In this document: one piece after another, positions 1-58,516 of the stretch
How the letters are laid out: each line of letters opens with the position of its first letter
How positions within the stretch are numbered: position 1 is the stretch's first letter
Source: an uncultured Bacteroidota bacterium
GTDB lineage: Bacteria > Bacteroidota > Bacteroidia > AKYH767-A > JABDAW01
Direction of reading: 5' to 3'
DNA: 58,516 nucleotides
NCBI GenBank assembly: GCA_903911135.1
Contig: CAIWCG010000194.1
Coordinates: 1-58,516, forward strand
Translations under genes and position numbers: made by a program
The notes under the pieces: generated by a model
Database searches by the model: none
Told to the model about the DNA's origin: nothing
Seen by the model: the letters and a program-made list of their open reading frames with translations, nothing else

Positions 1-210
1 GTAACGTTGCAAATCCATTTCTCGAACTCAACGAGGTCATTTGTAACGTTGCAAATCCAATTCTTGAAGTCAACGAGTGCATTTGTAACGTTGCAAATCC
101 AATTCTTGAACTCAACGAGGTCATTTGTAACGTTGCAAACCGTATGCTCGAAGTCAACGAGGTCATTTGCAAGGTTTTTAACGTGCCGATTGCATTTGAT
201 GAGGTATTCA
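1..210. repeat. 42-bp tandem array (array 1), cut by the window edge
   Basis: Units start at 1, 43, 85 and 127, plus a degenerate unit at 169. Consensus is GTAACGTTGCAAATCCAATTCTTGAACTCAACGAGGTCATTT, with an AACGTT palindrome and a CTCG..CGAG inverted repeat. Confidence 0.9.
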
Positions 211-272
211 TCCTGTTAATTTATCGTTCGCCGTGTTAATCTTACCAAAGTTTGAAACTTTGACAAAGCTTA

Positions 273-403
273 TTCGAAGCTACCTGCCATCAAAGCATAG
301 CCCCGATAGTAGCGGCAGCCCGCTGCTTTGTGTCGGTAATGGGGATGCAGCGGCTACAGCGGATAGCGGGACGCAGATGGGACGAGAAGGAACCATAGGC
401 TCC
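273..403 (+). repeat. Conserved GC-rich ~130-nt intergenic element, copy E1 (possible structured RNA or MITE-like repeat)
   Basis: About 85-95% identical by eye to 31881-32011, 35652-35782 and the reverse complement of 35207-35338. Core is TTCGAAGCTACCTGCC..GATAGTAGCGGCAGCCCGCTGC..GCAGCGGCTACAGCGGATAGCGGGACG..ATAGGCTCC. An AT-rich AATTATAAAT tail follows. Confidence 0.85.
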
Positions 404-472
404 CTTAGAAATTATAAATGATGAATTATAAATTATAAATTGAGAGGAGCAGAGGAAATGAAATGGGGCTTA

Positions 473-904
473 TTACAAAGTTGTTGGCTGGTCGTATTCC
501 ATCATGCATCTGCGCCAGAGTTCGGGGATGGGGATGGTGGATTTTTGGCTGTAATCGTAACAGACGAGGGTGGTTTTGCCTGTTGCCATCTCCATTTCGG
601 TTCCGTCGAGCAGCTTTACGAAGCGGTAGGCCATGTCGAAACTTCGGTTTCCGAGGCGGGTGCATTGGGTGTAAACGTAGATGGAATCGCCCAATACGAT
701 GGGGATTTTGTAGTCCATTTCGGCATGGGCAAGTATTAGGCCGGTGAGTGCCCAGTTGATGTTTTCGCCGATGACGGTTTTGAAATAATCTATTCGGGCT
801 TGTTCTATGTAGGTGAAATAATTGGCGTTGTTTACATGGCCCAATGCGTCCATATCTACAAATCTTATGTCGATGAGACATCTATGCCGGAAGGGATTGT
901 TCAT
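473..904 (-). CDS. Acyl-CoA thioesterase, 4HBT/YbgC hotdog family
   Basis: 143 aa. Has the typical N-terminal pattern IRFVDMDALGHVNNANYFTYIEQAR. Confidence 0.85.
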   Translation of the reverse strand: MNNPFRHRCLIDIRFVDMDALGHVNNANYFTYIEQARIDYFKTVIGENINWALTGLILAHAEMDYKIPIVLGDSIYVYTQCTRLGNRSFDMAYRFVKLLDGTEMEMATGKTTLVCYDYSQKSTIPIPELWRRCMMEYDQPTTL

Positions 905-905
905 G

Positions 906-2789
906 CTATTTATTGGTGTCGAGCTGTTCGTAAACGGAATTGTTGCTGATGAATTCGGGGACTATCTGCTTCATCTTCCTCACGATAGGGAGGTTGTCCT
1001 GGTCGTTGAACATGCTTATCAATTCGGTGATATCCTTGGAGATGACGTTGAAATCGTGCTCTTCCACTTTGGCAATCATTATTTTTGGATGATGCGTGGC
1101 TATCACGTTTTCATTGTCGTTCAAGAGTTCTTCGTAGAGCTTTTCGCCAGGCCTAAGTCCGGTATAGACCAACTGAATGTCTTTGCCCAAGGTAAGCCCC
1201 GAGAGCTTGACCATGTTCTTTGCCAAATCTACAATCTTGACGGACTTGCCCATATCGAAAATGAATATCTCGCCTCCACTGCCCATGGCACCTGCCTCCA
1301 AAACCAACTGACAGGCTTCGGGGATGGTCATGAAAAAACGGGTAATCTCGGGATGGGTAACGGTGATGGGACCACCTTCTTCTATCTGTTTTTGAAATCT
1401 GGGAATCACCGAACCATTGGAGGCAAGCACGTTTCCAAAACGGGTGGTGATGAATTTTGTCTTTACATTCTTGTTCAAACTCTGGATGTAAATTTCGGCA
1501 ATGCGTTTCGATGCACCCATTACATTGGTCGGTCTCACGGCCTTGTCGGTAGATATCATCACAAAGCGCTCCACCCCGAATTCTATGGCCAAGTCGGCAA
1601 GGATTTTCGTTCCCAAAACATTGGTCAGGATGGATTCGGAAGGATTGCTTTCCATCATGGGCACATGCTTGTAGGCGGCGGCATGGTAAACTATCTGCGG
1701 CTTGAAAGTCCTGAACACATTGGTCATCCTATCCTTATTCCTCACATCGCCTATCACGGCTTCCACATTATCCTGCCTTCTGTTTTCATGGATTTCCATC
1801 TCGATATCATACAAATCCGATTCGGCCTGATCGAGAAGAATGACCTTTTTAGGGCTAAAGTTAATGATCTGTCTTACCAACTCGCTGCCAATGGAACCTG
1901 CAGCACCGGTTATCAACACCGTTTTTCCGGAAAGATTGTTTCTAATCTGGCCTAAATCAAGCTCTATGGGATCGCGTTCCAATAATTCCTGAATCTTGAC
2001 TTTCTTGATTTGTTTAAAGCTCAATTCGCCATTGATCCAAGTCTTAACCGGTGGCACATTCAATACTTTTACATTATTATTAAGGCATGTTTCCACAATC
2101 TCCTGCCTTCGTTTTGGCGAACCGTTCTGTATGGAAATGATCAGGTGGGCTACATTGTTGTTCTTCAGCAATGCTTCTAGTTCTGATGGATTATAAATCG
2201 TGACTCCTTCCAGTTTCATCCCGGCTTTCTTCGGATTGTCATCAATGAAAGCAAGAACATTATATTTTGTTCCGGCATCGCGGTCCAAGGTTCGTTTAGT
2301 GATGATTCCAGCCTCTCCAGCACCATAAATGATGACGCTTGTTTTTGATTTGGAGGGGTTTTTCCATTCATAATAAAGAATCTTGACAATGATTCTTGAC
2401 CCTACCAACACGAAAACGCTCACTAAAAAATCGATGATGATGATGGAATAGGGAATCAGGAAATAACTTCGAATCTTATACAGGATAATATTGAACAAGG
2501 CAAAGATAAGCGACCCGAAAAAGACCACTATCACTATCCGTTGGGCATCTTCAGAACCGGTATATCTTACTATGCCTGCATAGGTTTTGCTTATCAGAAA
2601 ACTGATGCCCCTAACAAAAATAACGAAAGGTAGAACTTGATAGAATCCCTGTATTTCGGTGCTCGGAATGGCGAAATTAAACCGCAGCAGATAAGCAGCT
2701 ACAATGGATATGAAGCAAATGCAGAGATCAATGAAAAAAACTATCCACCGTGGAGTGCTGCCGGAAAGTGAAAACATCTTTTCTTGCAT
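906..2789 (-). CDS. Polysaccharide biosynthesis protein, CapD/WbpM/PglF-type nucleotide-sugar 4,6-dehydratase
   Basis: 627 aa. N-terminal TM helices, then Rossmann motif LITGAAGSIGSEL and YHAAAYKHVP. Confidence 0.9.
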   Translation of the reverse strand: MQEKMFSLSGSTPRWIVFFIDLCICFISIVAAYLLRFNFAIPSTEIQGFYQVLPFVIFVRGISFLISKTYAGIVRYTGSEDAQRIVIVVFFGSLIFALFNIILYKIRSYFLIPYSIIIIDFLVSVFVLVGSRIIVKILYYEWKNPSKSKTSVIIYGAGEAGIITKRTLDRDAGTKYNVLAFIDDNPKKAGMKLEGVTIYNPSELEALLKNNNVAHLIISIQNGSPKRRQEIVETCLNNNVKVLNVPPVKTWINGELSFKQIKKVKIQELLERDPIELDLGQIRNNLSGKTVLITGAAGSIGSELVRQIINFSPKKVILLDQAESDLYDIEMEIHENRRQDNVEAVIGDVRNKDRMTNVFRTFKPQIVYHAAAYKHVPMMESNPSESILTNVLGTKILADLAIEFGVERFVMISTDKAVRPTNVMGASKRIAEIYIQSLNKNVKTKFITTRFGNVLASNGSVIPRFQKQIEEGGPITVTHPEITRFFMTIPEACQLVLEAGAMGSGGEIFIFDMGKSVKIVDLAKNMVKLSGLTLGKDIQLVYTGLRPGEKLYEELLNDNENVIATHHPKIMIAKVEEHDFNVISKDITELISMFNDQDNLPIVRKMKQIVPEFISNNSVYEQLDTNK

Positions 2790-2830
2790 AAATCTCTTGC
2801 TTTTTTATTTATGCCGAAGCAAATGAAAGC

Positions 2831-3271
2831 TTAGTTTTGGGCTTCGGTATTTTCTTCGCTGGATTCTTCCGAATCATCAGCGGCATTGATCTCGTCGAAG
2901 TTGATCTGGTCCTTCAGGATGGTGTACCACAAATAGATTTTTTTCATGTCGGATACGAACAATCGCTCCTCATCATATTCGGGATAAACCAAAATGAAAT
3001 GCTGTTTATAAGTATTGTTGTCGGCCTTGGTTTCGGGGATGGGATGGGTGGCTTCCATATCATGAATGTTCTTGAAAACGGTCATGATATCCTCATCTTC
3101 ATACTTGCCATAAAACTTCAATCCATCCAAAATGGTGATGCCGAACGGGTCGGTGTAGGGCATTCTTCTTTTGTCCGTCAACGACTCGACGATGATTCTG
3201 TATTCCATCTTTGAAATGATTCTGAACAATCCGCTTTGGCCCTTCAGCGCTACTATTCCATTTAAATCCAT
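2831..3271 (-). CDS. Conserved Bacteroidota protein of unknown function (DUF5606-like) with an acidic C-terminal tail
   Basis: 146 aa. N-terminus MDLNGIVALKGQSGLFRIISK..IVESL resembles the DUF5606 pattern as I remember it. Confidence 0.6.
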   Translation of the reverse strand: MDLNGIVALKGQSGLFRIISKMEYRIIVESLTDKRRMPYTDPFGITILDGLKFYGKYEDEDIMTVFKNIHDMEATHPIPETKADNNTYKQHFILVYPEYDEERLFVSDMKKIYLWYTILKDQINFDEINAADDSEESSEENTEAQN

Positions 3272-3359
3272 GTTGCTTTTATTTTATATTTTCAATTAAT
3301 TTTTCTTCTGTTCCGAGATTGCAATTTTACAATTTTTTCCGTTCATCAGCGCCGATTCC

Positions 3360-3830
3360 TTAAAATGTTCCATTCTCCAGCTCCTTGACCAAATCTTGAT
3401 AGGTGGGCACCTCTTCCAAAAAATCATACGTCATTTTTACCTTGTCCATGGTGCAGCAAAAATGATTGATGCCATTGGTGATGATCAGATATTTTACATC
3501 GAGCGAAAGATTGTATCTAGCTATCTGATCGAAGGAATTTTGGTTGATTTTTATGTTTGAGGCCTTGCATTCCACCATTAAAAGTGGCTTCCGTTCGGTG
3601 CCATAAATCACTACATCGCATCGTTTCTTGAGTTTATTCACCACGATGGTTTTCTCTACGGCCATCAACGAGGCGGGATAATGTTTTTCTTCCACCAGAT
3701 ATTTTATGAAGTTTTGGCGGACCCATTCTTCGGGCGTAAGCACCACATATTTTTTGCGGATGGGGTCAAAAACCTCGATAACGGCACCTACCACCCGTGT
3801 TTTAAGATTATTAATGGGAAGATTCACCAT
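3360..3830 (-). CDS. Type I restriction enzyme HsdR N-terminal domain-containing protein (stand-alone)
   Basis: 156 aa. Motifs EEWVRQNFIKYL, PLLMVECKA and IARYNLSLDVKYLIITNG are typical of the HSDR_N_2 family. Confidence 0.8.
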   Translation of the reverse strand: MVNLPINNLKTRVVGAVIEVFDPIRKKYVVLTPEEWVRQNFIKYLVEEKHYPASLMAVEKTIVVNKLKKRCDVVIYGTERKPLLMVECKASNIKINQNSFDQIARYNLSLDVKYLIITNGINHFCCTMDKVKMTYDFLEEVPTYQDLVKELENGTF

Positions 3831-3856
3831 TTTCGAGGACTTGAGAAAACGAATGG

Positions 3857-4276
3857 CTATTTGCCGCTTTTCTTCGCCACTTTTTCATTGTTCAGCCACT
3901 GCCCATCGAAATATACGGTGCCGTCGATGTTATAAGAAACCCCATATCCGCTGCGCATTCCGTCTTTCATTTCGCCTACATATTTGCTGAAATCATGATA
4001 AACATAGGTGCCTTTTCCGTTCATTTTGTCCGCCTTCCAGTCTCCGTCCCAAGAATCGCCCGTTCCGAAATAGCACTTGCCTTTGCCCTCCATCAAGCCC
4101 GATTTAAAGTTGCCTTCATAGCGTGCGCCATTGTTCCACACCTTCACTCCGTAGCCGTTTTCGCAGTTGCCCGACAGGCATCCGTTCTTGTTTTTTGCTG
4201 CCGAATCGGTTTGTGAAATGCCGATGGTAACGAGGCCGATGAGGAGCATCAGGAGGAGATAAATTTTCTTTTTCAT
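3857..4276 (-). CDS. Secreted MORN-repeat protein
   Basis: 139 aa. Signal peptide, then repeated YEGNFKSGLMEGKG / WDGDWKADKMNGKG / YVGEMKDGMRSGYG units. Confidence 0.8.
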   Translation of the reverse strand: MKKKIYLLLMLLIGLVTIGISQTDSAAKNKNGCLSGNCENGYGVKVWNNGARYEGNFKSGLMEGKGKCYFGTGDSWDGDWKADKMNGKGTYVYHDFSKYVGEMKDGMRSGYGVSYNIDGTVYFDGQWLNNEKVAKKSGK

Positions 4277-4631
4277 TGCTTTTATTTTTTATTAGGCTGT
4301 AAAAATACAATTAATAGTCGAGAGTGGGGGCATCTACCACTTGAAATCATTCATCAAGATAAATAAATCTTAGCCATTTTTGATGATTTTCAAGAGATAA
4401 AAATAAACCTTGGTTGGCATTGTCGATTAATTTTCGTTAATTAGCCTCGATGAAAAACCAACGACTGGCTTTCTTAAACACCAAAAACTCAAATGCGATC
4501 TCTGACAAGGATTTCACTTCCGCTATGGCAGTAAAATCTCTTGCATCATGCGTTTGAGCGGGCCTATATATAACAGTATAGACGGTTTTTTTGGCTGCGC
4601 AATGGAGAGTGGCTCAAAAATAAAGGGCTTT

Positions 4632-4841
4632 GCGGCCGATATAAAGGTCTTAGCGATGATGATAATGGTTATTGCGGCGATGATAATGGGCATTGCGTCC
4701 GATGCTAAGGTTATTGCGTCGAACGCTAAGGTCATTGCGTTGAATGCTAAGGTTATTGCGTCCGACGCTAAGGTTATTGCGTCCGACGCTAAGGTTATAG
4801 CGTCCGACGCTAAGGGCTTAGCGTCGGACGCTATAACCTTT
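4632..4841. repeat. 21-bp tandem array (array 2), 10 units
   Basis: Units begin every 21 bp from 4632. Consensus is GCGTCCGACGCTAAGGTTATT with palindrome GCGTC-C-GACGC. The left three units are degenerate. Confidence 0.9.
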
Positions 4842-4928
4842 ATTTTACGAATATTTCAGTTTGATAATCGTCTTAAAATGAATTTTATAACTACTAAATA
4901 ATACTTTTAACAATTAAAAATTAAAAAA

Positions 4929-5582
4929 ATGAATCAAGGACAAAAAATTAAAAAGTCACAGGTTACTGAAACCAAGGAAGACATTCAGGAATTGGCAGGC
5001 GTGGTTTTTCCAACGATGCAGTTGGATGGTCATGCAAATGTTTCGGCTGCTGGGGCAAACATTGAGGTGGATGATGGGCATTTAAGCGATGCCACTTCGG
5101 CAAAAAACAGTGCATTTACGGTGGCGGAAGCTGCTACGCAAACAGAAAAAAACAAGAAGAAATTGTTGGTGGACAGCATCAACAAGGGAGCTGATGCGGT
5201 GATGTTGTCTTATCCGAATAATCCTGATAAATGGAGCGAATTGGGCTTTCCATTGACCAAGGAAACGGTGGGTTCGGTAGGTGTTTGCGACCAAGTGGTG
5301 GGTCTTTCGATGGGGCAGGGAAATTTTCATGGCACCTGCGACATCGTACTGAAACCATGTGCCGGAGCCGAGGAATTTACCTTTAGAGTAACCAAGGATG
5401 ACCCTACGGTGGAGGCGGGATATATCGACATCAAGAATCCTTTGCTGTCGAAGACTTTGGATACCACCGTTCAGATTTTGCCTGATTATTTGAACAAGCC
5501 GTTGTTTTTTAAGGTTACGGGGCATAATACCCATGGGCCGGGTCCAGAATCCGATCCTTTTGGAGGAACGCCGATTTACTAA
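4929..5582 (+). CDS. Hypothetical protein with an FN3-like C-terminal domain (P217)
   Basis: 217 aa, no signal peptide. The C-terminus FTFRVTKDD..PLFFKVTGHNTHGPGPESDPF looks FN3-like. The A-rich leader AATTAAAAATTAAAAAAATG is shared with the 48782..49699 gene. Confidence 0.65.
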   Translation: MNQGQKIKKSQVTETKEDIQELAGVVFPTMQLDGHANVSAAGANIEVDDGHLSDATSAKNSAFTVAEAATQTEKNKKKLLVDSINKGADAVMLSYPNNPDKWSELGFPLTKETVGSVGVCDQVVGLSMGQGNFHGTCDIVLKPCAGAEEFTFRVTKDDPTVEAGYIDIKNPLLSKTLDTTVQILPDYLNKPLFFKVTGHNTHGPGPESDPFGGTPIY

Positions 5583-5660
5583 ATCATCGTGGCAGTTGGT
5601 TTTTTGTTGATGAACAATCGAACCGAAAACCGACTGCCGCCGATCAAAATAAATTGAATC

Positions 5661-6782
5661 ATGGAACTGCAGTTTTATAAGACGCAGCAGACTACGGTCT
5701 TGTATTCGTCTGAATTGACGCTGATAAAAGTGGCCTTGCTGTTTGCTGAAAAGGTTAATGTGTTGAGCTTTAACTTTCAGCAAATACCGATGGCGGCAAA
5801 GATTGAAACGGGGTCGGAAAAACATACCATCATGTTCACCAAGATGGTTCATACAGAGCAAGGGACGCTGAAGGAAAGCCTGGATGTAGAGCTGTTTTAT
5901 AAAAACCTTCTGAAAATTCGGAACATGAAAAACAAACAGAAGGCCGACTTGATTCTTCTTGCCCGATTGGAGGCCATCTATAAATCCATACATAAGGATA
6001 TGGTTGCTTATATGCAGGAAATAATCAGCAAAAGCAAGCTGGAACTGTTCAAGGGTTTCGTGAAAGATGAATCGCTGAACATCATGCCTCATGGCTTCGA
6101 TTTGGAAAGCGAAATAGACCCCATCGGCCTCCGGATATTGAATTCCTTTCTTGATCCACTCGGTTTTCATCTGTTTGATGAGTCCATCATGAATAAAGCG
6201 GAAAGGGAGGATACAAGCGAAGAAATTACATTCGCGGATTTTACCGGCTACACGCTGGAATTGGACATCATGGAGGTTCCCAACCTCGATTCATTGGATT
6301 ATCAGCAATTGAAAATCATCAGAAATGAGTTCCTTTCCAAGTTCGAATCGTTCGGAAAGGCTGCAGAAGATTTTCAAAAGGAAATATCGGATACGCTATG
6401 GGTTGAGGAAAACCATGAGGGCTTAAAAGAACAATTATCAAAGCGTTTCAATACGAAGGCTGATGATTTATATACCGTTGGCGAAGAAAACATTTATTTT
6501 CAACAAATAAGAAACAGCGATGCCGACAAGCGAGTATCTACGCTAATGATTGGCCTTACTTCCATCCGTACTTTGGTGTTTTATTATTGGTATCAAAGAG
6601 TCATCACCATCGAAATGCGAACCTATATCATCAACGAAATTGAAAAACACAAAAGTGCAGATTCCTGTTCCTTGTTTTTTTATGTGGAAAGCGAAAGGGG
6701 AAGGGAAGAGCTTCAGCATTTTTGGGATGAGGCCGACAAGAAAAAAGAACTTCGCGAAGCTGACGAAGGCAGCAAGGAATAA
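5661..6782 (+). CDS. Hypothetical protein (orphan, mostly helical, acidic C-terminus)
   Basis: 373-aa ORF directly downstream of P217. I recognised no motif. The antisense 362-aa ORF has junk composition. Confidence 0.6.
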   Translation: MELQFYKTQQTTVLYSSELTLIKVALLFAEKVNVLSFNFQQIPMAAKIETGSEKHTIMFTKMVHTEQGTLKESLDVELFYKNLLKIRNMKNKQKADLILLARLEAIYKSIHKDMVAYMQEIISKSKLELFKGFVKDESLNIMPHGFDLESEIDPIGLRILNSFLDPLGFHLFDESIMNKAEREDTSEEITFADFTGYTLELDIMEVPNLDSLDYQQLKIIRNEFLSKFESFGKAAEDFQKEISDTLWVEENHEGLKEQLSKRFNTKADDLYTVGEENIYFQQIRNSDADKRVSTLMIGLTSIRTLVFYYWYQRVITIEMRTYIINEIEKHKSADSCSLFFYVESERGREELQHFWDEADKKKELREADEGSKE

Positions 6783-6812
6783 GCTATCGCTGCTGTTTTC
6801 AATGCTTACAAT

Positions 6813-7769
6813 TTAAGAAGGCAAATCCACCAATTCGAATTCATCCAGGCGGTGAAGATCTACAAACGGCATATTGTTTTCCTTGCCATGAATGTTAGCA
6901 AACTTGGCTCCCACCACCATTTCGTGAGCCTTGTAAGAACTGCGTGAATACACAATCTGGCTGAAGCTGTCATCGAAGGCCTTCATCAGAATGGTAATCT
7001 CCGCTTCCATATCAACGAGGTCCTTATGTGTGAGTTTATAAAACGGACTTTCATTATCGATGGGATGAACAATTGTCCAGCTCGAAAAGAGAAAATTTAT
7101 TTTGGCACGCTCCAAATCAAGGATTTTAAAAGTTCTCGTTGGCTTGTCATTGATGACCGTGTTGTAGGATAAAACCACTTGCGCCTCGATTTCTATCAGC
7201 GCATTTTTCCTTCCGTTTGCCAATCGAAACATAAAGCCTGTACTATCTTTATATGGTGCCACGATGGCATGCTGACTATAAATGATTTTTGCTACTGGGC
7301 GCGAAAAACGACCGTATAAAAGACCGGTGGCAAATGCAAAACCCAGCAATCCGAACATGGATTCGGTGGCTGCTACAACATTGGAATAAATTCCGACAGG
7401 ACTCATCTTTCCATAGCCCACCGTGGTGATGGTTTGAGCGCTAAAAAAGAAGGCATCAAGGAATTTTTCCAGCATGGTATTGCCAGTCGCGCCATCGGCA
7501 AAACTACCCGAAGACATCAAATAAAGACAGGCGAAAAAAAGGTTTGAAACGATATAAAAAATCATCACCAACACCAAGAATTTGGTCCATGTCATCGTTA
7601 TCAATGAATGATAGATATTGTTGGTGAACCCATCATTCAAGCCACGCCGTTCTATATTGAAAGACCCATCCTGATTCAATAATCTGGAGCCCCCTGATGA
7701 AGCATTGGTGCCAAAACCCAAGTCTTTGAACTCCTCTTCCTTCTGCCTGTTGTTTCTATTGAAAGCCAT
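6813..7769 (-). CDS. Inward-rectifier-type potassium channel (KirBac-like)
   Basis: 318 aa. Two TM helices flank the selectivity filter TITTVGYG, followed by a cytoplasmic beta-rich Kir C-terminal domain. Confidence 0.9.
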   Translation of the reverse strand: MAFNRNNRQKEEEFKDLGFGTNASSGGSRLLNQDGSFNIERRGLNDGFTNNIYHSLITMTWTKFLVLVMIFYIVSNLFFACLYLMSSGSFADGATGNTMLEKFLDAFFFSAQTITTVGYGKMSPVGIYSNVVAATESMFGLLGFAFATGLLYGRFSRPVAKIIYSQHAIVAPYKDSTGFMFRLANGRKNALIEIEAQVVLSYNTVINDKPTRTFKILDLERAKINFLFSSWTIVHPIDNESPFYKLTHKDLVDMEAEITILMKAFDDSFSQIVYSRSSYKAHEMVVGAKFANIHGKENNMPFVDLHRLDEFELVDLPS

Positions 7770-7790
7770 ATTTATTCTTCGATTTGAATG

Positions 7791-10028
7791 TTAATGCTTG
7801 ACCAAAATCTTTTCTACCAAAGTCTGCTGGGAATTGAGATTTACCTTACAGAAATATACACCGTTTGCAAGATTGGAAACATCAATGTTTGTTCTAGTTT
7901 CGTCTTTGCCGAAGGCCTTATGCATTATCTCCTGCCCAAGGATATCATACATATATAAATTATTCATGAAAACATTTTGCCCAATGATATTGATTGTTAC
8001 GATATTACCTGATGGATTAGGAAAAACTGATATTTTGGGGTTATTATTCCGTGGAAAATTCGTTCCAGTTTGATTGGTCGAAACATAAAGATTAACACCG
8101 CCCAATTGGTTGCCAGTAATCAAATCCATTTTGCCATCGCCATCAATGTCGCCGCCACAAACACTGACTCTGGTTCCATCGAAACCAAACATGGAATGAT
8201 AGTTGAACATGGAATCGACTAGATTAAAAGTTCCAGCCAGATTGCCATCAATGTTATTGTAATAATAAATATATCCTCGCTCACTTCCAACCATCAATTT
8301 ATATGAACCCGCACTGTCAAACATGAACGGCTGCGAATAGCCAGTAAGATAGCCATGCTCCTTCACATTTACACCACCGAAATTACTTGTCTGCAAAGTA
8401 AAAACAGGGTTGGTGGCAGAGCCCGTATTTTGATAATAACTTATCCTTCCATAAATATCGCCAATGATCAGATCCAGCAACCCATCACGGTTTGCATCTA
8501 TCAATTGAGGGGATGCATAGCTGTTATTGCCTATGCTGATGTTTTGATAACGAATGGTTGGAGTACCATAATTGGCGGGGAAACCGATTGCGGCAGTATC
8601 TGGGAAATACATCAGATATCCCGAATCGATGCCCACTATCATATCCCTCTTTCCGGTGCCATAAATATCTCCAAATGTCGGCTTTACTGCATTGACATGC
8701 AGCGAATTGATGTTCGCCCAATCTTGAGTCATTAAAGTAAATGCAGGATGTGAATTTGTACCCGTATTTCTGAACAGCGACAAGCCACTTTTATAGCTGC
8801 CTACCGTGTCAAAATAACCATAATTGCCTATGACCAAATCCTTCAAGCCATCATTGTCATAATCAAATAATACAGGCATCGAATTTTGCCCAACTTCGAT
8901 CATTTTTCCTTGCATGAAAGAGTCGGTTTGATAATGAAATATGGGGTTGGCATCCGTTCCAAAGTTCTTGTAATACCATATTCCATGCGTGTTTTCAGAA
9001 ACCCCTGGTGCATTCGGTGCGCAAATCAAATCCCGTTTTCCATCATTGTCAACATCCACATGAAAGCAACATGGAAACGCCGGAATGTTGATGGAAACAT
9101 CGCTTGAAGGATACAGACAATCCTGCGATGTGATGTTTGCCGCCTGTGGCGTCCCACCATTATACAAGGCATCGGCAGAATTAGAAACCACATCGCCAAC
9201 AATCACTTCTTTGGCTCCATCGCCATTCAAATCCAAACCACACAAACAACCGCCACTATGCTTCATCCAACCGGGTGAAAAAATCGCCGAATCATGCGCG
9301 TTCAATCGGCACCCAATACCCAATTGAAAACAATTCGCATTCGATTGTGTGCCACAGTTTCCCCAACAATTTACAAGTGTTTTAAAATCAACGCTGTCGC
9401 AAGTCTTTCCATCATCAATGGCTACATTTCTATGAAAGTAAATGATGTTTCCCAATGGCGCAAACGACAGTACATCTACCATTCCATCACCATCCATATC
9501 CAAGATAGTCGGGAGGTTCACTGGGCTCACATATAAATTCTCATGCTGCGTGCCCCAAACGGTCATTACGGTTGTTGCTATCAATGAAAATTGCAAACCA
9601 TTTACCGAAGAATAATCGTTTCTGTAAAGCGTCATTCCGCCACCTGTTCCAGTCGAATTATAGGTATAGATATCCTGTTTTCCATCGCAGTTATAATCTG
9701 CCAACAAAGCCCAATTCGTCATGTTGGTAGGGAATTTCGCTTGATATTCCGGTGCATATCGGTAGCTCACCGCATTCGGTGTTCCGGTGTTGATGAAGGT
9801 AATGACCTTGTTGCCATCCCTATCGAAAACAAACAGGTCCTGCAGCCCATCGCCATTCAAATCAATCGTCGAAAACTGCGGATTGTTCATCCCTCCAGCC
9901 CATGGAATCGTCAAGGTGTCGCCATTCACGATTACCGGAATGTTGTCGTTGAAATAAAACGAATATTGCGCCTTTCCAACACCAATAGTGGCAAGAAAAA
10001 TGGCCAAGGAAACGATTATTTTTTTCAT
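7791..10028 (-). CDS. FG-GAP/VCBS-repeat protein with a T9SS C-terminal sorting domain
   Basis: 745 aa. Signal peptide, many D.NGDG..D/DYDNDGLKD calcium-loop repeats, and a C-terminus VFPNPSGNIVTINI..GVYFCKV. Confidence 0.85.
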   Translation of the reverse strand: MKKIIVSLAIFLATIGVGKAQYSFYFNDNIPVIVNGDTLTIPWAGGMNNPQFSTIDLNGDGLQDLFVFDRDGNKVITFINTGTPNAVSYRYAPEYQAKFPTNMTNWALLADYNCDGKQDIYTYNSTGTGGGMTLYRNDYSSVNGLQFSLIATTVMTVWGTQHENLYVSPVNLPTILDMDGDGMVDVLSFAPLGNIIYFHRNVAIDDGKTCDSVDFKTLVNCWGNCGTQSNANCFQLGIGCRLNAHDSAIFSPGWMKHSGGCLCGLDLNGDGAKEVIVGDVVSNSADALYNGGTPQAANITSQDCLYPSSDVSINIPAFPCCFHVDVDNDGKRDLICAPNAPGVSENTHGIWYYKNFGTDANPIFHYQTDSFMQGKMIEVGQNSMPVLFDYDNDGLKDLVIGNYGYFDTVGSYKSGLSLFRNTGTNSHPAFTLMTQDWANINSLHVNAVKPTFGDIYGTGKRDMIVGIDSGYLMYFPDTAAIGFPANYGTPTIRYQNISIGNNSYASPQLIDANRDGLLDLIIGDIYGRISYYQNTGSATNPVFTLQTSNFGGVNVKEHGYLTGYSQPFMFDSAGSYKLMVGSERGYIYYYNNIDGNLAGTFNLVDSMFNYHSMFGFDGTRVSVCGGDIDGDGKMDLITGNQLGGVNLYVSTNQTGTNFPRNNNPKISVFPNPSGNIVTINIIGQNVFMNNLYMYDILGQEIMHKAFGKDETRTNIDVSNLANGVYFCKVNLNSQQTLVEKILVKH

Positions 10029-10127
10029 TCAGCAAAAATAAACATTATCTTCGAATAACAATTCCAAAATTTTTCCGTAAGAAGTCGGATAGTCTTAATT
10101 CAAAGCTACCTATACGCAAATATTACA

Positions 10128-10715
10128 ATGAAAAACTCGACCAAAAACACTGGCATGAAGCAACTCATTTTTACCCTGATGCTATTCGGAATCATCCTTG
10201 CCAACGGCTGCAAAACCGTACGATACGACACCGAAAGATATATAAAAAACACCATCGAAACGCATAAATCCGGTGAATTCAGCAACGTAAAAATCCTGTC
10301 TTTATACAACCAAACTTCGATGAAAGACGGAACCCATCTCAAGATGACCGCCTATAAATACGACAACCAAAAGGGCCTCATCATCGCTGCATTTCAATAT
10401 TATCTCGACCGCAAAAAGACCAAGGATGACGGTAATGTAAACACCAACACGGCCTTCATTCGCCTCGATACCATGCAATGCCGCGCCATTCTAAACAATT
10501 ATTCCAAGCTGGAAACCCGCATAAAAAAAGATGTTCCGCAACTCGAAGAGGAGATTCACGAAGACTTCACCGTATCCGACGAACTCTTCATCAGCTTTGC
10601 AAAATCCAAACACGGCGATGTGCCCAACTACCTCGCCTTATGGATAAAGGGCGAAAAATATACCCTCTCCACCGATGCCCTGCTGAACAACCTCGAAGAC
10701 TTCATGAAATACTGA
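10128..10715 (+). CDS. Hypothetical lipoprotein
   Basis: 195 aa. Lipobox-like LFGIILANGC. Confidence 0.65.
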   Translation: MKNSTKNTGMKQLIFTLMLFGIILANGCKTVRYDTERYIKNTIETHKSGEFSNVKILSLYNQTSMKDGTHLKMTAYKYDNQKGLIIAAFQYYLDRKKTKDDGNVNTNTAFIRLDTMQCRAILNNYSKLETRIKKDVPQLEEEIHEDFTVSDELFISFAKSKHGDVPNYLALWIKGEKYTLSTDALLNNLEDFMKY

Positions 10716-10897
10716 TTTCTTTAGGCACCACTAAGTTTTTTAATCTCCATATTCATCATCTTATTGCAGCACCCGAAAGGGAATGCTGTCATAAGATGGG
10801 GAGTACAAAAAAGCGTGATCCGCTTCTCAGTTTTTGCAGTAAATATTATACAACCTTATCGGAGTTGAAACGCACATGTTAGAATTGCTTGTTCTTG

Positions 10898-12199
10898 TTA
10901 TTTCGCGTTTTCCAACATCCACATGGCATCCATTTTAAGCATGGAATCAACCGGAATTTTTCTGCTTTCTGCCTTCTTTACTATTTCATTATACCAACTT
11001 GCCGTATTTCTTATACTGGTAATGATATCATTCAGTTTTTGATTTATTGCTTTTGGTGGCCCATGTGAAATCCCATTATTTTGATGATATAACTTATAGG
11101 CCGCTTCAATAAAGCCCCATCCTAATTGATTGAAACATAGTGGATTTGCCATTATCATCACAATTTGATGCTTTTCTATTTCCTCTTTTAAATCGATATC
11201 ACCTGTTTGCAGAATCGGATTTCCAGGGCAATGCAATTCATGAAAATAATACCAAAATGAATATTTATTAAAAATTAATCCCGCCCTTCCAGTTCCATAA
11301 ATTCCCCAATAAAAACTATCGCCGATGGTCAATACATCCGGTTTTGCTTTGCCTTGGTCTTTGAAAGACATCACTGGATATCCCATTTTAAAGGTATTAA
11401 GGCTCATTAATAGGTTCATTCCTGCAGCAATATCATAATCCGATGATAGGTAATCAAATCCAGTAACGATAGTGTCATATTTGATTGTAGGCATCTCAAT
11501 GTTTCTTAATTTTTCAATGAACTTGACTAAAATTACTGTTGATGTATCACAACCGTAATCGCTCCAATGATGCCCATATTGAGGATATAAAGGATAAGCC
11601 GATTTATGTTTGTTTTCAATGAAATAGGAATTTAAGTCAAGATAAGGGATATCCATTTTTTTTAGGGTATCGCTCATATATTCGTAATTGCTGTTTTTTT
11701 TCTTTTTGCCATATCGGTCTGGAATGAATTCAGGGTAGAAAAAAGCTTTGTTCGGAACAGCCACTACAATAAGGTCAATCCCTCTTCGCTTTAATGAATC
11801 ATGAACATCCTTTAATTGGCCCAGTTGGTCGTTCAATGATTTTTCTTGACATAAATCATCACCAAGGTAGGATTTGATTACTCCCTCTTCATATATATAA
11901 TTATTTTTTCCGATGATCATGCCATTGGCAAGTGCCAAATTATCCACATCGAATGCTATCTGGTTGTTAATCCTGATGAAGATATTTCTTAACCCGAAAT
12001 TATCATTCAAAAACTTTTCTTTTGTCGTTTGGTAAGTTGCGTTCAACCAACCATTCATTGAAAACGAGGTATCTTTGGCATTGACTATTGCGCCTTTCAG
12101 CGGTTTTACTTCAATGAAATTAAACCCTTGCTGAAGCATCGGCAAGAACAAAGCCAATAAAAGTATTCCAAACAGTATTTTCTTCGGATTGTTGTTCAT
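10898..12199 (-). CDS. AlgX/AlgJ-like (DHHW-type, SGNH-like) polysaccharide O-acetylation protein
   Basis: 433 aa. N-terminal TM/signal anchor and a GHHWSDYG motif resembling the DHHW signature. Translationally abutted to the MBOAT gene: its start at 12199 lies directly after the MBOAT stop at 12200. Confidence 0.6.
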   Translation of the reverse strand: MNNNPKKILFGILLLALFLPMLQQGFNFIEVKPLKGAIVNAKDTSFSMNGWLNATYQTTKEKFLNDNFGLRNIFIRINNQIAFDVDNLALANGMIIGKNNYIYEEGVIKSYLGDDLCQEKSLNDQLGQLKDVHDSLKRRGIDLIVVAVPNKAFFYPEFIPDRYGKKKKNSNYEYMSDTLKKMDIPYLDLNSYFIENKHKSAYPLYPQYGHHWSDYGCDTSTVILVKFIEKLRNIEMPTIKYDTIVTGFDYLSSDYDIAAGMNLLMSLNTFKMGYPVMSFKDQGKAKPDVLTIGDSFYWGIYGTGRAGLIFNKYSFWYYFHELHCPGNPILQTGDIDLKEEIEKHQIVMIMANPLCFNQLGWGFIEAAYKLYHQNNGISHGPPKAINQKLNDIITSIRNTASWYNEIVKKAESRKIPVDSMLKMDAMWMLENAK

Positions 12200-13654
12200 C
12201 TAAAATCTGAAATAAATGAATGGATTAAAACCTTCTGCCGCTATATTGCTGATGCAGATTATAAATAAAAAAACCGCTGCCACGGATAATAACACGTTTA
12301 CCTTTAGCGAGTGATAAGGCGCATATAAGCGTTCCTGCAATTTCTTTCCAACAACCCAAAAAGTAAAAAATGAAAAAAGTACACTCAAACAAAAAATGAT
12401 GTAAAACGACGATTGAAAAGGAATATAAACAAGATTGATTCCTCGAAAACTATACATCGCCTGCAAATAGGATATCGCCTTCTCTATCGTATCTGACCGA
12501 AAAAAGACCCAGCCGCTAGAAACGATTATAAAAGTCAAAATCATCCTGAAAAATGACGGAACCTTTTTGTAAAATTTCAGAAGAAAACCACGCTCCAACA
12601 CCAAAAACAAACCATGATAAGCACCCCAAGCGATAAAACACCAAGATGCCCCATGCCAAAAACCGGAGATTAGAAATACAAGCCAAAGGTTGAAAAACAA
12701 TCTCCACTTGTTATTTACCCTATTACCGCCCAAAGGAATGTATAAATAGTTTTTCATCCAATTCCCTAAGGTAATATGCCACCGCTTCCAAAATTCAGTG
12801 ATGCTCTGCGAAGTGTATGGATTGTTGAAGTTTTCCGGAAATTCAAATCCCATCATTCTACCCAAACCAATAGCCATGTCAGAATATCCTGAAAAATCAA
12901 AATATATCTGAAAAGTATATGCCAAAATGCCTATCCAAGCCATAGATGAACTCAAATGAACATAATCCTGATTAAAAATGGAAGACGAATATTTGCCCAT
13001 TAAGTTAGCAATCAAAACCTTTTTGCACAGACCAATGACGAATTGATAAAATCCTGTAAGCTTAAAATCAATCGTGTCATTCCTTTCACGGTCAGTAATC
13101 TGGTCAGCAATTTCATGATATCTGATTATTGGCCCAGCAATAAGCTTAGGAAACAAAATGATATACGTTTGATAATCCCAAAATTTCCTTAGCGGAGCAT
13201 GCACCCGCCTATACACATCGATAACATAAGTCAATGTTTCGAAAGTATAAAACGAAATTCCAATAGGCATCACCACCTCCAGCAGTTTGATGTGCTTGGC
13301 ACGAATCGATAAGTTGAAATGAAAATGTAAATAATCGAAAACTGAATTAAGATTGTCGATGAAAAAGTTACAGTATTTAAAATAAAACAACAAGCCTACA
13401 TTCATTAAGATTGAAAACACAAGAACCAACCTCCGTTTTAAATCAGTAGTCGAATTATACATGAAATGCACCAAATGAAAATCAAGAAAAGTGGTACCCA
13501 ACAAAACAAAAATGAACTTTGGCGCACCCCAACTATAAAATATAATGCTAAAAAAAAGAATGACAAAATTCTTATATCTCTTATCCGCCAAAAAATATAT
13601 CGAAAGGAAAATCGGTAAAAAATATAATAAGAATACAATGCTGCTAAATACCAT
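12200..13654 (-). CDS. MBOAT family O-acyltransferase (AlgI/DltB-like)
   Basis: 484 aa, polytopic. Motifs FWKRWHITLGNW and SGFWHGASW. Confidence 0.9.
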   Translation of the reverse strand: MVFSSIVFLLYFLPIFLSIYFLADKRYKNFVILFFSIIFYSWGAPKFIFVLLGTTFLDFHLVHFMYNSTTDLKRRLVLVFSILMNVGLLFYFKYCNFFIDNLNSVFDYLHFHFNLSIRAKHIKLLEVVMPIGISFYTFETLTYVIDVYRRVHAPLRKFWDYQTYIILFPKLIAGPIIRYHEIADQITDRERNDTIDFKLTGFYQFVIGLCKKVLIANLMGKYSSSIFNQDYVHLSSSMAWIGILAYTFQIYFDFSGYSDMAIGLGRMMGFEFPENFNNPYTSQSITEFWKRWHITLGNWMKNYLYIPLGGNRVNNKWRLFFNLWLVFLISGFWHGASWCFIAWGAYHGLFLVLERGFLLKFYKKVPSFFRMILTFIIVSSGWVFFRSDTIEKAISYLQAMYSFRGINLVYIPFQSSFYIIFCLSVLFSFFTFWVVGKKLQERLYAPYHSLKVNVLLSVAAVFLFIICISNIAAEGFNPFIYFRF

Positions 13655-13941
13655 AAGCTAGAAATGCAACAAAATAAATAAAATCATCACATAAAACGGA
13701 GCAAGGCTAAATATCATTTTCCGACAACACTATTTTCTCATATATCATTGGGCAAAAGTACAATTAAAATCATTAACAATAACAAAAAATTCCCCAAAAG
13801 TAAAAGTTCAAAATATTTTACCCACCTTACAGTTTTATTTTCTGCTGAATATCCCCGTTTCTATTGGTCAGCTGCCACACATTCATCAAAAATATCAAAA
13901 AACAGATTATCATGAAATAATCGATATGTTAACAAAACCGT

Positions 13942-14118
13942 GTACTTTGAGTTCATGGGCGCGTACTTTGAGTTGCTTGGTACGTACTTTGAGTTGCTTG
14001 GTACGTACTTTGAGTTGCTTGGTGCGTACATTGAGTTCATGGGTACGTACTTTGAGTTGATGGGTAGGTACTTTGAGTTAATGGGCACGTACTTAGGCTT
14101 GCTTGGTGTGTACTTTGC
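13942..14118. repeat. 21-bp tandem array (array 3), about 8.4 units
   Basis: Consensus is GTACTTTGAGTTGCTTGGTAC. Unit junctions create the GTACGTAC palindrome. Lies upstream of the MBOAT operon. Confidence 0.9.
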
Positions 14119-14183
14119 ATATTCACCACCTGAAATTAGGGATTAATCAAGGCATATTTGCCCATAAGCCTCGAAATAAGTGT

Positions 14184-15080
14184 TTAAATGTGGTGCAATT
14201 CATCCACTTTGCTGCGATAATTCTCATACAGCAGGTGAATGATGCCATCCGATAGGCCAATCTGCGGCACAATGATCTCTTCGGCACCCGCAGCCTTCAT
14301 GATGCTCCTGAAAATCTTCGTTGCGGGCACTATCACATCCGCCCTGTCGGGATTCAGCCCCAAAATCTTGATGCGATCGTCGTAAGTATAGGAGTTGATC
14401 AAGTCGCTGAACGCCTTTAGTTCGGTGAAATGCAAAGGCTTATCCTTTTTCCGCAACATCTTATAGATCTTGTTGATATTTCCGCCGGAACCTATCGCCA
14501 TGAGGGGATGATAAGGCTCCGAAACGGCCTTTACCCAGTCCTTGAAGTTGTTCCAAGCCTCCTTGTCTATCTGTCCATGCAGCAATCTTATCGTACCTAT
14601 GTTGAAAGACTTGGAAGCCACCACTTCATTGTTCGAAAAGAGGGTTAATTCTGTGCTACCTCCACCCACATCGATGTATAAATACGATTTGTCATGGTCC
14701 AAGTGTTCTGCAATATGGTTAGAATAGATTATTTGTGCTTCATTCTTGCCATCAATGATTTCCACATTGATGCCAGCCTCCGCTTTTATCCTTTCAATAA
14801 TCTCTTTTCCATTCAAAGCATCCCTCATTGCCGAAGTGGCGCAGGCTCTATAATCAATAGGTTCGTAAACCTGGATGAGATGATAGAAAGCCTTCATGGC
14901 AGTGATGAGTTTCTCGGTCTTTTCGTCCGAAATGCGCTGGTGAAGGAACGAATCCTCGCCCAAACGAATGGGAATGCGTATCAATTCCGCCTTTTTGAAC
15001 GAAACTTCGCCGTTTTCTATCACATTGGAGAATAAAAGGCGGACGGCATTGGAGCCTATATCTATGGCAGCGAACTTCAA
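14184..15080 (-). CDS. ppx: Exopolyphosphatase, Ppx/GppA family
   Basis: 298 aa. Has AAIDIGSNAVRLL and DVGGGSTEL actin-like ATPase motifs. Abuts ppk1. Confidence 0.9.
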   Translation of the reverse strand: MKFAAIDIGSNAVRLLFSNVIENGEVSFKKAELIRIPIRLGEDSFLHQRISDEKTEKLITAMKAFYHLIQVYEPIDYRACATSAMRDALNGKEIIERIKAEAGINVEIIDGKNEAQIIYSNHIAEHLDHDKSYLYIDVGGGSTELTLFSNNEVVASKSFNIGTIRLLHGQIDKEAWNNFKDWVKAVSEPYHPLMAIGSGGNINKIYKMLRKKDKPLHFTELKAFSDLINSYTYDDRIKILGLNPDRADVIVPATKIFRSIMKAAGAEEIIVPQIGLSDGIIHLLYENYRSKVDELHHI

Positions 15081-17174
15081 TTATTTCTTTCTTGTTAATT
15101 TCGTGGGCAAATCAGGATGTTTCTTCTGGTGCTTGATCTCTTTATAAATTTCATCCTGCGAAATTACAGAAATAGTTGTCGAATTTTTTACATAAACGTT
15201 CTTTTGCTTCTTGTCAAGGATGCGTGCTTTGGTATTATCCTTCCATTGCGTATCAAAAATCTTCTTCAATTCCATCTGAAGCTCCTTGTTGTACACGGGA
15301 ACTGCCACCTCCGACCTGAAATCCAAGTTTCTTATCATCCAATCAGCCGATGAGATGTAGTACTTCTCATCATTATTGTTGCAGAAGATGAAGATTCGTC
15401 CATGTTCCAGGTATCTTCCCACTATGCTTATCGCTTCTATGTTTTCGCTCAAGCCTTCCACTCCCGGAACCAAGGAACAAATGCCTCTGATGATGAGTTT
15501 TATCTTCACTCCCGCCTGACTTGCCTTATATAACTTCACAATCAGGTCATGATCTACCAGACTATTTAACTTTAAATAAATGTATGCGTCTTTGCCTGCC
15601 TTTTTATTCTTGATTTCATTCTCTATCAAGGCCAAAAACTTGCGGCGCATTTGAAATGGCGATACAACCAAGTGCCTATACACCCCTTTCTTGAGATTAT
15701 CCGTATAGAAATTGAACACCGATGCCACTTCATTGGTTATTCTCTTGTCGGCAGTGATCAAGCTCAAATCGCTATAAAGCTTTGCAGTGTTTTCATTGAA
15801 ATTGCCCGTTCCGATACTGGCATAATTCACCATTTCTCCGCGCTCGTTCCTTGTTATCAAAAACAATTTCGAATGAACTTTCAACCCGGGGACGCCATAA
15901 ATTACCTTCACACCTTCTTCTATCAACTTATCTGCCCAATAGATGTTCGCTTCCTCATCAAACCGAGCCTGAACTTCAACAACTGCGGTAACGGCCTTTC
16001 CATTTTTCACTGCATTGATCAAAGCATTGACAATGCTTGAGTTTCTTGCGACCCGATACAAGGTAATCTTGATCGAAACCACCTTAGGATCTATCGAAGC
16101 CTCCCGTAAAAGTTCGATGGTGTGAAGAAATGAATGATAGGGGTAACATAACAGGACATCCTTCTGCTTGATGACCTTCAACAAGCTTCGTTGGCCTGCC
16201 AAATCCTTGTGATCTACTGGAGGCATGCTATGAAAACGCAACTCGCTTCGGCCAACTTTTGGGAAATCGATGAAGTCTTTGAAGTTGTGGTAACGACCTC
16301 CGGGAACATAGCTGTCCTCTTTGTGCATCTTCAATTTATTCTTGAGATAAATCAGCATGTCATCGGGCATGGCCTCATCAAAAATCATCCGAACCGGTTG
16401 GCCTTTCTTGCGCCTCTTCACACTTCGGGCTATTTTCTCTACAAAAGATTTCGAAACATCGTTATCAATGTCCAATTCGGCATCACGTGTGAGCTTGATG
16501 GTATATGATTCTATCGTATCGTAATCAAAAATGGAAAAGACATCATCCAGACAATATCGAATCACATCATCCAAAAGAATGATGTATTTCTTTTCGTCTG
16601 TGGATGGCAGTACCAGAAACCTGCTCAATCGGTCGGTCGGTATCTCAACCAATGAATATCTCGGTTTCTTTTTATTGCGTGCCAATTTGAGGATAAGATA
16701 GATGGATTTGTCTTTAAGATATGGAAATTCGAGCGTACTGTCGAGCATTATCGGCACCAAAGTCTGCAATACATTATCATGAAAATACTCTTTCACAAAC
16801 TTGCCTTGATGATCGTCCAGATGCAGTTCATCAATCATGAATAGCTGTTGCGCTTCCATCTCTTTCAGGAGATTTATGTAGATACGTTCGAAACTTTCCT
16901 GCTGCTTGATGGTCATTTTCTGAATCTTGCTCATCAACTTTTCGGGATCATCGCCCAACAATTTTTCAGCAGTTTTCCCTATCTTCGACATTCGCAACAC
17001 GGTGGCAACACGCACACGAAAAAACTCATCCCTATTGTTCGAAAAGATGCCAAGAAATCGCATTCGTTCTATCAAAGGATTGTTTTTGTCATCAGCCTCC
17101 TGCAGCACTCGGCCATTAAAAGCCAGCCAACTGATGTCGCGGTTGATAAGGGGTACAACTTTTACTCTATCCAT
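15081..17174 (-). CDS. ppk1: Polyphosphate kinase 1
   Basis: 697 aa. Has NRDISWLAFNGRVLQEA, FLGIFSNNRDEFF and two PLD-like HSK motifs. Confidence 0.95.
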   Translation of the reverse strand: MDRVKVVPLINRDISWLAFNGRVLQEADDKNNPLIERMRFLGIFSNNRDEFFRVRVATVLRMSKIGKTAEKLLGDDPEKLMSKIQKMTIKQQESFERIYINLLKEMEAQQLFMIDELHLDDHQGKFVKEYFHDNVLQTLVPIMLDSTLEFPYLKDKSIYLILKLARNKKKPRYSLVEIPTDRLSRFLVLPSTDEKKYIILLDDVIRYCLDDVFSIFDYDTIESYTIKLTRDAELDIDNDVSKSFVEKIARSVKRRKKGQPVRMIFDEAMPDDMLIYLKNKLKMHKEDSYVPGGRYHNFKDFIDFPKVGRSELRFHSMPPVDHKDLAGQRSLLKVIKQKDVLLCYPYHSFLHTIELLREASIDPKVVSIKITLYRVARNSSIVNALINAVKNGKAVTAVVEVQARFDEEANIYWADKLIEEGVKVIYGVPGLKVHSKLFLITRNERGEMVNYASIGTGNFNENTAKLYSDLSLITADKRITNEVASVFNFYTDNLKKGVYRHLVVSPFQMRRKFLALIENEIKNKKAGKDAYIYLKLNSLVDHDLIVKLYKASQAGVKIKLIIRGICSLVPGVEGLSENIEAISIVGRYLEHGRIFIFCNNNDEKYYISSADWMIRNLDFRSEVAVPVYNKELQMELKKIFDTQWKDNTKARILDKKQKNVYVKNSTTISVISQDEIYKEIKHQKKHPDLPTKLTRKK

Positions 17175-17420
17175 TCAATCTTTCGTTGTTTCATTTTGCA
17201 AAATTACTCCTTTGTCATCGAATGGTAATATTAAATTATCGTTAAGTTTCTTGGCCCCATTTTTAAACTCATACATTCATTGATAAAAATCATCTAAAAG
17301 CAATATTTAGCCAAAAAAAGGCTCAAAAAAGACCTGAAAAAGTCAATGAATACCAGGTAAAAGACGGTTTTAATACGGGGCAAGTCGATTTGTGGTTGTT
17401 ATCGTCTCATCTTATCCCCA

Positions 17421-17590
17421 AACTTATAAGTAATGTAACATAACTTATAAGTAACTGCCCCTAACTTATAAATAATGTTACTTAACTCATAAGTAACTGC
17501 CACTTACTTGTAAGTAACTGCCATAAATTCATAAATAACTGCCACAAACTTATGAGTAACTGCCATAAACTTGTAAGTAACTGCCATGGA
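17421..17590. repeat. 21-bp tandem array (array 4), about 8 units; degenerate traces reach about 17635
   Basis: Consensus is AACTTATAAGTAACTGCCATA with palindrome ACTTATAAGT. Lies upstream of ppk1. Confidence 0.9.
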
Positions 17591-17799
17591 TAGTATAGTA
17601 ATGTGTAAAGAAGGAATAGTAATTGCCACAAACCGTCTATTTCGGTAATTGAATCGTTTTATCTGATGATTATGACTAAATATTTCATTACGATATGTTC
17701 GATTATTGGCATCAAAAAACAAATCATAAAGACATTAAAAATGCCTTTAATGAAATCAATTATTGATGATGTTTGGAAATGATTTTATCTGAAACCGCA

Positions 17800-18885
17800 T
17801 CATTTTGGTGCATTCCGCAGAATCACCAAACTGATGATGGAAAAGATGACATTCGGTATCCAGACCGCCAGTAGCGGAGGGAAGCCGCCATTGATGGCGA
17901 AGGTTTCGAAGATTCGTTGGAAAAGGATGTAAGTGAAGCTCAAGGTGAGCCCTATTCCCATCTGCATGCCGATGCCTCCACGTACTTTTCGGCTGGATAA
18001 GGACACGCCGAGAAGCGTAAGGATGAAGGCGGCGAATGGCATGGCGGCGCGTTTGTATAATTCTACCACACCTTCTTCTACATTCTCCGCACCTTTGAGT
18101 CGCAAGGAGGCAATATAGTTCGACAGCTCGCCATTGTTCATGGTTTCTATCTTGTTTATCTTTACGATGAAATCATTGGGACGGAATGGAAACACGGTAT
18201 CCAATCGCATGCCGGTACGGATGTTTTCCTTCATGCCATCGAAGGTATGAATGGAGTAATTTTCCAAGATTTTCCAGTGATGAGTCAAGGAATCATACTT
18301 CATGCGGTTGGTTTCGAGCTTGTAAACCATTTGACCATCCTTAATTTTTTCTAATGTGAAGCGATAACCGGTGTTTCCGCGGCCATCAAAGGAATCGAAG
18401 TAGGCATAAACGCCGGGACTCACCTGCACATGCTTGTTTTTGGCCCTCAATTCGGAGGGATTATGGATATACACATCCTCAAACTGCATCCGAACTTTGT
18501 TTGCTGCGGGAATGATCCATCCATTGAGCGTAAAGGAAAGCGCTGCCAGGAAAGCGGCGGCAATAAAATACGGACGCATGATGCGATTGAAGCTGATGCC
18601 GGCACTTAACATGGCTACAATTTCGGTTTGATTCGCCATTTTTGCCGTAAAGAAAATGACGGCGATGAATACGAACAGGGAACTGAAAAGATTGGCGAAC
18701 CAAGGAATGAAATTGAGGTAATAACGGAAGATGATGTCGTAAAGAGGAGCGCCCTTTTCCATGAAATCATCGATTTTTTCGGATATGTCGAAGACTATGG
18801 CAATGGCAATGATCAATGCAATGGCGAAGAAGTAGGTGCCAAGGAATTTTTTGATGATATACCAGTCGAGAAGCTTTAATTTCAT
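17800..18885 (-). CDS. LptF/LptG family LPS export permease
   Basis: 361 aa. YjgP/YjgQ topology: three TM helices, a periplasmic beta-jellyroll, then three TM helices. Confidence 0.9.
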   Translation of the reverse strand: MKLKLLDWYIIKKFLGTYFFAIALIIAIAIVFDISEKIDDFMEKGAPLYDIIFRYYLNFIPWFANLFSSLFVFIAVIFFTAKMANQTEIVAMLSAGISFNRIMRPYFIAAAFLAALSFTLNGWIIPAANKVRMQFEDVYIHNPSELRAKNKHVQVSPGVYAYFDSFDGRGNTGYRFTLEKIKDGQMVYKLETNRMKYDSLTHHWKILENYSIHTFDGMKENIRTGMRLDTVFPFRPNDFIVKINKIETMNNGELSNYIASLRLKGAENVEEGVVELYKRAAMPFAAFILTLLGVSLSSRKVRGGIGMQMGIGLTLSFTYILFQRIFETFAINGGFPPLLAVWIPNVIFSIISLVILRNAPK

Positions 18886-18888
18886 CGT

Positions 18889-20019
18889 CTATAATCTTGT
18901 TGAAAGTTGTTTGACCATTTTGTTTTTCCAATCGGCGAAATCTCCTGCCATGATATGCTCCCGTGCTTGCGTAACCAACGAAAGATAGAATGAAAGATTA
19001 TGGATGGTGGCGATTTGAGCAGCCAATATTTCCTTCGAAATGATCAAATGTCGCAAGTAAGCCTTAGAATATTGATGATCGACAAAAGAAGTTCCATTGG
19101 CATCCAACGGACTGAAATCATCTTTCCATTTTTCATTCCTTATGTTGATGATTCCCTCCGAAGTGAAGAGCATACCGTTCCTTGCATTCCTTGTCGGCAT
19201 CACACAGTCGAACATGTCTATGCCCAGAGCGATGCATTCGAGAATATTTGTTGGGGTTCCTACTCCCATCAGGTATCTTGGCTTGTCATAAGGAAGAATG
19301 CTGGTCACCACTTCCGTCATTTCATACATCATTTCAGCCGGTTCGCCTACAGAAAGACCTCCTATTGCATTGCCTTCCCTGTTTGTTGATGCAATCATCT
19401 CCGCCGACTGCATCCGAAGATCCTTATAAACGCTGCCCTGCACTATTGGGAACAAGGTTTGCTCATATCCATACTTACCTTCGGTAGAATCAACCCTTTC
19501 TATGCATCTCTTCAACCAGCGATGCGTCATTTCCATGGAGCGTTTGGCATATTTGTAATCGCAAGGATAGGGTGTGCACTCATCAAAAGCCATGATGATG
19601 TCGGCACCAATCGATCGTTGGATGTCCATTGCACTTTCAGGGGAGAAGAAATGGTTTGATCCGTCTATATGAGATTTGAACTTCACGCCTTCTTCCTTTA
19701 TCTTTCTATTGGCAGTCATCGAATAAACCTGATAACCTCCACTGTCGGTCAGAATGGGCTTATCCCAGTTGATGAACTTATGCAATCCTCCTGCTTGTTC
19801 CAATATGTTCATGCCAGGCCTAAGATACAGGTGATAAGTGTTTGAAAGGATGATTTGAGCCTTGATGTCATCATGAAGTTCCCTTTGATGCACGCTTTTA
19901 ACCGTTCCTGCCGTGCCTACAGGCATGAATATGGGCGTTTGAATCGTTCCATGTGCCGTCTCAATGCTTCCTGCTCGAGCCTTGGTTTGCGAATCCGTCT
20001 TGATAAGATTGAACTTCAT
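18889..20019 (-). CDS. tgt: tRNA-guanine(34) transglycosylase
   Basis: Tgt motifs GTIQTPIFMPVGT, LTDSGGYQ and GLSVGEP. I moved the start to the ATG at 20019 (MKFNLIK..); the 42 extra N-terminal residues in the track ORF look non-coding. Confidence 0.95.
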   Translation of the reverse strand: MKFNLIKTDSQTKARAGSIETAHGTIQTPIFMPVGTAGTVKSVHQRELHDDIKAQIILSNTYHLYLRPGMNILEQAGGLHKFINWDKPILTDSGGYQVYSMTANRKIKEEGVKFKSHIDGSNHFFSPESAMDIQRSIGADIIMAFDECTPYPCDYKYAKRSMEMTHRWLKRCIERVDSTEGKYGYEQTLFPIVQGSVYKDLRMQSAEMIASTNREGNAIGGLSVGEPAEMMYEMTEVVTSILPYDKPRYLMGVGTPTNILECIALGIDMFDCVMPTRNARNGMLFTSEGIINIRNEKWKDDFSPLDANGTSFVDHQYSKAYLRHLIISKEILAAQIATIHNLSFYLSLVTQAREHIMAGDFADWKNKMVKQLSTRL

Positions 20020-20118
20020 TTTGTTAATAAGATTGTTTATAAACTCGGCAAAAGTAAAGATTATAGATAGAATGGAAATGGTAACTTTGCGCCCTATGAA
20101 TGATTTATATAAAGAAGA

Positions 20119-21243
20119 ATGCCCGAAAACATTACCTGGATACAACTAGTCCTATTGTCATTATGCGCCATTTCCCTAATAATAAGCTTGATATATTACT
20201 TTTATTACTTCTCAAGAATATCATTCCACAAAGAAAAATATATAACCAAGGATCCGGAGCCGGTAACCATAATCATTTGCGCTCGCAATGAAATCAAGAA
20301 CCTTAAAAAGAATATCTATTCCATTTTGGACCAGGTCTATCCCGAGTTTCAAGTGGTGGTGGTCAATGATTGTTCATGGGATGAGTCGGAAGATTTCCTT
20401 GAAGAGCTGAGTAACCAGTACAATAACTTGAAAGTGGTAACGATAATCGAACAGGAGAAATATCAACACGGAAAGAAGTTCGCGTTAACACTTGGCATCA
20501 AGGCGGCAAAATATGATTTGCTGTTGCTGACCGATGCAGATTGTATGCCAGCAAGCAACAATTGGCTTTATAACATGCAAAACAATTTCTCTGACAAAAA
20601 GGATATCATCCTTGGCTATGGTTCCTATGCAAAGAAAGGCGGTTTGTTGAACAGAATTATCCGCTATGATACTTTCAATAATGCCTTGCAGTTCCTATCC
20701 TATTCAAAAGCAGGCAATCCATACATGGGTGTGGGCAGAAACCTTGCCTATCGTAAGGAAACATTCTTTAATGTGAAGGGGTTTGCCAGTCATAATCACC
20801 TTTTGTCAGGAGATGATGACCTGTTCATCAATGAAGTTGCGAATGGTCAAAATACCACCATCGAGATTCTACCGGTTGCGTTCACCATATCCGAACCCAA
20901 GACTTCTTTCGGAGCTTGGTTCAAGCAAAAGAAAAGACATCTTACCACAGGCAAGCATTACAAGACTCAACACAAAATGAAACTTGGATTGTTCTATCTA
21001 AGCAATGTCCTGTTTTATCTTTCCTTGGCGGCATTGTTGATATTCAGGTTTGATTGGAGAATCATCTTGGGCACCTATCTCTTTCGTCTGTTCCTTCAAT
21101 TGTGGATTTACGGAAAAGGCATGCAACGATTGAAAGAACTAGACCTGTTATGGTTGCTGCCGTTCCTCGATTTATTCCTGTTGCTGTTTTATCCCATCCT
21201 GACGTTCTCAAACCTAATCTCAAAACCCAAAATATGGAAGTAA
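20119..21243 (+). CDS. Family 2 glycosyltransferase, membrane-anchored
   Basis: 374 aa. Motifs VTIIICARNE, VVVVNDCSWDES and LTDADC (DxD). C-terminal TM helices. Confidence 0.85.
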   Translation: MPENITWIQLVLLSLCAISLIISLIYYFYYFSRISFHKEKYITKDPEPVTIIICARNEIKNLKKNIYSILDQVYPEFQVVVVNDCSWDESEDFLEELSNQYNNLKVVTIIEQEKYQHGKKFALTLGIKAAKYDLLLLTDADCMPASNNWLYNMQNNFSDKKDIILGYGSYAKKGGLLNRIIRYDTFNNALQFLSYSKAGNPYMGVGRNLAYRKETFFNVKGFASHNHLLSGDDDLFINEVANGQNTTIEILPVAFTISEPKTSFGAWFKQKKRHLTTGKHYKTQHKMKLGLFYLSNVLFYLSLAALLIFRFDWRIILGTYLFRLFLQLWIYGKGMQRLKELDLLWLLPFLDLFLLLFYPILTFSNLISKPKIWK

Positions 21244-21848
21244 ATTCGAATAACAATCTTACTGAAAAGGGCAAGTACGATTACGAACTTGTTGTTAAGG
21301 CACTGAACAACGGTGACCAAAAGGCTTATGCCGAGTTGATGTCAAGATACAGGGATATGGTTTATTTCATGATGCTCAAGATGGTGAACAACCGTGATGA
21401 TGCCGAAGATTTAACGCTCGAAGCATTCGGGAAGGCATTCAGAAACTTATCATCCTATTCGCCTGATTTCGCTTTTTCTACATGGCTGTTCCGTATTGCT
21501 ACCAACAACTGCATCGACTTCATCCGAAAGAAGAAAGGTGTTACCTTCTCCATGGACAAAGGTTTTGATGATGGCGATGGAGGGGAAATGAAATTGGATT
21601 TCAAGTCTGACCACCTGGACCCAGAAGAGAATCTCATCAAGAAACAGAAGGGTGTGCTGCTTAGGGAAATCGTTGAGAAACTGAAGCCCCGCTATAAGGA
21701 ACTCGTTGAATTGAGATATTATAAGGAACTGTCTTATGAAGAGATTGCTGCCCACCTGAACCTACCATTGGGAACGGTAAAGGCGCAACTGTTCAGAGCA
21801 AGGGAAGTTCTTTATAATGTCTTGAAAAATTCGCAGAAGGGAATATAA
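21234..21848 (+). CDS. RNA polymerase sigma-70 family factor (ECF-like)
   Basis: The start is taken at the ATG at 21234 (MEVNSNN..), overlapping the GT2 stop by 10 nt. Region 2 is DAEDLTLEAFGKAF..FSTWLFRIATNNCIDFIRKKK; region 4 is LSYEEIAAHLNLPLGTVKAQLFRARE. Confidence 0.85.
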   Translation: MEVNSNNNLTEKGKYDYELVVKALNNGDQKAYAELMSRYRDMVYFMMLKMVNNRDDAEDLTLEAFGKAFRNLSSYSPDFAFSTWLFRIATNNCIDFIRKKKGVTFSMDKGFDDGDGGEMKLDFKSDHLDPEENLIKKQKGVLLREIVEKLKPRYKELVELRYYKELSYEEIAAHLNLPLGTVKAQLFRAREVLYNVLKNSQKGI

Positions 21849-21856
21849 CAGCCAAC

Positions 21857-22495
21857 ATGCCCCTTGCCGACGCATCCATCATCTTTCATTATTTCCCTGA
21901 ACTGAACACCAGGCAAAAGGAACAGTTCGAGCAGCTATATGCGCTGTATGAGGACTGGAACGAGAAGATAAACCTGATTTCGCGGAAAGACTTCCAGCAC
22001 TTTTATGAACGTCATGTTTTGCATTCCTTGGGCATAGCCAAAGTAATACAGTTCAAGGCCGGCACCAAGATATTGGATGTAGGCACCGGTGGCGGATTCC
22101 CTGGCATTCCATTGGCCATACTATTTCCCGATTCGGAGTTTACGCTCATCGATTCCATCGGGAAAAAGATAAAGGTGGTAGATGCCGTTACCTTGGCTTT
22201 GGGATTGAAGAATGTGGCCAGTTTTCATCAACGGGCAGAGGAAACGAAGGGCAAGTTTCATTTCGTGGTGTCGAGAGGGGTGACGGACATAAACGAGTTT
22301 CATCATTGGGTGAAATACAAGTTCGAGCCTACCTCCTTCAACACTTTGGTGAATGGAATCATCGCGCTGAAAGGCGGCGAACTGGATGAGGAATATGCGG
22401 CCTACCTGCACAAGATGAGAGCCTTCAACCTGAAGGATTATTTCAAGGAAGAGTTCTTCGAAACCAAGAAGGTGGTGTTTCTGCCAGTCAGGTAA
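21857..22495 (+). CDS. rsmG: 16S rRNA (guanine527-N7)-methyltransferase
   Basis: 212 aa. SAM motif ILDVGTGGGFPGIPLAI. Confidence 0.9.
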   Translation: MPLADASIIFHYFPELNTRQKEQFEQLYALYEDWNEKINLISRKDFQHFYERHVLHSLGIAKVIQFKAGTKILDVGTGGGFPGIPLAILFPDSEFTLIDSIGKKIKVVDAVTLALGLKNVASFHQRAEETKGKFHFVVSRGVTDINEFHHWVKYKFEPTSFNTLVNGIIALKGGELDEEYAAYLHKMRAFNLKDYFKEEFFETKKVVFLPVR

Positions 22496-22501
22496 TCAGA
22501 A

Positions 22502-23746
22502 TTACTCCTTGATTATCTTTCCTCTAACGCTGGTTGGGATTTGCAATCCCGACCCTTTTACCTCATAAAAATAAATGCCACTTCTTAAATGCGAGATATC
22601 TATCGTCTCGGTGGCAGTGTTTAATGCTTGAGAATAAACCTTATTGCCCAACACATCGCTGATGATGATTTGCTGATTTGGGGAATAAGTATCTTGATGG
22701 ATAGTGATGGTGGAGGTGGTGGGGTTGGGGAAAATGGAAATAGTTTCTTTACTATTATTTACTTCACCTATTCCACTTGCTGAATTATAAAAAACCCATG
22801 CTGCTCCAAATCCATTACTATCATTTCTTCCTCCTTCAATAATCGTATGACCATCTGATGAGATTGCAACGCTCCATCCTTGGTATACACCATTACCACT
22901 ATTCACAGCTCCAGTTCCAATCAATTTACTTCCAAGTTGTGTCCAAATATTACTTGTTCTAGTGTAAATCCATACTGCACCAGTATTGCTATTGTCATTC
23001 AATCCACCAACAACTGCTGTATCTCCAGAATATGAAATTGAAACCGTATTACCTTGAGAAGAATTTCCTACAAAACCTGTACCTACCAATTTATTCCCTT
23101 GTTGTGTCCATACTCCTCCTGTTCGAGTATACATCCAAACTGCGCCAATACCACCACCATCCCCTTGCCCACCAATTATTGAAGTATTCCCATCTGAAGA
23201 AATAGCAACTGAATTACCTTGACCACTTCCAGCAGAGCTTGTACCAATAAGTTTATTTCCCTGCTGAGTCCAAACACCACTTGTTCGTGTAAATACCCAT
23301 GCTGCTCCTTCACTGTTATTATCTCCGCTACCACCAGATAGAATTGTATTTCCATCTGATGAAATTGAAATAGATGTACCTTGATGGGCAGCACCAATAG
23401 CACCTGATCCCACTAATTTATTTCCTTGTTGCGTCCAAATGCCACCACTACGAATAAATACCCATACAGCACCCATTCCACTGCTATCGCCCATACCTCC
23501 GACAATAGCTGTATTTCCATCAGCTGAAAGAGATACAGAGTAGCCTTGCCATGCAGAACCAATTGCGCCAGTACCTACTAATTTACTTCCTTGTTGAACC
23601 CAAACTCCAGAAGATCGAATGAAAACCCAAGCGGCACCAGTATAGCTGCTATCACCAAGTCCACCCTTTATCCGCTCCATTTTGCTAAGTGCTGGAAAAT
23701 ATTCTTTAAGGTTAAGGAAAATTTCTTTAAGGTTAAAGTGCTGCAC
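22502..23746 (-). CDS. Repeat-rich T9SS cargo protein, probably 5'-truncated (no signal peptide)
   Basis: About 47-aa repeats (GA.WVF.RSGGVWTQQGNKLVGTGA..QG.SVS.S.DGNT.IVGG.GD) plus a T9SS CTD (ISIFPNPTTSTITI..GIYFYEV). The ORF begins in the middle of a repeat, and its first ~15 codons lie inside array 5. Confidence 0.65.
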   Translation of the reverse strand: MQHFNLKEIFLNLKEYFPALSKMERIKGGLGDSSYTGAAWVFIRSSGVWVQQGSKLVGTGAIGSAWQGYSVSLSADGNTAIVGGMGDSSGMGAVWVFIRSGGIWTQQGNKLVGSGAIGAAHQGTSISISSDGNTILSGGSGDNNSEGAAWVFTRTSGVWTQQGNKLIGTSSAGSGQGNSVAISSDGNTSIIGGQGDGGGIGAVWMYTRTGGVWTQQGNKLVGTGFVGNSSQGNTVSISYSGDTAVVGGLNDNSNTGAVWIYTRTSNIWTQLGSKLIGTGAVNSGNGVYQGWSVAISSDGHTIIEGGRNDSNGFGAAWVFYNSASGIGEVNNSKETISIFPNPTTSTITIHQDTYSPNQQIIISDVLGNKVYSQALNTATETIDISHLRSGIYFYEVKGSGLQIPTSVRGKIIKE

Positions 23747-23894
23747 TTTAACCTTAAGGATTATTTCTTTAAGCCTAATAATTATTCCATTTAGGTTAAG
23801 AAATATTCCATTAAGGTTAGGAATTATTCCAATAAAGTTAAGAATTATTCCAATAAGCCTAAAGAAAATTCCATTAAGACTAAAGAAATATTTC
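23702..23894. repeat. 21-bp tandem array (array 5), about 9 units
   Basis: The right-hand five units are exactly 21 bp (for example ATTAAGGTTAGGAATTATTCC) and contain the palindrome GGAAT-T-ATTCC. Left units are more degenerate. Confidence 0.85.
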
Positions 23895-24052
23895 TGAACC
23901 TTCGGGAAGGTTTTAGCTTATAAATGGACTAAAAAATGCCTTTTCAGGGGTTTAAAAGGCAGGTTTTGGAAAGAAAATCCAATAAAAATTTGTTGGTTAC
24001 AATTATAATTTTGCTAAATTTGCCCCTTAACAACTAAATACCCCAAAAAATT

Positions 24053-24724
24053 ATGTTACCTTATTCGATTACCATCATCCTGTACAACATTTTCCTGTCC
24101 TTCTTTGTACCGTATGTTACCATCTCGGCGAACAGAACTCGCCTTGGATTAATTGACACCCAAACTGGCCAACTCGGAACTTATTGGACAACTTGGCAAA
24201 CTACCTTTGCGGCCTATTTGAATCCTGCAACTTATGGCACGGTAAATACCGGGGCCATGAATGATTTTTATGCCATCGTGTCGGAATATGTAGTGGGCAT
24301 TCAGCAACAAATCAAGAATAATCCAACCGTTACGTTGACGACTTTGGATTATATCATTTTGGTCATTCACAAAAATTTGGCAGGTCGTCATCCACATCCC
24401 ATTCCAGCAGAAGAGTCCGGTATGGCAGTAAAAAACAACCGCCATCTGAACACCGAATTTGTGGTCTTTGATTTGGCAGCACCAACTCATGCCGCAAAAC
24501 CTAAGTATGTTGAAAGAATCACTCCTTTCATTCTTTACAAAGCTCATGGTTCTCCTGCCCCTGTTGATGGTGATTTGATTGAACAAACCGATGTAACTCG
24601 AATGACTTTTGATGTGCCACATACTACGGCGCAAATAGGCATGGATGGTTATGCGCAAGTTTGTTTTACCAACGATGCCGGACAAGGCATTCGGTCAGCC
24701 ATCATTCCATTTTCTGTTATTTAA
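24053..24724 (+). CDS. Hypothetical protein with an FN3-like C-terminus (P223)
   Basis: 223 aa. Preceded by a TAAATTTG -7 box about 30 nt upstream. The C-terminus MDGYAQVCFTNDAGQGIRSAIIPFSVI resembles an FN3 last strand. Confidence 0.6.
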   Translation: MLPYSITIILYNIFLSFFVPYVTISANRTRLGLIDTQTGQLGTYWTTWQTTFAAYLNPATYGTVNTGAMNDFYAIVSEYVVGIQQQIKNNPTVTLTTLDYIILVIHKNLAGRHPHPIPAEESGMAVKNNRHLNTEFVVFDLAAPTHAAKPKYVERITPFILYKAHGSPAPVDGDLIEQTDVTRMTFDVPHTTAQIGMDGYAQVCFTNDAGQGIRSAIIPFSVI

Positions 24725-24749
24725 TAGCTAAAAAGGAAATCAAAAAAAA

Positions 24750-24780
24750 GCCGCTGCATTAAAATGTAGCGGCTTTTTTT
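24750..24780. terminator. Bidirectional rho-independent terminator
   Basis: Hairpin GCCGCTGCA-TTAAAA-TGTAGCGGC has an A-run on the left and a T-run on the right. It lies between convergent genes. Confidence 0.85.
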
Positions 24781-24853
24781 ATTGTTTCCTGATGATGTTC
24801 TTATAATTGCTTCGCTATAGGCGAGCCATCATAAGAACATCAAACTTATGGCT

Positions 24854-26146
24854 TTAGGTCTTCTGCTTCTTTTTCTTGGCGGCAGGAAACAGGACGTTGT
24901 TCAGGATAAGACGATATCCGGGCGAATTGGGATGCAGGGCCAGGTCGGTAGGCGGGTCGTAAACCATGTGCTGATAATCCTCCGGGTCGTGGCCACCATA
25001 GAATGTCCAGGTGCCTTTGCCTAATTCGCCATGAATGTATCGCGCTTCGCCAAGGGCTTTGTTTTCGCCCATCACCAGCACTTCGGGCTTTATCACCGAC
25101 TTGACGAAGGAGGTAGTCTGCCCCATGAATCCCTTGATGACCTGTTCGTGATTCTGGCACAGCATGGTGGGCACGGCATCCCACTTGGCAGAGAAATCGA
25201 AGAGCGTAAAGAAATCGTGTTCCTTGGCCACTCTGCGTGTTTCGGTGGCATCTATGTTTGAATATTCGTAATGATAGGGGTCGGTAACGAGTTTCCAATT
25301 GGTGAAGGCAAAGCACTTGGAGAAATCCATCTTCGAGTTCATCTGCGGGTCGGCAGGGTCGCCATCATAAATCTCGGCACAGATATCGACACCTTCGGCA
25401 GCCAAGGCAATGTCGTAGGAATCGGTAGCCGAACACATGGCAAACAGGTAGCCACCGCCAGCAGTAAAATCGCGGATGCGTTTGGCCACCTCCAGCTTCA
25501 TCTGCGATACCTTCTTGAAGCCGAGCTTATGCGCCATGGCCTCATTCATTTCCACATCGGCCTTGTACCAATCGGCACCGGAATAGGCGGCATAAAACTT
25601 GCCATACTGGCCGGTAAAGTCTTCGTGATGCAAATGCAACCAATCATATAAAGGCAGTTTGCCTTCGATGATATCTTCGTCATACACCTTCTCGAACGGA
25701 ATCTCGGCATAGGTCAAGGCAAGGGTAACGGCATCATCCCAAGGCAAAGCCAAAGCTGATTTTTCCATCCTGGGACCGGTTTTGTTTTTGGGAGTATAGA
25801 CGGCTATCTTGGGAGCCTTTTGCAGTTTCACAATGTCCTGATTGACTTCGGGATTGGCAATTTCGTTTTGGATGCTTTGATATTGAACATCCGCAATCAC
25901 CTCGTAGCTTACACCACGGATGGAACATTCGTTCTCAAAAATGGTGAGGTCCTTGAAGGCGAAACTTCCACCACGGTAATTCAGCAGCCAGTCTATTTCG
26001 AGGTTGTTTCTCAAGACATAATAAGCCACGCCATAAGCCTTTAGATGGTTCTTTTGCGAATTATCCATCGGGATGAGGATATAGGCCGCCTGAGCCATAC
26101 CCATGGATACGAGAACGAAACTTACTATAAGAACTATTTTTTTCAT
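24854..26146 (-). CDS. Conserved exported Bacteroidota protein of unknown function
   Basis: 430 aa. Signal peptide and YILIPMDNSQKNHLKAYGVAYYVL. I recall homologs being auto-annotated as asparagine synthetase B, which I do not trust. Confidence 0.7.
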   Translation of the reverse strand: MKKIVLIVSFVLVSMGMAQAAYILIPMDNSQKNHLKAYGVAYYVLRNNLEIDWLLNYRGGSFAFKDLTIFENECSIRGVSYEVIADVQYQSIQNEIANPEVNQDIVKLQKAPKIAVYTPKNKTGPRMEKSALALPWDDAVTLALTYAEIPFEKVYDEDIIEGKLPLYDWLHLHHEDFTGQYGKFYAAYSGADWYKADVEMNEAMAHKLGFKKVSQMKLEVAKRIRDFTAGGGYLFAMCSATDSYDIALAAEGVDICAEIYDGDPADPQMNSKMDFSKCFAFTNWKLVTDPYHYEYSNIDATETRRVAKEHDFFTLFDFSAKWDAVPTMLCQNHEQVIKGFMGQTTSFVKSVIKPEVLVMGENKALGEARYIHGELGKGTWTFYGGHDPEDYQHMVYDPPTDLALHPNSPGYRLILNNVLFPAAKKKKQKT

Positions 26147-26164
26147 TGATTTTTTGTTAGCGAT

Positions 26165-27712
26165 TTAGAACGGGGTATCATCTTCATGGATATCCGGCAT
26201 GTCATTCATCTTGGAGCCTCTTATTTTTGATTTTGGTCTATCAACGTTTTGATTGGGCTGTATAGTATCAAAAGCCTCTTCAATGAAATCATGCGAAACC
26301 AGATTGTCGAACTTGGCCAATCGGTCGATGAACCGCAGATGTACATCCGACAGGGCACCGTTCCTATGCTTGGAAATGATCAGCTCGGCAGTTCCCAGCG
26401 TAGAGTTTCCATCCTCATCCTGGGTGATGTTATAATATTCGGGACGATAGATGAACATTACCATATCGGCATCCTGTTCTATGGCACCCGATTCACGAAG
26501 GTCAGACAGTTGCGGACGTTTGTTGCCGCCCCTCGATTCCACATTTCGGCTTAACTGCGAGAGGGCGATTATAGGAACATCCAGCTCCTTGGCAATTCCT
26601 TTCAAAGCTCTGGAGATGGAAGATATTTCCTGTTCACGATTACCGCCACGGGAGTTTTCGCCAGTAGTCATCAGCTGCAAATAATCCACAATGATCAAGT
26701 CAATGTTTTTCTGATGCTTCAATCGTCTGCATTTTGTTCGTAGTTCAAAGATGGACAAGGCTGGTGTATCGTCAATGAATATAGGAGCGTCTTCCAGTTT
26801 ACGTATCTTGGAATTCAATTGCTCCCATTCATGAGCATCTAGCTGTCCTTTTCTAAGCTTATCAGAAGGGATTTCCGTTTCACTGGAGATGAGACGATTG
26901 ACCAACTGCACGGAGGACATTTCCAAGGAGAAGAAGGCCACCCCATGCTTGAATTCCACTGCAGCATTTCGCGCCAAAGACATGACGAAAGCTGTTTTTC
27001 CCATACCAGGACGGGCAGCAACAATTATCAAATCTGACTTTTGCCAACCCGATGTGATCCTGTCCAAATCAGTGAAGCCAGACCTCACACCGGTAACGCC
27101 TTCTTCCTGTTTGGCGGCTTTCTCTATATTTTCAATTACCTGTTGCACCAATTGTGGCATGTCGGAAACCTTTCGTTTGATATTGCCTTCTGCCACGTTG
27201 AATAGATTTCGTTCAGCGCCATCCAATAGATTAAAGACATCTATGCTGTCATCAAATGCATCCCGAATAGTTTCAGAAGAAATGCGAATCAACTCTCGCT
27301 GGATGTATTTCTGGAGAATAATCCTTGCATGAAATTCGATATTGGCCGCTGATCCCACCCGATTGGTAAGGCTAAAGATATACGCATCGCCACCTACATT
27401 CTCCAATTCGCCTTTTCGTTGCAGATCATTTCGCACTGTCAAAATATCCACTGGCTGTAGATGATGAAACAACTGAAAGATGCTTTCGAAAATATGTTGA
27501 TTAGCTTCCTTATAAAAACATTCCGGTTTTAAGATATCAATTACTTCGGCCACAGCATTTTTCTCCAACATCAAGGCACCCAACACCGCCTCTTCCAAAT
27601 CCAATGCTTGTGGAGGCAGCTTGCCTAAATTGCTTGCCACATTAGCCGTAACGGCCGTCTTCTCAGCAGGAGTAGCTTTTAAATTTTTCTTGAATTTTCC
27701 TGTTTTTTCCAT
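26165..27712 (-). CDS. dnaB: Replicative DNA helicase DnaB
   Basis: 515 aa. Has PPQALDLEEAVLGALM and Walker A ARPGMGKTAF. No intein. Confidence 0.95.
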   Translation of the reverse strand: MEKTGKFKKNLKATPAEKTAVTANVASNLGKLPPQALDLEEAVLGALMLEKNAVAEVIDILKPECFYKEANQHIFESIFQLFHHLQPVDILTVRNDLQRKGELENVGGDAYIFSLTNRVGSAANIEFHARIILQKYIQRELIRISSETIRDAFDDSIDVFNLLDGAERNLFNVAEGNIKRKVSDMPQLVQQVIENIEKAAKQEEGVTGVRSGFTDLDRITSGWQKSDLIIVAARPGMGKTAFVMSLARNAAVEFKHGVAFFSLEMSSVQLVNRLISSETEIPSDKLRKGQLDAHEWEQLNSKIRKLEDAPIFIDDTPALSIFELRTKCRRLKHQKNIDLIIVDYLQLMTTGENSRGGNREQEISSISRALKGIAKELDVPIIALSQLSRNVESRGGNKRPQLSDLRESGAIEQDADMVMFIYRPEYYNITQDEDGNSTLGTAELIISKHRNGALSDVHLRFIDRLAKFDNLVSHDFIEEAFDTIQPNQNVDRPKSKIRGSKMNDMPDIHEDDTPF

Positions 27713-27978
27713 GCGGCAAAGATAAATATTTAATGATGAGGGGAAGGGTTAAAGCTAAACCTTTAAGGTTATTCACAAATTATAAACTGACCGTCAATTA
27801 TTATTAACAATGTAACTGTTTGGTTTTGTGATAGTTTCTTGGAGTTATCAACAGCGCTTCAGACTTTTGTTAATAAAGTGCTCATAAATACTTGGGCGCT
27901 AAAAGAGGATGTGGCACTAACTGTATTTTAAGTTGAATCGAGAATAATTATGCAGTAATTTTCCAATAAAATATTTTA

Positions 27979-30507
27979 ATGTCTATATTTGCTACGCATA
28001 AAACCAAAACATTTATTGAAATGAAAAGAAATATTCCTTCCTTAATCATGATCATCAGCATTATGATAAGTTATTTGTTCATCATAAATATATTCCCAAA
28101 ATCCAACGCCTTAACCAAGAGTAGCAACAAAGAAAAACAGGAGCAAGAACCTAACGATTGGTTCTTCAGGCAACGTGCTTATCCACAAGGACAAGTAAAA
28201 TATGATGGGTATCAAAATGCCATGATACAAGCAGTTAATGACAGGCATAATGCTGCAATGCGAACTAAATCCATCAACTCCCTTACATGGCAATTTGCTG
28301 GACCAAATAATATAGGAGGCAGGGTTTCATGCATTGCCATGCATCCCAACAATATGCAGGTGATGTATATTGGCGCTGCGACTGGTGGCATATTCAAGTC
28401 GGTAGATGCTGGAACCACTTGGTACCCAATTTTTGATTCGCAACCCAACTTATCTATCGGCGATATTGCCATTGCCACTACCAACCCAAACATACTTTAT
28501 GTAGGAACCGGTGAAGCAAATTGTGGTGGAGGTGGTATGACCTATGATGGCATGGGAGTTTTTAAATCGATAGATGCCGGTGCCACCTGGACGAGCGTAG
28601 GTTTGGACTCAACCAGAAACACTGGAAGAATTGCCATCGATCCAACGAATGCCAACCGTGTATTTGTGGCGGCAATGGGTGATTTATTTGGGAATACTCA
28701 TCAAAGGGGAATATATAGAACGACGGATGGAGGCGCTTCCTGGCAACAGGTTCTTTATGTTTCCGATTCTACTGGAGGTATTGATTTGGCCATTAATCCT
28801 CAACATCCCGATACCATCTTTGCCGCCATGTGGGAACGTATCCGCAAACCTGATAGAGAAAACTATGGGGGCAATCAATGCAACATATACCGATCGGTAG
28901 ATGGTGGGAATACCTGGACGATTCTTACCAATGGTTTGCCAGCAAATTCTGCTGGGATTGGAAGGATAGGCATCGGCATTTCGCAGTCCAATCCAAATAT
29001 TCTCTTTGCCAGTTACGCCACCAACAACGGCAGCTTTCAAGGCATCTATAAGACATCTAACAGCGGTAATTCCTGGACACACTTGACAGGCTCTGTGAAC
29101 ATGTCTTCCTATGGTTGGTGGAATGGAAGAATTACTGTCGATCCGGTGGATACTACCAAGGTTTATTGTGTGGCGTTCGACTTATACAAATCTACCAATA
29201 GCGGTAGCACCTTCAATTCATTGAGCACGAATCATGTGGATGAGCATGCGGTATTCGTTCATCCGTTGAACACTAATTTGGTGTTGGCGGCAAACGATGG
29301 TGGCTTGGATATTTCCCATGACGGCGGCACAACCTTCACCAACGTCAGCACCTTGCCAATCACGCAATTCTACACTTGCGAAATAGACAACTCCAACCCA
29401 ACGAATCTTTATGGAGGGGCTCAAGACAATGGAACCAACTATACCCCAAATGGCAACATCAACAACTGGAGTTTGGTTTATGGCGGCGATGGTTTCTATT
29501 GCCAGATAGACCCTACCAACAGCGCGAATCAGTATTTCGAATATCAATATGGTTCAACGAGTTTTGTGGGCCAGTTGGGCACCAGGCAAAACTGGAATAC
29601 GCCCTTTGCTCTCGACCCGATTGTTCCTACAACCATCTATTATGGTGCCGAGAAAGTTTATAAAAACAGTGTCGCCATCAGTCCTGATCTGACCAACGGT
29701 CCTGGTAGTGGAAATTTGGTTTATGGAACCATCACTTCGCTGTCCATTTCTAGAGCGAACAACAGTACGATTTATGCCGGTACTGATGATGGCAATGTTT
29801 GGGTTACGGCCAATGGCGGTGGAAACTGGACCAACGTAACCGGCACCTTGCCTCATCGATGGATAACGAAAGTGGTTGCCGATCCGGTGAATGTGATGGT
29901 GGGATATGTAACCGTTTCGGGATACAAATATGATGAATACCTGCCCCATGTTTTCAGAACGATAAACAGGGGAACTACCTGGACGGACATATCGGGCAAC
30001 TTGCCCCAAGCGCCTGTGAGCGATGTGCTGGTAGATCCAAACAACACCAACATATTATATGCCGCCACCGATGTGGGCGTTTACTATACCACCAACCTCG
30101 GAAACACCTGGCAGTTGCTGGCTTCGGGCATTCCCATCGTGCCGATAACGATGCTGAAACTTCACAATCCTACCCGCACTTTGTTGGCTGCCACCTATGG
30201 CAGGTCGATGTATAAACTGAACATCAGCACCGTAACTGGAAATGCAGATGTGGCCATGAATGACGGTGCTTCGGTGTCGGTTTATCCAAACCCGGTTTCT
30301 GATTTTGTGAATGTCGATTTCGGCAACGAGGTGACAGATGCCGGTATCAGAATATTTGATGTTACGGGCAAGGAGGTGATGAACCGCATGAATCTTTCAG
30401 GCAGGAAATTTACCTTTGAAAGAGGCAACCTGAAGGCAGGCATTTATCTTTATGACATTAAAGCAAACAACAAAAGCATTCGCAAGGGGAAGATGTTGGT
30501 GGAGTAG
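27979..30507 (+). CDS. BNR/Asp-box (sortilin/VPS10-like) beta-propeller protein with a T9SS C-terminal sorting domain
   Basis: 842 aa; the likely true start is 28021 (MKRNIPSL..). Many S.D.G.TW Asp-boxes. C-terminus VSVYPNPVSDFVNVDF..GIYLYDI. Confidence 0.85.
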   Translation: MSIFATHKTKTFIEMKRNIPSLIMIISIMISYLFIINIFPKSNALTKSSNKEKQEQEPNDWFFRQRAYPQGQVKYDGYQNAMIQAVNDRHNAAMRTKSINSLTWQFAGPNNIGGRVSCIAMHPNNMQVMYIGAATGGIFKSVDAGTTWYPIFDSQPNLSIGDIAIATTNPNILYVGTGEANCGGGGMTYDGMGVFKSIDAGATWTSVGLDSTRNTGRIAIDPTNANRVFVAAMGDLFGNTHQRGIYRTTDGGASWQQVLYVSDSTGGIDLAINPQHPDTIFAAMWERIRKPDRENYGGNQCNIYRSVDGGNTWTILTNGLPANSAGIGRIGIGISQSNPNILFASYATNNGSFQGIYKTSNSGNSWTHLTGSVNMSSYGWWNGRITVDPVDTTKVYCVAFDLYKSTNSGSTFNSLSTNHVDEHAVFVHPLNTNLVLAANDGGLDISHDGGTTFTNVSTLPITQFYTCEIDNSNPTNLYGGAQDNGTNYTPNGNINNWSLVYGGDGFYCQIDPTNSANQYFEYQYGSTSFVGQLGTRQNWNTPFALDPIVPTTIYYGAEKVYKNSVAISPDLTNGPGSGNLVYGTITSLSISRANNSTIYAGTDDGNVWVTANGGGNWTNVTGTLPHRWITKVVADPVNVMVGYVTVSGYKYDEYLPHVFRTINRGTTWTDISGNLPQAPVSDVLVDPNNTNILYAATDVGVYYTTNLGNTWQLLASGIPIVPITMLKLHNPTRTLLAATYGRSMYKLNISTVTGNADVAMNDGASVSVYPNPVSDFVNVDFGNEVTDAGIRIFDVTGKEVMNRMNLSGRKFTFERGNLKAGIYLYDIKANNKSIRKGKMLVE

Positions 30508-30510
30508 GAA

Positions 30511-31299
30511 TCAGTTTTTCTTCTCTTCTGGCTTAGGATTGCAAAAGGTGTAATGGATGCCAATATTTAGACCAAGCGTGCTCATTTCTGGATTCAAAAA
30601 AGCATATTTGACAGGTAGATTACTATTAGGATTCATGTTCACGCCATTAAGGATATACTTGGTATAAATGGCATTGACGTAGGTTTTAGTTTCCAAGGCA
30701 TAGCTAAAGTTAAAGCTTAAATTAAAACCTTTTACGACATGAATATCACATCCGGCTTCCATAAAAAATCCCTTTCCCATTCCACCAGAATACTTTGTGA
30801 TAACATACGAATCGTTCAGAACCCAGGTATTGGTGGAATGATCTGGATATGATTCGAAATGATGCACATCTTTATTGAATTGCCCCCAAATCCCTGCAAT
30901 ACAACCTACCTTAAGAAATGGCGTTGCATGGTTATTCTTTCCGAAATTATACCTAATGGCTGGCATCAACCTTAATGATGATGTTGATGAATTATTGTAA
31001 TCGGGATTTTTGGGATAGTTGGAAGGATCTCTATAATTATTTTTTGATTTAAAGTAGGACATTCCCAATTCGGCATACAAGTTTTTATAGATGTTTCTGC
31101 CTAAAGATCCACCGAAAAATGATATTGAACCTGAACTCGTTGCACTTGTTTGATATATTTTATTTCCAACCGAGATATTCTCTCCATCAATGCCGGCACC
31201 AAAGTAGGCATTTGCATAATATTTTTGTCCGAAGATATTGCAGGCGTTTATGCTTAGGAGCAAAATCAAAATTATAGTAAGACATGATTTCGATTTCAT
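30511..31299 (-). CDS. Outer-membrane beta-barrel (porin-family) protein
   Basis: 262 aa. Signal peptide, with an alternating aromatic/Gly beta-strand pattern throughout. Confidence 0.65.
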   Translation of the reverse strand: MKSKSCLTIILILLLSINACNIFGQKYYANAYFGAGIDGENISVGNKIYQTSATSSGSISFFGGSLGRNIYKNLYAELGMSYFKSKNNYRDPSNYPKNPDYNNSSTSSLRLMPAIRYNFGKNNHATPFLKVGCIAGIWGQFNKDVHHFESYPDHSTNTWVLNDSYVITKYSGGMGKGFFMEAGCDIHVVKGFNLSFNFSYALETKTYVNAIYTKYILNGVNMNPNSNLPVKYAFLNPEMSTLGLNIGIHYTFCNPKPEEKKN

Positions 31300-31441
31300 G
31301 AAGCAAATTTATCAAAACATTTAGGAATAATAAAGCCTGCGCCTTGAATAAAATAGGTTGAAATTTCATTTTCAAGCTGTTTTAGCTTAAAAATTCATAA
31401 AAATATGGTTATCCCGTTCGTTTGATGCCCGAAAAAGACGT

Positions 31442-31729
31442 GTTAGGTTTCAACTGTAACGTGACGGTATTGGACTCTGTTGCCACGAACTTGGGTTTCG
31501 TTCGAACGAACTCCAGGTTTGTTGCCAACAGTTGGAGGTTTCAGACCAAGTTAGAGCATTTTGTTGCCTTGGAAACCAGTTTCGTTCGAACGAACTCCGG
31601 CTGTGTTGGAACGAACCCAAAACCTGTCGCGACAATGTTCCAGCGTACGCGACAAACCCCGGCACCGTCGCAACAGAATCCAACTTCGTTCCAACGAAAC
31701 CCAAGTTCGTTGGAACAGAGTTGAACTTC
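31442..31729. repeat. About 21-bp tandem array (array 6), 13-14 units, with overall dyad symmetry
   Basis: Units start with palindromes GTTCGAAC, GTCGCGAC or GTTGCCAAC. The right arm (about 31667-31729) is close to the reverse complement of the left arm (about 31476-31530). Confidence 0.85.
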
Positions 31730-31880
31730 AAGGCAAGGTATTTTGAGGTATTTTAAACGGAATTGGAGCGTATTGAAAGAATTAATGGATTGGTGACGAT
31801 GGGATAATGGCAATTGGCATTTTGTTATTTTTATTGGCATGAGCCTTTTCGCCGCAGCCAGGTATTATTCAAAAAGTTGT

Positions 31881-32011
31881 TTCGAAGCTACCTGCCATCA
31901 AAGCATAGCCCCGATAGCAGCGGCAGCCCGCTGCTTGGTGTCGGTATTGGGGATGCAGCGGCTACAGCGGATAGAGGGACGTAGATGGGACGAGAAGAAA
32001 CCGTAGGCTCC
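31881..32011 (+). repeat. Conserved ~130-nt element, copy E2
   Basis: Same core as E1. The tail is AAAAAATTAGGAATTAGGGATT and abuts the next gene. Confidence 0.85.
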
Positions 32012-32103
32012 AAAAAATTAGGAATTAGGGATTTTTCATGTTTCTTTTAGATGGAAATAGTACCTTTGCAGCCTTAACACGGATTAATAACAACAAAAAA
32101 AAT

Positions 32104-32385
32104 ATGCTCATGAAAAGAAATTCAATCTTAATGTTGGCCATCGGAATGATGGCGATTTGCATCGGAATGGCTGCTTGCAACAATGATTCTTCATCGAAGG
32201 ATAAGGCGAAAACGGAGGCTAAGGTGGCTGATGCGGACCATATATACCAATGCCCGATGCATGCGGAAATTACCAGCGACAAGTTGGAGAAGTGTTCGAA
32301 ATGCGGGATGGATTTGGAGCTGGTGAAGAAATCGGAGATGAAAAAGGCGGAGGTTCCTGCCGTGAAGGATTCGACGAAGAAATAA
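32104..32385 (+). CDS. Small lipoprotein with a heavy-metal-binding (YHYxCPMHP-type) domain
   Basis: Start chosen at MLMKRNS. Lipobox GMAAC, and the motif YQCPMHAEITSDKLEKCSKCGMDL. Confidence 0.7.
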   Translation: MLMKRNSILMLAIGMMAICIGMAACNNDSSSKDKAKTEAKVADADHIYQCPMHAEITSDKLEKCSKCGMDLELVKKSEMKKAEVPAVKDSTKK

Positions 32386-32412
32386 ATTTGTTTTCTGGAA
32401 TAGACTTTTGTC

Positions 32413-32763
32413 ATGAGGTTAATGAAAATCGTATTGTTGGGCATGTTTTTGTCTTTGCCTTGCTGGATGGCGGCACAGGATAATGATCCGGATAAGTTGG
32501 GGGCGCCGAATGTGATACATACGAGCAGCCACGAGAAGGAAAACCCAAAGGTGGTGGATGCGCAAAAGAAGGCTGCGAAAGTGAAGAAACAACAGGAAAA
32601 GGATGCTGCGAAAGCGGAGAAGGAGGGCAAGAAGTTTCATGAGAGCATCCAGTCGAAGAACACCAAGGAGATGATGAAGGAAAGCCGAAGCAAATCGGAG
32701 GCATGGAACAGCAACTCGAGACCGCCTTGGTGGAAACGTATTTTCATGAAGAAACAACGATAG
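32413..32763 (+). CDS. Secreted lysine-rich hypothetical protein
   Basis: 116 aa. Signal peptide MKIVLLGMFLSLPCWMAAQ, then a low-complexity K/E-rich body. Confidence 0.5.
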   Translation: MRLMKIVLLGMFLSLPCWMAAQDNDPDKLGAPNVIHTSSHEKENPKVVDAQKKAAKVKKQQEKDAAKAEKEGKKFHESIQSKNTKEMMKESRSKSEAWNSNSRPPWWKRIFMKKQR

Positions 32764-32801
32764 GGGGATTTCATTAGCCTCGACATTATTAACCCGAAGA
32801 A

Positions 32802-34220
32802 ATGGATCCAACAGAAGAAGCGTTAGAGAAACAGCATTTGCTTGAATTATTGGCTGAAAACAAGGTCAATGATTTGATGGAGATACTGAAGGAGATGCCC
32901 ACCGTGGAGGTGGCGGATTTCCTTAGTGAACAGGATGAGGTGACCATGCCTTGGCTGCTTTCTTTGTTCGAGCCCCAGGAGCAGGCTTTTATCTTTTCTG
33001 ATTTTGATGAGGAGCTGCAGCTGAAGGTGATAAAGGGGTATAACCCACGTGAACTATCAGTACTGGTGTCGAACATGCATTCGGATGAACGGGCAGATCT
33101 TTATCAAAACATGAGCATCGAGGCACAGAACAATCTATTGCCTTACCTGCCGAAACAAATCAGGGACAATATCCTGCAGTTGAGCTCTTATCCGGAAGAT
33201 TCTGCGGGTGCTTCGATGAGCTCGGACTTTGCAAGCGTGACCATCAACATGACCATCAAGCAGGCGATGGAACAGATTCGGAAGGATGCCCCTACGAAAG
33301 AAACCATCTATTATATTTATGTGGTGGATGAGGATAGGAAATTGTTGGGATTCGTATCCTTGAAGGATTTGATTTTGGCCTCTCCTACAGAAACCATCGA
33401 GCATATCATTCATGAGGATATAGTGTATTGCAAGGTGAACGATGACCAGGAAACCGTGGCTAGCCAGATTGACAAATACGATTTGATTGCCATTCCGGTG
33501 GTGAACAACGAGCTGCAATTGCTGGGAATCGTAACGCATGATGATGCCATTGACATTCTTCGTGAAGAGCAAACTGAAGATATTCAGATGATTGGTGGTT
33601 CCGAAGCTTTTGATGAACCTTATTTCGACCTTTCGATGTTTCAGCTGCTCAAGAAAAGAGGTGGCTGGCTCATCATTCTCTTCCTTAGCGAAATGCTTAC
33701 CGCCACCGCCATGGGATTCTTCCAGGGGGAGATAGAAAAGCAGGTGGTGCTGGCCTTGTTTGTGCCTTTGATCATTTCGAGTGGAGGCAATTCAGGATCG
33801 CAGGCAGCAACGATCATCATCCGTGCCATGGCCTTGGGAGAGGTAACGCTTTCCTCTTGGTGGAGGGTGTTGAAAAGAGAATTCTCGTCCGGGTTATTGT
33901 TGGGATGTTTGCTTGGAACAGTTGGCTTTTGCCGAATTGCAATTTGGGAATTGGCTTCTTTGATGCAAAACAACTGGATATTGGAAAAGACCATCTATAA
34001 AACCCATTGGATACTCGTGGCTTTCACAGTGGGCTTCTCCCTGATAGGTGTGGTGATGTGGGGAACCTTAAGCGGCAGCATGCTCCCGATTCTATTGAAA
34101 CGGTTGGGCTTCGACCCTGCGGTTTCTTCGGCCCCATTTGTTGCCACGCTGGTGGATGTTACCGGGTTGATCATCTACTTCTCGGTGGCCATGATAGTGA
34201 TGAAAGGCACGATGCTTTAA
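32802..34220 (+). CDS. mgtE: Magnesium transporter MgtE
   Basis: 472 aa. MgtE N-domain, a CBS pair, then TM helices with SGGNSGSQAAT and VDVTGLIIYF. Confidence 0.95.
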   Translation: MDPTEEALEKQHLLELLAENKVNDLMEILKEMPTVEVADFLSEQDEVTMPWLLSLFEPQEQAFIFSDFDEELQLKVIKGYNPRELSVLVSNMHSDERADLYQNMSIEAQNNLLPYLPKQIRDNILQLSSYPEDSAGASMSSDFASVTINMTIKQAMEQIRKDAPTKETIYYIYVVDEDRKLLGFVSLKDLILASPTETIEHIIHEDIVYCKVNDDQETVASQIDKYDLIAIPVVNNELQLLGIVTHDDAIDILREEQTEDIQMIGGSEAFDEPYFDLSMFQLLKKRGGWLIILFLSEMLTATAMGFFQGEIEKQVVLALFVPLIISSGGNSGSQAATIIIRAMALGEVTLSSWWRVLKREFSSGLLLGCLLGTVGFCRIAIWELASLMQNNWILEKTIYKTHWILVAFTVGFSLIGVVMWGTLSGSMLPILLKRLGFDPAVSSAPFVATLVDVTGLIIYFSVAMIVMKGTML

Positions 34221-34223
34221 GTC

Positions 34224-35183
34224 ATGACAAACAAGAACTTTTTACTCATAGATACCATACATCCCCTGTTTGTTCAAGGCTTGCTGAAGCTTGGATATAA
34301 CTTGGTGGATGGTACCCTCTGGACGAATGAAAAGGTATTGGATGAGCTTCCTACTTTCACCGGCATATTGGTGAGGAGCAAAATAACTTTGGATGAAAAC
34401 TTCTTCCATAAAGCCACGAATTTGAAATTCATTGCAAGAGCCGGTGCAGGCATCGAGCATATTGACATCAACGAAGCCAAGAAAAGAAACATCCACCTGA
34501 TTACTGCCCCAGAAGGCAACCGAAATGCTGTTGCCGAACATGCGCTTGGCATGCTGCTGAACCTGATGAACAACCTGAACAAGGCCGACCGTGAAATTCG
34601 TGAAGGGAAATGGCTAAGAGAAGACAACAGGGGTACCGAAATTCATGGCAAAACCATCGGCATCATCGGGTTTGGAAACACCGGCCAGAGCTTCGCCAAG
34701 AAATTCATCGGCTTCGAAACGCCAGTCATCGCCTACGACAAATATGTCGAGGTAAATGCCAGCCACGTCACCTCCGTTTCCATGGAGCAGCTCTTCGAAC
34801 AGGCCGACATCGTCAGTTTCCACATCCCCCTCACCACGGAAACGAATGATCTCGTCAACGATGAATTCTTGAGTTCATTCAAGAAAAATAGCTACCTCAT
34901 CAACACCTCCAGAGGCAAGATTCTGAACACAAAAGCCCTCGTCAAGCATATGAAATCAGGCAAGATTCTTGGTGCAGCCCTCGATGTAATCGAATACGAA
35001 AACCAAAGTTTCGAGTCGCAAGCCAGCATAGCCGACCAAGAAACCTACGGCTATCTGCTGGCCAGTCCACGCGTACTCCTCACGCCACACATAGCAGGAT
35101 GGACGCACGAATCCTATCGTTTAATAGCCGAAGTGCTCCTCGAAAAAATCGCCAACCTTGCCCTCCCTCCCCTCCCTCCCTAA
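34224..35183 (+). CDS. D-isomer-specific 2-hydroxyacid dehydrogenase (phosphoglycerate dehydrogenase-like)
   Basis: 319 aa. NAD motif GIIGFGNTGQ and catalytic region LTPHIAGWT. Confidence 0.9.
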   Translation: MTNKNFLLIDTIHPLFVQGLLKLGYNLVDGTLWTNEKVLDELPTFTGILVRSKITLDENFFHKATNLKFIARAGAGIEHIDINEAKKRNIHLITAPEGNRNAVAEHALGMLLNLMNNLNKADREIREGKWLREDNRGTEIHGKTIGIIGFGNTGQSFAKKFIGFETPVIAYDKYVEVNASHVTSVSMEQLFEQADIVSFHIPLTTETNDLVNDEFLSSFKKNSYLINTSRGKILNTKALVKHMKSGKILGAALDVIEYENQSFESQASIADQETYGYLLASPRVLLTPHIAGWTHESYRLIAEVLLEKIANLALPPLPP

Positions 35184-35206
35184 TTTCTAATTCCTAATTC
35201 TTTTAA

Positions 35207-35338
35207 GGAGCCTATATCCTCCACACGTATCAAGGTGCGTCCCGCTATCCGCTGTAGCCGCTGCCTGCCCATTTCCGACACAAAGCAGCGGGCTGCCGCT
35301 ACTATCGGGGCTATGCTCTGACGGCAGGTAGCTTCGAA
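35207..35338 (-). repeat. Conserved ~130-nt element, copy E4 (inverted orientation)
   Basis: Its reverse complement matches the E1-E3 core. The segment between GGGACG and ATAGGCTCC is replaced. The tail is AATTAGGAATTAGAAATTA. Confidence 0.85.
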
Positions 35339-35420
35339 ACAACTTTTGGCAAAACGGACCATTTTCAAGGTGAAATTCTTTCATGCCGTTTAAAAAACAC
35401 TTATTTCCGGTTTCCGACCT

Positions 35421-35614
35421 ATATGACGGACGATGCGGCTTATATCACGGACGATGCGGATGATATGACGGACGATGCGGATGATATGACGGACGATGCG
35501 GATGATAGTACGGACGATGCGGATGATAGTGCGGACGATGCGGATGATAGCACGGACGATGCGGATGATAGCACGGACGATGCGGCTTATATCACGGATG
35601 ATCCGTCTTATAGG
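35421..35614. repeat. 21-bp tandem array (array 7), about 9 units
   Basis: Consensus is TATGACGGACGATGCGGATGA. The first and last units carry GCGGCTTATATCACGG variants. The last unit has the palindrome CGGAT-G-ATCCG. Confidence 0.9.
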
Positions 35615-35651
35615 TAGAAACGACTGTTTTTTAATTTCGGCTGAAAGTTTA

Positions 35652-35782
35652 TTCGAAGCTACCTGCCGTCAAAGCATAGCCCCGATAGTAGCGGCAGCCC
35701 GCTGCTTTGTTTCGGAAATGAGGAGGCAGCGGCTACAGCGGATAGCGGGACGAAGATGGGACGAGAGGAGGATATAGGCTCC
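35652..35782 (+). repeat. Conserved ~130-nt element, copy E3
   Basis: Same core as E1, with the same AATTATAAAT-type tail. Confidence 0.85.
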
Positions 35783-35840
35783 ATTTAGAAATTATAAATT
35801 ATGGATTATAAATTATGAATGGGGGAGGACGAGGAGGGAT

Positions 35841-36710
35841 TTAGTTGACGTCGAGCAAAAAACACTCTCTGAATTTGCTCATGCCTCCCCATTCTTCGAA
35901 TAGTTTTGAGGTGATGGCGTTGATTTCTTCGATGGTCTTGGGCTTGCGGTCGCCGCTTTTTGGGAAAACGAAATAGATGATGCCGTCGGCTGCACCGCCT
36001 TTTTTGATGTCGGAATTTACGCCCAAGGCATTTGCCAAGGCTATCGAGCCTTCGCCGATTTTGTCGATGGAGGAGATGTCGGCAAAGATGGCGTTGATGA
36101 ATCGGTGGTTCTTTTTGTTGTAAATCATGCCCATGTCGCCTACGGTTATGTCGGCGGCATTGATGACTTCCGGCGGCAATACGAAGTATGGAATCTTCTC
36201 CGAATTGACATATCGGCGTGGGTTCTTTATGTCGAAAGTTTTGTCTATGAGGCTGGTGGTGGAGACGAAATATCCTGGGGCGGGGTCCTTTTCGTTTTGC
36301 AGAACCGGGTTGCCATCGGCCATGTTGTTGTCCGTCACCACCCCGAACCAATTGCCCGGTTTGCCTGCATTTTTATTGTTGTCGAGTCCTGTGTTCATTG
36401 GATGAAAGGCATGTGGCGAACCATCGGCATCTATCTTCATTCCGGTCTCAAAATATACGACGTTGGTGGTATTGAATTTTATTACCGGCACTGCCTGTAC
36501 CCGAAGCAGTTCGGTGTTGTCGCATGGGTTGTTGCTGACTTTCTTGTATGGGGTAAGGTTGGCTTTTGCAATCCTGTTGGCATTGTCGTCGCTCAAGAAA
36601 TTGCATCCTGTCAGCCATAATATGGTGGAAAGGAAAAACACTTTTCCTATGCCTTTCAAGCAGTTGTGGATAGTTGTATTGCTGATTTTTTCCATTCCTT
36701 TAATAAACAA
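35841..36710 (-). CDS. Lipoprotein, possibly glycoside hydrolase family 75 (chitosanase)-like
   Basis: 289 aa. Lipobox LWLTGC. KIDADGSPHAFHP, YFVLP and GDMGMIYN..FADIS..GEGSIALANALG resemble GH75 from memory only. Confidence 0.5.
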   Translation of the reverse strand: MFIKGMEKISNTTIHNCLKGIGKVFFLSTILWLTGCNFLSDDNANRIAKANLTPYKKVSNNPCDNTELLRVQAVPVIKFNTTNVVYFETGMKIDADGSPHAFHPMNTGLDNNKNAGKPGNWFGVVTDNNMADGNPVLQNEKDPAPGYFVSTTSLIDKTFDIKNPRRYVNSEKIPYFVLPPEVINAADITVGDMGMIYNKKNHRFINAIFADISSIDKIGEGSIALANALGVNSDIKKGGAADGIIYFVFPKSGDRKPKTIEEINAITSKLFEEWGGMSKFRECFLLDVN

Positions 36711-36756
36711 AAAAGGGAAGCCATCATAGCCTCCCTTTATAGATTATCATACGGAA

Positions 36757-37200
36757 CTATTGGCCTACGTCGCTCAAGAATTTGCCTTTTCCATCGAACA
36801 GGGCACCGGCTTCATCGCCCGCTTTGTTCTTGCTATGAACTTCATAGGTTACGGCTTTCTTGTCGTCGGTAATCTTATAGGCCTCCTTTATCTTGAAACC
36901 TTTATGATTCTTCGACATGTAAGGAGAAATAGGTTGAGGCAAGGTAGCAATCGCTACGGCTTCCTTCTTTTCCACAATGTTGCCCTTTTCATCCATCACG
37001 ATTTCATTCTTCAGCTTGTTCAGTTCGAAGGTGGCCTTGAAATTATCACCGGTTTGAGACCAGTCTGCATCCGTAACGGTCTTGTACATCTTCTTGAACT
37101 TCTTTGAAACAGCTTCTGGAAGATCATTCTCGCTCACCGTTTGTGCATGTACCAGCCCGATAGTCATGCTAATCAAAAACATTAAAATTATCTTTTTCAT
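36757..37200 (-). CDS. PepSY-like (BLIP-like, DUF2874-type) periplasmic protein
   Basis: 147 aa. Signal peptide and a duplicated LPEAVSKKFKKMY.. / LPQPISPYMSKNH.. module. Confidence 0.7.
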   Translation of the reverse strand: MKKIILMFLISMTIGLVHAQTVSENDLPEAVSKKFKKMYKTVTDADWSQTGDNFKATFELNKLKNEIVMDEKGNIVEKKEAVAIATLPQPISPYMSKNHKGFKIKEAYKITDDKKAVTYEVHSKNKAGDEAGALFDGKGKFLSDVGQ

Positions 37201-37272
37201 ATCAGTTATTAATTAATTATTTATGTTGGCAAAGTTATACAAATTGATTTAATATATCCAAATAAAACTTTT

Positions 37273-38508
37273 TCAATGATGAATTACCTTGATTTTATCG
37301 AGTATCTTATCGGTGGCACCTTGGTTATCGTTCACATATGTTTTAGCAATGTTCGCCAACTTGTGAAGCTTCATCCCGTCATTTAACAGATCATCAACGA
37401 TGGCAGCAAGATTATCTTGGTTGATGATAATGGCCGCACCCAACTTAACCATTTCTCTAGCTTCATTGAACTTTTGATGATTCTCTCCAAACAAAATGGG
37501 CAGCCCTACGGCAGCAGCCTCCAAAATGTTATGGATACCCTTCCCGAAACCACCTCCAATATACGCAATCGTCCCATATTGATATAGATTGGACAACATG
37601 CCTATGTTATCAATAACCAGAACCTTGGCATTCATCACTTCAGTTTCTGTCGTTTTGGAATATCTTACAACGTTTTCCTGAATGCTTGCTACCAATTCCA
37701 GAATGTTTTCCTCATTAATCTCATGAGGAGCAATGATGAACTTCAGATGCTCATTCTTGTTGGCATTAATGTATCCTATAATCAATTTTTCATCAGCTTC
37801 CCAGGTGCTGCCAGCAATAAATATCCTATCATTTTGCTTGAACTGCGACAAAAGCGGTATTTCCTTGCGGTCAGCATTGATTCCTGCAACCCTATCAAAG
37901 CGTGTATCGCCAGAAATCATCACTTTATTAATCCCAATGCCATTCAATAAGCTCTCAGAGGTCTTGTTCTGGACAAAGAAATACGAAACCTTGTGCAGAA
38001 TATCCCTATAAAAACCTCCATACCACCTGAAGAACAACTGGTCCTCACGGAAATTGGCCGAGATGACATACAATGGAATCCCAGCCTTCTCCAATTGATT
38101 GATAAAGTTCAGCCAATACTCATATTTCACAAAGATTGCAAACGCAGGCCTGATGATTTTCAAAAAACGCTCCGCATTATGCCTCGTATCCTCCGGCAAA
38201 TAGAAAACAAAATCCGCACCCTTATAATCTTTCCTGATTTCATACCCGGAAGGAGAGAAAAACGTGAGCACAATCCTATGGTCAGGGTAATAATCCCTCA
38301 ATTTCTCGATCACAGGCCTGCCTTGTTCGAACTCACCCAGAGAAGCACAATGCACCCACACATGTTTTTTGCTTTGGTCTATGGCATTTTCAATCTTGAC
38401 CATGATTCCTTTGCGCCCATCCACCCACAGTTTGGCCTTAGGGTTAAAGCCAGCAACCAGACGGATGATCAGGAAATAAAACCTGACGGCGATATTGTAA
38501 ACAAACAT
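37273..38508 (-). CDS. waaA: 3-deoxy-D-manno-octulosonic acid (Kdo) transferase
   Basis: 411 aa. Motif WVHCASLGEFEQGRPVIEKL, with a GT-B C-terminal half. Confidence 0.9.
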   Translation of the reverse strand: MFVYNIAVRFYFLIIRLVAGFNPKAKLWVDGRKGIMVKIENAIDQSKKHVWVHCASLGEFEQGRPVIEKLRDYYPDHRIVLTFFSPSGYEIRKDYKGADFVFYLPEDTRHNAERFLKIIRPAFAIFVKYEYWLNFINQLEKAGIPLYVISANFREDQLFFRWYGGFYRDILHKVSYFFVQNKTSESLLNGIGINKVMISGDTRFDRVAGINADRKEIPLLSQFKQNDRIFIAGSTWEADEKLIIGYINANKNEHLKFIIAPHEINEENILELVASIQENVVRYSKTTETEVMNAKVLVIDNIGMLSNLYQYGTIAYIGGGFGKGIHNILEAAAVGLPILFGENHQKFNEAREMVKLGAAIIINQDNLAAIVDDLLNDGMKLHKLANIAKTYVNDNQGATDKILDKIKVIHH

Positions 38509-39258
38509 CTAATAATAATAAAAAGCATTCGGCGCTCGCTTATAAAGCGGCAATATCCAGCCAAAGGTAACCCCATAAAGAATATCAAACCGCTTGGTAT
38601 TATCCTTAAGCCCCGTTTCAAAGTTCACAGGACGGCGATTTTCGGTAAAACCCTCCAGTATTTCAAACCCGATATAGAAATTCATCAGATGCCTGTTCCC
38701 AAGATGCATGTAACCCACCGATTGAGACAACGCAAGCCCATTCGTCATCCTGTCATAACCCGCCGCATAGACACCATCCACCTGCGGAACATTCTTGTTC
38801 TCATCATAAATGGAAATCTTATGCTCCAAAAAGCCCACACCACCCAACACATAAATCCCACTGTTCGGGTTCGGACCCATAACCGGAAACAGCTTGCCAA
38901 AATCCACCATCACATCAAACCCACGCTCATACAATATCACATTGCCATACTGCCCATTATCACCAAGCAGGTTTCCATCAGGCGTAGTGATGTTGCTCAT
39001 GATGCCCACCTCCCTCACATCATTCCCAAACAGATAAGAACCACGTATGCCGAAGAGATAATTCCCCTTCGTCTTAAACCGATAGCCGATACCCACCTCC
39101 GAATTCCACCCAAACCTATCCGCCATGTTCCCACCAGGAAAATCAGCACTATAATGCACCGAAACCAACGACATCCGCAGCGAAGAATCACGAATGCTCC
39201 CCTGCCCAAAACTAACATTCAGCCACAACAGCAACCCGACAACAAAAATTTTACGCAT
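38509..39258 (-). CDS. Outer-membrane beta-barrel hypothetical protein
   Basis: I trimmed the track ORF to the ATG at 39258 (MRKIFVVGLLLWLNVSFGQG signal peptide). The longer version would run antisense through tRNA-Cys. Aromatic C-terminus ..NAFYYY. Confidence 0.7.
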   Translation of the reverse strand: MRKIFVVGLLLWLNVSFGQGSIRDSSLRMSLVSVHYSADFPGGNMADRFGWNSEVGIGYRFKTKGNYLFGIRGSYLFGNDVREVGIMSNITTPDGNLLGDNGQYGNVILYERGFDVMVDFGKLFPVMGPNPNSGIYVLGGVGFLEHKISIYDENKNVPQVDGVYAAGYDRMTNGLALSQSVGYMHLGNRHLMNFYIGFEILEGFTENRRPVNFETGLKDNTKRFDILYGVTFGWILPLYKRAPNAFYYY

Positions 39259-39419
39259 ACCACTCATCATCTTAAAAATAATCAAAACCATAACGAACCC
39301 AAGCCACAAATGTTTTTTACCACCCCCCACCACCATCAAAATTCTCCGCCACAAAAGTAGCGAAAAACCCATGCAGCATAAAATTACCCCCAAATTTTTC
39401 CCTTTCAAAAATAAATTAT

Positions 39420-39427
39420 TACTTTTG
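39420..39427 (+). promoter_or_regulatory. Bacteroidota -7 promoter box (TAnnTTTG) for tRNA-Cys
   Basis: TACTTTTG ends 18 nt before the tRNA 5' end. Confidence 0.4.
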
Positions 39428-39445
39428 CGCCCCTTGCTCATGTAA

Positions 39446-39516
39446 GGTCGCGTGGCCGAGCGGCTAGGCAGAGGTCTGCAAAACCTCGTACAGCAGTTCG
39501 AATCTGCTCGCGACCT
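39446..39516 (+). tRNA. tRNA-Cys (GCA)
   Basis: Hand-folded cloverleaf. Acceptor stem GGTCGCG/CGCGACC; anticodon stem GAGGT/ACCTC with loop CTGCAAA (anticodon at 39478-39480); T-arm AGCAG-TTCGAAT-CTGCT. CCA is not encoded. Confidence 0.9.
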
Positions 39517-39550
39517 CGAAAATTGTTTCAGTCGGAGACATTTCGAGTAC

Positions 39551-39580
39551 ACAAAGCCCCCTACATTCAGGGGGCTTTGT
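39551..39580. terminator. Stem-loop, probable terminator between tRNA-Cys and the convergent SDR gene
   Basis: ACAAAGCCCCC-TACATTCA-GGGGGCTTTGT. The T-tract is weak. Confidence 0.5.
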
Positions 39581-39677
39581 CATTTAATCCCCAAAACCCT
39601 TATTAATGATGCCCTAAAAACCACTTGTATAAACCAATACTCAAAGGATTAATTACCTTCCTATTACCTATAAACAG

Positions 39678-40457
39678 TTAACTTTTCTCCATCAGTTTGC
39701 GACTTATCAAAACAACCCATGCTCTTGGAACAAAACGTACCGAATTGGCCATAATATAATTCATCAGTCCATGGATGGCAACCGTTTTTCCTTTCATCAT
39801 GGCGGCATAGCCATAAGCAGCCACTTCTTTCGACGATGGCAGTTTCTTGCCCTTAAACAATGAACTTTCTTTCATGGCTGCTGCATCCATAAATCCGCTT
39901 TCGGTGGCACCAGGGCAAAGAGTTGTTACCGTCACGCCCTTATCACTCACTTCGTTATTTATGGCTTCGGAGAAGCTCAAAACAAATGCCTTGGTAGCAA
40001 AATAAACAGCCATGGTAGGCCCCGGTTGAAATGCCGCCGTAGAGGCAACATTCATTATCTTTCCGTTCCTGCGCTTGACCATATCTTGCAGATAGAGTTT
40101 CGTAAACTGGGTCAAGGTGGTAATGTTCAAGTTAATCATCTGGTGTTCCTTGTTCCAGTCCGTTTCCACAAACATGCCAAAGTCTCCGAAGCCGGCATTG
40201 TTTATCAAGTAGTCTATTTGTATGTTTTGCCTGGTAGTTTCGTTATAAACCTCTTGGGCTGAATTGATTGCCGAAAGGTCTTTGCCAATGGTATAAACCG
40301 AAACCTTGTATTGCGCTTCCAATTCTGACTTCAGCTCATCCAGTTTGGCCTTATTCCTTGCCACCAGTACCAAATCGCCACCCTTGGAGGCATGAACTCT
40401 TGCCAATTCCATACCAATTCCACTGGATGCTCCCGTTATCAATGCCGTATTTTTCAT
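39678..40457 (-). CDS. SDR family oxidoreductase
   Basis: 259 aa. TGASSGIGMELA, NNAG and a Y..xK catalytic region (YFATKAF). Confidence 0.9.
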   Translation of the reverse strand: MKNTALITGASSGIGMELARVHASKGGDLVLVARNKAKLDELKSELEAQYKVSVYTIGKDLSAINSAQEVYNETTRQNIQIDYLINNAGFGDFGMFVETDWNKEHQMINLNITTLTQFTKLYLQDMVKRRNGKIMNVASTAAFQPGPTMAVYFATKAFVLSFSEAINNEVSDKGVTVTTLCPGATESGFMDAAAMKESSLFKGKKLPSSKEVAAYGYAAMMKGKTVAIHGLMNYIMANSVRFVPRAWVVLISRKLMEKS

Positions 40458-40797
40458 TTATAAATTATTAGCTATTTTCTAGGCTGCAAAACTACACTAT
40501 TGAGTTATAACGCCCTGTTAAGTAATCATTAATTTCCCCATTCTCCAACAAAACCCTTTTCATTGCTAATGAAATAAAAATTAATACGACCCGCAACCGA
40601 AGCATACCTGACTGGATGCTTGGTCACTTCCTCCCACCTTCAAGAAAACCTGTGGCTCACTTCGGTTTTGTTGGAATCATTTTGAATTGGTGGCATTGAA
40701 AATCTTTTATGGTTATTCTTTATTAATCATTTTAAGAGCCAATTTACCATAAAGTGCAGCTATTCAAAACCAATCAAGATGCATCGTTGCCTATTTT

Positions 40798-41655
40798 CTA
40801 AACGGAATTCAAGGCCAAGATGGTAATGAACTGTCGGTAAATCAATAACAGCACAATGAAGCTTATCCAGACAAAAAGGGACTTGATGAATGACACTATC
40901 CAGCTTGATTCATACGTTTTTCTTACTGCAAGGAACAGATATATCAGAAACCCAAAAGCAAGGTATAACATGTTCATATCATCATCATTAAAACCGATGG
41001 TTATCATCGAAAAGATAAACCCCATCTGGAAAATGATGAAGAAAGTGAAGGAATGTATCACGAAGATGATATGAGGTACATAATAGTTTATGGAATTTCT
41101 GAACAACAAATAAACCACCGCTCCCAAAAATGGGAACAGAACAAAGAGCATTGCCTTCGATTTGTGCGCAGCTTCCTTGTGGGTTTCATAAATTATTTCG
41201 GCAACCGTAGCTTTTCTTGCTTCCGCCTTTTGATTTACCTTGCTTTCCAAGTCATATCTCGCCACATTCACCATTCTGTTGTTATGTGCATAGCCTGTTT
41301 CCATGTTATTGACATTGGAATAGAACATGAAGACGGCTGGGAAGAAAAAGTAAAACAGCAATCCCGCAACAATGAAAAGTTGTATCGGTTTCATGTAAGG
41401 TGCCCGTCGACCTTTGATGTATTCCGATGTCAGAAAGCCCGGTTTTATCAACAAAAGCCAAAAACTCTTGAAGAACTTCGAGTTTAAGTGTGTGATACCG
41501 TCCAGAACCTGCTCCACGAATTTGATGATGGAATAATCTTTGGCGGGATGTACCCTTTTCTCCCCGCATCGGTAGCAATAATCGCCCAATAATTCCGTGC
41601 CGCAGGTAATGCAATGTCCCTTTTCCACCATATTTTGTGACTTCCCTTTATTCAT
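40798..41655 (-). CDS. DUF3667-like membrane protein with an N-terminal zinc ribbon
   Basis: Start taken at MNKGKSQ.. (41655). CITCGTELLGDYCYRCGEK is followed by several TM helices. Confidence 0.7.
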   Translation of the reverse strand: MNKGKSQNMVEKGHCITCGTELLGDYCYRCGEKRVHPAKDYSIIKFVEQVLDGITHLNSKFFKSFWLLLIKPGFLTSEYIKGRRAPYMKPIQLFIVAGLLFYFFFPAVFMFYSNVNNMETGYAHNNRMVNVARYDLESKVNQKAEARKATVAEIIYETHKEAAHKSKAMLFVLFPFLGAVVYLLFRNSINYYVPHIIFVIHSFTFFIIFQMGFIFSMITIGFNDDDMNMLYLAFGFLIYLFLAVRKTYESSWIVSFIKSLFVWISFIVLLLIYRQFITILALNSV

Positions 41656-41669
41656 TGCTACAGCTATCT

Positions 41670-42524
41670 TTAAAAATTCTGCAAACCCCAAAAGTTAAAG
41701 CCATGAACAACTACGGAAGGAAGGATGCTTTTAGTTCTATGGGTGAGATATCCCCACATCAATCCTATCGGAATTATTCTTGTTGAGCTTAATAATGCCT
41801 CCTTAAGGTCATGCTCTTCGCCATACCACTTGGGTGCGTGCATAAATGCCCAGATGGTGGAGGTTATCAGCCATCCATAGCCCATGTTTTTCATCAAAGC
41901 ACCCATTCTCGTCTGCCCTATTACCCTAAAGAACTCCTCTGACAGGCCTGCCAATATCAACCCTGAATAAATGGCACCGATAACGCTTCCACTCTCGTCA
42001 ATTACCCTGTTCCAGGTAAGACTTTCTGGCGAAACGATACGGTTCGTAAGGAAGGATATCAACAATATGGGGATGACCATCACCAGCCCTTGCAGCCTTA
42101 CTCCCAATTCTTTGGGTTTGTATCCTGACAGCAGCATAATGATTGCCAATGCGATAGGAAACACAAAGATTATAAGCGGAATGATGGCCAATCTTGCCAA
42201 GGGATTCAGATGTTGCCAATCTACATTACCGGAAAATCGGAAGTAGAAAAACACCATTCCCAAGAGCAGGCAAAATATAAAATATCCTGTTTCCCGCTTT
42301 GCATTTCGCACCTCGATATCATTCTTTGGTGGATACCTTAAGGCATAAACATCGATGAAAAAGGAGAACAGCCACATCACAGACAAATAGGCAATGCCCC
42401 GTGTCAGGGTATCATGCCGATAGCCAACATAAAGTACCATTACTGCCAACAAAACCAGCAACGAAAAGGTCAAGGGATTACCCTTTATCCTTTCCATCTG
42501 AAACTTTATTCCTGATTTTATCAT
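41670..42524 (-). CDS. CPBP (CAAX/Abi) family intramembrane glutamic endopeptidase
   Basis: 284 aa, polytopic. Motifs SEEFFRV, FMHAP and VVHGFNF. Confidence 0.8.
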   Translation of the reverse strand: MIKSGIKFQMERIKGNPLTFSLLVLLAVMVLYVGYRHDTLTRGIAYLSVMWLFSFFIDVYALRYPPKNDIEVRNAKRETGYFIFCLLLGMVFFYFRFSGNVDWQHLNPLARLAIIPLIIFVFPIALAIIMLLSGYKPKELGVRLQGLVMVIPILLISFLTNRIVSPESLTWNRVIDESGSVIGAIYSGLILAGLSEEFFRVIGQTRMGALMKNMGYGWLITSTIWAFMHAPKWYGEEHDLKEALLSSTRIIPIGLMWGYLTHRTKSILPSVVVHGFNFWGLQNF

Positions 42525-42618
42525 CGATGATCTGTATTGAATAAACCTACTTGTCTGTCTTTGCTATCTAGCCGCCAAAACTAAACAATTCCAAACAAAA
42601 AGCCCAATAAAACAATAA

Positions 42619-42644
42619 GTCTCCCCAACATCTGTCGGAGAGAC
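42619..42644 (-). terminator. Rho-independent terminator (minus strand), probably the ancestral terminator of the 113-aa gene
   Basis: Minus-strand hairpin GTCTCTCC-(10 nt)-GGGGAGAC followed by TTATTGTTTTATT. Confidence 0.65.
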
Positions 42645-42670
42645 TTTCATGAATCTTTACCTCTTCCCTC

Positions 42671-42815
42671 CTACGGCACCGGACTATCTATATAAGTCAT
42701 GAATCCTTCACCACAAGTTTTCAAGGGGTCGGCGATGACGAACTTGGTGGAGGGGAGGATGTGCAAGGTCTCCTTGCTTTCGGAGTGTTCTTTGCAGAGG
42801 GGGAGGATGTATATG
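42671..42815 (-). pseudogene. Start-less 3' fragment, a displaced copy of the C-terminal ~48 codons of the 48109..48450 gene
   Basis: 42642-42815 aligns with 48081-48258 at roughly 90% identity by eye, including identical runs of 34 and 48 bp. There is no upstream coding continuation. Confidence 0.8.
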
Positions 42816-42854
42816 GTCAGGTCTTTGGGTCTGGATATTTTATCTAAACAATAT

Positions 42855-42975
42855 TTGAGGATACCATTAAACCCTACTTCTCTTATGCCAGAAAACCTGT
42901 GGCAATCTGGATTTCTAATTGGATAATAGTTGATTGGAGGATATGAAAATCCTTAATAGTTTATCCACAGGATGT
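42855..42975 (-). repeat. Cassette-junction repeat R1 (hairpin part conserved, promoter part degenerate)
   Basis: ..CATTAAACCCTACTTCTCTTATGCCAGAAAACCTGTGGCAATCTGG..AATTGGATAATAGTTGATTGGAGGA.. aligns with R2-R4. Confidence 0.75.
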
Positions 42976-42995
42976 AACTTTGGATTGAAAGCAGG

Positions 42996-44414
42996 TTATT
43001 CTTCCTTTTTCTTTTCGATAAAAACCCTGAAATGATAGTTAGCATCAATTTTCTTTTGGTACTCCTCCAAAATCATTTCATAAGTCAAACCGAAATCAAA
43101 TTCAGCAATGACACCTTCAATATATGGTTGTGGATCAAATCCGGTATTATGACAATAAATAAGCAATCCTTCGCAGGCAAAGAAGATTCGATTGGCAATT
43201 TCCTCCAAGATTTCACCTTCCAGCATCAATTTCCTTCTTTTAGGATTGTTTTCATCCACTTCTCCTGTTATTTTCCCTTCGGCAAGAAGATCTCCCATGA
43301 TAAAATAATTCCTGGCATCGCGATCATGGATAAAGAAGAGAAGAAAAGGCAACACAGACATTTTATGAAACCATTTCATGAATGTTTCACTGCTTTTCCA
43401 GTCATCCTCTTGCAGTATCAAGGTACTGCCTGCTATCTCCTCAAAAATGAACTCAAAGGCAAAAAGGCTTTTTTCTATCAGTAGTGGAAAATGCTGTAGG
43501 GCAAGGACTATTTCTTGAAATGAACTTTGCTCTTCCGCTTCTACGGCTGCAACAAGAACATGGATATTGGGAGTATGAGTCATCAAATTGCAATATTTTT
43601 TAAGAAAATCCATGTTCTTATAGATAACCTTATCACCAGGCAGCAGAAAATATTTCGGTCTTCCGGGTGCATCCAATATATCCTTAAAACTATCAGAAAG
43701 AGATGTATCCAAAAGATATTCTCCTAACAGTATGGTGTCTGTCATGGTCGATAATTCCTTCCAAAGTGCATACGATTCCCCCACAATTCCCATCAGGTCA
43801 TTATATCTATCCATGATATCGTTGCAGGTTTGGGTATGGTCGTCGCCATCAATATTATCCCTACTGTGATGTCTGCTGTATAAGTGATAATCTTTCTTGA
43901 AAGATTCCTTGTCAAGCGATAAATCTTCCATCTTGTCAATCATTATATCCCTGTTTTTGTAAAAACTCATGTAATCATCGTGGAACGCATCATAACCCAT
44001 CACATATTCTTCCCTTACAGTTCCATAATGTGCCATTTCATTGCCAAGCTTATCGATATGATTCTCATGAAAAGGGGTTATTTTCTCAAAAAGCTTATCT
44101 CTGTCAGCAATCAATTTATTGGTTGCCATCTTAGAAGTTGTGCGTTCGGCAACCAATTGTTTTGCTCTTGAATGATACGCTTCAATTGCTTCAGCAATAG
44201 GCTCAAATGCAGATTTTGCCAGTGAAACATGTTGGTCCAGTTCATTGAATATGTTCAATAGATTTTCCCGTTCAGGATAAAACCTGATTATATAATCATG
44301 AAGTTTGATATATTCTTTCAATAGGTCGATTTCAAATTCCTGTTCCAGCTTTTCATCGTCATACCTCAACACTATCGGTTTCAAAGGATGAGGAATTATT
44401 TTCTCTATCAGCAT
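42996..44414 (-). CDS. Hypothetical protein, orphan cassette gene
   Basis: 472 aa from the ATG at 44414; the track ORF uses an upstream TTG inside repeat R2. I recognised no motif. Acidic and helical. Confidence 0.65.
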   Translation of the reverse strand: MLIEKIIPHPLKPIVLRYDDEKLEQEFEIDLLKEYIKLHDYIIRFYPERENLLNIFNELDQHVSLAKSAFEPIAEAIEAYHSRAKQLVAERTTSKMATNKLIADRDKLFEKITPFHENHIDKLGNEMAHYGTVREEYVMGYDAFHDDYMSFYKNRDIMIDKMEDLSLDKESFKKDYHLYSRHHSRDNIDGDDHTQTCNDIMDRYNDLMGIVGESYALWKELSTMTDTILLGEYLLDTSLSDSFKDILDAPGRPKYFLLPGDKVIYKNMDFLKKYCNLMTHTPNIHVLVAAVEAEEQSSFQEIVLALQHFPLLIEKSLFAFEFIFEEIAGSTLILQEDDWKSSETFMKWFHKMSVLPFLLFFIHDRDARNYFIMGDLLAEGKITGEVDENNPKRRKLMLEGEILEEIANRIFFACEGLLIYCHNTGFDPQPYIEGVIAEFDFGLTYEMILEEYQKKIDANYHFRVFIEKKKEE

Positions 44415-44427
44415 GTCTTTATTTTTT

Positions 44428-44500
44428 TGCAAAGATACACATTAAACCCCACTTCTCTAATGCCGGAAAACCGGTGACAAGATGGGGTGTTAATGGAATT
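44428..44500 (-). repeat. Cassette-junction repeat R2
   Basis: TGCAAAGATACACATTAAACCCCACTTCTCTAATGCCGGAAAACCGGTGACAAGATGGGGTGTTAATGG. It overlaps the HEPN stop codon. On the minus strand it supplies TATCTTTG 15 nt before the next ATG. Confidence 0.85.
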
Positions 44501-44897
44501 CAGATGTAATGTTCATTTTCTTATGAACAAAATCTCTTATGTTTTTTGCAATTAGTATGGCATTGTTCGTTTCTGCCTCCGTTAATTCAATGGTAGTTTC
44601 AGGGTATCTGATTTCAACTGCATAATCTGCGAGTTCCATAATGCTGACAATCATGATTTCGTCTATTGATTCTTTGGCATTTATAAGTTCCAGCAGATAA
44701 ACCAAATCATGAGTTCTTCTAAACTCCACTTTCAAATAGATAAGATAGGCCTTTAAGTATTTTTCGACTGCCTGCTGGCAGTGAAATGCCGTTACATGAC
44801 GGTATTCTGGGATATGCATTTGTATAACCAATGCAGTACCCAAATCTTCATCTCCTTTCTCCACCCATTTCCTTATGATATCCATTTTATCGTTCAT
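44490..44897 (-). CDS. HEPN domain toxin (HepT-like)
   Basis: 135 aa. R-x4-H motif in EFRRTHDLVYL. Overlaps the upstream MNT gene by 11 nt. Confidence 0.8.
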   Translation of the reverse strand: MNDKMDIIRKWVEKGDEDLGTALVIQMHIPEYRHVTAFHCQQAVEKYLKAYLIYLKVEFRRTHDLVYLLELINAKESIDEIMIVSIMELADYAVEIRYPETTIELTEAETNNAILIAKNIRDFVHKKMNITSEFH

Positions 44898-45201
44898 ATA
44901 AAGTAGTACAGTTTTTCATTGCAGACGATAAGAATGAATAAGGATTCAGCAAGTCATCATTAAATTCTGATGGGGTATAAACCTTTAAGTCCATTGGTAC
45001 AAAAGAACCGAATAAATATTTTCTTACCTCCCGACCGCGACTTTGTTTTGGAAGGTCGGTATCCTTAATCACAATCAAATCCAAATCACTGTCCTCATTA
45101 GGAGTTCCATTGGCATAAGAACCAAATAAAATCACCTTTTCAGGCGCATAATTCTGAACTATCTTATTGACAATTTCAGTGATTTTTTCCTTTTTAATCA
45201 T
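44887..45201 (-). CDS. Minimal nucleotidyltransferase antitoxin (MntA-like)
   Basis: 104 aa. Motif LFGSYANGTPNEDSDLDLIV (GS..DxD). Confidence 0.8.
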   Translation of the reverse strand: MIKKEKITEIVNKIVQNYAPEKVILFGSYANGTPNEDSDLDLIVIKDTDLPKQSRGREVRKYLFGSFVPMDLKVYTPSEFNDDLLNPYSFLSSAMKNCTTLYER

Positions 45202-45225
45202 AACTGATTTTTTTATTTATCTGAA

Positions 45226-45345
45226 TGCAAAGATACACATTAAACCCTACTTCTCTAATGCCGGAAAACCGGTGACAAGATGGGGGGTTAATTGGATTAT
45301 TGGTGATTGGAGGAAATATAAGTCCTTAGTTTATCAACCTATAAG
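45226..45345 (-). repeat. Cassette-junction repeat R3
   Basis: Same sequence as R2, plus the extension AATTGGATTATTGGTGATTGGAGGAAATATAAGTCCTTAGTTTATCAAC shared with R1. Confidence 0.85.
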
Positions 45346-45371
45346 CCCTGAAATCCAATAAGACTAAACAG

Positions 45372-45752
45372 TTATTTTATTGTATAGCTTGGTTTGTTTG
45401 GATGCATCGGATTTGGCATCAGCTTTTGGGTGGCAGGATGAACGACTAAATCCATATCTTCCATAGGCACAGCCCCAAGCAATGTTTCATCACCAATAAC
45501 TAGAGCCCCAACAAAACAAAATCGGTTCTCAAAGTCAACCCGTATAGGGCCTACATAAGGAACCTGATGCGAACTGCCATCAGCTATGGTAACAGGGCGT
45601 TTATCCAATTCCTCCAGCTCCAATTGATAGGCCACAGATTGTGGAATGCACAACATTAATGCGCCGGTATCTACCAATGCATCTATTTCAACGGGCAATA
45701 GTGAGGCATTGCGCGGATTACTAAGTTTTATCTTTGAATAGGTTAAGCCCAT
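45372..45752 (-). CDS. Retropepsin-like (clan AA) aspartic protease, stand-alone
   Basis: 126 aa. Catalytic ALVDTGA, and the later ILGAVPMEDMDLVV-type segment typical of bacterial single-domain retropepsins. Confidence 0.7.
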   Translation of the reverse strand: MGLTYSKIKLSNPRNASLLPVEIDALVDTGALMLCIPQSVAYQLELEELDKRPVTIADGSSHQVPYVGPIRVDFENRFCFVGALVIGDETLLGAVPMEDMDLVVHPATQKLMPNPMHPNKPSYTIK

Positions 45753-45792
45753 TGTATTATTTGTTAAGAAACTTCTCTAGAATTTTTAAGAA

Positions 45793-45880
45793 TGCAAAGA
45801 TACACATTAATCCCTACTTCTCTAATGCCAGAAAACCGATGGCAAGCTGGGGTGTTGATTGGATTATTGGGGATTGTAAG
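45793..45880 (-). repeat. Cassette-junction repeat R4
   Basis: TGCAAAGATACACATTAATCCCTACTTCTCTAATGCCAGAAAACCGATGGCAAGCTGGGGTGTTGATTGGATTATTGG. It overlaps the last codons of the HNH-like gene. Confidence 0.85.
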
Positions 45881-46543
45881 AATTAGATTTTCTTTTACAC
45901 ATTTCAAAAGCTGTGAAGAACTGATTAACTGCAAATTCTTCATAAGGTTTATCTGTCAATTTAGTTTGCTCTATAATCGGTTGTATTATACCCTTTCTAT
46001 TTGCAATGATTGTTGGGTGATTAATTCCTAAAGTTTCAAGCATTTTAGTAACTCTTTCTTTATCATTTGGCGACAAATCGGGATTTGGGATAAAAATATG
46101 TTCCTTTTCATAATAGAAGAGTAATCTAAACTCATCATATTCAGGCTCATCAGGTTTAAGTATGTAATCAACCTCTTTTCTCCCCTTAACTTTAGCAGAA
46201 TTAACATCGGAATGAATCATAAATAAATTAGACCATAACCAAGCTTTACTTGCTTTTAAGTTAGGATCAAAATGATCTAATTCACCAAATGATTTATCTT
46301 CTCCTTCAAAACAATAACATCCATCTTTCCAATTTAATGTTTCATAAAATATCTCATCACATAATAAAGATTCTGTGTAAGCACAAACACCTTTTTGGCA
46401 ATAGAATAGACTCATCACAACATCTTTGTAAAACTTGTTGTTGATGAATTATATACTCCATGATTTCTATCATCATTTTCAAGTACTTCTTCCCAAGATT
46501 TGTATTGAGTAGATTGAACAACAGACTTATCAATTTTCCTCAT
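45864..46543 (-). pseudogene. ptuB: PtuB-like HNH (TIGR02646-type) nuclease gene, apparently split by a frameshift near 46415-46425
   Basis: The 184-aa ORF (45864..46418) has CAYTE, ELDHFDP, WSNLF and a LETLGINHPTIIANRKG-type tail. A 42-aa ORF (46415..46543) starts 3 nt after the ATPase stop and reads like the missing N-terminus, but in another frame. Confidence 0.55.
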
Positions 46544-46546
46544 TTA

Positions 46547-47911
46547 TTACCAAACATCATAATTAATTTTACCAGTATCCCATCCTATTTTTTCAGCGAG
46601 TTTTTTATAATCATTCCATGTTTTGTCAATCAAGTCTTTATCAGCTTTTTCAATTTTCAGTTTCTTTAATTTCTCTTCTAACTGAGCCAATTCAACTAGT
46701 TTAGGAGTTCTTTCCTTGCTATTGCCATCAGGTAGAAAATCATAAACCTTCTGATAAATTGTATCCCATCGCATATATCTTGGGTCAATAAAATAATTAT
46801 CAACATGATTCTCGCCCCTGTAATATTTATCTCTTAAAATATATCCATCTTGATTGAACTTCAATTCTGCAATTTCCCAAGGTTCAAAACATGATAGTAT
46901 AAAAGCAGAATGTGTTGCGAAAAAGAATTGTGAATTCTTAGCCAATGAAGTATATATTTCAATAATCTCCGCTTGAATATCAGGATAAAGAGAGCGTTCT
47001 GGTTCATCAAAGAAAATACCACAATTATTAGGTTTAAGATAATATAATGGGATTGCAGAAATTATTATTTGTTTTGTTCCTGTACTTAATGAATCAAAAG
47101 GTATTATTTCATTCGTATGTACATTCTGAATCTGTAAATTCAAATCATTAACATCCTCCAATTCTGTTTTAGTTTTTAAATGGAATTTATTCAGAATTGG
47201 ATCAAGACAATTCTGTGCTAAATCACTAACTGGGTTTGGATTTTCTTTTAACCAATTCTGATATTCATTTTTTAACTCATCAGAGTTTTCCTTCATTATT
47301 TTTTTAGAAATCTCAATTCTGAAGTTTGTTTCTTTTATCCTATATTGTTGAACTTGAATAAGTGCGATGTCCAAGGCTCTTCTAGCATCTTGAATATTAA
47401 AAAAGTAAAAAATAGATTCCATAAATATTCCCCCACTGGGTATATCATTTTGTTTTTCAGCAGGGTAACTCAAAACACTTATATCGAGTTTTGTCCGAAT
47501 TCCTCGAAAATGTTCTAAAGCTTGCTTCACTGTCATTTGTATAGAATCAACAATGATGTTATCAATAATTGCTACTTGGTTATTTTCAATTACAAAATCA
47601 TAAGATATTCGATAATTATCAGTAAATGAAAGGCGTATATATGCTCCTTTGGGTAATTGTATATTAAAACTTTCTAAATATAAAGTAGGATTAAATTTAT
47701 CAGTATGGGCAATAAAATTGTAATCAAATTTACAATGAAATCCTAATTGTATCAACTTCAGCAATGTAGTTTTACCAGTCCCGCTTTGTCCAATAAAACA
47801 AACTTTATCCAATGGCTGTCCTTCCTTTGGATGTCCCTGTGGATAGGTTAAGTCAAGAGTAAAATCCTTGAATTGATAAAAATTCTTGAGTTCTATTTTC
47901 TTCAGTTTCAT
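46547..47911 (-). CDS. ptuA: PtuA-like ABC/AAA_15-type ATPase (Septu-like)
   Basis: 454 aa. Walker A GQSGTGKTT, signature-like LSTGTKQ, Walker B IFFDEPERSL, H-loop FFATHS. Confidence 0.6.
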   Translation of the reverse strand: MKLKKIELKNFYQFKDFTLDLTYPQGHPKEGQPLDKVCFIGQSGTGKTTLLKLIQLGFHCKFDYNFIAHTDKFNPTLYLESFNIQLPKGAYIRLSFTDNYRISYDFVIENNQVAIIDNIIVDSIQMTVKQALEHFRGIRTKLDISVLSYPAEKQNDIPSGGIFMESIFYFFNIQDARRALDIALIQVQQYRIKETNFRIEISKKIMKENSDELKNEYQNWLKENPNPVSDLAQNCLDPILNKFHLKTKTELEDVNDLNLQIQNVHTNEIIPFDSLSTGTKQIIISAIPLYYLKPNNCGIFFDEPERSLYPDIQAEIIEIYTSLAKNSQFFFATHSAFILSCFEPWEIAELKFNQDGYILRDKYYRGENHVDNYFIDPRYMRWDTIYQKVYDFLPDGNSKERTPKLVELAQLEEKLKKLKIEKADKDLIDKTWNDYKKLAEKIGWDTGKINYDVW

Positions 47912-48108
47912 TTTAACGTATTTACTATTATAAGATTCGCAAAACTAACAAAATTTATCCATAAAATTTATAGCATTTTTTATCTTTGAAGATACTGGTG
48001 CAATTTATAAGGCATGCTTTTGACTCTAAAATCTGAAAACATTTTTAAACCAATAATCAATATTATATCAATTTCAAATGACTTTCTTAAATCTTTACTC
48101 ATTCCTCC

Positions 48109-48450
48109 CTACAGCACCGGACTATCCACATAAGTCATGAATCCTTCGCCACAAGTTTTCTTGATGTCGGCGATGACGAACTTGGTGGAGGGGAGGATGT
48201 TCAAGGTCTCCTTGCTTTCGGAGTGTTCTTTGCAGAGGGGGAGGATGTAGATGGTGGAATCTATGGGTTTGGTTTGCAAATCCAAACCATCCAGTTTATG
48301 AACATGCGTCCCTACGATGTCCACCTTGCCACATCCTGCCACCACGCAGCCTGTTATCTGGCGGAAGCTGAAGTTCTTGTAATGCTGAAACCAGTTGCCG
48401 CATCTACAATTCTTTTCTGTCGGCTTACTGCTGATTTTTACTTCTATCAT
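48109..48450 (-). CDS. Small Cys/His-rich protein, possibly a zinc-binding HNH-like fold
   Basis: 113 aa. Has CRCGNW..H, GCVVAGCG, VGTHVH and ILPLCKEHSE. Its 3' third is duplicated at 42671-42815. Confidence 0.6.
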   Translation of the reverse strand: MIEVKISSKPTEKNCRCGNWFQHYKNFSFRQITGCVVAGCGKVDIVGTHVHKLDGLDLQTKPIDSTIYILPLCKEHSESKETLNILPSTKFVIADIKKTCGEGFMTYVDSPVL

Positions 48451-48522
48451 TGTGTTTATTTTTATTATTGTTTCTCATTTTGTTAATCCCTTTTTATGCT
48501 TGATTATGCCTTTTTGACAAAG

Positions 48523-48761
48523 TTTGAAGGAATCTTTACATTCCTTCAAACAATGTCAACATTGTTTGAAGAAGTCCTTACATTCCTTCAAGGTATGTGA
48601 ACATTGTTTGAAGAAGTCCTTGCATTCCTTCAAGGTATGTAAACATTGTTTGAAGAAGTCCTTGCATTCCTTCAAGGTATGTAAACATTGTTTGAAGAAG
48701 TCTTGACATTCCTTCAAACAATGTCAACATAGTTTGAAGATATCCTTACATCCCTTCAAAG
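48523..48761. repeat. 42-bp tandem array (array 8), about 5.7 units
   Basis: Units start at 48523, 48565, 48607, 48649, 48691 and 48733. TTGAAG..CTTCAA and AAACA-T-TGTTT inverted repeats. The terminal units differ from the three inner units. Confidence 0.9.
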
Positions 48762-48781
48762 TTTCGTCTTTTAGCTAATTT

Positions 48782-49699
48782 TTACCTGTTTACAGTGATT
48801 TGAATAATCAAATCGAAGCCTTGAGGTCCATCTTTGGTTATAATTTGATGCATGAACCACACCTCTATTCCTCCGGCTAAACCTGTAACTTGGGTACTGG
48901 CCTTGGTAGTTGGCAACATTCTATCGAAGGAAACTCCATCAAAAGAGATATGCCAATCATGACAGCCATTAGATGTGCCTGAACCAGCAGCAGTAAGATG
49001 GATGGTTCCTTGCACCACCGAATTGAAGGCACTCCAAGGTTGCTTTCCTCTTGGAGTAATGGTTTTAACTGTGAACCCTCCTGATTTTATCCCCACTTCC
49101 GCCGTTCCAGGGTTAGAATTTCCATAAGTTTGATAAAGAAACATGATCGCCTGCATGGCATTGTTCAGCAGCGTGAAGGTGGATTCTTCGTTGCCCGACC
49201 CAGAATTACCGTAGTTGGTGGCCAATGTTCGTCCGGCAGTTACGGTAGCCGGAGGTACGGTAACATAAGTGGTGGTAGCCATCAAGGTAAACATGTCCAT
49301 GGCCTGTTTTGTCTTGTCGGCCTTGCTGCCTTTCCAGTTTATGGTGGCGATATACTTCTTCTGCATCACGGGCAAGGACATCAAGACGATTTGCCCGTTG
49401 TATTGGTGGGCATCCACCCCATTTGCATTCAACCTTTTCAAGTCAAATGCGCTGATGTCATAAATCACCACCGACTCATCCATGGTTTCGTAAAGATTGT
49501 TTTTGAACATCTCAAAACGAGCCAAGATAAAGTTCACCAACCATAATACAGGAATCAAGAATCGTGATGGTGATTTCACAATTTCTTCCTCATCCATGCC
49601 AAATTCCCTGATTTGGTCATTCTTCAATGCTCTTTCCGAACATTCCCTGTGCTTCCTGGCGGTGTAGGATTCTTCAGGTCTTTTTACTTTGATTTTCAT
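48782..49699 (-). CDS. Hypothetical protein with an FN3-like C-terminus (P305)
   Basis: 305 aa. C-terminus GIEVWFMHQIITKDGPQGFDLIIQITV. Leader AATTAAAAAATTAAAAACATG resembles that of P217. Confidence 0.6.
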   Translation of the reverse strand: MKIKVKRPEESYTARKHRECSERALKNDQIREFGMDEEEIVKSPSRFLIPVLWLVNFILARFEMFKNNLYETMDESVVIYDISAFDLKRLNANGVDAHQYNGQIVLMSLPVMQKKYIATINWKGSKADKTKQAMDMFTLMATTTYVTVPPATVTAGRTLATNYGNSGSGNEESTFTLLNNAMQAIMFLYQTYGNSNPGTAEVGIKSGGFTVKTITPRGKQPWSAFNSVVQGTIHLTAAGSGTSNGCHDWHISFDGVSFDRMLPTTKASTQVTGLAGGIEVWFMHQIITKDGPQGFDLIIQITVNR

Positions 49700-49913
49700 G
49701 TTTTTAATTTTTTAATTATTATTAAAGATTATTCATTATGTGGCGGCACTTCCGCCATCGGTGGCAAAATTAGAGCGCCATCCACCCGAAATCCTTACAT
49801 AATTAATTATAAGACTTGTATGATTCACCTGCCTCTTAAGCAAACAAAAAACCGGTATCGACAATGAAAAGGAATGAACCGAATCACCACCCAAAACAAG
49901 GGAAGTTATTCGT

Positions 49914-50564
49914 CTATTGCTTTATTTGGAGGAGGTAATATTTCTTAATAATCCATTCTTTAATAATTCTATCATAAAATTTTGAATAGAACATAAATGA
50001 AAAATCATCCTTCCAAAGTATTTGATCATAAGCTTCATTATTTAGTTTTATTTTTATAACATTTCCTGTATTTATGTTTTTGAAGAATACTAATTCAAAG
50101 TAGGAAGTAATATATTCGGCAGAAAAATAAGCATAAAATAATTTTGAAGGAGAGAATATAAAAGAATCGAAAAGAGAGGTGTCGATTATTCCATTTTTTT
50201 GATTTACTAATAAATGTCTAATGTTAACAAGTTTTTGAATGACTAAGAAATATTTTATATCCTTATCATAACCTAAATACATGTATTGTTGGTAATCAAT
50301 ATCAGGATTATCTAAATTATTGGTGAACACCACTTCCTTCCCATTATCCAGCGGCAGTTTCAGCACACCATTTACTTTTTTAATCTTAGTAGTATCAATA
50401 ATAAAATCATCCTTTGGTGGCAAGCCATGCGAATAATAATAAGCACTGTCCACTTCCTTTAAAATATAGTCTTTGGTTTCTTCAATGACCTTAAAGTCTT
50501 GGGCATTGGCATTAATAGCCAAGAAGAACAGGCAGACATTAAGAAAGCATTGAGGCAATTTCAT
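49914..50564 (-). CDS. Secreted hypothetical protein (very AT-rich gene)
   Basis: Start taken at MKLPQCF..AINANAQ (signal peptide). N/K/I/Y-rich. Confidence 0.6.
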   Translation of the reverse strand: MKLPQCFLNVCLFFLAINANAQDFKVIEETKDYILKEVDSAYYYSHGLPPKDDFIIDTTKIKKVNGVLKLPLDNGKEVVFTNNLDNPDIDYQQYMYLGYDKDIKYFLVIQKLVNIRHLLVNQKNGIIDTSLFDSFIFSPSKLFYAYFSAEYITSYFELVFFKNINTGNVIKIKLNNEAYDQILWKDDFSFMFYSKFYDRIIKEWIIKKYYLLQIKQ

Positions 50565-51041
50565 ACGGCAAAGATAGATAATGACCAATTATTTAACAGG
50601 TATTCAGTATTTATGAGGAAGGAAATCAGTAATGGATAGATAAATGTACCCATTTGTGGCATATTCAAGATATTCTTTGTTTGTGATAGACATTTAAAGC
50701 TTAATGTCATCATGGATAATGATTTCCGATTTGGAATCTCAAACAGCAAATTATTTAACCTAATAAAGGATTTATCGCTCCTTAATTTCATCGAGTCACC
50801 GATGGCAAAAATCCATTATTAGCAAAGCTTTCAATGTTGCTTCTTAGTTCAGGGAATGTTAAATGTTTGCATAATCCCAATAAAAATGAAGAAAACATGA
50901 AAAACATGACGTGGGTCATAGGAGTGCAGTAGTCATCCCATTAATATTGCAACCTTAATACCAAGAACCAAAACAACATATCAACTTAAAGGGGAAGCTG
51001 AAAACCGCATAGAGTAAGCAACAATTAAACAACATAAAAAC

Positions 51042-54000
51042 ATGGAAACTACCATTTACTCAACGTCAAACAAAGGTGTAACAAGGTCTTTGATGATTAC
51101 GATGACCTTCGTACTTTTACTGTTCAGCGCCAACCAAAGTGCTGCCTGGACGCAAACGTATCAGATTTCGTCGTCAAATCAATTGCTTTATTGCTATTCC
51201 AATTGCGGACCTGATTCCTATTACGGAGCATCAGAAGGAGGCGATATAGGCTTTACCTGGAATGACAATCTGGGGTTTGGAGTGAATATCAGTTCCATAA
51301 CCATTCGATTTAGAGTAGGTATGGAGTGCAATTGGGGAGATAAAAGCACCACGATGAATGGCAATTATGCAGGCATGTTTTCTACTACAGATAATTGCGA
51401 TTGTTCGCTTTCCATAGATCCAATCTTTACCCTTAACCCAAATCCGGGTGATTATGTAATAGGGGGTGCCAATACTTTTTTAGTAACCAACCTTCAAAAT
51501 AACTTTGGCTTTTTTATGGATAATGATACGCTTGGCGGTTATGCAATGATAACGGTTGAATATACTCAATCGCCATTCATCTCCAGCTATTCTACAAACA
51601 GTGCCTGTATTGGAAACAACATCATTATTCATGGTACAGGTTTGGCAAATGTCAATTCGGTAATGTTTTTTGATAATGTAGCAGCAACTATCCTATCCAC
51701 CGATGCAACAAGCGTTATAGTAGAAGTTCCATCGGGTGCTACCTCCGGTCCCATCACTGTTTCTAATCCTGACGGAAATTATGTAGGAGGTGATTTCTAC
51801 ATCAATGGAACGGCACCAATAATAACCTGTCCTAACGGGCAGGTACTTTATTCAGGTCAAAACGATTGCCAAGTTGAAGCAACATTCGATGGAATGACCT
51901 CAGATGGAGTGGTAACCTATATTTATAATTCCAATTACATCAGTTCTCCATATTTCTTTCCCATTGGGCAAAATATGGTAGAAATGAATGTGATGACGGG
52001 CAATTGTAATATTGCATGCTTTTTCAATATCTCCGTTCTCGATACCGTTCTTCCAATACTGACACCCTGCCCATCCGATGTGGTGCAGGCATGTGCAGGA
52101 ATCATTTCTTATGAGACGCCCACTGCTACAGATAATTGTTCGATTAGCATGGCAGCAAGTGTTACTTATGCCTATACCGGAACACAACAATCTTGGACCG
52201 TGCCTCAAGGATTAACCAATATTCAGGTTGACCTTAGCGGTGCTCAAGGAGGAGGTACACAGTTTGGCAGCGATGGCGGAGCAGGCGGACGAGTAACCGC
52301 TACACTACCAGTAAATGGAGGGCAGATACTATATATATATGTAGGTGGAGCGCCAACGGATAATTCCGGTGGATATAATGGCGGAGGCGGTTGTTATGGA
52401 AACGGATATTCAGGTTCTGGAGGTGGAGCCTCAGACATCAGATTCGATAGTCCTGATTTAGGCAATAGAAGGATTGTTGCCGGTGGTGGAGGTGGATCAG
52501 GAGCAAATTGTAATTCATCGGACGAATGGGGTGGAGCTGGTGGTGATTTAATAGGTCAGACTGGTTACCAATGTGGCGGTAATTGTTGTTACACTGGCAC
52601 AGGAGGAACTCAATATTCAGGAGGTTATGACCAATATGGTTATGGTGCTTCAGGAGCATTTGGTAATGGAGGAAATGGTATTTGGGATGGCGGCGGCGGC
52701 GGTGGTGGTTTTTATGGTGGTGGTGGTGGAAGCTACGGCGGTGGCGGTGGCGGTAGCAGCTATACCGATCCATCTGCAATGAATGTTGTCCACACACAAG
52801 ACTATCAGGTTGGTAATGGTTATGTTATCATAAATTATAATCAAGCCTATCCTACCGTTACCCAAACATCCGGCTTGCCATCAGGTTCCTTCTTCCAAGC
52901 TAATGTAACGACCAATACTTTTGTAGCATCCGATCAATCAGGTAACACGGTTGCATGTTCTTTTAATGTAACAATAGATGATATTACTCCTCCAGTTATT
53001 GCTGGTTGTCCTGACGATATATATTTAGCATGCCCTGGTGTTGTTGATTATTTCCCACCAACAGCATCTGATGATTGCGATTCGGTTTTAGTTTATCAAG
53101 CGGGAGGTTTGGCTCCAGGCTCTAATTTTGTAAATGGAGCAACTATCAATACTTTTATTGCAATGGATGCCACTGGCAACACATCACAATGCTCATTTAC
53201 GGTAACAGTAAGTGACTATACCCCTCCTGTAATATTTGATTGCCCAGGTGATGTTGTTTCCTCTTGTCCAACAACTGTAGATTTTAATCCTCCAACAGCT
53301 TCAGATGATTGCAATGATGTAAATATCCAACAAACAATAGGATATGGTTCAGGTTATTATTACACAAGTGGGGTTTCTGTTAATACCTTTGTGGCAATAG
53401 ACGGATCTGGGAATACTGCTGAATGTACCTTCACGGTTACAATATCAGATGTCGATGCTCCTGAATTTACAAGTTGCCCGACCGACATTACCATGGCTTG
53501 TCCCGATGTAGTTTCGTATGATATCCCAACAGCTACCGATGCATGCATCTATTTAACAATAGTGCAAACTTCCGGACTTGTTTCTGGTTCTTTCTTCCCA
53601 AATGGAATCACAACAAATACCTTCCAAGCTACTGATGGATCAGGAAACACATCAGTTTGTACTTTTAATGTTTCCATTGATGATTCCACTCCTCCAGAAA
53701 TTGCAGGCTGTCCAGCCGATACTGTTATGTCATGCCCAGGAATCATTAATTTCAATATGCCAACAGTGTCAGACAATTGTACCTCTTCTGCAAACGGAAG
53801 CATAACATTTTCCTATACTGGAATAATTGAGAACTGGATGGTTCCTAATGGTGTTCCTACAGTAACAATTACAGCGCTCGGAGCCCAAGGAGGTCAGAGC
53901 AGCGGAGGTTCAGGAGGATTAGGTGCAAGTATGACAGGTATGGTTTCGGTTACTTCAGGTGAATCATTAAAAATCTTGGTTGGCCATCAGGGCTATTACG

Positions 54001-57000
54001 GAACACAAGGTGGTGGTGGTGGTGGTTCTTTCGTGACAGATAACAGTAATAACCCATTGGTAATTGCCGGTGGTGGTGGTGGTGGATATAATGGAGGAAG
54101 TTCCAGTTATTCAGCAAATGCAAATGGATCAATTTATACACAAGGAAATTCTGGTGTTTATGGAAGTGGAAATACTTATGGGGGAGCAGGTGGAACAAAC
54201 GGTGGTGGCGGAAATTGCTCCCCTCAATTTGGGAGTTCAGAAGGATCTGGTGGTGGTGGACTTATTGGCAACGGTTCAAATTGTTATGGGACAACAGGCG
54301 GGTACTCTTTTGTAAATGGTGGTGCTGGAGGTTCAGGAAATGGAAGTGGAGGAGGCGGAGGATTTGGTGGCGGTGGCGGTGGCGATTGGTATTATTGGAC
54401 AGGTGGTGGCGGTGGCGGTGGTTATTCTGGTGGTGGTGGTGGCACGTACTATGGTGTTGGTGGCGGAGGCGGATCATTTAATGCTGGCACCAACCAAACC
54501 AATAATGCAGGTGTAAATCCCGGCAATGGTTTGGTAATAATTTCATGGAATAATACATATCCAATGATTTCACAAACATCTGGATCACCTTCAGGTACCT
54601 TTATTGTAGCAAATACAACAAATACTTTTACGGCAATAGATGGCTCTGGCAATACATCTATTTGTTCATTTAATATAACTGTTAATGATAACACACCTCC
54701 TGTATTCGCTAATTGTCCTGCCGATATTATTTTATCTTGTCCTGGTAATGTGGATTATATTACTCCAACAGCTACCGATGATTGTGCCATTGTTAATGTG
54801 GAACAAACTGCTGGTTTGCCAACAGGATCATATTTTGCAAATGGAGTTATGATCAATACTTTTTTAGCAACCGATGCAGCTGGCAATACGTCTGTTTGTA
54901 CTTTTTCAGTAACGGTGAGTGATTACACTCCACCAGTAATTTCAAATTGTCCAACAGATTATGTTTTATCATGCCCTGGAGTAGTTGAATATACCACTCC
55001 AACAGCGTCTGATGACTGCATTATTGTTAATATTGAACAAACAGTAGGTTTGCCTACAGGTTCTTTTTTCCCAAATGGGGTTACTATAAATACGTTTGTT
55101 GCAACAGATGGATCGGATAATACTTCTGAATGTTCATTTTCTGTATCTATCAATGATAATGTCCCTCCCGTAATTGCTAATTGCCCAATAGATTCTGTTA
55201 TGTCATGTCCAGGAATAGTTAATTTCAATATTCCAACTGTGTCAGATAATTGTTCTTCAAATATAAATGGCAGCATTACTTTTAACTATTCAGGTTCAAT
55301 CGTAAGCTGGATTGTACCTACAGGAGTAACATCTGTTTCAGTATTGGCATTAGGTGGTCAAGGGGGTAGTGCAAGCGGAGGAGTTGGTGGATATGGTGCA
55401 AGTATTATTGGAACTTTTAATGTAACGCCTTCGGATAATATTCAAATACTTGTAGGACAACAAGGTGGAAACAACGTCGTGAATCAATATTATCGTGGTG
55501 GTGGTGGCGGAGGGGGCAGTTTTGTTTATAATTCTTCTTCTTCCACTCTGATGTTAGCAGCAGGTGGTGGTGGTGGTGCCGGACAATATGGATATGGAAG
55601 TTCTGTCAATTCTGATGCATCAATAACAACTAATGGAAAGTCTGGATATAATGGTGGCTTTGGCGGTTCATCTGGTAATGGAGGTGGAGCATCTTCTTAT
55701 GGTAGCGGCGGAGCTGGTTGGAATTCTAATGGTAACAATAGCGGTTACTCAACAGGAGGTTCAAGGTTTCATGGTGGTGGATCAGGTGGAAACGGGTATT
55801 CTGATGGTGCCAATGGTGGCTTTGGCGGCGGTGGTGGTTCTTATGCTGGTGCTGGTGGCGGAGGTGGCTATTCAGGTGGCGGAGGCGGTGGATGGTCTTA
55901 TTCAGGTTACGGAGGCGGAGGCGGTTCTTATAATGGAGGAACAAATCCTATAAACACTGTAGGAGTCAATAGTGGAAATGGTTTGGTTGTTATTTCATGG
56001 AGTAATGTTTTTCCTAATATAACACAAACTTCTGGATTGGCATCAGGTTCATACTTTGCAAATGGAATTACAACGAATACATTCATTGCAGAAGACGGAT
56101 CAGGTAATACAGCGTCTTGTTCTTTTATAATAACAGTGAACGATGTAACTCCTCCTGAACTTTTCAATTGCCCATCTGATATTTCTGTTTCCTGCCCTGG
56201 AATAATAATATTTGGTTCACCAATAGCGAATGATGATTGTGGCGTTGCTACTGTCGAGCAAATTATTGGGTTAGTATCAGGAACTATTTTCCCTTCTGGA
56301 ACAACTGAAGTTATGTTTAGAGCAACTGATGGATCAAACAATACTAGTACTTGTTCATTTAATGTAATTGTAGATGTTGATAATACCCCACCAACTATTG
56401 TTGGTTGCCCATCAGATCTAACAGTTAATTGTTCAAATATTGTTTCATTCGTTCCGCCAACAGTTACAGATAATTGTAACAATATTTCTTTGTCTGGAGG
56501 AAGTCAAACCTTTAATTATACAGGCACAATACAACACTTTACTGTTCCAGCAGGAGTTACATCAGTTAATCTTGATGCTTTTGGTGCCCAAGGGGTTGCA
56601 GTAGGCATGTATTCAGGAAATGGTGGAGAAGCAAAAGGTACAATGGCCGTTATTCCTGGACAGGTTTTGAATGTATTTGTGGGAGGACAAAATTTATTTA
56701 ATGGAGGTGGAACAGGTTATCATGGTGCAAATGGAGGTGATGCAACCGATATCAGATATCCTTCAACATCTATGAATGACAGAGTAATAGTTGCTGGCGG
56801 CGGCGGCGGAGCTGGTGGAGATAATTGGATATGTCAAAGTGGGGTAGATGGAAGTGGTGGTGGCGGAATTGCTGTGGGGCAAAATTTTGTCGGAGGATCT
56901 GGAGGTAGAGGTTATGCATTTTGTGGAACATCTGGAGGCACGAATGGTGGCACATCAGGCAATTCCTATCATGGTGGTGGTGCAGGTGGCGGTGGGCTAA

Positions 57001-58516
57001 ATAGTGGTGGTCAAGGTGCAGCATCGGGTTATGGTACAGGGCAATCCGGTAGTTTAGGTCAAGGAGGATCAGCTTATCTTAATGCAAGTTGCTCAAATGG
57101 AATTGGCGGCGGCGGCGGCGGATATTATGGAGGAGGAGGATCAGCAGGAGGAAATTGTGGAGCAGGTCAAGGTGGTGGTGGTTCTTCTTGGACAGGTACT
57201 TTAATAAATCCGTCATTTAATGCAGGTATTCGATCTGGGGTAGGCTTAGCTATAATTTCTTGGGATGCCGTTAATTTCCCCATTGTAACATTGACATCCG
57301 GTTTGGATTCGGGGGCAATATTTCCTATCGGTACTACAACAAATATTTACACTGCTGTTGATGGTTCTGGAAATTCTTCCTCTTGTACATTTGACATTAC
57401 TGTTAGCAACAGTGCTTATGCAGTAATTACACCTGATGGTCCAACAACAATTTGTAACGGAAGTACAGTATCACTGGATGCAGGTAATTTTGCTTCTTAT
57501 TTATGGAATACGGGTGAAACTAATGAAATAATTATTGCTAGTACTACTGGTACTTATGCAGTAACTATTACAGATTATAATGGATGTACAGGAAGCGCAT
57601 CTCAAGATGTTCTCATTCATAATTCAGTTTCTCCTATTATTCATTCAAATTATAATTCAACCCATTGTGAAAGCACTTCATATCAACTTTATGCTCAAGA
57701 TCAAAATAATCAATGGTATCCTACATGCTTATGGAGTAATGGTGAAACAGGACATTATATTACGGCAAATACGAATGGTAACTATTGTGTAACAGTAACA
57801 GACCTGAATGGCTGCTCTAATACTTCATGTGTTGTGGTTTCTGTTATTCCTGTCGCAGTGATTACTCCAAGTCATCCGTTATGCGATGGCAATCCAGTTT
57901 CGTTTGATGCAGGAAATGGATATTCCGTATATTTTTGGAGCACAGGAGAAACAACAGAAGCCATTATTCCGAACCAAACCGAATGGTATTATGTAACAGT
58001 AACAAATGCACAAGGATGCACGGCATCGACCTCAATATATAATAATACGGTTTTTGATAGTACCGCCATCATTCAAGCGAGTGCATATCCTTGGGGAGGT
58101 CCGTATTATGATGTTTCACCAATATGCACCCGCACATCATATTATTTATATACAGAAAATCAAACAAATCAGTATTCATCCTATCTCTGGAGTACAGGTG
58201 AAACAGGATGGTATATTAGTGTTTCAACAAGTGGAATCTATAATGTAACAGTTACCGATGCCTTGGGATGCACAGGCGTTGCCAGTATAAATGTATCTGT
58301 AATACCCACGCCTACTATTGCTCCAAGTCATCCTTTATGTGATGGCAATCGAGTATCCTTTGACGCAGGTTTATATACATCATATATCTGGAATACCGGA
58401 GAAACAACAGAAGCCATTATTCCGAACCAAACCGAATGGTATTATGTAACAGTAACAAATGCACAAGGATGCACGGCATCGACCTCAATATATAATAATA
58501 CGGTTTTTGATAGTAC
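51042..58516 (+). CDS. Giant secreted surface protein (partial, runs off the window): IPT/TIG domain, then repeated HYR plus ALK-like glycine-rich modules, then Ig-like repeats
   Basis: I hand-translated the frame from the ATG at 51042 (in-frame TAA at 51015) and checked codon by codon over about 51042-53250 and 53802-54700; no stop. Signal peptide ..LLLFSANQSAAW. HYR pattern PP.I..CP.D....C...V.Y..PTA.D.C...GS.F..G.T....A.D..GN...C.F.V.V.D. Gly-rich blocks at about 52161-52845, 53801-54555, 55271-56010 and 56501-57270. Not in the ORF track because it has no stop in the window. Confidence 0.85.
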   Translation, partial: METTIYSTSNKGVTRSLMITMTFVLLLFSANQSAAWTQTYQISSSNQLLYCYSNCGPDSYYGASEGGDIGFTWNDNLGFGVNISSITIRFRVGMECNWGDKSTTMNGNYAGMFSTTDNCDCSLSIDPIFTLNPNPGDYVIGGANTFLVTNLQNNFGFFMDNDTLGGYAMITVEYTQSPFISSYSTNSACIGNNIIIHGTGLANVNSVMFFDNVAATILSTDATSVIVEVPSGATSGPITVSNPDGNYVGGDFYINGTAPIITCPNGQVLYSGQNDCQVEATFDGMTSDGVVTYIYNSNYISSPYFFPIGQNMVEMNVMTGNCNIACFFNISVLDTVLPILTPCPSDVVQACAGIISYETPTATDNCSISMAASVTYAYTGTQQSWTVPQGLTNIQVDLSGAQGGGTQFGSDGGAGGRVTATLPVNGGQILYIYVGGAPTDNSGGYNGGGGCYGNGYSGSGGGASDIRFDSPDLGNRRIVAGGGGGSGANCNSSDEWGGAGGDLIGQTGYQCGGNCCYTGTGGTQYSGGYDQYGYGASGAFGNGGNGIWDGGGGGGGFYGGGGGSYGGGGGGSSYTDPSAMNVVHTQDYQVGNGYVIINYNQAYPTVTQTSGLPSGSFFQANVTTNTFVASDQSGNTVACSFNVTIDDITPPVIAGCPDDIYLACPGVVDYFPPTASDDCDSVLVYQAGGLAPGSNFVNGATINTFIAMDATGNTSQCSFTVTVSDYTPPVIFDCPGDVVSSCPTTVDFNPPTASDDCNDVNIQQTIGYGSGYYYTSGVSVNTFVAIDGSGNTAECTFTVTISDVDAPEFTSCPTDITMACPDVVSYDIPTATDACIYLTIVQTSGLVSGSFFPNGITTNTFQATDGSGNTSVCTFNVSIDDSTPPEIAGCPADTVMSCPGIINFNMPTVSDNCTSSANGSITFSYTGIIENWMVPNGVPTVTITALGAQGGQSSGGSGGLGASMTGMVSVTSGESLKILVGHQGYYGTQGGGGGGSFVTDNSNNPLVIAGGGGGGYNGGSSSYSANANGSIYTQGNSGVYGSGNTYGGAGGTNGGGGNCSPQFGSSEGSGGGGLIGNGSNCYGTTGGYSFVNGGAGGSGNGSGGGGGFGGGGGGDWYYWTGGGGGGGYSGGGGGTYYGVGGGGGSFNAGTNQTNNAGVNPGNGLVIISWNNTYPMISQTSGSPSGTFIVANTTNTFTAIDGSGNTSICSFNITVNDNTPPVFANCPADIILSCPGNVDYITPTATDDCAIVNVEQTAGLPTGSYFANGVMINTFLATDAAGNTSVCTFSVTVSDYTPPVISNCPTDYVLSCPGVVEYTTPTASDDCIIVNIEQTVGLPTGSFFPNGVTINTFVATDGSDNTSECSFSVSINDNVPPVIANCPIDSVMSCPGIVNFNIPTVSDNCSSNINGSITFNYSGSIVSWIVPTGVTSVSVLALGGQGGSASGGVGGYGASIIGTFNVTPSDNIQILVGQQGGNNVVNQYYRGGGGGGGSFVYNSSSSTLMLAAGGGGGAGQYGYGSSVNSDASITTNGKSGYNGGFGGSSGNGGGASSYGSGGAGWNSNGNNSGYSTGGSRFHGGGSGGNGYSDGANGGFGGGGGSYAGAGGGGGYSGGGGGGWSYSGYGGGGGSYNGGTNPINTVGVNSGNGLVVISWSNVFPNITQTSGLASGSYFANGITTNTFIAEDGSGNTASCSFIITVNDVTPPELFNCPSDISVSCPGIIIFGSPIANDDCGVATVEQIIGLVSGTIFPSGTTEVMFRATDGSNNTSTCSFNVIVDVDNTPPTIVGCPSDLTVNCSNIVSFVPPTVTDNCNNISLSGGSQTFNYTGTIQHFTVPAGVTSVNLDAFGAQGVAVGMYSGNGGEAKGTMAVIPGQVLNVFVGGQNLFNGGGTGYHGANGGDATDIRYPSTSMNDRVIVAGGGGGAGGDNWICQSGVDGSGGGGIAVGQNFVGGSGGRGYAFCGTSGGTNGGTSGNSYHGGGAGGGGLNSGGQGAASGYGTGQSGSLGQGGSAYLNASCSNGIGGGGGGYYGGGGSAGGNCGAGQGGGGSSWTGTLINPSFNAGIRSGVGLAIISWDAVNFPIVTLTSGLDSGAIFPIGTTTNIYTAVDGSGNSSSCTFDITVSNSAYAVITPDGPTTICNGSTVSLDAGNFASYLWNTGETNEIIIASTTGTYAVTITDYNGCTGSASQDVLIHNSVSPIIHSNYNSTHCESTSYQLYAQDQNNQWYPTCLWSNGETGHYITANTNGNYCVTVTDLNGCSNTSCVVVSVIPVAVITPSHPLCDGNPVSFDAGNGYSVYFWSTGETTEAIIPNQTEWYYVTVTNAQGCTASTSIYNNTVFDSTAIIQASAYPWGGPYYDVSPICTRTSYYLYTENQTNQYSSYLWSTGETGWYISVSTSGIYNVTVTDALGCTGVASINVSVIPTPTIAPSHPLCDGNRVSFDAGLYTSYIWNTGETTEAIIPNQTEWYYVTVTNAQGCTASTSIYNNTVFDS
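57945..58516 (+). repeat. Intragenic direct repeat: 119 bp identical at 57945-58063 and 58398-58516 (453-bp spacing)
   Basis: GGAGAAACAACAGAAGCCATTATTCCGAACC...TTTTTGATAGTAC is identical in both places. The flanks are only loosely similar. Confidence 0.9.

Follow-up and report, generated by a model that had tools for sequence, protein, structure and literature searches.

Flavo-1 copies as end pieces of 21/42-bp array loci in a Bacteroidota lineage, with a tentative REP/BIME-like reading of the element

The DNA analysed here, a 58.5-kb stretch of a contig from a Bacteroidota MAG (the window), carries four GC-rich intergenic copies of one element, named E1-E4, each of which is a long-form member of Flavo-1 (Rfam RF01705), a dispersed non-coding repeat of Bacteroidota. 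In this lineage the end pieces of composite intergenic loci are made of Flavo-1 facing outward, often accompanied by a second GC-rich hairpin, and the layout is gene / tail-Flavo-1-(GC hairpin) / 21/42-bp array rich in near-palindromes / (GC hairpin)-Flavo-1-tail / gene. The best explanation of the element, given a probability of roughly 45%, is a REP/BIME-like, cis-acting and strand-specific hairpin that is transcribed by read-through only, with a mechanism that we infer and set out below.

Identity and anatomy of the four copies

Four copies had been claimed in a preliminary description of the window, and both alignment and motif counting place them where that description did (Table 1). The 15-mer AGCGGATAGCGGGAC, with up to three mismatches, occurs exactly four times in the window, compared with a mean of 0.58 occurrences in shuffled sequence, where none of 100 shuffles reached four; permissive Rfam thresholds yielded no extra Flavo-1 copies in the window. 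The elements have a G+C content of 58-60%, against 34-47% in their 150-nt flanks and 41% in the whole window, and are thus richer in GC than their surroundings, as proposed. Alignment of the four copies also bore out the AGCGG-CAGC-CCGCT hairpin with its triple AGCGG and the variable segment between GGGACG and ATAGGCTCC. The tail types had been paired wrongly as E1 with E3 and E2 with E4: in the alignment E1 and E4 share ATTATAAAT repeats, and E2 and E3 share AATTAGG repeats.

Table 1. Coordinates of Flavo-1 copies, their tails and the adjoining repeats in the window
Feature	Position	Strand	Description	Basis
Array 5' of E1	1..176	.	42-bp (2 x 21) units, 4.2 units	TRF, rows of 21
E1, long-form Flavo-1	265..403	+	5' leader AAAGCTTATTCGAAGCTACCTGCCATCAAAGCA, hairpin core, 3' spacer, GCTCC box 399-403	Four-copy alignment
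E1 core, Rfam Flavo-1 (RF01705)	295..377	+	52.5 bits; minimum-free-energy fold is the family hairpin, -26.5 kcal/mol	
E1 tail	404..460	+	AT-rich ATTATAA-type 7-nt repeats, then purine-rich run	
Array 5' of E2	31440..31740	.	Degenerate, 21-bp period, dyad symmetry	Rows of 21
GC hairpin module near E2, 3' half	31843..31859	+	GCCTTTTCGCCGCAGCC	Related metagenome loci
E2, long-form Flavo-1	31873..32011	+	41.8 bits (gathering score 42)	Alignment and model
E2 tail	32012..32035	+	AATTAGG repeats	
E3 tail	35160..35206	-	AATTAGG repeats plus GGGAGG repeats	
E3, long-form Flavo-1	35207..35346	-	Rfam core 35234-35316, 51.9 bits	
Array between divergent E3 and E4	35421..35602	.	21-bp, 8.7 units, ATATCACGGACGATGCGGATG	TRF
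E4, long-form Flavo-1	35644..35782	+	Rfam core 35674-35756, 55.1 bits	
E4 tail	35783..35840	+	ATTATAA-type 7-nt repeats, then GGGGGAGGACGAGGAGGG run	

The Rfam model of Flavo-1 is 76 nt long. E2 falls 0.2 bits below its gathering score because of one C-to-A change in AGCGGG, by which a basal pair is lost; the copy at the same site in a relative at 97% amino-acid identity (contig L001) still has the C. In the model alignments the window copies show the conserved nucleotides UAGCC-CCGAU.G.AGCGG ... AGCGGA.AGCGGGA in the long hairpin arrangement with a tip of variable length, and all copies tested in related metagenome loci score 42-55 bits. Host and setting fit as well: Flavo-1 is a multicopy, intergenic motif of Bacteroidota, with a few occurrences in Spirochaetes, and belongs to the most abundant Rfam small-RNA families (PMC9029176). 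The motif as described in 2010 (Weinberg et al. 2010, PMC2864571) agrees with the window in conserved nucleotides, hairpin, Bacteroidota host and multicopy intergenic setting. The earlier reading as a structured RNA holds in so far as the copies belong to a curated family supported by covariation; a match to a described family, which the preliminary description had itself named as the end of any novelty, means that the element is not new.

The core of Flavo-1 is a hairpin of about 75 nt. In its lower half Watson-Crick steps alternate with conserved purine-purine mismatches (CCCG/CGGG, A.G, UA/UA, GNA.GGA, GC/GC), and its tip is a covarying stem of variable length. Across 61 family members, 8 of the 15 predicted pairs keep pairing via changes on both sides, one of them being AU in 29 members, UA in 21, GC in 8 and CG in 1. 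In each of the four window copies the 75-nt core has this hairpin as its minimum-free-energy fold (-24.6 to -31.4 kcal/mol). Folding favours the annotated strand over the complementary one in 96 of 113 whole hairpins and, for the variable tips, by 74 to 26. The structure proposed for the window differs from this conserved one. The local 6-bp AGCGG/CCGCU hairpin is confined to this subfamily, the position said to change from a T.G to a C-G closing pair is unpaired and freely variable among the 61 members, and the alternative pairing among the three AGCGG motifs is likewise subfamily-specific; neither the local hairpin nor the alternative pairing is backed by compensatory changes. An alternative RNAalifold fold of 20 subfamily copies, in which the local hairpin recurs, was rejected with none of its 29 pairs compensatory, as were pairing of the 5' leader with the 3' spacer and folding of the spacer on itself (z-scores around 0).

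The copies extend beyond the published model, which lacks the 5' leader, the 3' C-N26-GCTCC box and the tail of 7-nt repeats. The conserved leader runs for about 33 nt upstream of TAGCC, the motif that opens the hairpin; downstream follow a box of the form C, some 26-28 nt and GCTCC, and then the AT-rich repeat tail. Family-wide, GCTYC plus an A-rich run lies within 12 nt of the hairpin in 64 of 112 copies and after a spacer of about 28 nt in about 40 of 112, the window copies included. Integron attC sites are also imperfect hairpins with a variable tip, read as a folded single strand. The likeness, which includes a conserved base and unpaired conserved bases, stops there: Flavo-1 comes with no integrase, forms no cassette array and lacks the R/L box consensus, and its copies are dispersed among housekeeping genes.

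Composite loci around the 21/42-bp arrays

Proximity to tandem arrays had been noted for three of the four copies; it is real and stronger than claimed, since all four adjoin an array, and do so on the 5' side. The same polarity, an array 5' of the element and no array at its tail, holds for every copy on all 18 related metagenome contigs, which represent about 13 independent loci and share no genes with the window. E1 lies 96 bp from its array, which may continue past the start of the window, while E3 and E4 lie 82 and 49 bp from the one they share, and E2 about 140 bp from a degenerate array. That degenerate array escaped TRF and becomes obvious once the sequence is set out in rows of 21; it contains 52-nt arms (31474-31525 and 31670-31721) that are 81% complementary, and it is 99% conserved in the 97% relative. 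E3 and E4 form a 109-nt inverted repeat, 94% complementary, whose copies stand 297 nt apart with the tandem array between them.

The arrays consist of head-to-tail 21/42-bp units with internal near-palindromes and no spacers, and a CRISPR identity was rejected on these grounds. Their period is conserved across loci, and the unit sequence is different at every locus. In the related metagenome loci the GC hairpin module is situated between array and Flavo-1, and its outer stem shows compensatory changes (GCTTC/GAAGC, GCTAC/GTAGC, GTTGC/GCAAC, GCTGC/GCAGC). Five loci carry a Flavo-1 copy at both ends; in four of them the copies directly flank the array, and L120 also has two ORFs in between, with no Pfam match. 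Metagenome assemblies break at Flavo-1 copies and arrays alike, and both attract spurious ORF calls.

The pairing of Flavo-1 with arrays in this lineage is real, is the best-supported part of the preliminary description and is new. The systematic placement of copies at the ends of 21-bp arrays sets the lineage apart from Flavo-1 as published, since the link appears neither in the available parts of the Flavo-1 literature nor in literature searches, which also gave nothing relevant on 21-bp palindromic intergenic arrays in Bacteroidota. A known parallel is found in the intergenic 7-nt direct repeats, such as TAACTGA, of Beggiatoaceae, Cyanobacteria and some Bacteroidetes (MacGregor 2015, PMC4679880). 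Like these, the AATTAGG/ATTATAA tails and the 21-bp (3 x 7) arrays are 7-nt-based tandem repeats near gene ends; the unit sequences differ, however, and the 21/42-bp period, the internal near-palindromes and the Flavo-1 caps are peculiar to the loci described here.

It is tempting to read these loci as a new kind of machinery, in which Flavo-1 and the covarying GC hairpin would be the recognition end of an undescribed composite locus and a putative host or mobile enzyme would create, expand, bound or read the 21-bp array. This is a long shot. Association and polarity hold without exception, at about 16 of 16 independent loci, the two end pieces are symmetric, the period persists while all unit sequences differ, and array copy number varies within the species: the E3-E4 array has 8.7 units in the window versus 6.7 in a same-species contig (L003), whose intergenic region is 42 bp shorter. 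Yet Flavo-1 is missing from five of the window's eight arrays, a relative whose dehydrogenase is 66% identical (L130) has arrays and no Flavo-1 in 13 kb, Flavo-1 is abundant in other genomes without such arrays, and no candidate enzyme was found. If true, the composite-locus reading would give Flavo-1 a function at last.

Placement, conservation and the question of mobility

The tail side of Flavo-1 is the one nearer to genes (median distance 45 nt), and all window copies but E2 point to the 3' end of a gene. The tail of E1 ends about 13 nt short of the stop codon of a convergent thioesterase gene (473-904, minus strand), that of E3 overlaps the final codons (…ALPPLPP*) of a dehydrogenase gene (34224-35183, plus strand), and that of E4 abuts the 3' end of a convergent gene (35841-36710, minus strand). 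Between co-directional genes 36 copies are antisense and 14 sense (p = 0.003), a bias that is based on crude ORF calls and shrinks to 16 versus 7 (p = 0.09) without the orthologous duplicates; F. psychrophilum has 5 antisense copies versus at most 1 sense. A link between orientation and replication strand was rejected, mean GC skew on the element strand being about 0.

Many copies are old residents of their sites. About 45 of 109 occupy orthologous positions in other species or genera (between purM and purN, upstream of an rrn operon, upstream of lysS and at the 3' end of pheS, for example), and at all four window sites a copy is present in each related strain contig that spans the site. An exact 32-mer of the subfamily has no match in the GTDB representative genomes, and the lineage is therefore not represented there.

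The preliminary description had offered a MITE- or REPIN-like repeat as an alternative, and a still-moving non-autonomous element of IS200/IS605 or RAYT type, for which TAGCC, GCTCC and the hairpin would be transposase sites, remains the reading that several peculiarities invite. Flavo-1 occurs in high copy number, in intergenic positions and in both orientations. With MITEs and IS200/IS605 ends it shares that it is short, non-coding and repeated, with a hairpin flanked by conserved motifs at set distances, one directly 5' of the hairpin foot and the 3' box at one of two distances. This arrangement of a motif at the hairpin foot and a 3' box at a set distance may recall the ends of HUH-transposase substrates. 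Further features point the same way. Substitutions cluster inside the element, with 8 of about 20 differences between the window and the 97% relative in an 810-nt intergenic region falling within the 139 nt of E2; the E3 tail type differs between the two; assemblies break at copies, the relative's contig ending within the E3 tail; and some long forms carry a repeat of the 5' flank in their 3' spacer. The stereotyped placement and orientation beside arrays in this lineage could likewise arise by preferred insertion beside hairpin-forming DNA. For the family in general, hairpin-targeted insertion was rejected, the flanks being weakly structured (z about -0.6).

Current mobility is nevertheless unlikely. 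The four-copy alignment shows no terminal inverted repeats, leader and tail being unrelated, and there is no general target-site duplication: the flank direct-repeat score is 15.6 versus 14.2 in shuffles, with 8 of 109 copies exceeding every shuffle. No transposase was found beside the window copies, between the inverted Flavo-1 pairs of L048 and L091, where ordinary genes lie, among the tested ORFs of metagenome loci or among the families listed for the rest of the window; a Y1 (RAYT) gene was likewise missing beside the window copies, within those two inverted pairs and among the listed families. No related autonomous element accompanies Flavo-1, many copies are fixed at orthologous sites across species and genera, every covering strain contig has all four window sites filled, and orientation is unrelated to GC skew. 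Phage carriage was rejected, with 2 matches in 2.9 million viral contigs, a count that also speaks against mobility. An empty-site comparison with L130 was unusable, as gene order differs there.

Transcription and the preferred reading

A TAnnTTTG -7 box at a fixed upstream distance is absent from 104 copies examined; where such boxes occur, they flank Flavo-1 on one side or the other and read away from it. By direct sequence reading, a Bacteroidetes-type box (TAccTTTG) that serves a downstream lipoprotein gene is found at 32061-32068, 3' of the E2 tail and hence outside the element. Hairpin-plus-U-tract terminators are not enriched downstream, the 3' flank being A-rich rather than U-rich, and the idea that Flavo-1 is the A-tract side of intrinsic terminators was rejected, since a downstream hairpin occurs in 14 of 100 copies and at the same rate upstream.

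These positions bear on the view of Flavo-1 as a cis-regulatory leader, a riboswitch or attenuator of the downstream gene, which is very improbable and largely refuted by orientation and promoter position. It draws on copies that stand sense and upstream of genes including lysS and metG, on aminoacyl-tRNA synthetase genes among the flanking proteins (8 of 172, about four independent loci) and on the alaS, valS and ftsY 5' UTRs of F. psychrophilum, which overlap Flavo-1 matches. Those 5' UTRs, however, hold the reverse complement of Flavo-1, orientation to neighbouring genes is mixed, and three of the four window copies face gene 3' ends. Promoters usually lie downstream of Flavo-1, as does a TPP riboswitch in L129, where the order is Flavo-1, riboswitch, gene. 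The motif is also rated not cis-regulatory by Weinberg et al. 2010 (PMC2864571). The synthetase enrichment is real, its orientation is inconsistent, and it was not used for the mechanism.

Published expression arrays of the fish pathogen F. psychrophilum, which has 128 Flavo-1 copies, bear on transcription; 13 features were sampled from the published Table S3. The signal of the Flavo-1 strand is at background (3.9-6.6) where copies are antisense within an operon or precede a promoter, whereas copies in 3' UTRs reach at least the signal of their neighbour (feature 0009 gives 10.5 versus 7.9 for the upstream gene). A transcribed region of 683 nt, with feature 0005 close to its 5' end, runs on to the next gene with no change in signal level, which shows that Flavo-1 is not an efficient terminator. 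On nutrient-poor agar the Flavo-1-strand signal rises to 9-13, for some antisense copies too, and clusters with tRNA signals; this could reflect either cross-hybridisation between copies or the regulated expression of a genuine RNA. Overall, Flavo-1 expression in F. psychrophilum follows context.

The strong rise on nutrient-poor agar, seen for many copies, speaks for regarding the copies as independent small RNA genes, the type assigned by Rfam, each with its own promoter, which here would fire outward from the array region, and with a product that would act in trans or serve as a protein sponge. This reading is also favoured by the strong covariation and the strand specificity of folding, and by the conserved purine-rich loops, which appear to resemble a protein-binding RNA motif; in the modules, transcription leaving the array would yield the annotated strand of both copies, and a preprint lists Flavo-1 among unannotated Leptospira transcripts. 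It is distinctly unlikely all the same, given the 104 copies with no -7 box at a fixed distance, the lack of a U-tract terminator and the background signal of copies that lie outside transcription units or run antisense in operons. In the F. psychrophilum study itself, matches were reported as sense, antisense or outside transcribed regions with no pattern, and 128 copies per genome with divergent tips would be unusual for a trans-acting RNA.

In the REP/BIME-like reading, which we prefer, Flavo-1 would act like the E. coli elements without being homologous to them, as a hairpin that works in cis and folds on one strand specifically, its purine-rich loops probably being the feature by which a putative host protein recognises it. 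Having no promoter or terminator of its own, it would be transcribed only when a neighbouring transcript reads through. Copies would sit at the edges of transcription units with the tail end toward the adjacent gene and, once transcribed, would form a very stable stem-loop that serves as a protector of RNA ends or a barrier rather than as a trans-acting regulator. They would persist for long at the same sites and exchange sequence with one another by recombination, of which the clustered differences in E2 and the changed tail type of E3 in the 97% relative would be traces. In the array lineage the element may mark or insulate the boundary between array and gene, a "boundary" or "insulator" role suggested by geometry alone.

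The resemblance to the REP/BIME elements of enterobacteria and pseudomonads is one of behaviour. Both are extragenic hairpin repeats that number about 100 per genome, located between genes as well as in 3' UTRs, in both orientations, expressed by read-through only, arranged in mosaic loci with other motifs and keeping their stems between paralogous copies. The elements are nevertheless not homologous. In place of a short (20-40 nt) palindrome with a GTAG or CGTC tag, as these are defined by Di Nocera et al. (PMC3733652), Flavo-1 has a 75-nt hairpin with internal loops, conserved and purine-rich, and the 5' motif TAGCC; no RAYT gene was seen, and CGTC arises only in some long forms, as the reverse complement of GGGACG. 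The pair E3/E4 is inverted like a REPIN doublet but widely spaced around its tandem array. The CGTC-tagged REPs of Bacteroidetes and Spirochaetes (PMC3733652), with stems of 8-9 bp, were considered and are a different element. REP families are species- or genus-specific, whereas Flavo-1 is conserved across a whole phylum.

Flavo-1 has had no function since 2010, and the present analysis narrows the options: the element lacks both a promoter and a terminator of its own, folds on one strand, occupies many fixed sites across species and is polar, with its tail toward the gene. Since it always caps the end of a 21-bp array here, this lineage offers a natural system for studying it.

Flavo-1 membership and anatomy of the repeat

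The four GC-rich copies recognized in the preliminary description (E1-E4) are confirmed: they align over ~139 nt with a core almost identical in all four, their G+C content is 58-60% against 41% for the window, and a core 15-mer occurs four times with up to three mismatches where 0.58 occurrences are expected. No fifth copy was found in the window under permissive Rfam thresholds. Alignment of the copies regroups their tails, which had been paired differently, as E1 with E4 and E2 with E3. The hope of a new structured RNA ended with the Rfam search, which assigned the repeat to Flavo-1 (RF01705; gathering score 42) with 55.1 bits for E4, 52.5 for E1, 51.9 for E3 and 41.8 for E2; the AGCGGG of E2 carries a C-to-A change that the same-site copy in a relative with 97% amino acid identity lacks. 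The element itself is a member of a known family, and its novelty as an RNA is gone. The family goes back to Weinberg et al. 2010 (PMC2864571), who rated the motif as a likely RNA with covariation, a variable stem and no cis-regulatory role, and gave it no function.

The family structure is a single long hairpin, with pairing between the GC dinucleotides of the first and second AGCGG and between CCCG and the CGGG of the third, while the purine-rich stretches between these pairs oppose each other as mismatches. Of the 15 predicted pairs, 8 stay paired through two-sided changes across 61 sequences drawn from many genera; one example, unconstrained by the search pattern, is AU in 29, UA in 21, GC in 8 and CG in 1. 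The same hairpin is the minimum-free-energy fold of all four window cores. An AGCGG/CCGCU hairpin proposed at first reading does not occur in other members and lacks compensatory support inside the subfamily; it exists only through the chance that the variable stem of this subfamily starts CAGCCCGCUGC. Folding is better on the annotated strand than on its complement in 96 vs 17 whole hairpins and in 74 vs 26 variable tips, and the hairpin is thus under selection on the annotated strand, as RNA or single-stranded DNA.

Flavo-1 is also larger than the Rfam model, and this extended anatomy is new. Among 112 copies collected from ~100 genomes by consensus pattern, 64 have a short form, in which GCTYC and an A-rich run come within 12 nt after the hairpin, and ~40 a long form, with C, a ~28-nt spacer, GCTYC and an A-rich run after the hairpin; the window copies are of the long form (GGGAC-N26-GGCTCC). 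A 5' motif common to many copies, cTTnTGAAAAC, may correspond to TTCGAAGC in the window copies. A few long forms have a 3' spacer that repeats their 5' flank; the flanks showed neither mutual pairing nor self-folding. A palindromic motif, ACTTTGTCAAAG / CTTTGACAAAGT, recurs directly upstream of Flavo-1 in distant genera, often as a hairpin with a 12-bp stem; in the window it precedes E1 and, differing at two positions, borders the array at 48522-48762, with no enrichment in the window as a whole. In the tails, 7-nt direct repeats of the ATTATAA or AATTAGG type precede GGGAGG-like runs, and 7-nt intergenic repeats have been reported in some Bacteroidetes and Cyanobacteria (PMC4679880).

The window is an entire contig of a Bacteroidota MAG and carries several other features. 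The DUF805b RNA motif has a weak match here (28.4 bits; gathering score 35.6) and an above-threshold match (45.2 bits) on a related metagenome contig. Tandem repeats of the GGTGGTGG type lie in a region with no long ORF listed (~50.6-58.5 kb), which may be a large glycine-rich gene running off the contig end. Two small adjacent genes, one with a HEPN and the other with a nucleotidyltransferase domain, taken from the gene calls of an identical contig (L003), are likely a toxin-antitoxin pair. One of the listed minus-strand ORFs (38509-39552) contains a tRNA gene (58.2 bits), which makes this ORF call doubtful at its 5' end.

Coordinates of Flavo-1 copies and associated features
Feature	Location	Position
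E1	window	265-403 (+)
E2	window	31873-32011 (+)
E3	window	35207-35346 (-)
E4	window	35644-35782 (+)
Tails	window	404-460, 32012-32035, 35160-35206, 35783-35840
21-/42-bp arrays, intergenic	window	1-176, 4620-4833, 13942-14117, 17421-17601, 23697-23892, ~31440-31740 (beside E2), 35421-35602, 48522-48762
Arrays	L130	2331-2477, 11909-12092
GC hairpin	L112, L118, L121, L124-L127, L129	e.g. L118 810-834 and 1144-1168
GC hairpin, 3' half	window, beside E2	31843-31859
Palindromic motif	window	257-268
Palindromic motif	L024, L039, L102, L105, other Chryseobacterium/Flavobacterium loci
16S-upstream Flavo-1	Flavobacterium L013, L016, L042, L046, L061, L077, L078, L093, L107
Dehydrogenase gene	window	34224-35183 (last codons 35160-35183)
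tRNA gene	window	39446-39516 (+)
HEPN and nucleotidyltransferase genes	window	~44490-45201
DUF805b motif	window	50988-51020
DUF805b motif	L120	1554-1589
GGTGGTGG-type repeats	window	52694-52750, 54365-54443, 55827-55931

Polar coupling to 21/42-bp arrays

All four copies, rather than three as initially described, have an array of 21-bp period on their 5' side, the one beside E2 being degenerate, missed by TRF, obvious in rows of 21 and endowed with dyad symmetry. Searching JGI metagenomes for a pattern specific to the subfamily yielded 18 contigs representing ~13 independent loci that have no genes in common with the window. All metagenome copies tested are Flavo-1 at or above the gathering score, and 5' of every copy lies a tandem array of 21- or 42-bp period, usually within 50-450 nt, with 3-17 units and a different unit at each locus; no tail-side array was found at any of these loci. 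Five of them have Flavo-1 at both ends, like E3-array-E4 in the window, four in the arrangement minus-strand Flavo-1, array, plus-strand Flavo-1 (L113, L116, L124 and L118, the last being one locus with L126); the fifth, L120, also has two ORFs in the interval separating its copies. Arrays make up ~3% of the window, about one per 7 kb, so this polarity in 16 of 16 independent loci is far beyond chance (probability < 1e-12 at a background of 0.15). This strict polar coupling is the new part of the finding and deserves follow-up. At eight loci a second module stands between array and Flavo-1, a GC hairpin GGCGAAAAGGC-nnn-GCCTTTTCGCC with compensatory changes in its outer stem between paralogous copies; the window keeps just its 3' half.

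The coupling raises the reading of Flavo-1 as a component of an array-making system, which we consider very unlikely. The arrays are a lineage trait independent of Flavo-1: five of the eight in the window have no Flavo-1 copy, 13 kb of a relative with a 66% identical dehydrogenase (L130) contain two arrays and no copy of Flavo-1, and no comparable arrays were found beside Flavo-1 in ~100 other Flavo-1 genomes. Array length differs within the species (8.7 vs 6.7 units), and the literature searched yielded no description of such intergenic arrays. The unit is different in each of the eight window arrays, most units holding a 10-18-nt near-palindrome.

In the E2 intergenic region, substitutions between the window and the 97% relative are concentrated in the element and the array is nearly unchanged, and the E3 tail is of a different 7-nt-repeat type in strains with 97% identical dehydrogenase, which suggests that Flavo-1 copies exchange sequence. 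The last codons of the dehydrogenase gene (…ANLALPPLPP*) are encoded on the opposite strand of the purine-rich E3 tail; since the 321-aa protein of a close relative has another C-terminus, this gene end appears to have been remodelled by the repeat.

Persistence, expression and possible role

Flavo-1 copies are old, ~45 of 109 being at orthologous positions in other species and even genera. The purM-purN interval holds one in four Chryseobacterium species, one lies ~690 nt upstream of the 16S gene in nine Flavobacterium species and upstream of lysS at three Flavobacterium loci, and the 3' end of pheS adjoins one in a Flavobacteriaceae locus (L009) and in F. psychrophilum. The copies near the 16S rRNA gene lie in the interval from the rrn operon to thrS and are directed away from the 16S gene. 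Aminoacyl-tRNA synthetase genes (pheS, thrS, lysS, metG) account for 8 of 172 proteins flanking Flavo-1 in ~100 genomes (L006-L111), and F. psychrophilum copies also adjoin metG, pheS, alaS and valS, with inconsistent orientation toward these genes.

The MITE/REPIN option of the preliminary description is not supported in its classical form. Flavo-1 has no terminal inverted repeats or general target duplication and is nearly missing from viral contigs; no transposase was found beside the window copies, between inverted pairs elsewhere, among the ORFs tested in metagenome loci or among the families listed for the remainder of the window. That this dispersed repeat is an active mobile element is unlikely.

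Expression was assessed in 13 consecutive features from Table S3 of a study of F. psychrophilum, for which 128 Flavo-1 hits are reported. In this sample, the broth signal on the Flavo-1 strand is 3.9-6 for operon-internal antisense copies (0001, 0006, 0011) and for copies upstream of the promoter of a neighbouring gene (0002, 0007, 0008), and 3'-UTR copies have at least the signal of their own gene (0009: 10.5 vs 7.9 for the upstream gene). On nutrient-poor agar many copies rise to 9-13, clustering with tRNA signals, and 0008 and 0011 are still at background. Within the sample these signals agree with a very stable stem-loop expressed by read-through, with cross-hybridization between copies possible. 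The 683-nt transcribed region containing feature 0005 runs on to the next gene at equal signal, and so Flavo-1, as far as this table extends, is no efficient terminator. By position, five of the 13 lie between co-directional genes, all antisense, five between divergent genes and two between convergent genes, with 0005 unclassified. In our own sample, copies between co-directional genes are antisense in 36 and sense in 14 cases (p = 0.003), or 16 and 7 after removal of orthologous duplicates (p = 0.09); the tail end is the gene-proximal end of Flavo-1.

An sRNA gene of the usual kind is disfavoured, given that no Bacteroidetes -7 box was found at a fixed upstream distance and no terminator downstream of Flavo-1. 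The -7 boxes fall outside the element on either side and are directed away from it (e.g., TAccTTTG after E2). High signals on nutrient-poor agar notwithstanding, a true sRNA is quite unlikely. A 5' leader is rejected on the mixed orientation to neighbouring genes, and a cis-regulatory leader of any sort is scarcely credible; at L129 the order is Flavo-1, TPP riboswitch, gene.

The covarying strand-specific hairpin, tail-to-gene polarity, lack of own expression signals, long persistence at sites and position at array ends in this lineage lead us to infer, with a probability of roughly 0.45, that Flavo-1 is a REP/BIME-like cis element. In this model the folded single strand would be recognized, probably by a host protein via the G.A-rich loops; expression would be through read-through only, and Flavo-1 would act as a stable end or barrier at the margins of transcription units and arrays.

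Follow-up and report, generated by a model that had tools for sequence, protein, structure and literature searches.

The closest described counterparts of the arrays reported here are the iterons of theta plasmids and lambdoid phage origins and the centromeres of partition systems. Iterons are direct repeats of 17-22 bp, set about two helical turns apart, and every replicon has an iteron sequence of its own; proteins bind them cooperatively along a single helical face, an AT-rich stretch adjoins them, and some (the lambda origin iterons, for example) are internally dyad-symmetric. The sopC centromere of F consists of 12 copies of a 43-bp unit, and the units of sopC and of R1 parC, which span about four (or one to two) turns, each contain an inverted repeat as the binding site of a dimer and give rise to a wrapped nucleoprotein complex. 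Neisseria intergenic mosaic elements (NIMEs) and those MITEs that have a tandem-repeat core are intergenic and bounded by inverted repeats, with conserved arms around the repetitive core.

We analyzed a 58,516-nucleotide stretch of DNA from an uncultured Bacteroidota bacterium (the whole contig CAIWCG010000194.1 of assembly GCA_903911135.1), hereafter the window, and found that it carries chromosomal intergenic minisatellites of a class specific to this lineage. Each is a head-to-tail run of 8-14 copies of its own 21-bp unit or 42-bp double unit, which amounts to two or four turns of B-DNA, and a dyad-symmetric core is present in most units. Like iterons, these are direct repeats at a spacing of about two turns (here 21 or 42 bp), and AT-rich spacers follow array A2 and the array of the related locus L088. 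Unlike iterons, which occur in 3-7 copies, the arrays have 8-14 copies and number at least eight in 58 kb of chromosome, no initiator (Rep-like) gene lies nearby, and the ORFan genes beside them combine a helical hairpin with an Fn3 domain rather than encoding a winged helix. The 42-bp arrays A1, A8, and L084, with their dyads, recall partition centromeres, from which the locus differs in that no parA, parB, or parR was found among the flanking genes and in that many unrelated arrays share one chromosome.

Resemblance to other repeat classes is also partial. REP, BIME, and REPIN elements, which are mobilized by RAYT, and REPs tagged with GTAG or CGTC consist of 20-40-bp palindromic units located between genes, sometimes in tandem clusters and often after gene ends, but each REP family has one genome-wide sequence, whereas here the unit is private to each array and the period is fixed. 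REP dimers are oriented head to head or tail to tail (PMC3733652). The repeat that we call FL, described below, resembles REP-type elements in being dispersed and in forming inverted pairs; the 58-kb window contains no RAYT (Y1 transposase) gene. Composites of the form FL(-)-array-FL(+), which occur at A7, L082, and L084, are reminiscent of NIMEs and MITEs, except that the core differs from copy to copy and that the arms are set apart from it by nonconserved DNA, each having seemingly arrived on its own. VNTRs and contingency loci are likewise tandem repeats in promoter-proximal intergenic DNA, but the arrays described here do not vary in copy number between strains, and a two-turn unit would leave promoter phasing unchanged. 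CRISPRs, too, are palindromic repeats at regular spacing at which assemblies break; as an earlier reading of the window from its letters (the sequence-only reading) had concluded, they are excluded because spacers are absent, the units being contiguous head to tail, and no cas genes were seen.

That reading had listed eight arrays, and all eight held up. Seven were called by TRF, and the eighth, A6, has a clear 21-bp autocorrelation (0.48, 0.37, and 0.33 at lags of 21, 42, and 63, respectively; the highest value among 500 shuffles was 0.36), which identifies it as a genuine though degenerate 21-bp array. Counting TRF arrays with a score of at least 100 and a period of at least 10, we found that all seven nonoverlapping arrays in the window had a period of 21, 42, or 63. 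Multiples of 21 accounted for 15 of 15 arrays in the window and close relatives versus 2 of 23 in 1.3 Mb of more distant Bacteroidota (Fisher p = 9e-9). Thus, the proposal that a constant period with varying sequence marks a real constraint is borne out, and the constraint is confined to this lineage. The density of arrays, which had been described as unusual, is indeed high, at 7-8 per 58.5 kb versus about 1 per 50-60 kb at other Bacteroidota loci.

Outside this lineage the picture changes. Arrays in more distant relatives have periods of 32-34 bp, which correspond to nonintegral helical turns, and two-copy 21-bp duplications are present in the somewhat more distant relatives L010, L013, and L021. 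Among the 15 arrays of the window and close relatives there were no 20- or 22-bp arrays and no decayed ones, and young arrays of 3-6 copies were not seen in the lineage. A3 and A4 are missing beside ppk/ppx in L001, and array positions are not conserved between genera; arrays are missing at orthologous positions in a relative with 78% PPK identity and wholly missing in relatives at 56-65%. As far as we could find, neither the strict 21/42-bp length rule nor the Flavo-1 repeat beside some of the arrays has been described before, and our literature search for 21-bp intergenic arrays in Bacteroidetes, or for tandem repeats tied to helical turns, returned nothing relevant.

The individual arrays, whose coordinates carry no strand, differ in build. 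A1 (1-210; TRF 1-176, 4.2 copies) consists of about five copies of a 42-bp unit truncated by the contig start and contains an 18-bp imperfect dyad centered on AACGTT; its autocorrelation of 0.79 at lag 42, with no 21-bp subperiod, marks it as a true 42-mer. A2 (4617-4846; TRF 4620-4833) has about 10 copies of a 21-bp unit with the dyad TTAGCGTC-C-GACGCTAA, its termini are 10-bp inverted repeats (AAAATAAAGG / CCTTTATTTT), and its final units make a 23-pair hairpin (4791-4840) followed by a T-run. About eight copies of the 21-bp unit GTACTTTGAGTTGCTTGGTAC, G+T-rich on the plus strand, make up A3 (13941-14118; TRF 13942-14117), which lies 67 bp beyond the ppx stop codon and 48-224 bp 5' of the first TAnnTTTG box of an MBOAT gene. 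A4 (17421-17601; TRF), with about eight copies of the 21-bp unit AACTTATAAGTAACTGCCACT, sits between the end of lptG and the start of ppk, and A5 (23697-23892; TRF) has 9.3 copies of a 21-bp unit with the dyad GGAAT-T-ATTCC. The degenerate array A6 (31442-31734), detected by autocorrelation and missed by TRF, has about 14 copies of 21-bp units with dyads of the type TTCGTTnnAACGAA, and its termini are mutually inverted copies (52 nt, 81%). A7 (35421-35609; TRF 35421-35602) has about nine copies of the nonpalindromic 21-bp unit ATATCACGGACGATGCGGATG and inverted end sequences (14 nt, 1 mismatch). Finally, A8 (48522-48762; TRF), located 72 bp 5' of o48109 and 20 bp beyond the o48782 stop codon, has 5.7 copies of a 42-bp unit that combines two hairpin-like dyads, TTGAAGGAAT...ATTCCTTCAA and AAACA-T-TGTTT.

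The unit sequences proved as unrelated as the sequence-only reading had held, with a mean best circular match of 9.91/21 versus 9.88/21 for shuffled units. No short motif or homology above chance was common to the units of the 17 arrays that we collected, no two of which were recognizably similar, and self-BLAST of the window returned no further copies of array units, each array being single-copy. Palindromes had been claimed for nearly all arrays, and the claim stood largely as made for A1, A2, A4, A5, A6, and A8; it needs qualification for A3, where GTACGTAC arises solely at junctions of units ending in GGTAC, and for A7, where the sole palindrome, TGATATCA, occurs in a few units. Dyads of at least 8-9 bp were present in about 10 of the 17 arrays versus a chance expectation of about 10%, and roughly one-third of the lineage's arrays (A7, L001, L083, L090b, and L091) had none, a point that had been overlooked. 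Where dyads occur, they run continuously through the center with no loop (GTACGTAC, ACTTATAAGT, TTCGTTCGAACGAA, TACAGCTGTA, and CCATAGACGTCTATGG), which is a requirement of symmetric recognition of duplex DNA and not of a hairpin. Inverted array ends were present in L003 (28 bp, perfect), A2, A5, A6, and A7 and missing in A3, A4, L001, L090b, and L091.

Maps of ORFs and Pfam domains placed every array in intergenic DNA, as originally described. The further claim was that the arrays mostly occupy 5' or divergent-promoter regions; the context proved mixed, with A2, A5, and A6 between divergent genes, A3, A4, and A8 between same-direction genes, and A7 between convergent genes. Where a Bacteroidetes -7 box (TAnnTTTG) was found (A3, A4, and A5), the array lies about 50-400 bp 5' of it. 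The neighbors of the arrays include the helical-hairpin and Fn3 ORFans, ppk/ppx, the MBOAT gene, and an outer-membrane protein gene, among others. No cognate DNA-binding gene was found beside any array by Pfam, PHROGs, or the structures of neighboring genes, and the window contains no transposase, reverse transcriptase, or nuclease gene.

We compared the arrays between strains and found no copy-number variation at 0.2-5% divergence (A2, A3-A5, A6, and A8). A3 to A5 are identical in L081, A2 and A6 have unchanged lengths in a sister strain (where A6 is 99.0% identical), and A8 has 5.7 copies versus 5.8 in L098. Since copy number is equal across strains, we conclude that the arrays are not hypervariable. 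This stability had gone unremarked in the sequence-only reading. In two strains, the right halves of the A2 orthologues are 64% identical (36% changed) with zero indels, and where one strain has the dyad TTAGCGTC-C-GACGCTAA, the other has CATTACGTC-G-GACGTAATG, a rebuilding that includes a double change of G-C to A-T and two pair-creating changes. A5 is 99.5% identical in two genomes although its own units are just ~73% alike; it differs at 1/196 bp versus 41/318 bp in the noncoding flanks (p = 2e-8) and 16/224 third codon positions of the adjoining gene (p = 3e-4). Part of this strong conservation could stem from mosaic recombination, a process clearly at work at these loci.

Some arrays are accompanied by a dispersed repeat of about 165 bp, FL, which contains the Rfam Flavo-1 motif (RF01705) and was absent from the sequence-only reading. 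Copies, four of them in the window and further ones in relatives, are 83-93% alike. One, at 265-440 on the plus strand (Flavo-1 at 295-377, 52.5 bits; found by Rfam, self-BLAST, and nhmmer), points away from A1 and has a run of TTATAAA heptamers at its outer end. Another, at 31873-32033 on the plus strand (Flavo-1 at 31903-31985), points away from A6; its Rfam score of 41.8 bits is just below the gathering score of 42, and it reaches 95.8 bits under our own covariance model. The other two, both identified by Rfam and self-BLAST, form the left arm (35177-35346, minus strand; Flavo-1 at 35234-35316) and right arm (35644-35820, plus strand; Flavo-1 at 35674-35756) of the composite at A7. Three of the four window copies (55.1, 52.5, and 51.9 bits) score above the gathering threshold.

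All 10 independent FL copies lie beside arrays, at distances of 20-203 bp, and all of them point outward (p = 0.001). Two FL arms that flank one array are no more similar than unrelated copies are, and we therefore conclude that each arm reached an already present array on its own. FL is lacking at five of the eight window arrays, and the DNA between FL and the arrays is unrelated. Across 80 PPK loci of other Bacteroidota, FL/Flavo-1 was found in just L012 and L013, as variants of their own and not beside 21-bp arrays, and neither FL nor the o4929 gene family described below had a match in viral contigs, phage records, or plasmid records.

Three arrays lie directly 5' of small ORFan genes, a feature that had likewise been overlooked. 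The gene o4929 (4929-5582, plus strand, 217 aa) is located 95 bp 3' of A2, and its predicted structure (pLDDT 93) joins an N-terminal helical hairpin to a C-terminal Fn3 domain; its family comprises about 80 representative clusters of 205-224 aa. It is a distant homologue of the gene at 265-924 of L088 (hhalign 91%, E = 1e-6), with which it shares this fold, and the arrays upstream of these two genes have nothing in common but their period. The gene o24053 (24053-24724, plus strand, 223 aa) lies 160 bp 3' of A5, and 16 of its 25 differences fall at codon position 3, a bias that indicates purifying selection. The C-terminus of o24053 looks Fn3-like and is suggestively similar to the o4929 family, but the tie is not significant.

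Together with its array, o24053 belongs to a 1.19-kb unit (23657-24842, plus strand) that comprises A5, the gene, an intrinsic terminator, and a second hairpin. In a sister genome, this unit occupies another chromosomal site, in a different gene context, and is 94.5% identical (L090-L095). The hairpin of about 50 nt at its right edge (24793-24842, no strand assigned) is common to the window, to L088, which has another array-plus-gene unit at the same site, and to L090, which has the same unit at another site. Thus, two different units occupy one site, and one unit is found at different sites in two genomes. We considered this hairpin as a general boundary of such units and rejected it as one, as it is missing at other arrays.

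We propose, tentatively, that the arrays are phased protein-binding or architectural elements that work as double-stranded DNA. Among the ideas put forward in the sequence-only reading, same-face binding by dimeric proteins appears to fit best, by an indirect argument; for templated duplication we obtained no direct evidence. Each unit would offer one binding site in double-stranded DNA, and the two-turn spacing would align the proteins on neighboring units, probably dimers, along the same side of the helix, where a cooperative nucleoprotein filament or wrap could form, as at plasmid iterons, sopC/parC centromeres, and tandem operator arrays. The complex would then act as an architectural or regulatory element 5' of promoters and at gene boundaries, notably beside accessory ORFan genes. 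Period and symmetry would be kept because function requires them, and the sequence would be free to turn over or to coevolve with its binding partner. A bound or structured array may also serve as a landmark at which FL settles, mirror-symmetrically on either side. The anatomy of the arrays, their period rule, their stability between strains, the register kept during turnover, and the association with FL are direct observations. Binding is suggested by the exact period, the loopless dyads, the retained register, the constraint on the A5 sequence, the stable copy number, and the location of arrays 5' of -7 boxes, by strand-independent, two-fold symmetric behavior (divergent, tandem, and convergent contexts; inverted terminal units; outward-pointing FL) and by the lack of any RNA property or reading frame common to all arrays.

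Other explanations account for parts of this evidence. Binding would demand, given the private sequences, either many private proteins or one structure-reading protein; no DNA-binding gene is a neighbor, about one-third of the arrays are dyad-less, predicted curvature is unremarkable, more distant relatives have 32-34-bp arrays, and positional nonconservation between genera is unusual for regulators of housekeeping genes. Curvature itself, one of the first candidates, fared poorly in a wedge model, in which the arrays were no more curved than arrays of column-shuffled units (end-to-end ratios at percentiles 0.09-0.80, an approximate test). The arrays could alternatively be a selfish or neutral minisatellite family, in which an ancestral 21-bp array spread, partly with ORFan genes, and concerted evolution erased the similarity; the period would then persist because substitution and in-register homogenization never alter unit length, and neither function nor ruler would be needed. 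We regard this as possible, if somewhat doubtful. Eukaryotic satellite families keep monomer length in a similar way, and the idea accommodates the homologous genes o4929 and L088 265-924 with upstream arrays that match in period alone, A2 orthologues 36% diverged yet in register, units at differing sites and differing units at one site, arrays missing from orthologous positions (78% PPK relative) and from the 56-65% relatives, and the association with a MITE-like repeat. It is harder to reconcile with 17 arrays no two of which are recognizably similar, so that no recent spread is seen; with the 0/15 tally of 20-bp, 22-bp, or decayed arrays that unselected indels should yield; with A5 and A6 being better conserved than noncoding flanks; with stable copy number; or with the majority of arrays (A1, A3, A4, A6, A7, and A8) not lying beside the homologous gene family. 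A generating mechanism with a molecular ruler, which would write 21-bp duplications at arbitrary sites for unequal exchange to expand, seems unlikely to us. Candidate rulers are an enzyme tied to FL/Flavo-1 and fixed-length replication or repair slippage seeded at palindromes, and template switching at quasi-palindromes can perfect dyads without selection. The restriction of the period rule to one lineage, the 10/10 FL copies adjoining arrays, and the two-copy 21-bp duplications in L010, L013, and L021 would fit such a ruler; the 20-203 bp of unrelated DNA separating FL from arrays, the FL-less state of 5/8 window arrays, the independent arrival of FL arms beside an existing array, the window's want of a transposase, reverse transcriptase, or nuclease gene, and the unseen young 3-6-copy arrays all speak against it, and we know of no bacterial mechanism that makes 21-bp duplications.

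An RNA role is about as improbable as a ruler. The arrays might be noncoding RNA genes or UTR elements, with tandem hairpins that, like CsrB/RsmZ, bind an RNA-binding protein or keep it sequestered or, like REP elements, shield the ends of mRNAs. Eight of them (A2, A5, A6, A8, L003, L082, L084, and L088) do fold far better than shuffles (z of -5 to -18), a long hairpin and then a T-run ends A2 and L082, a perfect 28-nt inverted repeat and then a T-run closes L003 on the minus strand, and A3, A4, A7, and A8 lie shortly 3' of a gene end. However, A7, L001, and L083 have the same period, yet neither of their strands folds better than shuffles, the dyads are perfect through the center, where a hairpin loop would be free, every orientation context occurs together with the mirror-symmetric FL arrangement, whereas RNA genes are polar, nothing at the RNA level would make unrelated sequences prefer exactly 21 nt, and no Rfam family matched the arrays. 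A fold common to all arrays was tried with minimum-free-energy z-scores on both strands and rejected, since three arrays lacked structure and several had it on just one strand. We consider it very improbable that the arrays encode small proteins with 7- or 14-residue repeats, for which 21 bp would be seven codons. Open frames run through A2 (117 aa), A3 (44 aa), A5 (71 aa), and A6 (100 aa), some of them called by public gene callers, but any stop-free 21-bp unit keeps a frame open across its array by construction, variation between units has no consistent third-position excess, protein divergence in the A2 frame equals DNA divergence between strains, and stop codons interrupt all six frames of A4 and A8, which largely refutes coding heptad repeats. 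The chance that the arrays are artefacts of short-read metagenome assembly is negligible, although contigs do break at arrays and FL copies: six independent assemblies (ENA, JGI, and Logan) agree on an A5-type array of 9.3 copies, A3-A5 are identical in L081 and A8 is the same in L098, and unit-specific variants within arrays are impossible from k-mer looping. A broader idea, which we hold to be rather unlikely, is that a lineage factor, whether a chromatin-like or architectural complex or a ruler-type enzyme, reads or writes the 21-bp period irrespective of sequence and maintains the private arrays, with Flavo-1 in a mobile element that homes to arrays and array-plus-gene units that move as cassettes.

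If the period rule reflects function, the arrays would be a natural DNA element defined by geometry (two helical turns) and not by sequence, and would point to an unknown DNA-organizing protein in this uncultured Bacteroidota group. If they are merely selfish DNA, they would still offer a clean case of bacterial satellite-like evolution in which length is kept and sequence replaced. In practical terms, short-read assemblies break at arrays and FL copies, as at the window start, the L088 start and end, and the L099 end, so that long arrays have probably been collapsed or lost, and gene callers place spurious ORFs over them. In Flavobacterium, Flavo-1 occurs outside transcripts as well as in sense or antisense orientation relative to them (PMC9723704). 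Our results provide this orphan Rfam family with a first consistent genomic context, beside arrays, outward-facing, and often in inverted pairs, which argues that Flavo-1 is not a small-RNA gene but a DNA element of mobile or REP-like type.

A sequence-only reading of the window (58,516 bp, one entire MAG contig) had claimed eight arrays with a 21- or 42-bp period, and TRF called seven of them where that reading had placed them (A1, 1-210; A2, 4617-4846; A3, 13941-14118; A4, 17421-17601; A5, 23697-23892; A7, 35421-35609; and A8, 48522-48762). The eighth, A6 (31442-31729), fell under the TRF threshold and was recovered by autocorrelation, with values of 0.48, 0.37, and 0.33 at lags of 21, 42, and 63 bp, respectively, against a maximum of 0.36 in 500 shuffles; its units carry variable dyads (two-fold symmetric cores) of the type TTCGTTnnAACGAA. 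All seven non-overlapping window arrays with a TRF score of at least 100 had periods of 21, 42, or 63 bp, and clean units were visible once the arrays were printed in register. The units are as unrelated in sequence as had been claimed, with a mean best circular match of 9.91 of 21 versus 9.88 for shuffled units. The palindromes that had been described were mostly right, A7 having only a weak one; about 10 of all 17 arrays that we collected contain a dyad of at least 8 to 9 bp, compared to a chance expectation of ~10%. Composition was strongly skewed in the non-palindromic arrays (A3, A7, and, in comparison loci, L001, L083, L090 16968-17190, and L091), which are G+T- or G+A-rich on one strand, and the arrays seem to fall into two structural classes that obey one period rule. 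An intergenic location was borne out for all window arrays, although in mixed settings: divergent gene pairs flank A2, A5, and A6, same-direction genes flank A3, A4, and A8, convergent genes flank A7, and A1 lies at the contig end. Where -7 boxes of the Bacteroidetes type (TAnnTTTG) are present, they lie downstream of the arrays, thus placing A3, A4, and A5 ~50 to 400 bp upstream of core promoters.

We examined the period rule across relatives in a partial census, by running TRF on all of the sequence collected and counting arrays with a score of at least 100. The window genes, including several for T9SS Por_Secre_tail proteins, mark an uncultured member of the Bacteroidota; polyphosphate kinase (PPK) identity is 78% for the nearest species representative (L001) and ~60% for the next ones. 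Periods were multiples of 21 bp for 7/7 arrays in the window (58.5 kb), 8/8 in close relatives (64.5 kb), 2/8 in relatives at ~60% PPK identity (395 kb), and 0/15 in more distant loci (903 kb; Fisher test on these counts, p = 9e-9). Since several close-relative loci were picked because they flank arrays or FL, a ~165-bp dispersed repeat, array density there is biased upward, while the periods are unbiased. The excess at 21 and 42 bp, on which the earlier claim had been staked, was upheld within the census, and three loci at 57 to 73% MgtE identity contained no arrays. Two loci at ~61 to 62% PPK identity contain related arrays of 32 to 34 bp (L012 155-294 and 1355-1420; L015 7541-7873), two of them in inverted orientation in L015, possibly an analogous system that uses another period. 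L012 and L013 also have their own Flavo-1 variants.

Agreement among independent assemblies rules out an assembly artifact. Over 22 kb, an independent ENA assembly differed from the window by a single mismatch and carried arrays A3 to A5 unchanged, and the same A5-type array of 9.3 copies occurs in six assemblies (ENA, JGI, and Logan). The strain comparison that had been proposed to reveal copy-number variation found none, as the copy number of A8 was equal in locus L098 and the lengths of A2 and A6 were equal in the sister strain; the arrays are not hypervariable. Given that contig ends tend to fall at arrays or at the flanking FL repeat, long arrays are probably under-sampled.

The sister genome (GCA_037134775.1, together with matching ENA and JGI contigs) is ~2% divergent overall. 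Between strains, A6 is 99.0% identical and its neighbors 95 to 98%, and the left part of A2 (4621-4696) is 100% identical. The right part of A2 (4697-4833) and the spacer from A2 to the next gene are 64% and 68% identical, respectively, both with zero gaps, and unit number and register are preserved. The dyad has been rebuilt from TTAGCGTC-C-GACGCTAA to CATTACGTC-G-GACGTAATG, including one G-C to A-T double change. Two blocks, 4697-4928 (the right half of A2 and the promoter region of gene o4929) and 5661-6480 (the initial two-thirds of ORFan o5661, 373 aa), are 64 to 75% identical or unalignable between strains that otherwise are 95 to 100% identical, which suggests allelic replacement or diversifying evolution.

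A5 belongs to a 1.19-kb unit (23657-24842) consisting of the array, gene o24053, a terminator, and a hairpin, and this unit occurs in the sister genome in a different gene neighborhood (L090 7109-8294). The two copies of the array are 99.5% identical (1 difference in 196 bp), compared to 86% for the array-gene spacer, 87% for the 3' hairpins, and 96.3% for o24053, where 16/25 differences fall at codon position 3. Compared to A5, both the non-coding flanks (p = 2e-8) and third codon positions (p = 3e-4) are significantly less conserved, although these loci are recombination mosaics and the contrast between segments could be inflated. The units of A5 are only ~73% alike among themselves, so this conservation does not stem from intra-array homogenization; there is sequence-level constraint on at least one array. 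At A5's window site, the sister strain has another array-plus-gene unit, in which a 219-aa gene follows an array of GGAACGAAGTCTGTTCCAGCA x 9 (L088 1-1045), and the same ~50-nt hairpin (24793-24842) terminates both units.

Several arrays are accompanied by FL, which starts with AAAGTTnnTTCGAAGCTACCTGCC and ends on its outer side in 7-bp AT-rich repeats. Its core is Flavo-1 (RF01705): Rfam matches at 295-377 (+), 35234-35316 (-), and 35674-35756 (+), and a fourth at 31903-31985 (+) that scored 41.8 bits, slightly below the threshold of 42, each form the core of one FL copy (265-440, 35177-35346, 35644-35820, and 31873-32033, respectively; 83 to 93% mutual similarity). These copies lie 34 to 140 bp from A1, A6, and A7 and are all oriented outward, with A7 bracketed by an inverted pair that takes up all of the space separating two convergent genes. 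When JGI metagenomes were scanned with an FL pattern, only three contigs were returned, and in all three FL adjoins 21- or 42-bp arrays: FL(-), 21 bp x 11.2, FL(+) in L082; FL(-), 42 bp x 7.5, FL(+) in L084; and 21-bp arrays followed by FL(+) in L083. With one further case in L091, 10/10 independent FL copies have an array at a distance of 20 to 203 bp and point away from it (p = 0.001). Since the FL arms around one array are no more similar to each other than unrelated copies are, and the spacer DNA between FL and array is unconserved, FL copies appear to have arrived independently beside arrays already there. Sister-strain contigs end at FL, whose behavior resembles that of a MITE or REP-like DNA element more than that of a small-RNA gene. 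In the literature, Flavo-1 is listed only as a predicted Bacteroidetes RNA (PMC2864571); in Flavobacterium psychrophilum, some of its matches are sense to transcripts, others antisense, and others outside transcripts, and they offer no functional clue (PMC9723704), a placement that fits a repeat element.

Coding repeats were rejected, given stops in all frames of A4 and A8 and no codon-position signal. Curvature, a candidate of the sequence-only reading, was not supported: predicted end-to-end ratios were within the distribution of column-shuffled arrays, in a test whose wedge parameters make it approximate. Eight arrays folded far better than shuffles on both strands, as follows from palindromic sequence, while A7, L001, and L083 folded no better than shuffles on either strand. 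A1, A3, L090b (an array in L090), and L091 were structured on one strand only, which is G+T-rich in the latter three, and A4 was more strongly structured on the minus strand. Terminator-like hairpins close A2 and the L082 array, and a 28-bp perfect inverted repeat closes that of L003; some arrays may therefore also be transcribed.

We also considered the genes adjoining three arrays. Gene o4929 (4929-5582) begins 95 bp past A2 and belongs to an ORFan family (~215 aa; about 80 representative clusters of 205 to 224 aa in public data) with no evident signal peptide; its AlphaFold model is confident (pLDDT 93) and shows a long helical hairpin at the N terminus and an Fn3 domain at the C terminus. 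The family also includes, as a distant member, the 219-aa protein encoded after the L088 array (L088 265-924; hhalign 91%, E = 1e-6), such that homologous genes have upstream arrays with only the period in common. For the product of o24053 (24053-24724, 223 aa), encoded past A5, the alignment is co-linear across the Fn3 part, although not significant (E = 0.008). None of the three proteins looks DNA-binding.

What is common to all arrays is geometry, with a period of exactly two or four helical turns. Arrays span ~180 to 310 bp in total, and both their units and their ends are often two-fold symmetric. Their behavior does not depend on strand, FL flanking is mirror-symmetric, and the register is kept while the sequence turns over. 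Iterons, centromere arrays, and tandem operators offer same-face sites on duplex DNA for cooperative binding, and the features of the arrays fit an element that would likewise act as duplex DNA with its sites on one helix face. We advance this reading only tentatively, because no binding protein was in sight at the array neighborhoods, a third of the arrays are without dyads, and array positions are not conserved between genera. The main rival, which we consider possible but rather doubtful, is satellite-like evolution, in which all arrays would go back to one 21-bp ancestor and would have spread in part along with the Fn3 genes: unit length would be kept since substitution and in-register homogenization cannot alter it, and homologous genes do adjoin unrelated arrays. 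However, 20- and 22-bp arrays are wholly absent and A5 is conserved, pointing to some constraint on top of such evolution. A ruler-type generating mechanism seems quite unlikely, and we give no more credence to a role of the arrays as RNA, given that no RNA property was found to be common to all of them, while the period is. Conceivably, a factor that recognizes the period whatever the sequence underlies the arrays.

The arrays are of a known kind, bacterial intergenic repeat arrays, although the searchable literature yielded no description of private intergenic arrays strictly bound to 21 bp, or of their association with Flavo-1. Their geometry resembles that of iterons and centromere arrays, their location and palindromy recall REP/BIME and NIME clusters, and the FL-array-FL composites resemble MITEs with a tandem-repeat core. 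Yet defining features of known systems are missing: the initiator or partition genes of iterons and centromere arrays, the genome-wide common unit of REP-type families, the copy-number variability of VNTRs, and the spacers of CRISPRs, whose absence agrees with the earlier claim that these are not CRISPRs.

Elsewhere in the window, a 75- to 110-bp module that looks like a promoter, comprising a GCCACCGGTTTTCCGGCA hairpin and a -7 box of sequence TATCTTTG, is repeated at 42860-42968, 44428-44500, 45226-45338, and 45793-45885, upstream of several minus-strand small operons, including a HEPN/nucleotidyltransferase pair. The Cys-rich gene o48109 (113 aa) has a duplicated 3' part, the two copies being 88% identical (42642-42834 and 48080-48272). 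In the sister strain, position 45871 is joined directly to an o48109-like gene (window segment 45871-48098), so the segment with an AAA_15/AbiEii-like ATPase (46547-47911) is a strain-specific insertion or deletion in a defense-like island. The longest-ORF call for a 347-aa gene (38509-39552) overlaps an opposite-strand tRNA-Cys (39446-39517), and its true start is therefore probably further downstream. A DUF805b RNA motif at 50988-51020 is a sub-threshold match (28.4 bits versus a gathering score of 35.6). From about 50600 to 58516, a very large gene (4829 aa in L098) with Gly-rich GGT repeats and internal 200- to 800-bp repeats runs off the contig, which ends within the repeats.

Follow-up and report, generated by a model that had tools for sequence, protein, structure and literature searches.

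A stretch of 58,516 nt from an uncultured Bacteroidota bacterium (GenBank assembly GCA_903911135.1, contig CAIWCG010000194.1; hereafter the window) contains a D-2-hydroxyacid dehydrogenase gene and a GH75-like gene that converge on a gap of 657 bp. This gap consists entirely of repeat DNA (Table 1). Two copies of a terminal module, E4 on the minus strand and E3 on the plus strand, face outward toward the two genes, and a tandem array of 21-bp units (array 7) lies between them, separated from each by a spacer. Repeat search and TRF place E4, the array and E3 where the original prediction had put them, filling the space between the convergent genes. The predicted order of the parts holds, but the left spacer measures 66 nt and not 83 (E4 ending at 35354), and the array has 8.7 units with degenerate edge units, not nine. 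Handles of the form L081 denote the contigs and loci with which the window was compared.

Table 1. Positions of the repeat features and neighboring genes (window coordinates unless a contig is named)
Feature	Position	Strand	Remarks
Intergenic tandem arrays (eight)	1-176, 4620-4840, 13942-14117, 17421-17601, 23697-23892, 31474-31721, 35421-35602, 48522-48762		Period 21 or 42; own unit in each
E1 with heptamer tail (405-441)	260-441	+	42-bp array (1-176) lies 84 nt to the 5' side; tail abuts 3' end of a thioesterase gene
Array 6, spacer, E2	31474-32035	+	Array 31474-31721 degenerate, in two inverted halves; spacer with half F hairpin; E2 31868-32011 with short tail
D-2-hydroxyacid dehydrogenase gene	34224-35183	+	Stop codon 35181-35183
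C-rich tract CCCTCCCTCCCCTCCCTCCC	35160-35183	+	Complement of the G-rich outer tract of E4; in the dehydrogenase frame
E4 heptamer microsatellite tail	35181-35206	-	TAATTTC TAATTCC TAATTCT (plus strand), three heptamers
E4, terminal module with Flavo-1 hairpin	35207-35354	-	Rfam match 35234-35316, 51.9 bits (gathering score 42)
Left spacer, 66 nt	35355-35420		Both ends are inverted copies of the right spacer
Array 7	35421-35602	+	TRF: period 21, 8.7 copies, 91% matches; consensus ATATCACGGACGATGCGGATG
Junction palindrome ACGGATGATCCGT	35595-35607		Last direct unit joins an inverted copy of the array's left edge
Right spacer, 36 nt	35603-35638		
E3, terminal module with Flavo-1 hairpin	35639-35782	+	Rfam match 35674-35756, 55.1 bits
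E3 heptamer microsatellite tail	35783-35822	+	AATTATA/AATTATG type, period 7/14; five heptamers; TRF 35791-35817
G-rich outer tract GGGGGAGGACGAGGAGGGA	35823-35839	+	Ends 1 nt short of the GH75-like stop codon
GH75-like gene	35841-36710	-	Stop codon 35841-35843
Module H	L090 706-860		
Module H	L092 1346-1500, 5570-5740		
Module H	L125 500-680	-	Reverse strand

The island is symmetrical over most of its length. Its core inverted repeat, recovered by repeat search, pairs 35238-35346 with 35644-35752 over 109 nt at 94% complementarity, in agreement with the earlier description of the two arms as inverted repeats of each other, and a weaker outer pair joins 35181-35228 to 35761-35808. When the two halves are aligned, the symmetry runs from the C- and G-rich tracts (35160-35183 mirroring 35823-35839) through the heptamers, E and the spacers up to the array edges (ACCTATAnGACGGA on both sides), for a total of about 270 nt. 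The sole large difference between the arms is a stretch of 34 nt in the middle of the left spacer that has no counterpart on the right. The symmetry is centered on the palindrome ACGGATGATCCGT, located where the array ends on the right, and the array unit holds an 8-bp palindrome of its own, TGATATCA. Folding of the whole unit, which the original prediction had proposed, gave -217 kcal/mol for positions 35155-35845 as single-stranded DNA, compared with -90.7 +/- 5.6 kcal/mol for shuffled sequences (z = -22).

The island also forms part of a gene. The last codons of the dehydrogenase and its stop codon come from the element: the C-rich tract encodes PPLPP, and the TAA lies in the first heptamer. 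Homologues of the dehydrogenase stop at ..KLNL, 5-6 residues before the window protein, and PPLPP is not conserved. E4 overlaps this coding end on the antisense strand. Read in the orientation of E, the heptamers of the E4 tail are of the AATTAGR type, and a relative of 97% identity carries heptamers of another type, AACTCAT, at the same dehydrogenase 3' end (L086, 10951-10982). On the plus strand as well as the minus strand, the two heptamer tails of the island supply stop codons in all three frames.

The same structure is present in two other, independently made assemblies of this organism (L081 and L082), and the island is therefore not an assembly artefact. In L081, array 7 is two units shorter and everything else is identical. 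As predicted for an expandable repeat, the copy number of the array differs between near-identical assemblies.

The E module is the already described Flavo-1 motif (RF01705), a point that the original prediction missed. The covariance model is covered in full by all four copies in the window, with the matches of E1, E3 and E4 spanning model positions 1-76. E3 scores highest (55.1 bits), followed by E1 (52.5), E4 (51.9) and E2 (41.8), against a gathering score of 42; the orthologue of E2, which falls just below that score, reaches 52.6 bits in L086. The core of each copy therefore fits the model over its full length, with scores that reach or closely approach the gathering score, and the host is likewise of the Bacteroidota, the closest homologues and the 97%-identity relative being Bacteroidota MAGs. 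E differs from Flavo-1 in what surrounds the hairpin. At about 145 nt it is longer than the motif, with about 35 conserved nt on the 5' side of the hairpin (..AAAGTTnTTTCGAAGCTACCTGCC..) and about 40 nt on the 3' side (..GACGAGAAGnnACCATAGGCTCC), and approximately 60% of E copies are followed by a heptamer microsatellite with a G-rich tract, flush against the neighboring gene. By contrast, in Flavobacterium swingsii a standard Flavo-1 copy, located upstream of metG, consists of the hairpin alone, without extensions, tail or arrays, and five seed sequences in the 2010 supplement, read by eye, have no flanking arrays. A literature search found no report that ties Flavo-1 to tandem arrays or mosaic islands, and an exact search of IMG/VR with the E hairpin gave no match.

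The association between E and the arrays extends well beyond this locus. Scanning JGI metagenome contigs with a pattern for the E hairpin yielded 37 contigs, with copies 85-93% identical to E3. After removal of duplicate loci, an array was counted when its period was 21 or a multiple of 21 and it lay no more than 300 nt from E. By this measure, an array is present on the 5' side of 24 of the 35 distinct copies and on the 3' side of none of 27 (Fisher p = 5e-9; background frequency 0.107). The physical tie between E and the arrays noted at the outset is therefore general. Part of the asymmetry is due simply to the position of E, at the margin of the intergenic region and followed by a gene. All four E copies in the window are preceded on the 5' side by a tandem array: E1 by array 1 (1-176), E2 by array 6, and both E3 and, on the other strand, E4 by array 7. 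Among the genes that adjoin an E tail, 17 are convergent and 11 co-directional, and E is therefore not confined to gene ends of one kind. A search for further composites of the form E(-)-array-E(+), also suggested by the original prediction, identified them at about six other loci (L100, L106, L110/L123, L119, L122 and, over 2.3 kb, L114). Islands with E at one end outnumber those with E at both ends, and the spacer between array and E varies in length from 18 to more than 300 nt.

The fixed polarity of E and array could be that of a transcript. In such an RNA gene, the array would serve as a locus-specific 5' domain (a guide, sponge or decoy made of 21-nt units) and Flavo-1 as a shared 3' handle that aids stability, processing or the binding of proteins. 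The placement of arrays 5' of E and never 3' of it fits this proposal, as do the 21-nt units with their frequent potential for hairpins. Flavo-1 was found by comparative genomics with covariation reported and no function assigned (Weinberg et al., 2010; PMC2864571), and Rfam classes it as an sRNA gene; the reported covariation also speaks against treating E as a DNA repeat, since it fits a role as RNA. Among 32 copies compared here, none of the 28 predicted pairs showed a double change, the stem being invariant, partly as a result of the exact search pattern, so that these copies carry no information on the structure. Conversely, two-ended islands carry E on both strands, and one transcript cannot end in E twice. 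A Bacteroidetes -7 box pointing through the array toward E occurs in only one of 14 one-ended islands, the array-E spacer has no set length, E4 lies antisense over a coding 3' end, and many arrays have no E at all (five of the eight in the window). In Flavobacterium psychrophilum, Flavo-1 is not consistently transcribed: matches are sense or antisense to transcribed regions, and many fall in untranscribed DNA (PMC9723704). In addition, exact 19-21-mers of three array units, searched as protospacer-like targets, had no match in IMG/VR. An RNA gene is thus an unlikely account of the islands.

The arrays themselves are a lineage feature. The window holds eight in 58.5 kb, or about one per 7 kb, and a relative of 66% identity holds two in 21 kb, whereas 1.27 Mb from 80 genomes of other Bacteroidota contained a single comparable array. 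The arrays examined comprise 33 distinct units with no common motif, and their periods are all 21 or 42. Palindromes are enriched within the units: the longest averages 6.9 compared with 5.3 +/- 0.3 after shuffling, a mean that 0 of 1000 shuffles reached, and palindromes of 8 bp or more occur in 13 of the 33 units where 5.4 would be expected. Array units are often hairpin-forming. The units lie head to tail without spacers, and a check for CRISPR found no cas domains among the neighboring genes. Arrays are often closed by an inverted copy of their own unit, which creates a 40-nt palindrome at one end (for instance at 4749-4840 of the window, in the arrays at 23697-23892 and 48522-48762, and in L095 and L114).

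Several origins for the arrays were considered and set aside. Derivation of the 21-bp unit from heptamers would leave a periodicity of 7, and autocorrelation at lag 7 is absent (0.255 against a baseline of about 0.25). Polar growth of the array from the E side was rejected because unit-identity profiles are sharp on both borders and show no convincing asymmetry. A coding role fared no better: the arrays have between zero and three open frames per strand without favoring either strand, and array 4 lacks an open frame altogether. This bears directly on array 7, whose 64-aa open reading frame (35423-35617) spans the array exactly, is annotated by gene callers and would encode a small peptide of TDDADDM heptad repeats. 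The predicted peptide has no Pfam match, any stop-free 21-nt unit gives such a frame, and the units of the different arrays are unrelated in sequence, all of which makes a peptide-coding function extremely improbable.

Since one period of 21 bp recurs across unrelated units, ordinary slippage does not explain it, and neither does the RNA-gene reading or the mosaic-island reading favored below. The constant period could instead reflect a dedicated molecular-ruler system, in which an enzyme acting at Flavo-1-type ends would cut with a 21-bp stagger. Such an enzyme might be HUH-, integrase- or Cas1-like, and each cycle would duplicate one unit, so that a private array would form from the local sequence. 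Alternatively, the arrays could be expressed as chains of 21-nt units that share Flavo-1 as a handle. That the islands arise in either of these ways is judged quite unlikely.

E is one of several modules that make up the islands. F is a perfect hairpin (GGYTGCGGCGAAAAGGCnnnGCCTTTTCGCCGCARCC) that many E copies have on their 5' side, always equally far from E. Its occurrence beside E in L105, L115, L116, L119, L121 and L123 (CGGCGAAAAGGCnnnGCCTTTTCGCCG) constitutes a 'long form' of E. Only the 3' half of F is retained at E2 in the window (F site 31849-31862), and the Flavo-1 copy of F. swingsii has a loop with GGCTTTTCGCCG, which resembles half of F. Copies of another hairpin, G (GGTCTGGATTTGCAAATCCAGACC), also lie between E and the array; in L103 (6433-6556) and L120 (705-846) G is tandemly repeated there with periods of 30 to 46 nt. 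Module H, a conserved outward-pointing element of about 165 nt with internal hairpins and a heptamer tail of its own, occupies the array edge opposite E at several loci with one-ended islands (Table 1). An Rfam search of F, G and H returned no match. The modules can also replace one another: E' in L095 (20-170) takes the place of the E of L122 (3078-3221), with shared termini, a different hairpin core and surroundings that are 93% identical.

This exchange bears on the claim of the original prediction that the 576-bp unit is a single non-autonomous mobile element carrying its array. As a MITE-like or foldback-like transposon, E(-)-array-E(+) would move whole, with the E copies as terminal inverted repeats (TIRs) and the array as an expandable interior. 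The composite does have terminal inverted repeats, in the form of its core arms, and its long inverted arms reach the array edges and fold strongly. The element is flush with the stop codon on either side and takes the place of one gene's end, the contig of the 97%-identity relative breaks at the element, and composites recur. Moreover, one 660-bp block occurs both in L094/L116 and in L126, where the copies are about 85% identical. It runs from a G-tract and heptamers through E, F, a spacer and the array to a terminator-like hairpin, and its flanks have no similarity on either side, even at the protein level. A shared block in two unrelated contexts is what a mobile composite would look like. 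However, this interior, common to L116 and L126, is the sole shared one; elsewhere the interiors differ at each locus, as do the array units. No direct repeat that could represent a target-site duplication was found outside the G- and C-rich tracts, either in the window composite or in the other composites inspected. The GC content of the composite is about 50%, and it is not AT-rich.

The relationships among E copies point the same way. In four of six composites, the two partner copies rank only 12th to 26th of 36 in mutual similarity; they are each other's nearest relatives only in L122, and those of the window rank 3 and 5. Concerted evolution of the two arms was considered for such pairs; it is seen in L122 and, weakly, in the window, but in no other composite. 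Most islands have E at one end, and H and E' can stand in for E. The array can likewise occur on its own: L125 and L107 share an array family together with about 10 nt on each side, and L125 has H and E whereas L107 has neither. Thus, both whole blocks and bare arrays are found in more than one context, and the evidence does not fit a single transposing unit. The original prediction had named independent acquisition of arms and array as the finding that would tell against it, and the replacement of E by H or E' and the related array of L107 come close to that outcome. Together with the 33 private units, the lack of target-site duplications in the composites inspected, the distant partner copies and the interchangeable ends, they leave the claim of one mobile unit unsupported and lead us to regard a MITE-like transposon as improbable.

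Comparison with related genomes was sought as a source of empty sites. All same-species assemblies carry the element, the contig of the 97%-identity relative ends at it, and the 66%-identity relative has a different gene order and is not syntenic with the window; a scan of GTDB genomes gave no relative closer than 57% identity, and exact-protein look-ups yielded same-species contigs and the 97%-identity relative alone. Four contigs (L109, L124, L102 and L113) match at 97-99% identity as far as the 3' part of E, beyond which their flanks differ, a pattern due either to recombination involving two copies of E or to chimeric assembly at the repeat.

Inverted repeats around a segment of about 290 bp are also the layout of Bacteroidota invertons, in which the two E copies would serve as recombination sites and the array would flip its orientation. 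Yet the arrays of the window, L081 and L082 share one orientation, no recombinase gene lies within about 10 kb, and most islands have one E only. Both neighboring genes are convergent and therefore leave a promoter flip without a target. An inverton is very improbable here.

With about even confidence, the 576-bp unit is best explained as belonging to a family of mosaic intergenic repeat islands specific to this lineage, with E as a terminal DNA module of REP-like kind and the array as an unstable minisatellite. Each island comprises a private minisatellite of 21-bp, sometimes 42-bp, units and a conserved terminal module that faces outward at one or both edges. The commonest such module is E, built around the Flavo-1 hairpin; F and G can lie between E and the array, and H and E' can act as substitutes. 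E would be a hairpin-forming DNA repeat of the REP/BIME kind that has spread and been exchanged among intergenic regions, via either a host enzyme or recombination between copies. The array would grow and shrink in place by slippage or unequal exchange, probably after being seeded at local palindromes with the help of the hairpin-rich surroundings. Action at the level of DNA is favored because E occurs on either strand relative to its neighbors, overlaps a coding 3' end and forms outward-facing pairs, and because it is exchanged with other modules at one site and rarely has a promoter directed toward it. A search for open reading frames with HUH/Y motifs (Y1/RAYT-like) found none in the sequences examined, which are fragments and not a whole genome; such genes are usually single-copy.

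The window contains other repeats besides the islands. A repeat of about 113 nt lies upstream of each of four consecutive small minus-strand genes at 42820-45930 (near 42842, 44417, 45215 and 45782), among which is a HEPN/nucleotidyltransferase pair. This repeat holds a hairpin (TGCCACCGGTTTTCCGGCA) and a Bacteroidetes-type -7 box (TATCTTTG), and the region is possibly an array of cassette-like genes under one type of leader. It is bracketed by a direct repeat of 211 nt, 85% identical between 42642-42852 and 48080-48290, the two copies being 5.4 kb apart. Positions 52000-58516 are part of a very large repeat-protein gene with 234-nt (78-aa) HYR-type repeats and glycine-rich blocks; in the 66%-identity relative, the homologue is 3791 aa long and carries a Por secretion tail (T9SS cargo).

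Flavo-1 is among the most abundant families of bacterial sRNA and has been an orphan since 2010. It is now found in a defined and polar setting, the outward-facing end of repeat islands, which points to a REP-like role at the level of DNA. The constant 21-bp period of arrays with private sequences implies that something sets the ruler and leaves room for something new. If a ruler system or the expression of 21-nt units proved true, it would represent a kind of array formation undescribed in bacteria and would give Flavo-1 a function. In practical terms, the islands break metagenome assemblies, create spurious small open reading frames and change the 3' ends of real genes.

Parts of the islands resemble known repeats to different degrees. 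Intergenic heptamer repeats have been described in Bacteroidetes, Cyanobacteria and Beggiatoaceae (TAACTGA; PMC4679880), where tandem 7-nt units in variable number also lie at start or stop codons. The island heptamers differ in being of the AATTATA, AATTAGG and AACTCAT types and in being joined to the 3' end of E or H. The REP, BIME and REPIN elements of E. coli are mosaics of alternating hairpin repeats split by short motifs; they are common between convergent genes, and their clusters can be reiterated in tandem with flanking DNA (PMC3733652, PMC3116915, PMC6006769). E is REP-like in the same sense, being a hairpin unit with many intergenic copies, inverted pairs and mosaics with other motifs. 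However, at about 145 nt it is four to five times longer than a REP unit of 20-40 nt, and its GTAG lies inside GATAGTAGCGG and not at the stem foot, where REPs carry their GTAG/CGTC tag. The inverted E copies are about 290 nt apart, whereas those of BIMEs are separated by 10-100 nt, and BIMEs have no private 21-bp arrays. Subclass 2.6 of the Y1 transposases is specific to Bacteroidetes and is associated with atypical REP-like structures (PMC6006769). By analogy, this subclass is a lead to the source of an enzyme for E, although the REP table of the same paper lists no Flavo-1-like sequence.

Conserved short repeats also bracket variable internal units in the intergenic NIMEs of Neisseria, and in this the islands and NIMEs agree. 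There, dRS3 inverted repeats of 20 bp surround variable RS units that belong to limited families, and the elements are thought to act through recombination. The islands differ from NIMEs in the length of the terminal module and in their long 21-bp tandem arrays, which the few families of RS units do not form.

In layout, the islands also resemble the BOX (A-Bn-C) elements of pneumococcus and Streptococcus suis (PMC3049150), a comparison that the original prediction drew for pneumococcal BOX and one that describes the layout well. In both, two end modules enclose tandem repeats whose copy number varies, the entire unit folds as a stem-loop, the sites are intergenic and at gene ends, and no clear target-site duplication is seen; BOX elements also lack a clear empty site (PMC3049150). 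Like the islands, BOX elements of S. suis have alternative end modules, the larger boxE and boxF of 115 and 133 nt (PMC3049150). The differences lie in sequence and in host. The islands, whose end module is Flavo-1, have no apparent sequence similarity to BOX elements, and they belong to Bacteroidota and not to streptococci. Their ends are often inverted copies of one element. Finally, boxB is a single sequence family at all loci, whereas each island array has its own unit. By the tests run, the composite is not a MITE; it has a BOX-like layout and departs from BOX in replacing one family of internal units with a private unit at each locus.

Follow-up and report, generated by a model that had tools for sequence, protein, structure and literature searches.

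Results

Gene order at the locus

The window analyzed herein is the whole 58-kb stretch of DNA, and window coordinates are used throughout. Read in the direction of its genes, the locus begins with an intact 113-amino acid (aa) Cys/His-rich gene that lacks a terminator, which is followed by Septu, a repeat copy termed D2d, a retropepsin-like gene, and D2c. The order continues with an MNT-HEPN pair, D2b, a 472-aa gene, and D2a, and ends with what is left of an older, divergent allele of the 113-aa gene, namely its last 60 codons and native terminator, after which comes a CPBP gene. Coordinates are given in Table 1.

Table 1. Features of the locus, listed in gene direction
Feature	Position	Strand	Evidence and remarks
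305-aa partner gene	48782..49699	-	forms a conserved module with tandem array and 113-aa gene
Intact 113-aa Cys/His-rich gene	48109..48450	-	ORF; uncharacterised family
Right repeat copy	48080..48290	-	3' end of intact gene plus 29-nt UTR; native terminator missing
Septu's own TAgtTTTG (-7-type) box, putative	47940..47947	-	29 nt upstream of PtuA ATG (sequence reading)
PtuA, Septu ATPase	46547..47911	-	PADLOC PDLC00274, 2.4e-66; Pfam AAA_15/AAA_21; strain-variable first slot
PtuB, Septu HNH-type partner	45864..46418	-	PADLOC PtuB, 9.7e-14
D2d	45778..45889	-	after Septu, before protease gene; holds window/L002 homology breakpoint
Retropepsin-like (clan AA aspartic protease), 126 aa	45372..45752	-	Pfam Asp_protease_2, 1.2e-5; single-gene cassette
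D2c	45209..45329	-	ends in TATCTTTG, 31 nt before MNT ATG
MNT nucleotidyltransferase (antitoxin-type)	44887..45201	-	Pfam NTP_transf_2, 1.3e-10
HEPN (toxin-type), MNT partner	44490..44897	-	Pfam HEPN, 2e-20
D2b	44414..44516	-	before 472-aa gene
472/473-aa gene, no assigned function	42996..44417	-	three long helices and C-terminal alpha/beta domain
D2a	42846..42955	-	decayed promoter box (TATCCTCA); abuts 5' break of left gene remnant
Left repeat copy	42642..42852	-	last 60 codons of a diverged allele, in frame and without a start (ADPLK...YIDSPVP)
Native intrinsic terminator of 113-aa family	42617..42646	-	13 pairs; kept behind left remnant only
Partial D2 relic (box 1 and half of box 2)	40643..40704	-	backbone gap DUF3667/SDR; nhmmer E = 8e-5

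Mosaic direct repeats flank the island

An ungapped comparison of 42642-42817 with 48080-48255 (offset 5438) found 159 of 176 positions identical (90.3%), including exact runs of 35 nt (42728-42762) and 48 nt (42764-42811). A repeat search and blastn extended the pair to 211 nt at 85% identity (193 nt at 88%), and detected no third copy in the window. The right copy covers the final 49-60 codons of the intact 113-aa open reading frame (ORF). The left copy represents a natural allele of its own; its reading frame ends in ...LDKISRPKDLTIYILPLCKEHSESKETLHILPSTKFVIADPLKTCGEGFMTYIDSPVP and a stop at 42671-42673, a start codon is absent, and the terminator behind it leads into a CPBP/Rce1-like backbone gene (41670-42524). 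The original prediction, which described direct repeats of ~175 bp with ~90% identity and long identical runs, a right copy composed of the 3' end and 3' UTR of an intact gene, and a start-less left copy adjoined by a minus-strand terminator and then the CPBP gene, was correct in all of these respects.

Base-by-base alignment upheld the similarity and also revealed that the two copies are mosaic: they differ at 1 of 84 positions in a near-identical central block, versus 8 of 57 and 7 of 29 further 3'. Within the central block, the right copy differs from the left one at 1/84 positions and from its own orthologue in a related contig, L001, at 7/84, while its flanks differ from L001 at 4/160 and 1/57. 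The L001 gene is itself mosaic. Since it is uninterrupted and yet joins an "element-type" coding end to a "chromosome-type" UTR and terminator, crossovers probably occurred at several positions within the repeat. The mosaic structure of the copies appears to be the mark of homologous exchange between them. Direct repeats derived from the target gene are found at both ends of the island, as is expected of a site-specific integrative island. The succession of an 84-nt near-identical block on the 5' side and a diverged 3' end would also fit an att core with an element-borne end, and in this respect speaks against the model preferred below.

The 113-aa gene, its terminator, and its module

The 113-aa protein family shares the motif CxCGSWLxHW...GAHV...PLCxxH...TCG and comprises eight close homologues and 375 remote representatives. 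No database record corresponds to the exact protein, and no Pfam, NCBIfam, PHROG, or PDB family matched it; profile searches gave weak TT_ORF2-like and HNH-type hints and nothing more, and its AF2 model (pLDDT 46) was too poor for a structure search. In L001, L003, and L005, a hairpin (AAAGTCTCTCC...GGAGACTTTTT) follows the 113-aa-family gene by ~25 nt. Homology of the intact right copy to these relatives breaks off within the terminator stem, at 48080.

The 305-aa gene, the repeat array, and the 113-aa gene adjoin Rrf2, GH16, a 117-aa gene, or CPBP, depending on the locus, and it is because of these several unrelated contexts that the module appears to move. A tandem arrangement of the module was found in none of the homologous loci examined. 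An apparent "115-aa paralogue" upstream of a 106-aa gene (L006-L010) turned out to be a translated 42-nt tandem array, and the 305-aa gene of the window has no relationship to a 306-aa gene beside CPBP in L013. A search for viral relatives, which would have identified the module as phage-borne, found none.

Island cargo

The island was predicted to be AT-richer than its surroundings and to carry cassettes of the defence or toxin-antitoxin (TA) type. Its interior has a GC content of 33.8%, versus 41.2% for the window, and the cassettes are uneven, ranging from 30% to 43% (PtuAB, 30%; MNT-HEPN, 35%; 472-aa gene, 36.9%; aspartic protease gene, 43%). The predicted cargo type was borne out for Septu and MNT-HEPN, beside which the island holds the retropepsin-like gene and the uncharacterised 472-aa gene. 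PtuA and PtuB lie on the same strand, 128 nt apart, and judging by gene content would constitute a Septu system. The retropepsin-like gene has a relative at the DNA level on Synechocystis pSYSA. The MNT stop overlaps the HEPN start by 11 nt (44887-44897), an arrangement that places the pair among type II/VII TA systems; the MNT gene is 82.5% identical at the nucleotide level to an MNT cassette in a soil contig, L030.

The family of the 472-aa protein has an invariant CHNTGFDP in the C-terminal alpha/beta domain and is D2-flanked in two lineages. We considered whether this gene might be a hidden recombinase; a Foldseek search of the PDB with its AF2 model (pLDDT 86) gave helical-bundle matches only, the best with E ~0.07 (at least 0.077).

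A junction repeat separates the cassettes

A second repeat family of ~110 nt, D2, had escaped the original prediction. Its four copies are confined to the island, all lie on the gene strand, and occupy the gap after each cassette, one per gap, where none would be expected by chance; nhmmer detected no D2 upstream of Septu. The body of the repeat, with box 1 (CCAATAATYCAATTAA) and box 2 (TGCCR-N9-YGGCA), goes with the upstream cassette, while its end, TATCTTTGCA, matches the Bacteroidetes TAnnTTTG -7 box and is positioned to drive the next cassette. The distance from box 2 to TAnnTTTG is a constant 22 nt in gene-proximal copies, where the ATG lies a further 27-50 nt downstream; in internal tandem copies, TTTT stands at this place. 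Judging by the TAnnTTTG consensus, D2 may serve as the promoter of the cassette that follows. The partial relic in the backbone is also present in the sister strain, L002. Copies are homogeneous inside a lineage and different between lineages. D2 appears to represent a previously undescribed junction repeat that carries a promoter box.

D2 was compared with known repeat classes. A scan of the island and five D2-bearing contigs for RYYYAAC...GTTRRRY core pairs returned zero, which argues against an attC, and the island and four D2-bearing contigs gave no Rfam match at the gathering threshold or at E <= 1. Among the window copies, D2b alone has a significant hairpin fold (z = -3.3) and contains a larger palindrome; on reading of the sequences, the soil lineage has not conserved this palindrome. 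In the box 2 hairpin, pairing reaches 94.7%, with a single covarying pair. Neither terminal inverted repeats nor target-site duplications were seen on reading the copies, the window contains no Y1 transposase, and no IntI integrase with an attI beside the array was found in the window or in the D2-bearing contig L029. An inverted 10-mer resembling box 1 at the right junction was not above chance.

Strain comparison and D2 relatives in other DNA

Relatives of the locus are scarce. Database relatives of this lineage amount to one close one, L002; in a CPBP homologue search, it alone exceeded 66% identity, the nearest other relative (66%) lacking synteny. A single non-syntenic relative, at 60%, came from a genome scan with CPBP, and the genes around two more distant CPBP loci are different ones. 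No empty site was found among these loci. From D2d leftward, L002 is 98.7% identical to the window, and the left remnant is contiguous with this 98.7%-identical backbone. The slot of Septu holds a different two-gene cassette in L002, with the homology breakpoint inside D2d, just before TTAATGTGTATCTTTGCA. At the junction to the 3' UTR of the 113-aa gene, clear homology extends ~13 nt past the stop in L002, against 29 nt in the window, and beyond the junction the intact 113-aa gene is only 90% identical between the two and the 305-aa gene 85%.

A strict 26-nt D2 pattern matched nothing in the genome or metagenome collections. A relaxed pattern, designed after the discovery of contig L021, gave six real loci and two GC-rich chance matches (L023 and L028), and none in viral contigs or plasmids. 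In independent soil-metagenome contigs, D2 relatives lie in direct tandem (126-nt identical units) or between cassettes, which include type II R-M, MazEF, DUF433/PIN-like, ParE-like, MNT, and 471-aa genes; the MNT and 478-family cassettes are in reversed order relative to the window. L021 and L030 share a 471-aa gene (97% identical), but the number of D2 copies and the cassette that comes next are not the same in the two; L030, which begins and ends with adapter sequence, may be mis-assembled through its D2 repeats. The breakpoints in the window/L002 and L021/L030 pairs nearly coincide, 13-14 nt after GGCATT in D2. This coincidence hints at a defined crossover point, and hence at a dedicated recombinase that would be encoded outside the 58-kb window; it is an observation that weighs against the model we prefer.

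Search for a recombinase

No integrase, recombinase, or transposase domain was detected by Pfam in the island genes and 30 further ORFs (40 window ORFs), in agreement with the original prediction. Seven of these ORFs had no Pfam match whatsoever. The 15-kb L029 contig likewise contained no recombinase.

Discussion

A proposed array of independently acquired cassettes

We give a probability of roughly one half to the explanation that an array of independently acquired defence/TA cassettes makes up the ~5.2 kb from 42853 to 48079, between the repeats, and that it arose by homology-driven insertion followed by cassette-wise turnover. DNA with a copy of the gene's 3' end would have entered by homology-driven recombination, either by a Campbell-type single crossover or by one-sided replacement, leaving the flanking repeats; an element-encoded integrase would not be needed, and the resident 3' end would have been displaced together with its terminator. 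Turnover would later have proceeded cassette by cassette, through recombination at D2 and in the 3' UTR of the gene, the gene-proximal slot being the most recent change. A Campbell-type single crossover, as in suicide-plasmid integration, predicts exactly a full gene upstream and a 5'-truncated copy with the native terminator downstream, flanked by direct repeats as long as the homology. We infer that the mechanism would be of the RecA type. The anatomy and modularity of the island, the replacement of a cassette between strains, and the occurrence of D2 relatives elsewhere are direct observations. The first circle or fragment with the gene's 3' end is left without an explained source, a point that stands against this model.

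According to the original prediction, a single element integrated site-specifically into the 3' end of the 113-aa gene, bringing a replacement end, with its integrase acting in trans or lost. Part of this holds: DNA was inserted relative to the ancestral gene-terminator order, given that L001, L003, and L005 have the gene-terminator unit and in the window only the left remnant keeps the terminator. The geometry fits as well, with an intact gene, an island, and a displaced start-less 3' end ahead of its native terminator, as does the repeat itself, in which the longest stretches of perfect identity (35 and 48 nt) lie on the 5' side and give way to a diverged 3' part. A single element with one att site does not hold and is unlikely, inasmuch as the island is modular with cassettes of uneven GC and D2 after each, L002 differs in both the UTR junction and the adjacent cargo, the repeat copies are mosaic, and the mosaic end of L001 indicates exchanges at several repeat positions. 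Nor was a recombinase present in the island or the 40 window ORFs, and the 472-aa gene at the left end is not predicted to have a recombinase fold. The proposal that two 305-aa/array/113-aa modules were once tandem or accreted, and that a deletion left the last 60 codons of the second, draws on the apparent mobility of the module and on the left remnant being a natural allele. It seems very improbable, since no homologous locus has a tandem module, the "115-aa paralogue" is a translated array, and the proposal needs a further deletion with its endpoint precisely at a D2 copy.

Two further explanations turn on D2. It might be the site of a dedicated cassette recombinase, in an integron-like Bacteroidota platform for which the 3' end of the 113-aa gene is an attI-like entry; each cassette would have its own promoter, and duplication of the gene end would have arisen incidentally. 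In its favour, a D2 copy is placed behind every cassette in the manner of attC, its body going with the upstream cassette; strains differ in the gene-proximal slot and are 98.7% identical across the distal cassettes; the repeats are homogeneous per lineage and distinct between lineages; the cargo consists of TA and defence genes; cassette order is permuted between lineages and tandem "empty" units exist; and the breakpoints agree in two lineages. Against these stand the lack of a recombinase in the 58-kb window and the 15-kb L029, the lack of attC-type cores, a palindrome peculiar to one window copy, a box 2 hairpin almost without covariation, and the different gene-UTR junctions of the window and L002. 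In addition, a conserved ~110-nt repeat would focus ordinary homologous recombination too, and the 176-211-nt duplication is left unaccounted for. We regard this explanation as possible and rather doubtful. A previously unrecognised D2 platform of uncultured soil and freshwater Bacteroidota, with a ~110-126-nt non-attC site acting as both crossover point (some 13-14 nt after GGCATT) and promoter donor, the recombinase elsewhere in the genome, and the 3' end of the 113-aa gene as entry, is tentative to the same degree. Alternatively, D2 could be no more than a shared promoter or regulatory module, or a mobile promoter of the MITE type, that spreads into the gaps ahead of accessory genes and has no role in cassette movement. 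The fixed position of TAnnTTTG in gene-proximal copies only and the solo partial D2 in the backbone are consistent with such a role; strain-level homology breakpoints inside D2, the lack of terminal inverted repeats or target duplications on reading the copies, and 126-nt runs of identical tandem units, atypical of MITE insertion, make it unlikely. We consider homology-driven insertion with cassette-wise turnover the most likely origin.

Comparison with known systems

Like islands and prophages that integrate into 3' ends, the locus presents an intact gene, an island, and a displaced 3' fragment still followed by its original downstream sequence; unlike them, it has no recombinase that could be found, a modular interior, a strain-variable junction, and exchange at several positions of the repeat. 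Vibrio sedentary integron arrays have VCR repeats of 123-126 bp. As in sedentary integrons and CALINs, the cassettes of the island are co-oriented, each is followed by a lineage-homogeneous repeat of ~110-126 nt, the cargo is TA-rich, and strains differ in the order and content of their cassettes, the latest change lying at one end. Unlike integrons and CALINs, D2 has neither R''/R' cores nor a conserved bipartite palindrome of attC, also occurs as tandem "empty" units, and is not accompanied by a detectable IntI; it also provides the next cassette with a putative promoter box, while most integron cassettes have no promoter. Integrons are very rare in the host phylum (PMC9024848).

At two core defence hotspots of Pseudomonas aeruginosa, no mobile gene is detectable in 29% and 47% of the sites, and integrase-less defence hotspots transferred by homologous recombination were proposed earlier (PMC10250203). 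The present island resembles these hotspots, cDHS1/2, in its low-GC defence/TA cargo, fixed site, content that varies between close strains, and absence of an integrase, and their conserved flanks were proposed as the route for transfer by homologous recombination (PMC10250203). Unlike cDHS1/2, it has one flank duplicated (176-211 nt of the gene's 3' end) and cargo partitioned by a conserved junction repeat.

The locus bears on how defence and TA genes gather at fixed chromosomal sites without a visible mobility gene. Its anatomy suggests that a duplicated gene end may be the record of one insertion, and that a junction repeat partitions cassettes that are probably promoted independently; in two strain pairs, exactly one cassette has changed beside D2. 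If D2 is a recombination site, it would represent a second, structurally unrelated answer to the problem solved by integrons, in a phylum nearly without them. If D2 is a homology handle and promoter only, then ordinary recombination can yield integron-like modularity.

Flanking repeats and inserted DNA

The two direct repeats that flank the island share 159 of 176 bases (90.3%) in an ungapped alignment at offset 5438, including identical stretches of 35 and 48 nt, and a weaker similarity extends the pair to 211 nt (85%). No third copy was found in the 58.5-kb sequence. These figures bear out the original prediction of ~175-bp repeats of ~90% identity, as do an intact 113-aa gene ending in the right copy and a start-less left copy with a terminator directly after it (see the table of positions).

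Positions of features in the window
Feature	Position	Strand	Description
HSDR_N_2 protein	3360-3830		156 aa
Flavo-1 RNA motif (RF01705)	295-377	+	52-55 bits (three copies)
Flavo-1 RNA motif	35234-35316	-	
Flavo-1 RNA motif	35674-35756	+	
Partial D2 relic	40643-40704		Backbone gap, DUF3667/SDR genes, 2 kb beyond island; profile search
Left repeat	42642-42817 (weaker to 42852)		In-frame reading LDKISRPKDLTIYILPLCKEHSESKETLHILPSTKFVIADPLKTCGEGFMTYIDSPVP*, start codon absent
Terminator	42646-42617		13-pair hairpin 3' of left copy, then CPBP gene
D2a	42846-42955	-	Full copy, profile search
472-aa protein	42996-44417		No assigned family
D2b	44414-44516	-	Full copy, profile search
D2c	45209-45329	-	Full copy, profile search
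Retropepsin-like protein	45372-45752		126 aa
D2d	45778-45889	-	Full copy, profile search
MNT-HEPN pair			Island; genes overlapping
PtuA and PtuB (Septu)			Island; PADLOC 2.4e-66 and 9.7e-14
TAgtTTTG box of Septu	47947-47940		
Right repeat	48080-48255 (weaker to 48290)		Last 49-60 codons and 29-nt UTR of 113-aa ORF
Intact 113-aa ORF	48109-48450	-	
Tandem array	48522-48762		42-nt period
224-aa gene	49914-50588		28.7% GC, no family
Open frame	51018-58516	+	At least 2499 codons, open to window end

Close homologues of the 113-aa protein number only 8 among 5.8 billion clusters. In each recovered locus, the 113-aa-family gene stands behind a 305/329-aa gene and an array of tandem repeats (period 42 nt), and the neighbours outside this module vary by locus. 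In three related loci (L001, L003 and L005), a hairpin, AAAGTCTCTCC...GGAGACTTTTT, lies ~25 nt after the 113-aa-family gene. In the window this hairpin occurs behind the left remnant only, and the homology of the right copy stops at 48080, within the terminator stem. The DNA between the repeats is thus an insertion into what was ancestrally a gene-terminator unit. The remnant on the left is a natural allele distinct from the intact gene: it reads ADPLK...YID, like homologue P0003, and the intact gene reads ADIKK...YVD, like L001 and the sister strain L002.

The wider family of the 113-aa protein is large and has no name; it comprises proteins of ~95-105 aa (375 representatives at E < 1e-3) with the consensus CxCGSWLxHW...C...GC...GAHV...YIxPLCxxHN...TCG. 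Pfam, NCBIfam, PHROG and PDB gave no match, and the sole hints are weak TT_ORF2-like (CxCx5H) and Ref/DUF968 HNH-type matches.

Differences between the right copy and its relatives
Segment	Right vs left copy	Right copy vs L001
5' unique part	not applicable	4/160
5' extension	16/41	2/41
Central block (48166-48249)	1/84	7/84
3' coding part	8/57	1/57
UTR	7/29	5/29

The repeat copies are mosaic. With one difference from the left copy and seven from L001, the central block of the intact gene is of the left type, and it resembles the tract of a conversion or a crossover. Mosaicism is also seen in L001, where a right-type coding end is followed by a left-type UTR (2/29 differences from the left copy) and terminator. 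Two different mosaics imply exchanges at several positions in the ~200-nt repeat segment.

Island content

As predicted, the island is AT-richer than its surroundings (33.8% GC in the interior vs 41.2% in the window) and consists of defence or toxin-antitoxin-type cassettes, namely Septu and MNT-HEPN, together with the retropepsin-like and 472-aa genes. The GC content of individual cassettes ranges from 30% to 43%, which implies separate origins. Pfam detected no integrase, recombinase or transposase domain in the island genes or in 30 further window ORFs, among which it identified housekeeping functions (DnaB, Tgt, Ppk, LptF/G, RsmG, MgtE, KdtA and others), so this part of the prediction also holds.

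The 472-aa protein was modelled (pLDDT 86) as three long helices and an alpha/beta domain, with no PDB match below E = 0.07. Its family has 9 members of 27-44% identity, and the invariant C-terminal motifs QH.P..IEK, D.DAR and CHNTGFDP.Y suggest an enzyme. At the DNA level, the retropepsin-like gene resembles a gene on the Synechocystis plasmid pSYSA (73% over 115 nt; L031, 83501-83881). This relative is a solitary gene within a type III-B CRISPR operon, flanked by cmr4 and cmr3 and oriented against them.

A repeat after each cassette

The island is built of cassettes, and every gap behind a cassette holds one copy of D2, a junction repeat of ~110 nt. Its 33-nt core pattern, GGTTTTCYGGCATTAGAGAAGTRGGGTTTAATG, matches the window four times at no more than one mismatch, always on the minus strand and within the island, where none would be expected by chance. 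D2b, D2c and D2d terminate in TGTGTATCTTTGCA, 27-50 nt upstream of the next start codon; this end includes TAnnTTTG, the Bacteroidetes -7 promoter consensus. D2a lies upstream of the dead gene remnant only, and its box has decayed to TATCCTCA. Septu has its own TAgtTTTG box and no upstream D2. The relic outside the island retains box 1 and half of box 2 without the promoter box, is also present in L002, and may be left from an older array or represent a solo insertion.

The sister strain L002 (also L018), a Bacteroidota MAG from another sample, is 98.7% identical to the window over 9 kb leftward from 45871, a stretch covering D2c, D2b, D2a, the left remnant and backbone. Outside it, identity drops to 90% for the 113-aa homologue and to 85% for the 305-aa gene. 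The place of Septu between the 113-aa gene and D2d is taken in L002 by two small, unrelated genes, which lie on the opposite strand and have a terminator of their own; the gene-proximal cassette has thus been replaced between strains that are nearly identical distally. The L002 junction with the UTR of the 113-aa gene lies ~16 nt earlier than that of the window. The other breakpoint falls within D2d: box 1, box 2 and the next 13 nt differ (~80% identity), and the sequences are identical from TTAATGTGTATCTTTGCA on, which implies that the body of D2 moves together with the cassette upstream of it, and the promoter end with the cassette downstream. The window's own arrangement was recovered again in a second assembly, and short contigs end within D2b and within the flanking repeat, as repeated sequence would give.

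Soil-metagenome contigs carry relatives of D2. Five of these occur on L021, a contig that also encodes a homologue of the 472-aa protein (45% identical); its layout is D2, 420-aa and 385-aa genes, two D2, 471-aa gene, two D2, MNT. A relaxed pattern found six further contigs, with a 126-nt unit in direct tandem or between cassettes: a type II methylase and BsuBI/PstI-type endonuclease, three D2, an antitoxin and MazF, and a partial D2 in L029; two D2, DUF433 and DUF5615/PIN-like genes, and D2 in L027; and two D2, a 78-aa gene and a ParE-like gene in L024. Conserved throughout are box 1 (CCAcAATAATTCAATTAAAA), box 2 (TGCCG-CAGGTTTTC-CGGCA, or TGCCA...TGGCA in two window copies) and a spacer fixed at 22 nt; the end is TATCTTTG in gene-proximal copies vs TATCTTTT in internal ones.

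L030 and L021 both contain the end of the 471-aa gene (3' part, 97% identical), followed by five D2 units in L030 and two in L021. The MNT gene after the L030 units shares 82.5% DNA identity with that of the window, vs a protein identity of only 28% for the L021 MNT. The 478-family and MNT cassettes are thus common to these contigs and the window, in opposite order. Adapter sequence occurs at the two ends of L030, which may have been misassembled across its D2 repeats, and findings that depend on L030 only call for caution; the Illumina adapter AGATCGGAAGAGCGTCGTGTAGGGAAAGAGTGT... (1-170 and 1190-1351) was translated by gene callers as 'MKKNRPISIIAFSF...RRPPRSTLFPYTTLFRS'.

Other features of the window

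The tandem array (also L006 307-572 and L003 5349-5499) has a 21-nt half-period with inverted repeats and lies, in every lineage, between the 305/329-aa and 106/113-aa genes. Its period is conserved and its sequence wholly different per lineage, a pattern that suggests a co-evolving DNA-binding partner or an iteron-like site. A 115-aa ORF from gene callers is the translated array and spurious. With the 224-aa gene to the right of the 305-aa gene, the 305/113 module is bordered by low-GC DNA on both sides. The long open frame weakly resembles a SprB/PKD-type giant protein in L022. Distant from the island, the stand-alone 156-aa protein, solely a type I restriction HSDR_N_2 domain (1.3e-40), adjoins a MORN-repeat protein. 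The Flavo-1 motifs are unrelated to D2.

Discussion

The original prediction, a single element integrated into the 3' end of the 113-aa gene, was right in part: the repeats and the island exist and DNA was inserted. It does not accommodate the modular interior, the strain-specific junctions and the several exchange positions. Its site-specific integrase, acting in trans, is unlikely. The absence of an integrase is by itself ordinary, since integrase-less defence hotspots are documented: at two such hotspots in P. aeruginosa, 29% and 47% of sites lack a detectable mobile gene, and transfer via recombination in the flanks has been proposed (PMC10250203). We favor, with a probability of about 0.5, a homology-driven origin of the flanking duplication, with which variable exchange positions and strain-specific junctions agree. 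Incoming DNA with a 3' fragment of the 113-aa gene would have entered by a single homologous crossover, leaving the full gene upstream and, downstream of it, the truncated copy followed by the native terminator. No element-encoded integrase would be needed, and the same repeats would permit loop-out.

An integron-like platform, with a dedicated D2 recombinase encoded elsewhere in the genome, is possible but doubtful, and is compatible with a homology-driven flanking duplication. Its best support is the coincidence of breakpoints, 13 nt after GGCATT between the window and L002 and 14 nt after it between L021 and L030. No recombinase was found near D2, whether in the window or on L029 (15 kb). 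The integron is the nearest functional analogue, but it is defined by attC and IntI. D2 was rejected as an attC site, the RYYYAAC...GTTRRRY core pair is absent from the island and from five contigs with D2, and no IntI was found in the window or L029. Bacteroidetes also very rarely carry integrons (PMC9024848). Of the window copies, just one is more stable in folding than its shuffled controls, and its palindrome, read by eye, has not been preserved in the soil lineage. In the box 2 stem, pairing reaches 94.7% and covariation is confined to one pair; the covariation score was matched by 28 of 500 shuffles. D2 matched nothing in Rfam and had no copy in viral contigs and plasmids, and we found no description of such a junction repeat in the open-access literature. 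The D2 repeat, and the cassette-wise turnover that it marks, is the more interesting feature of this locus.
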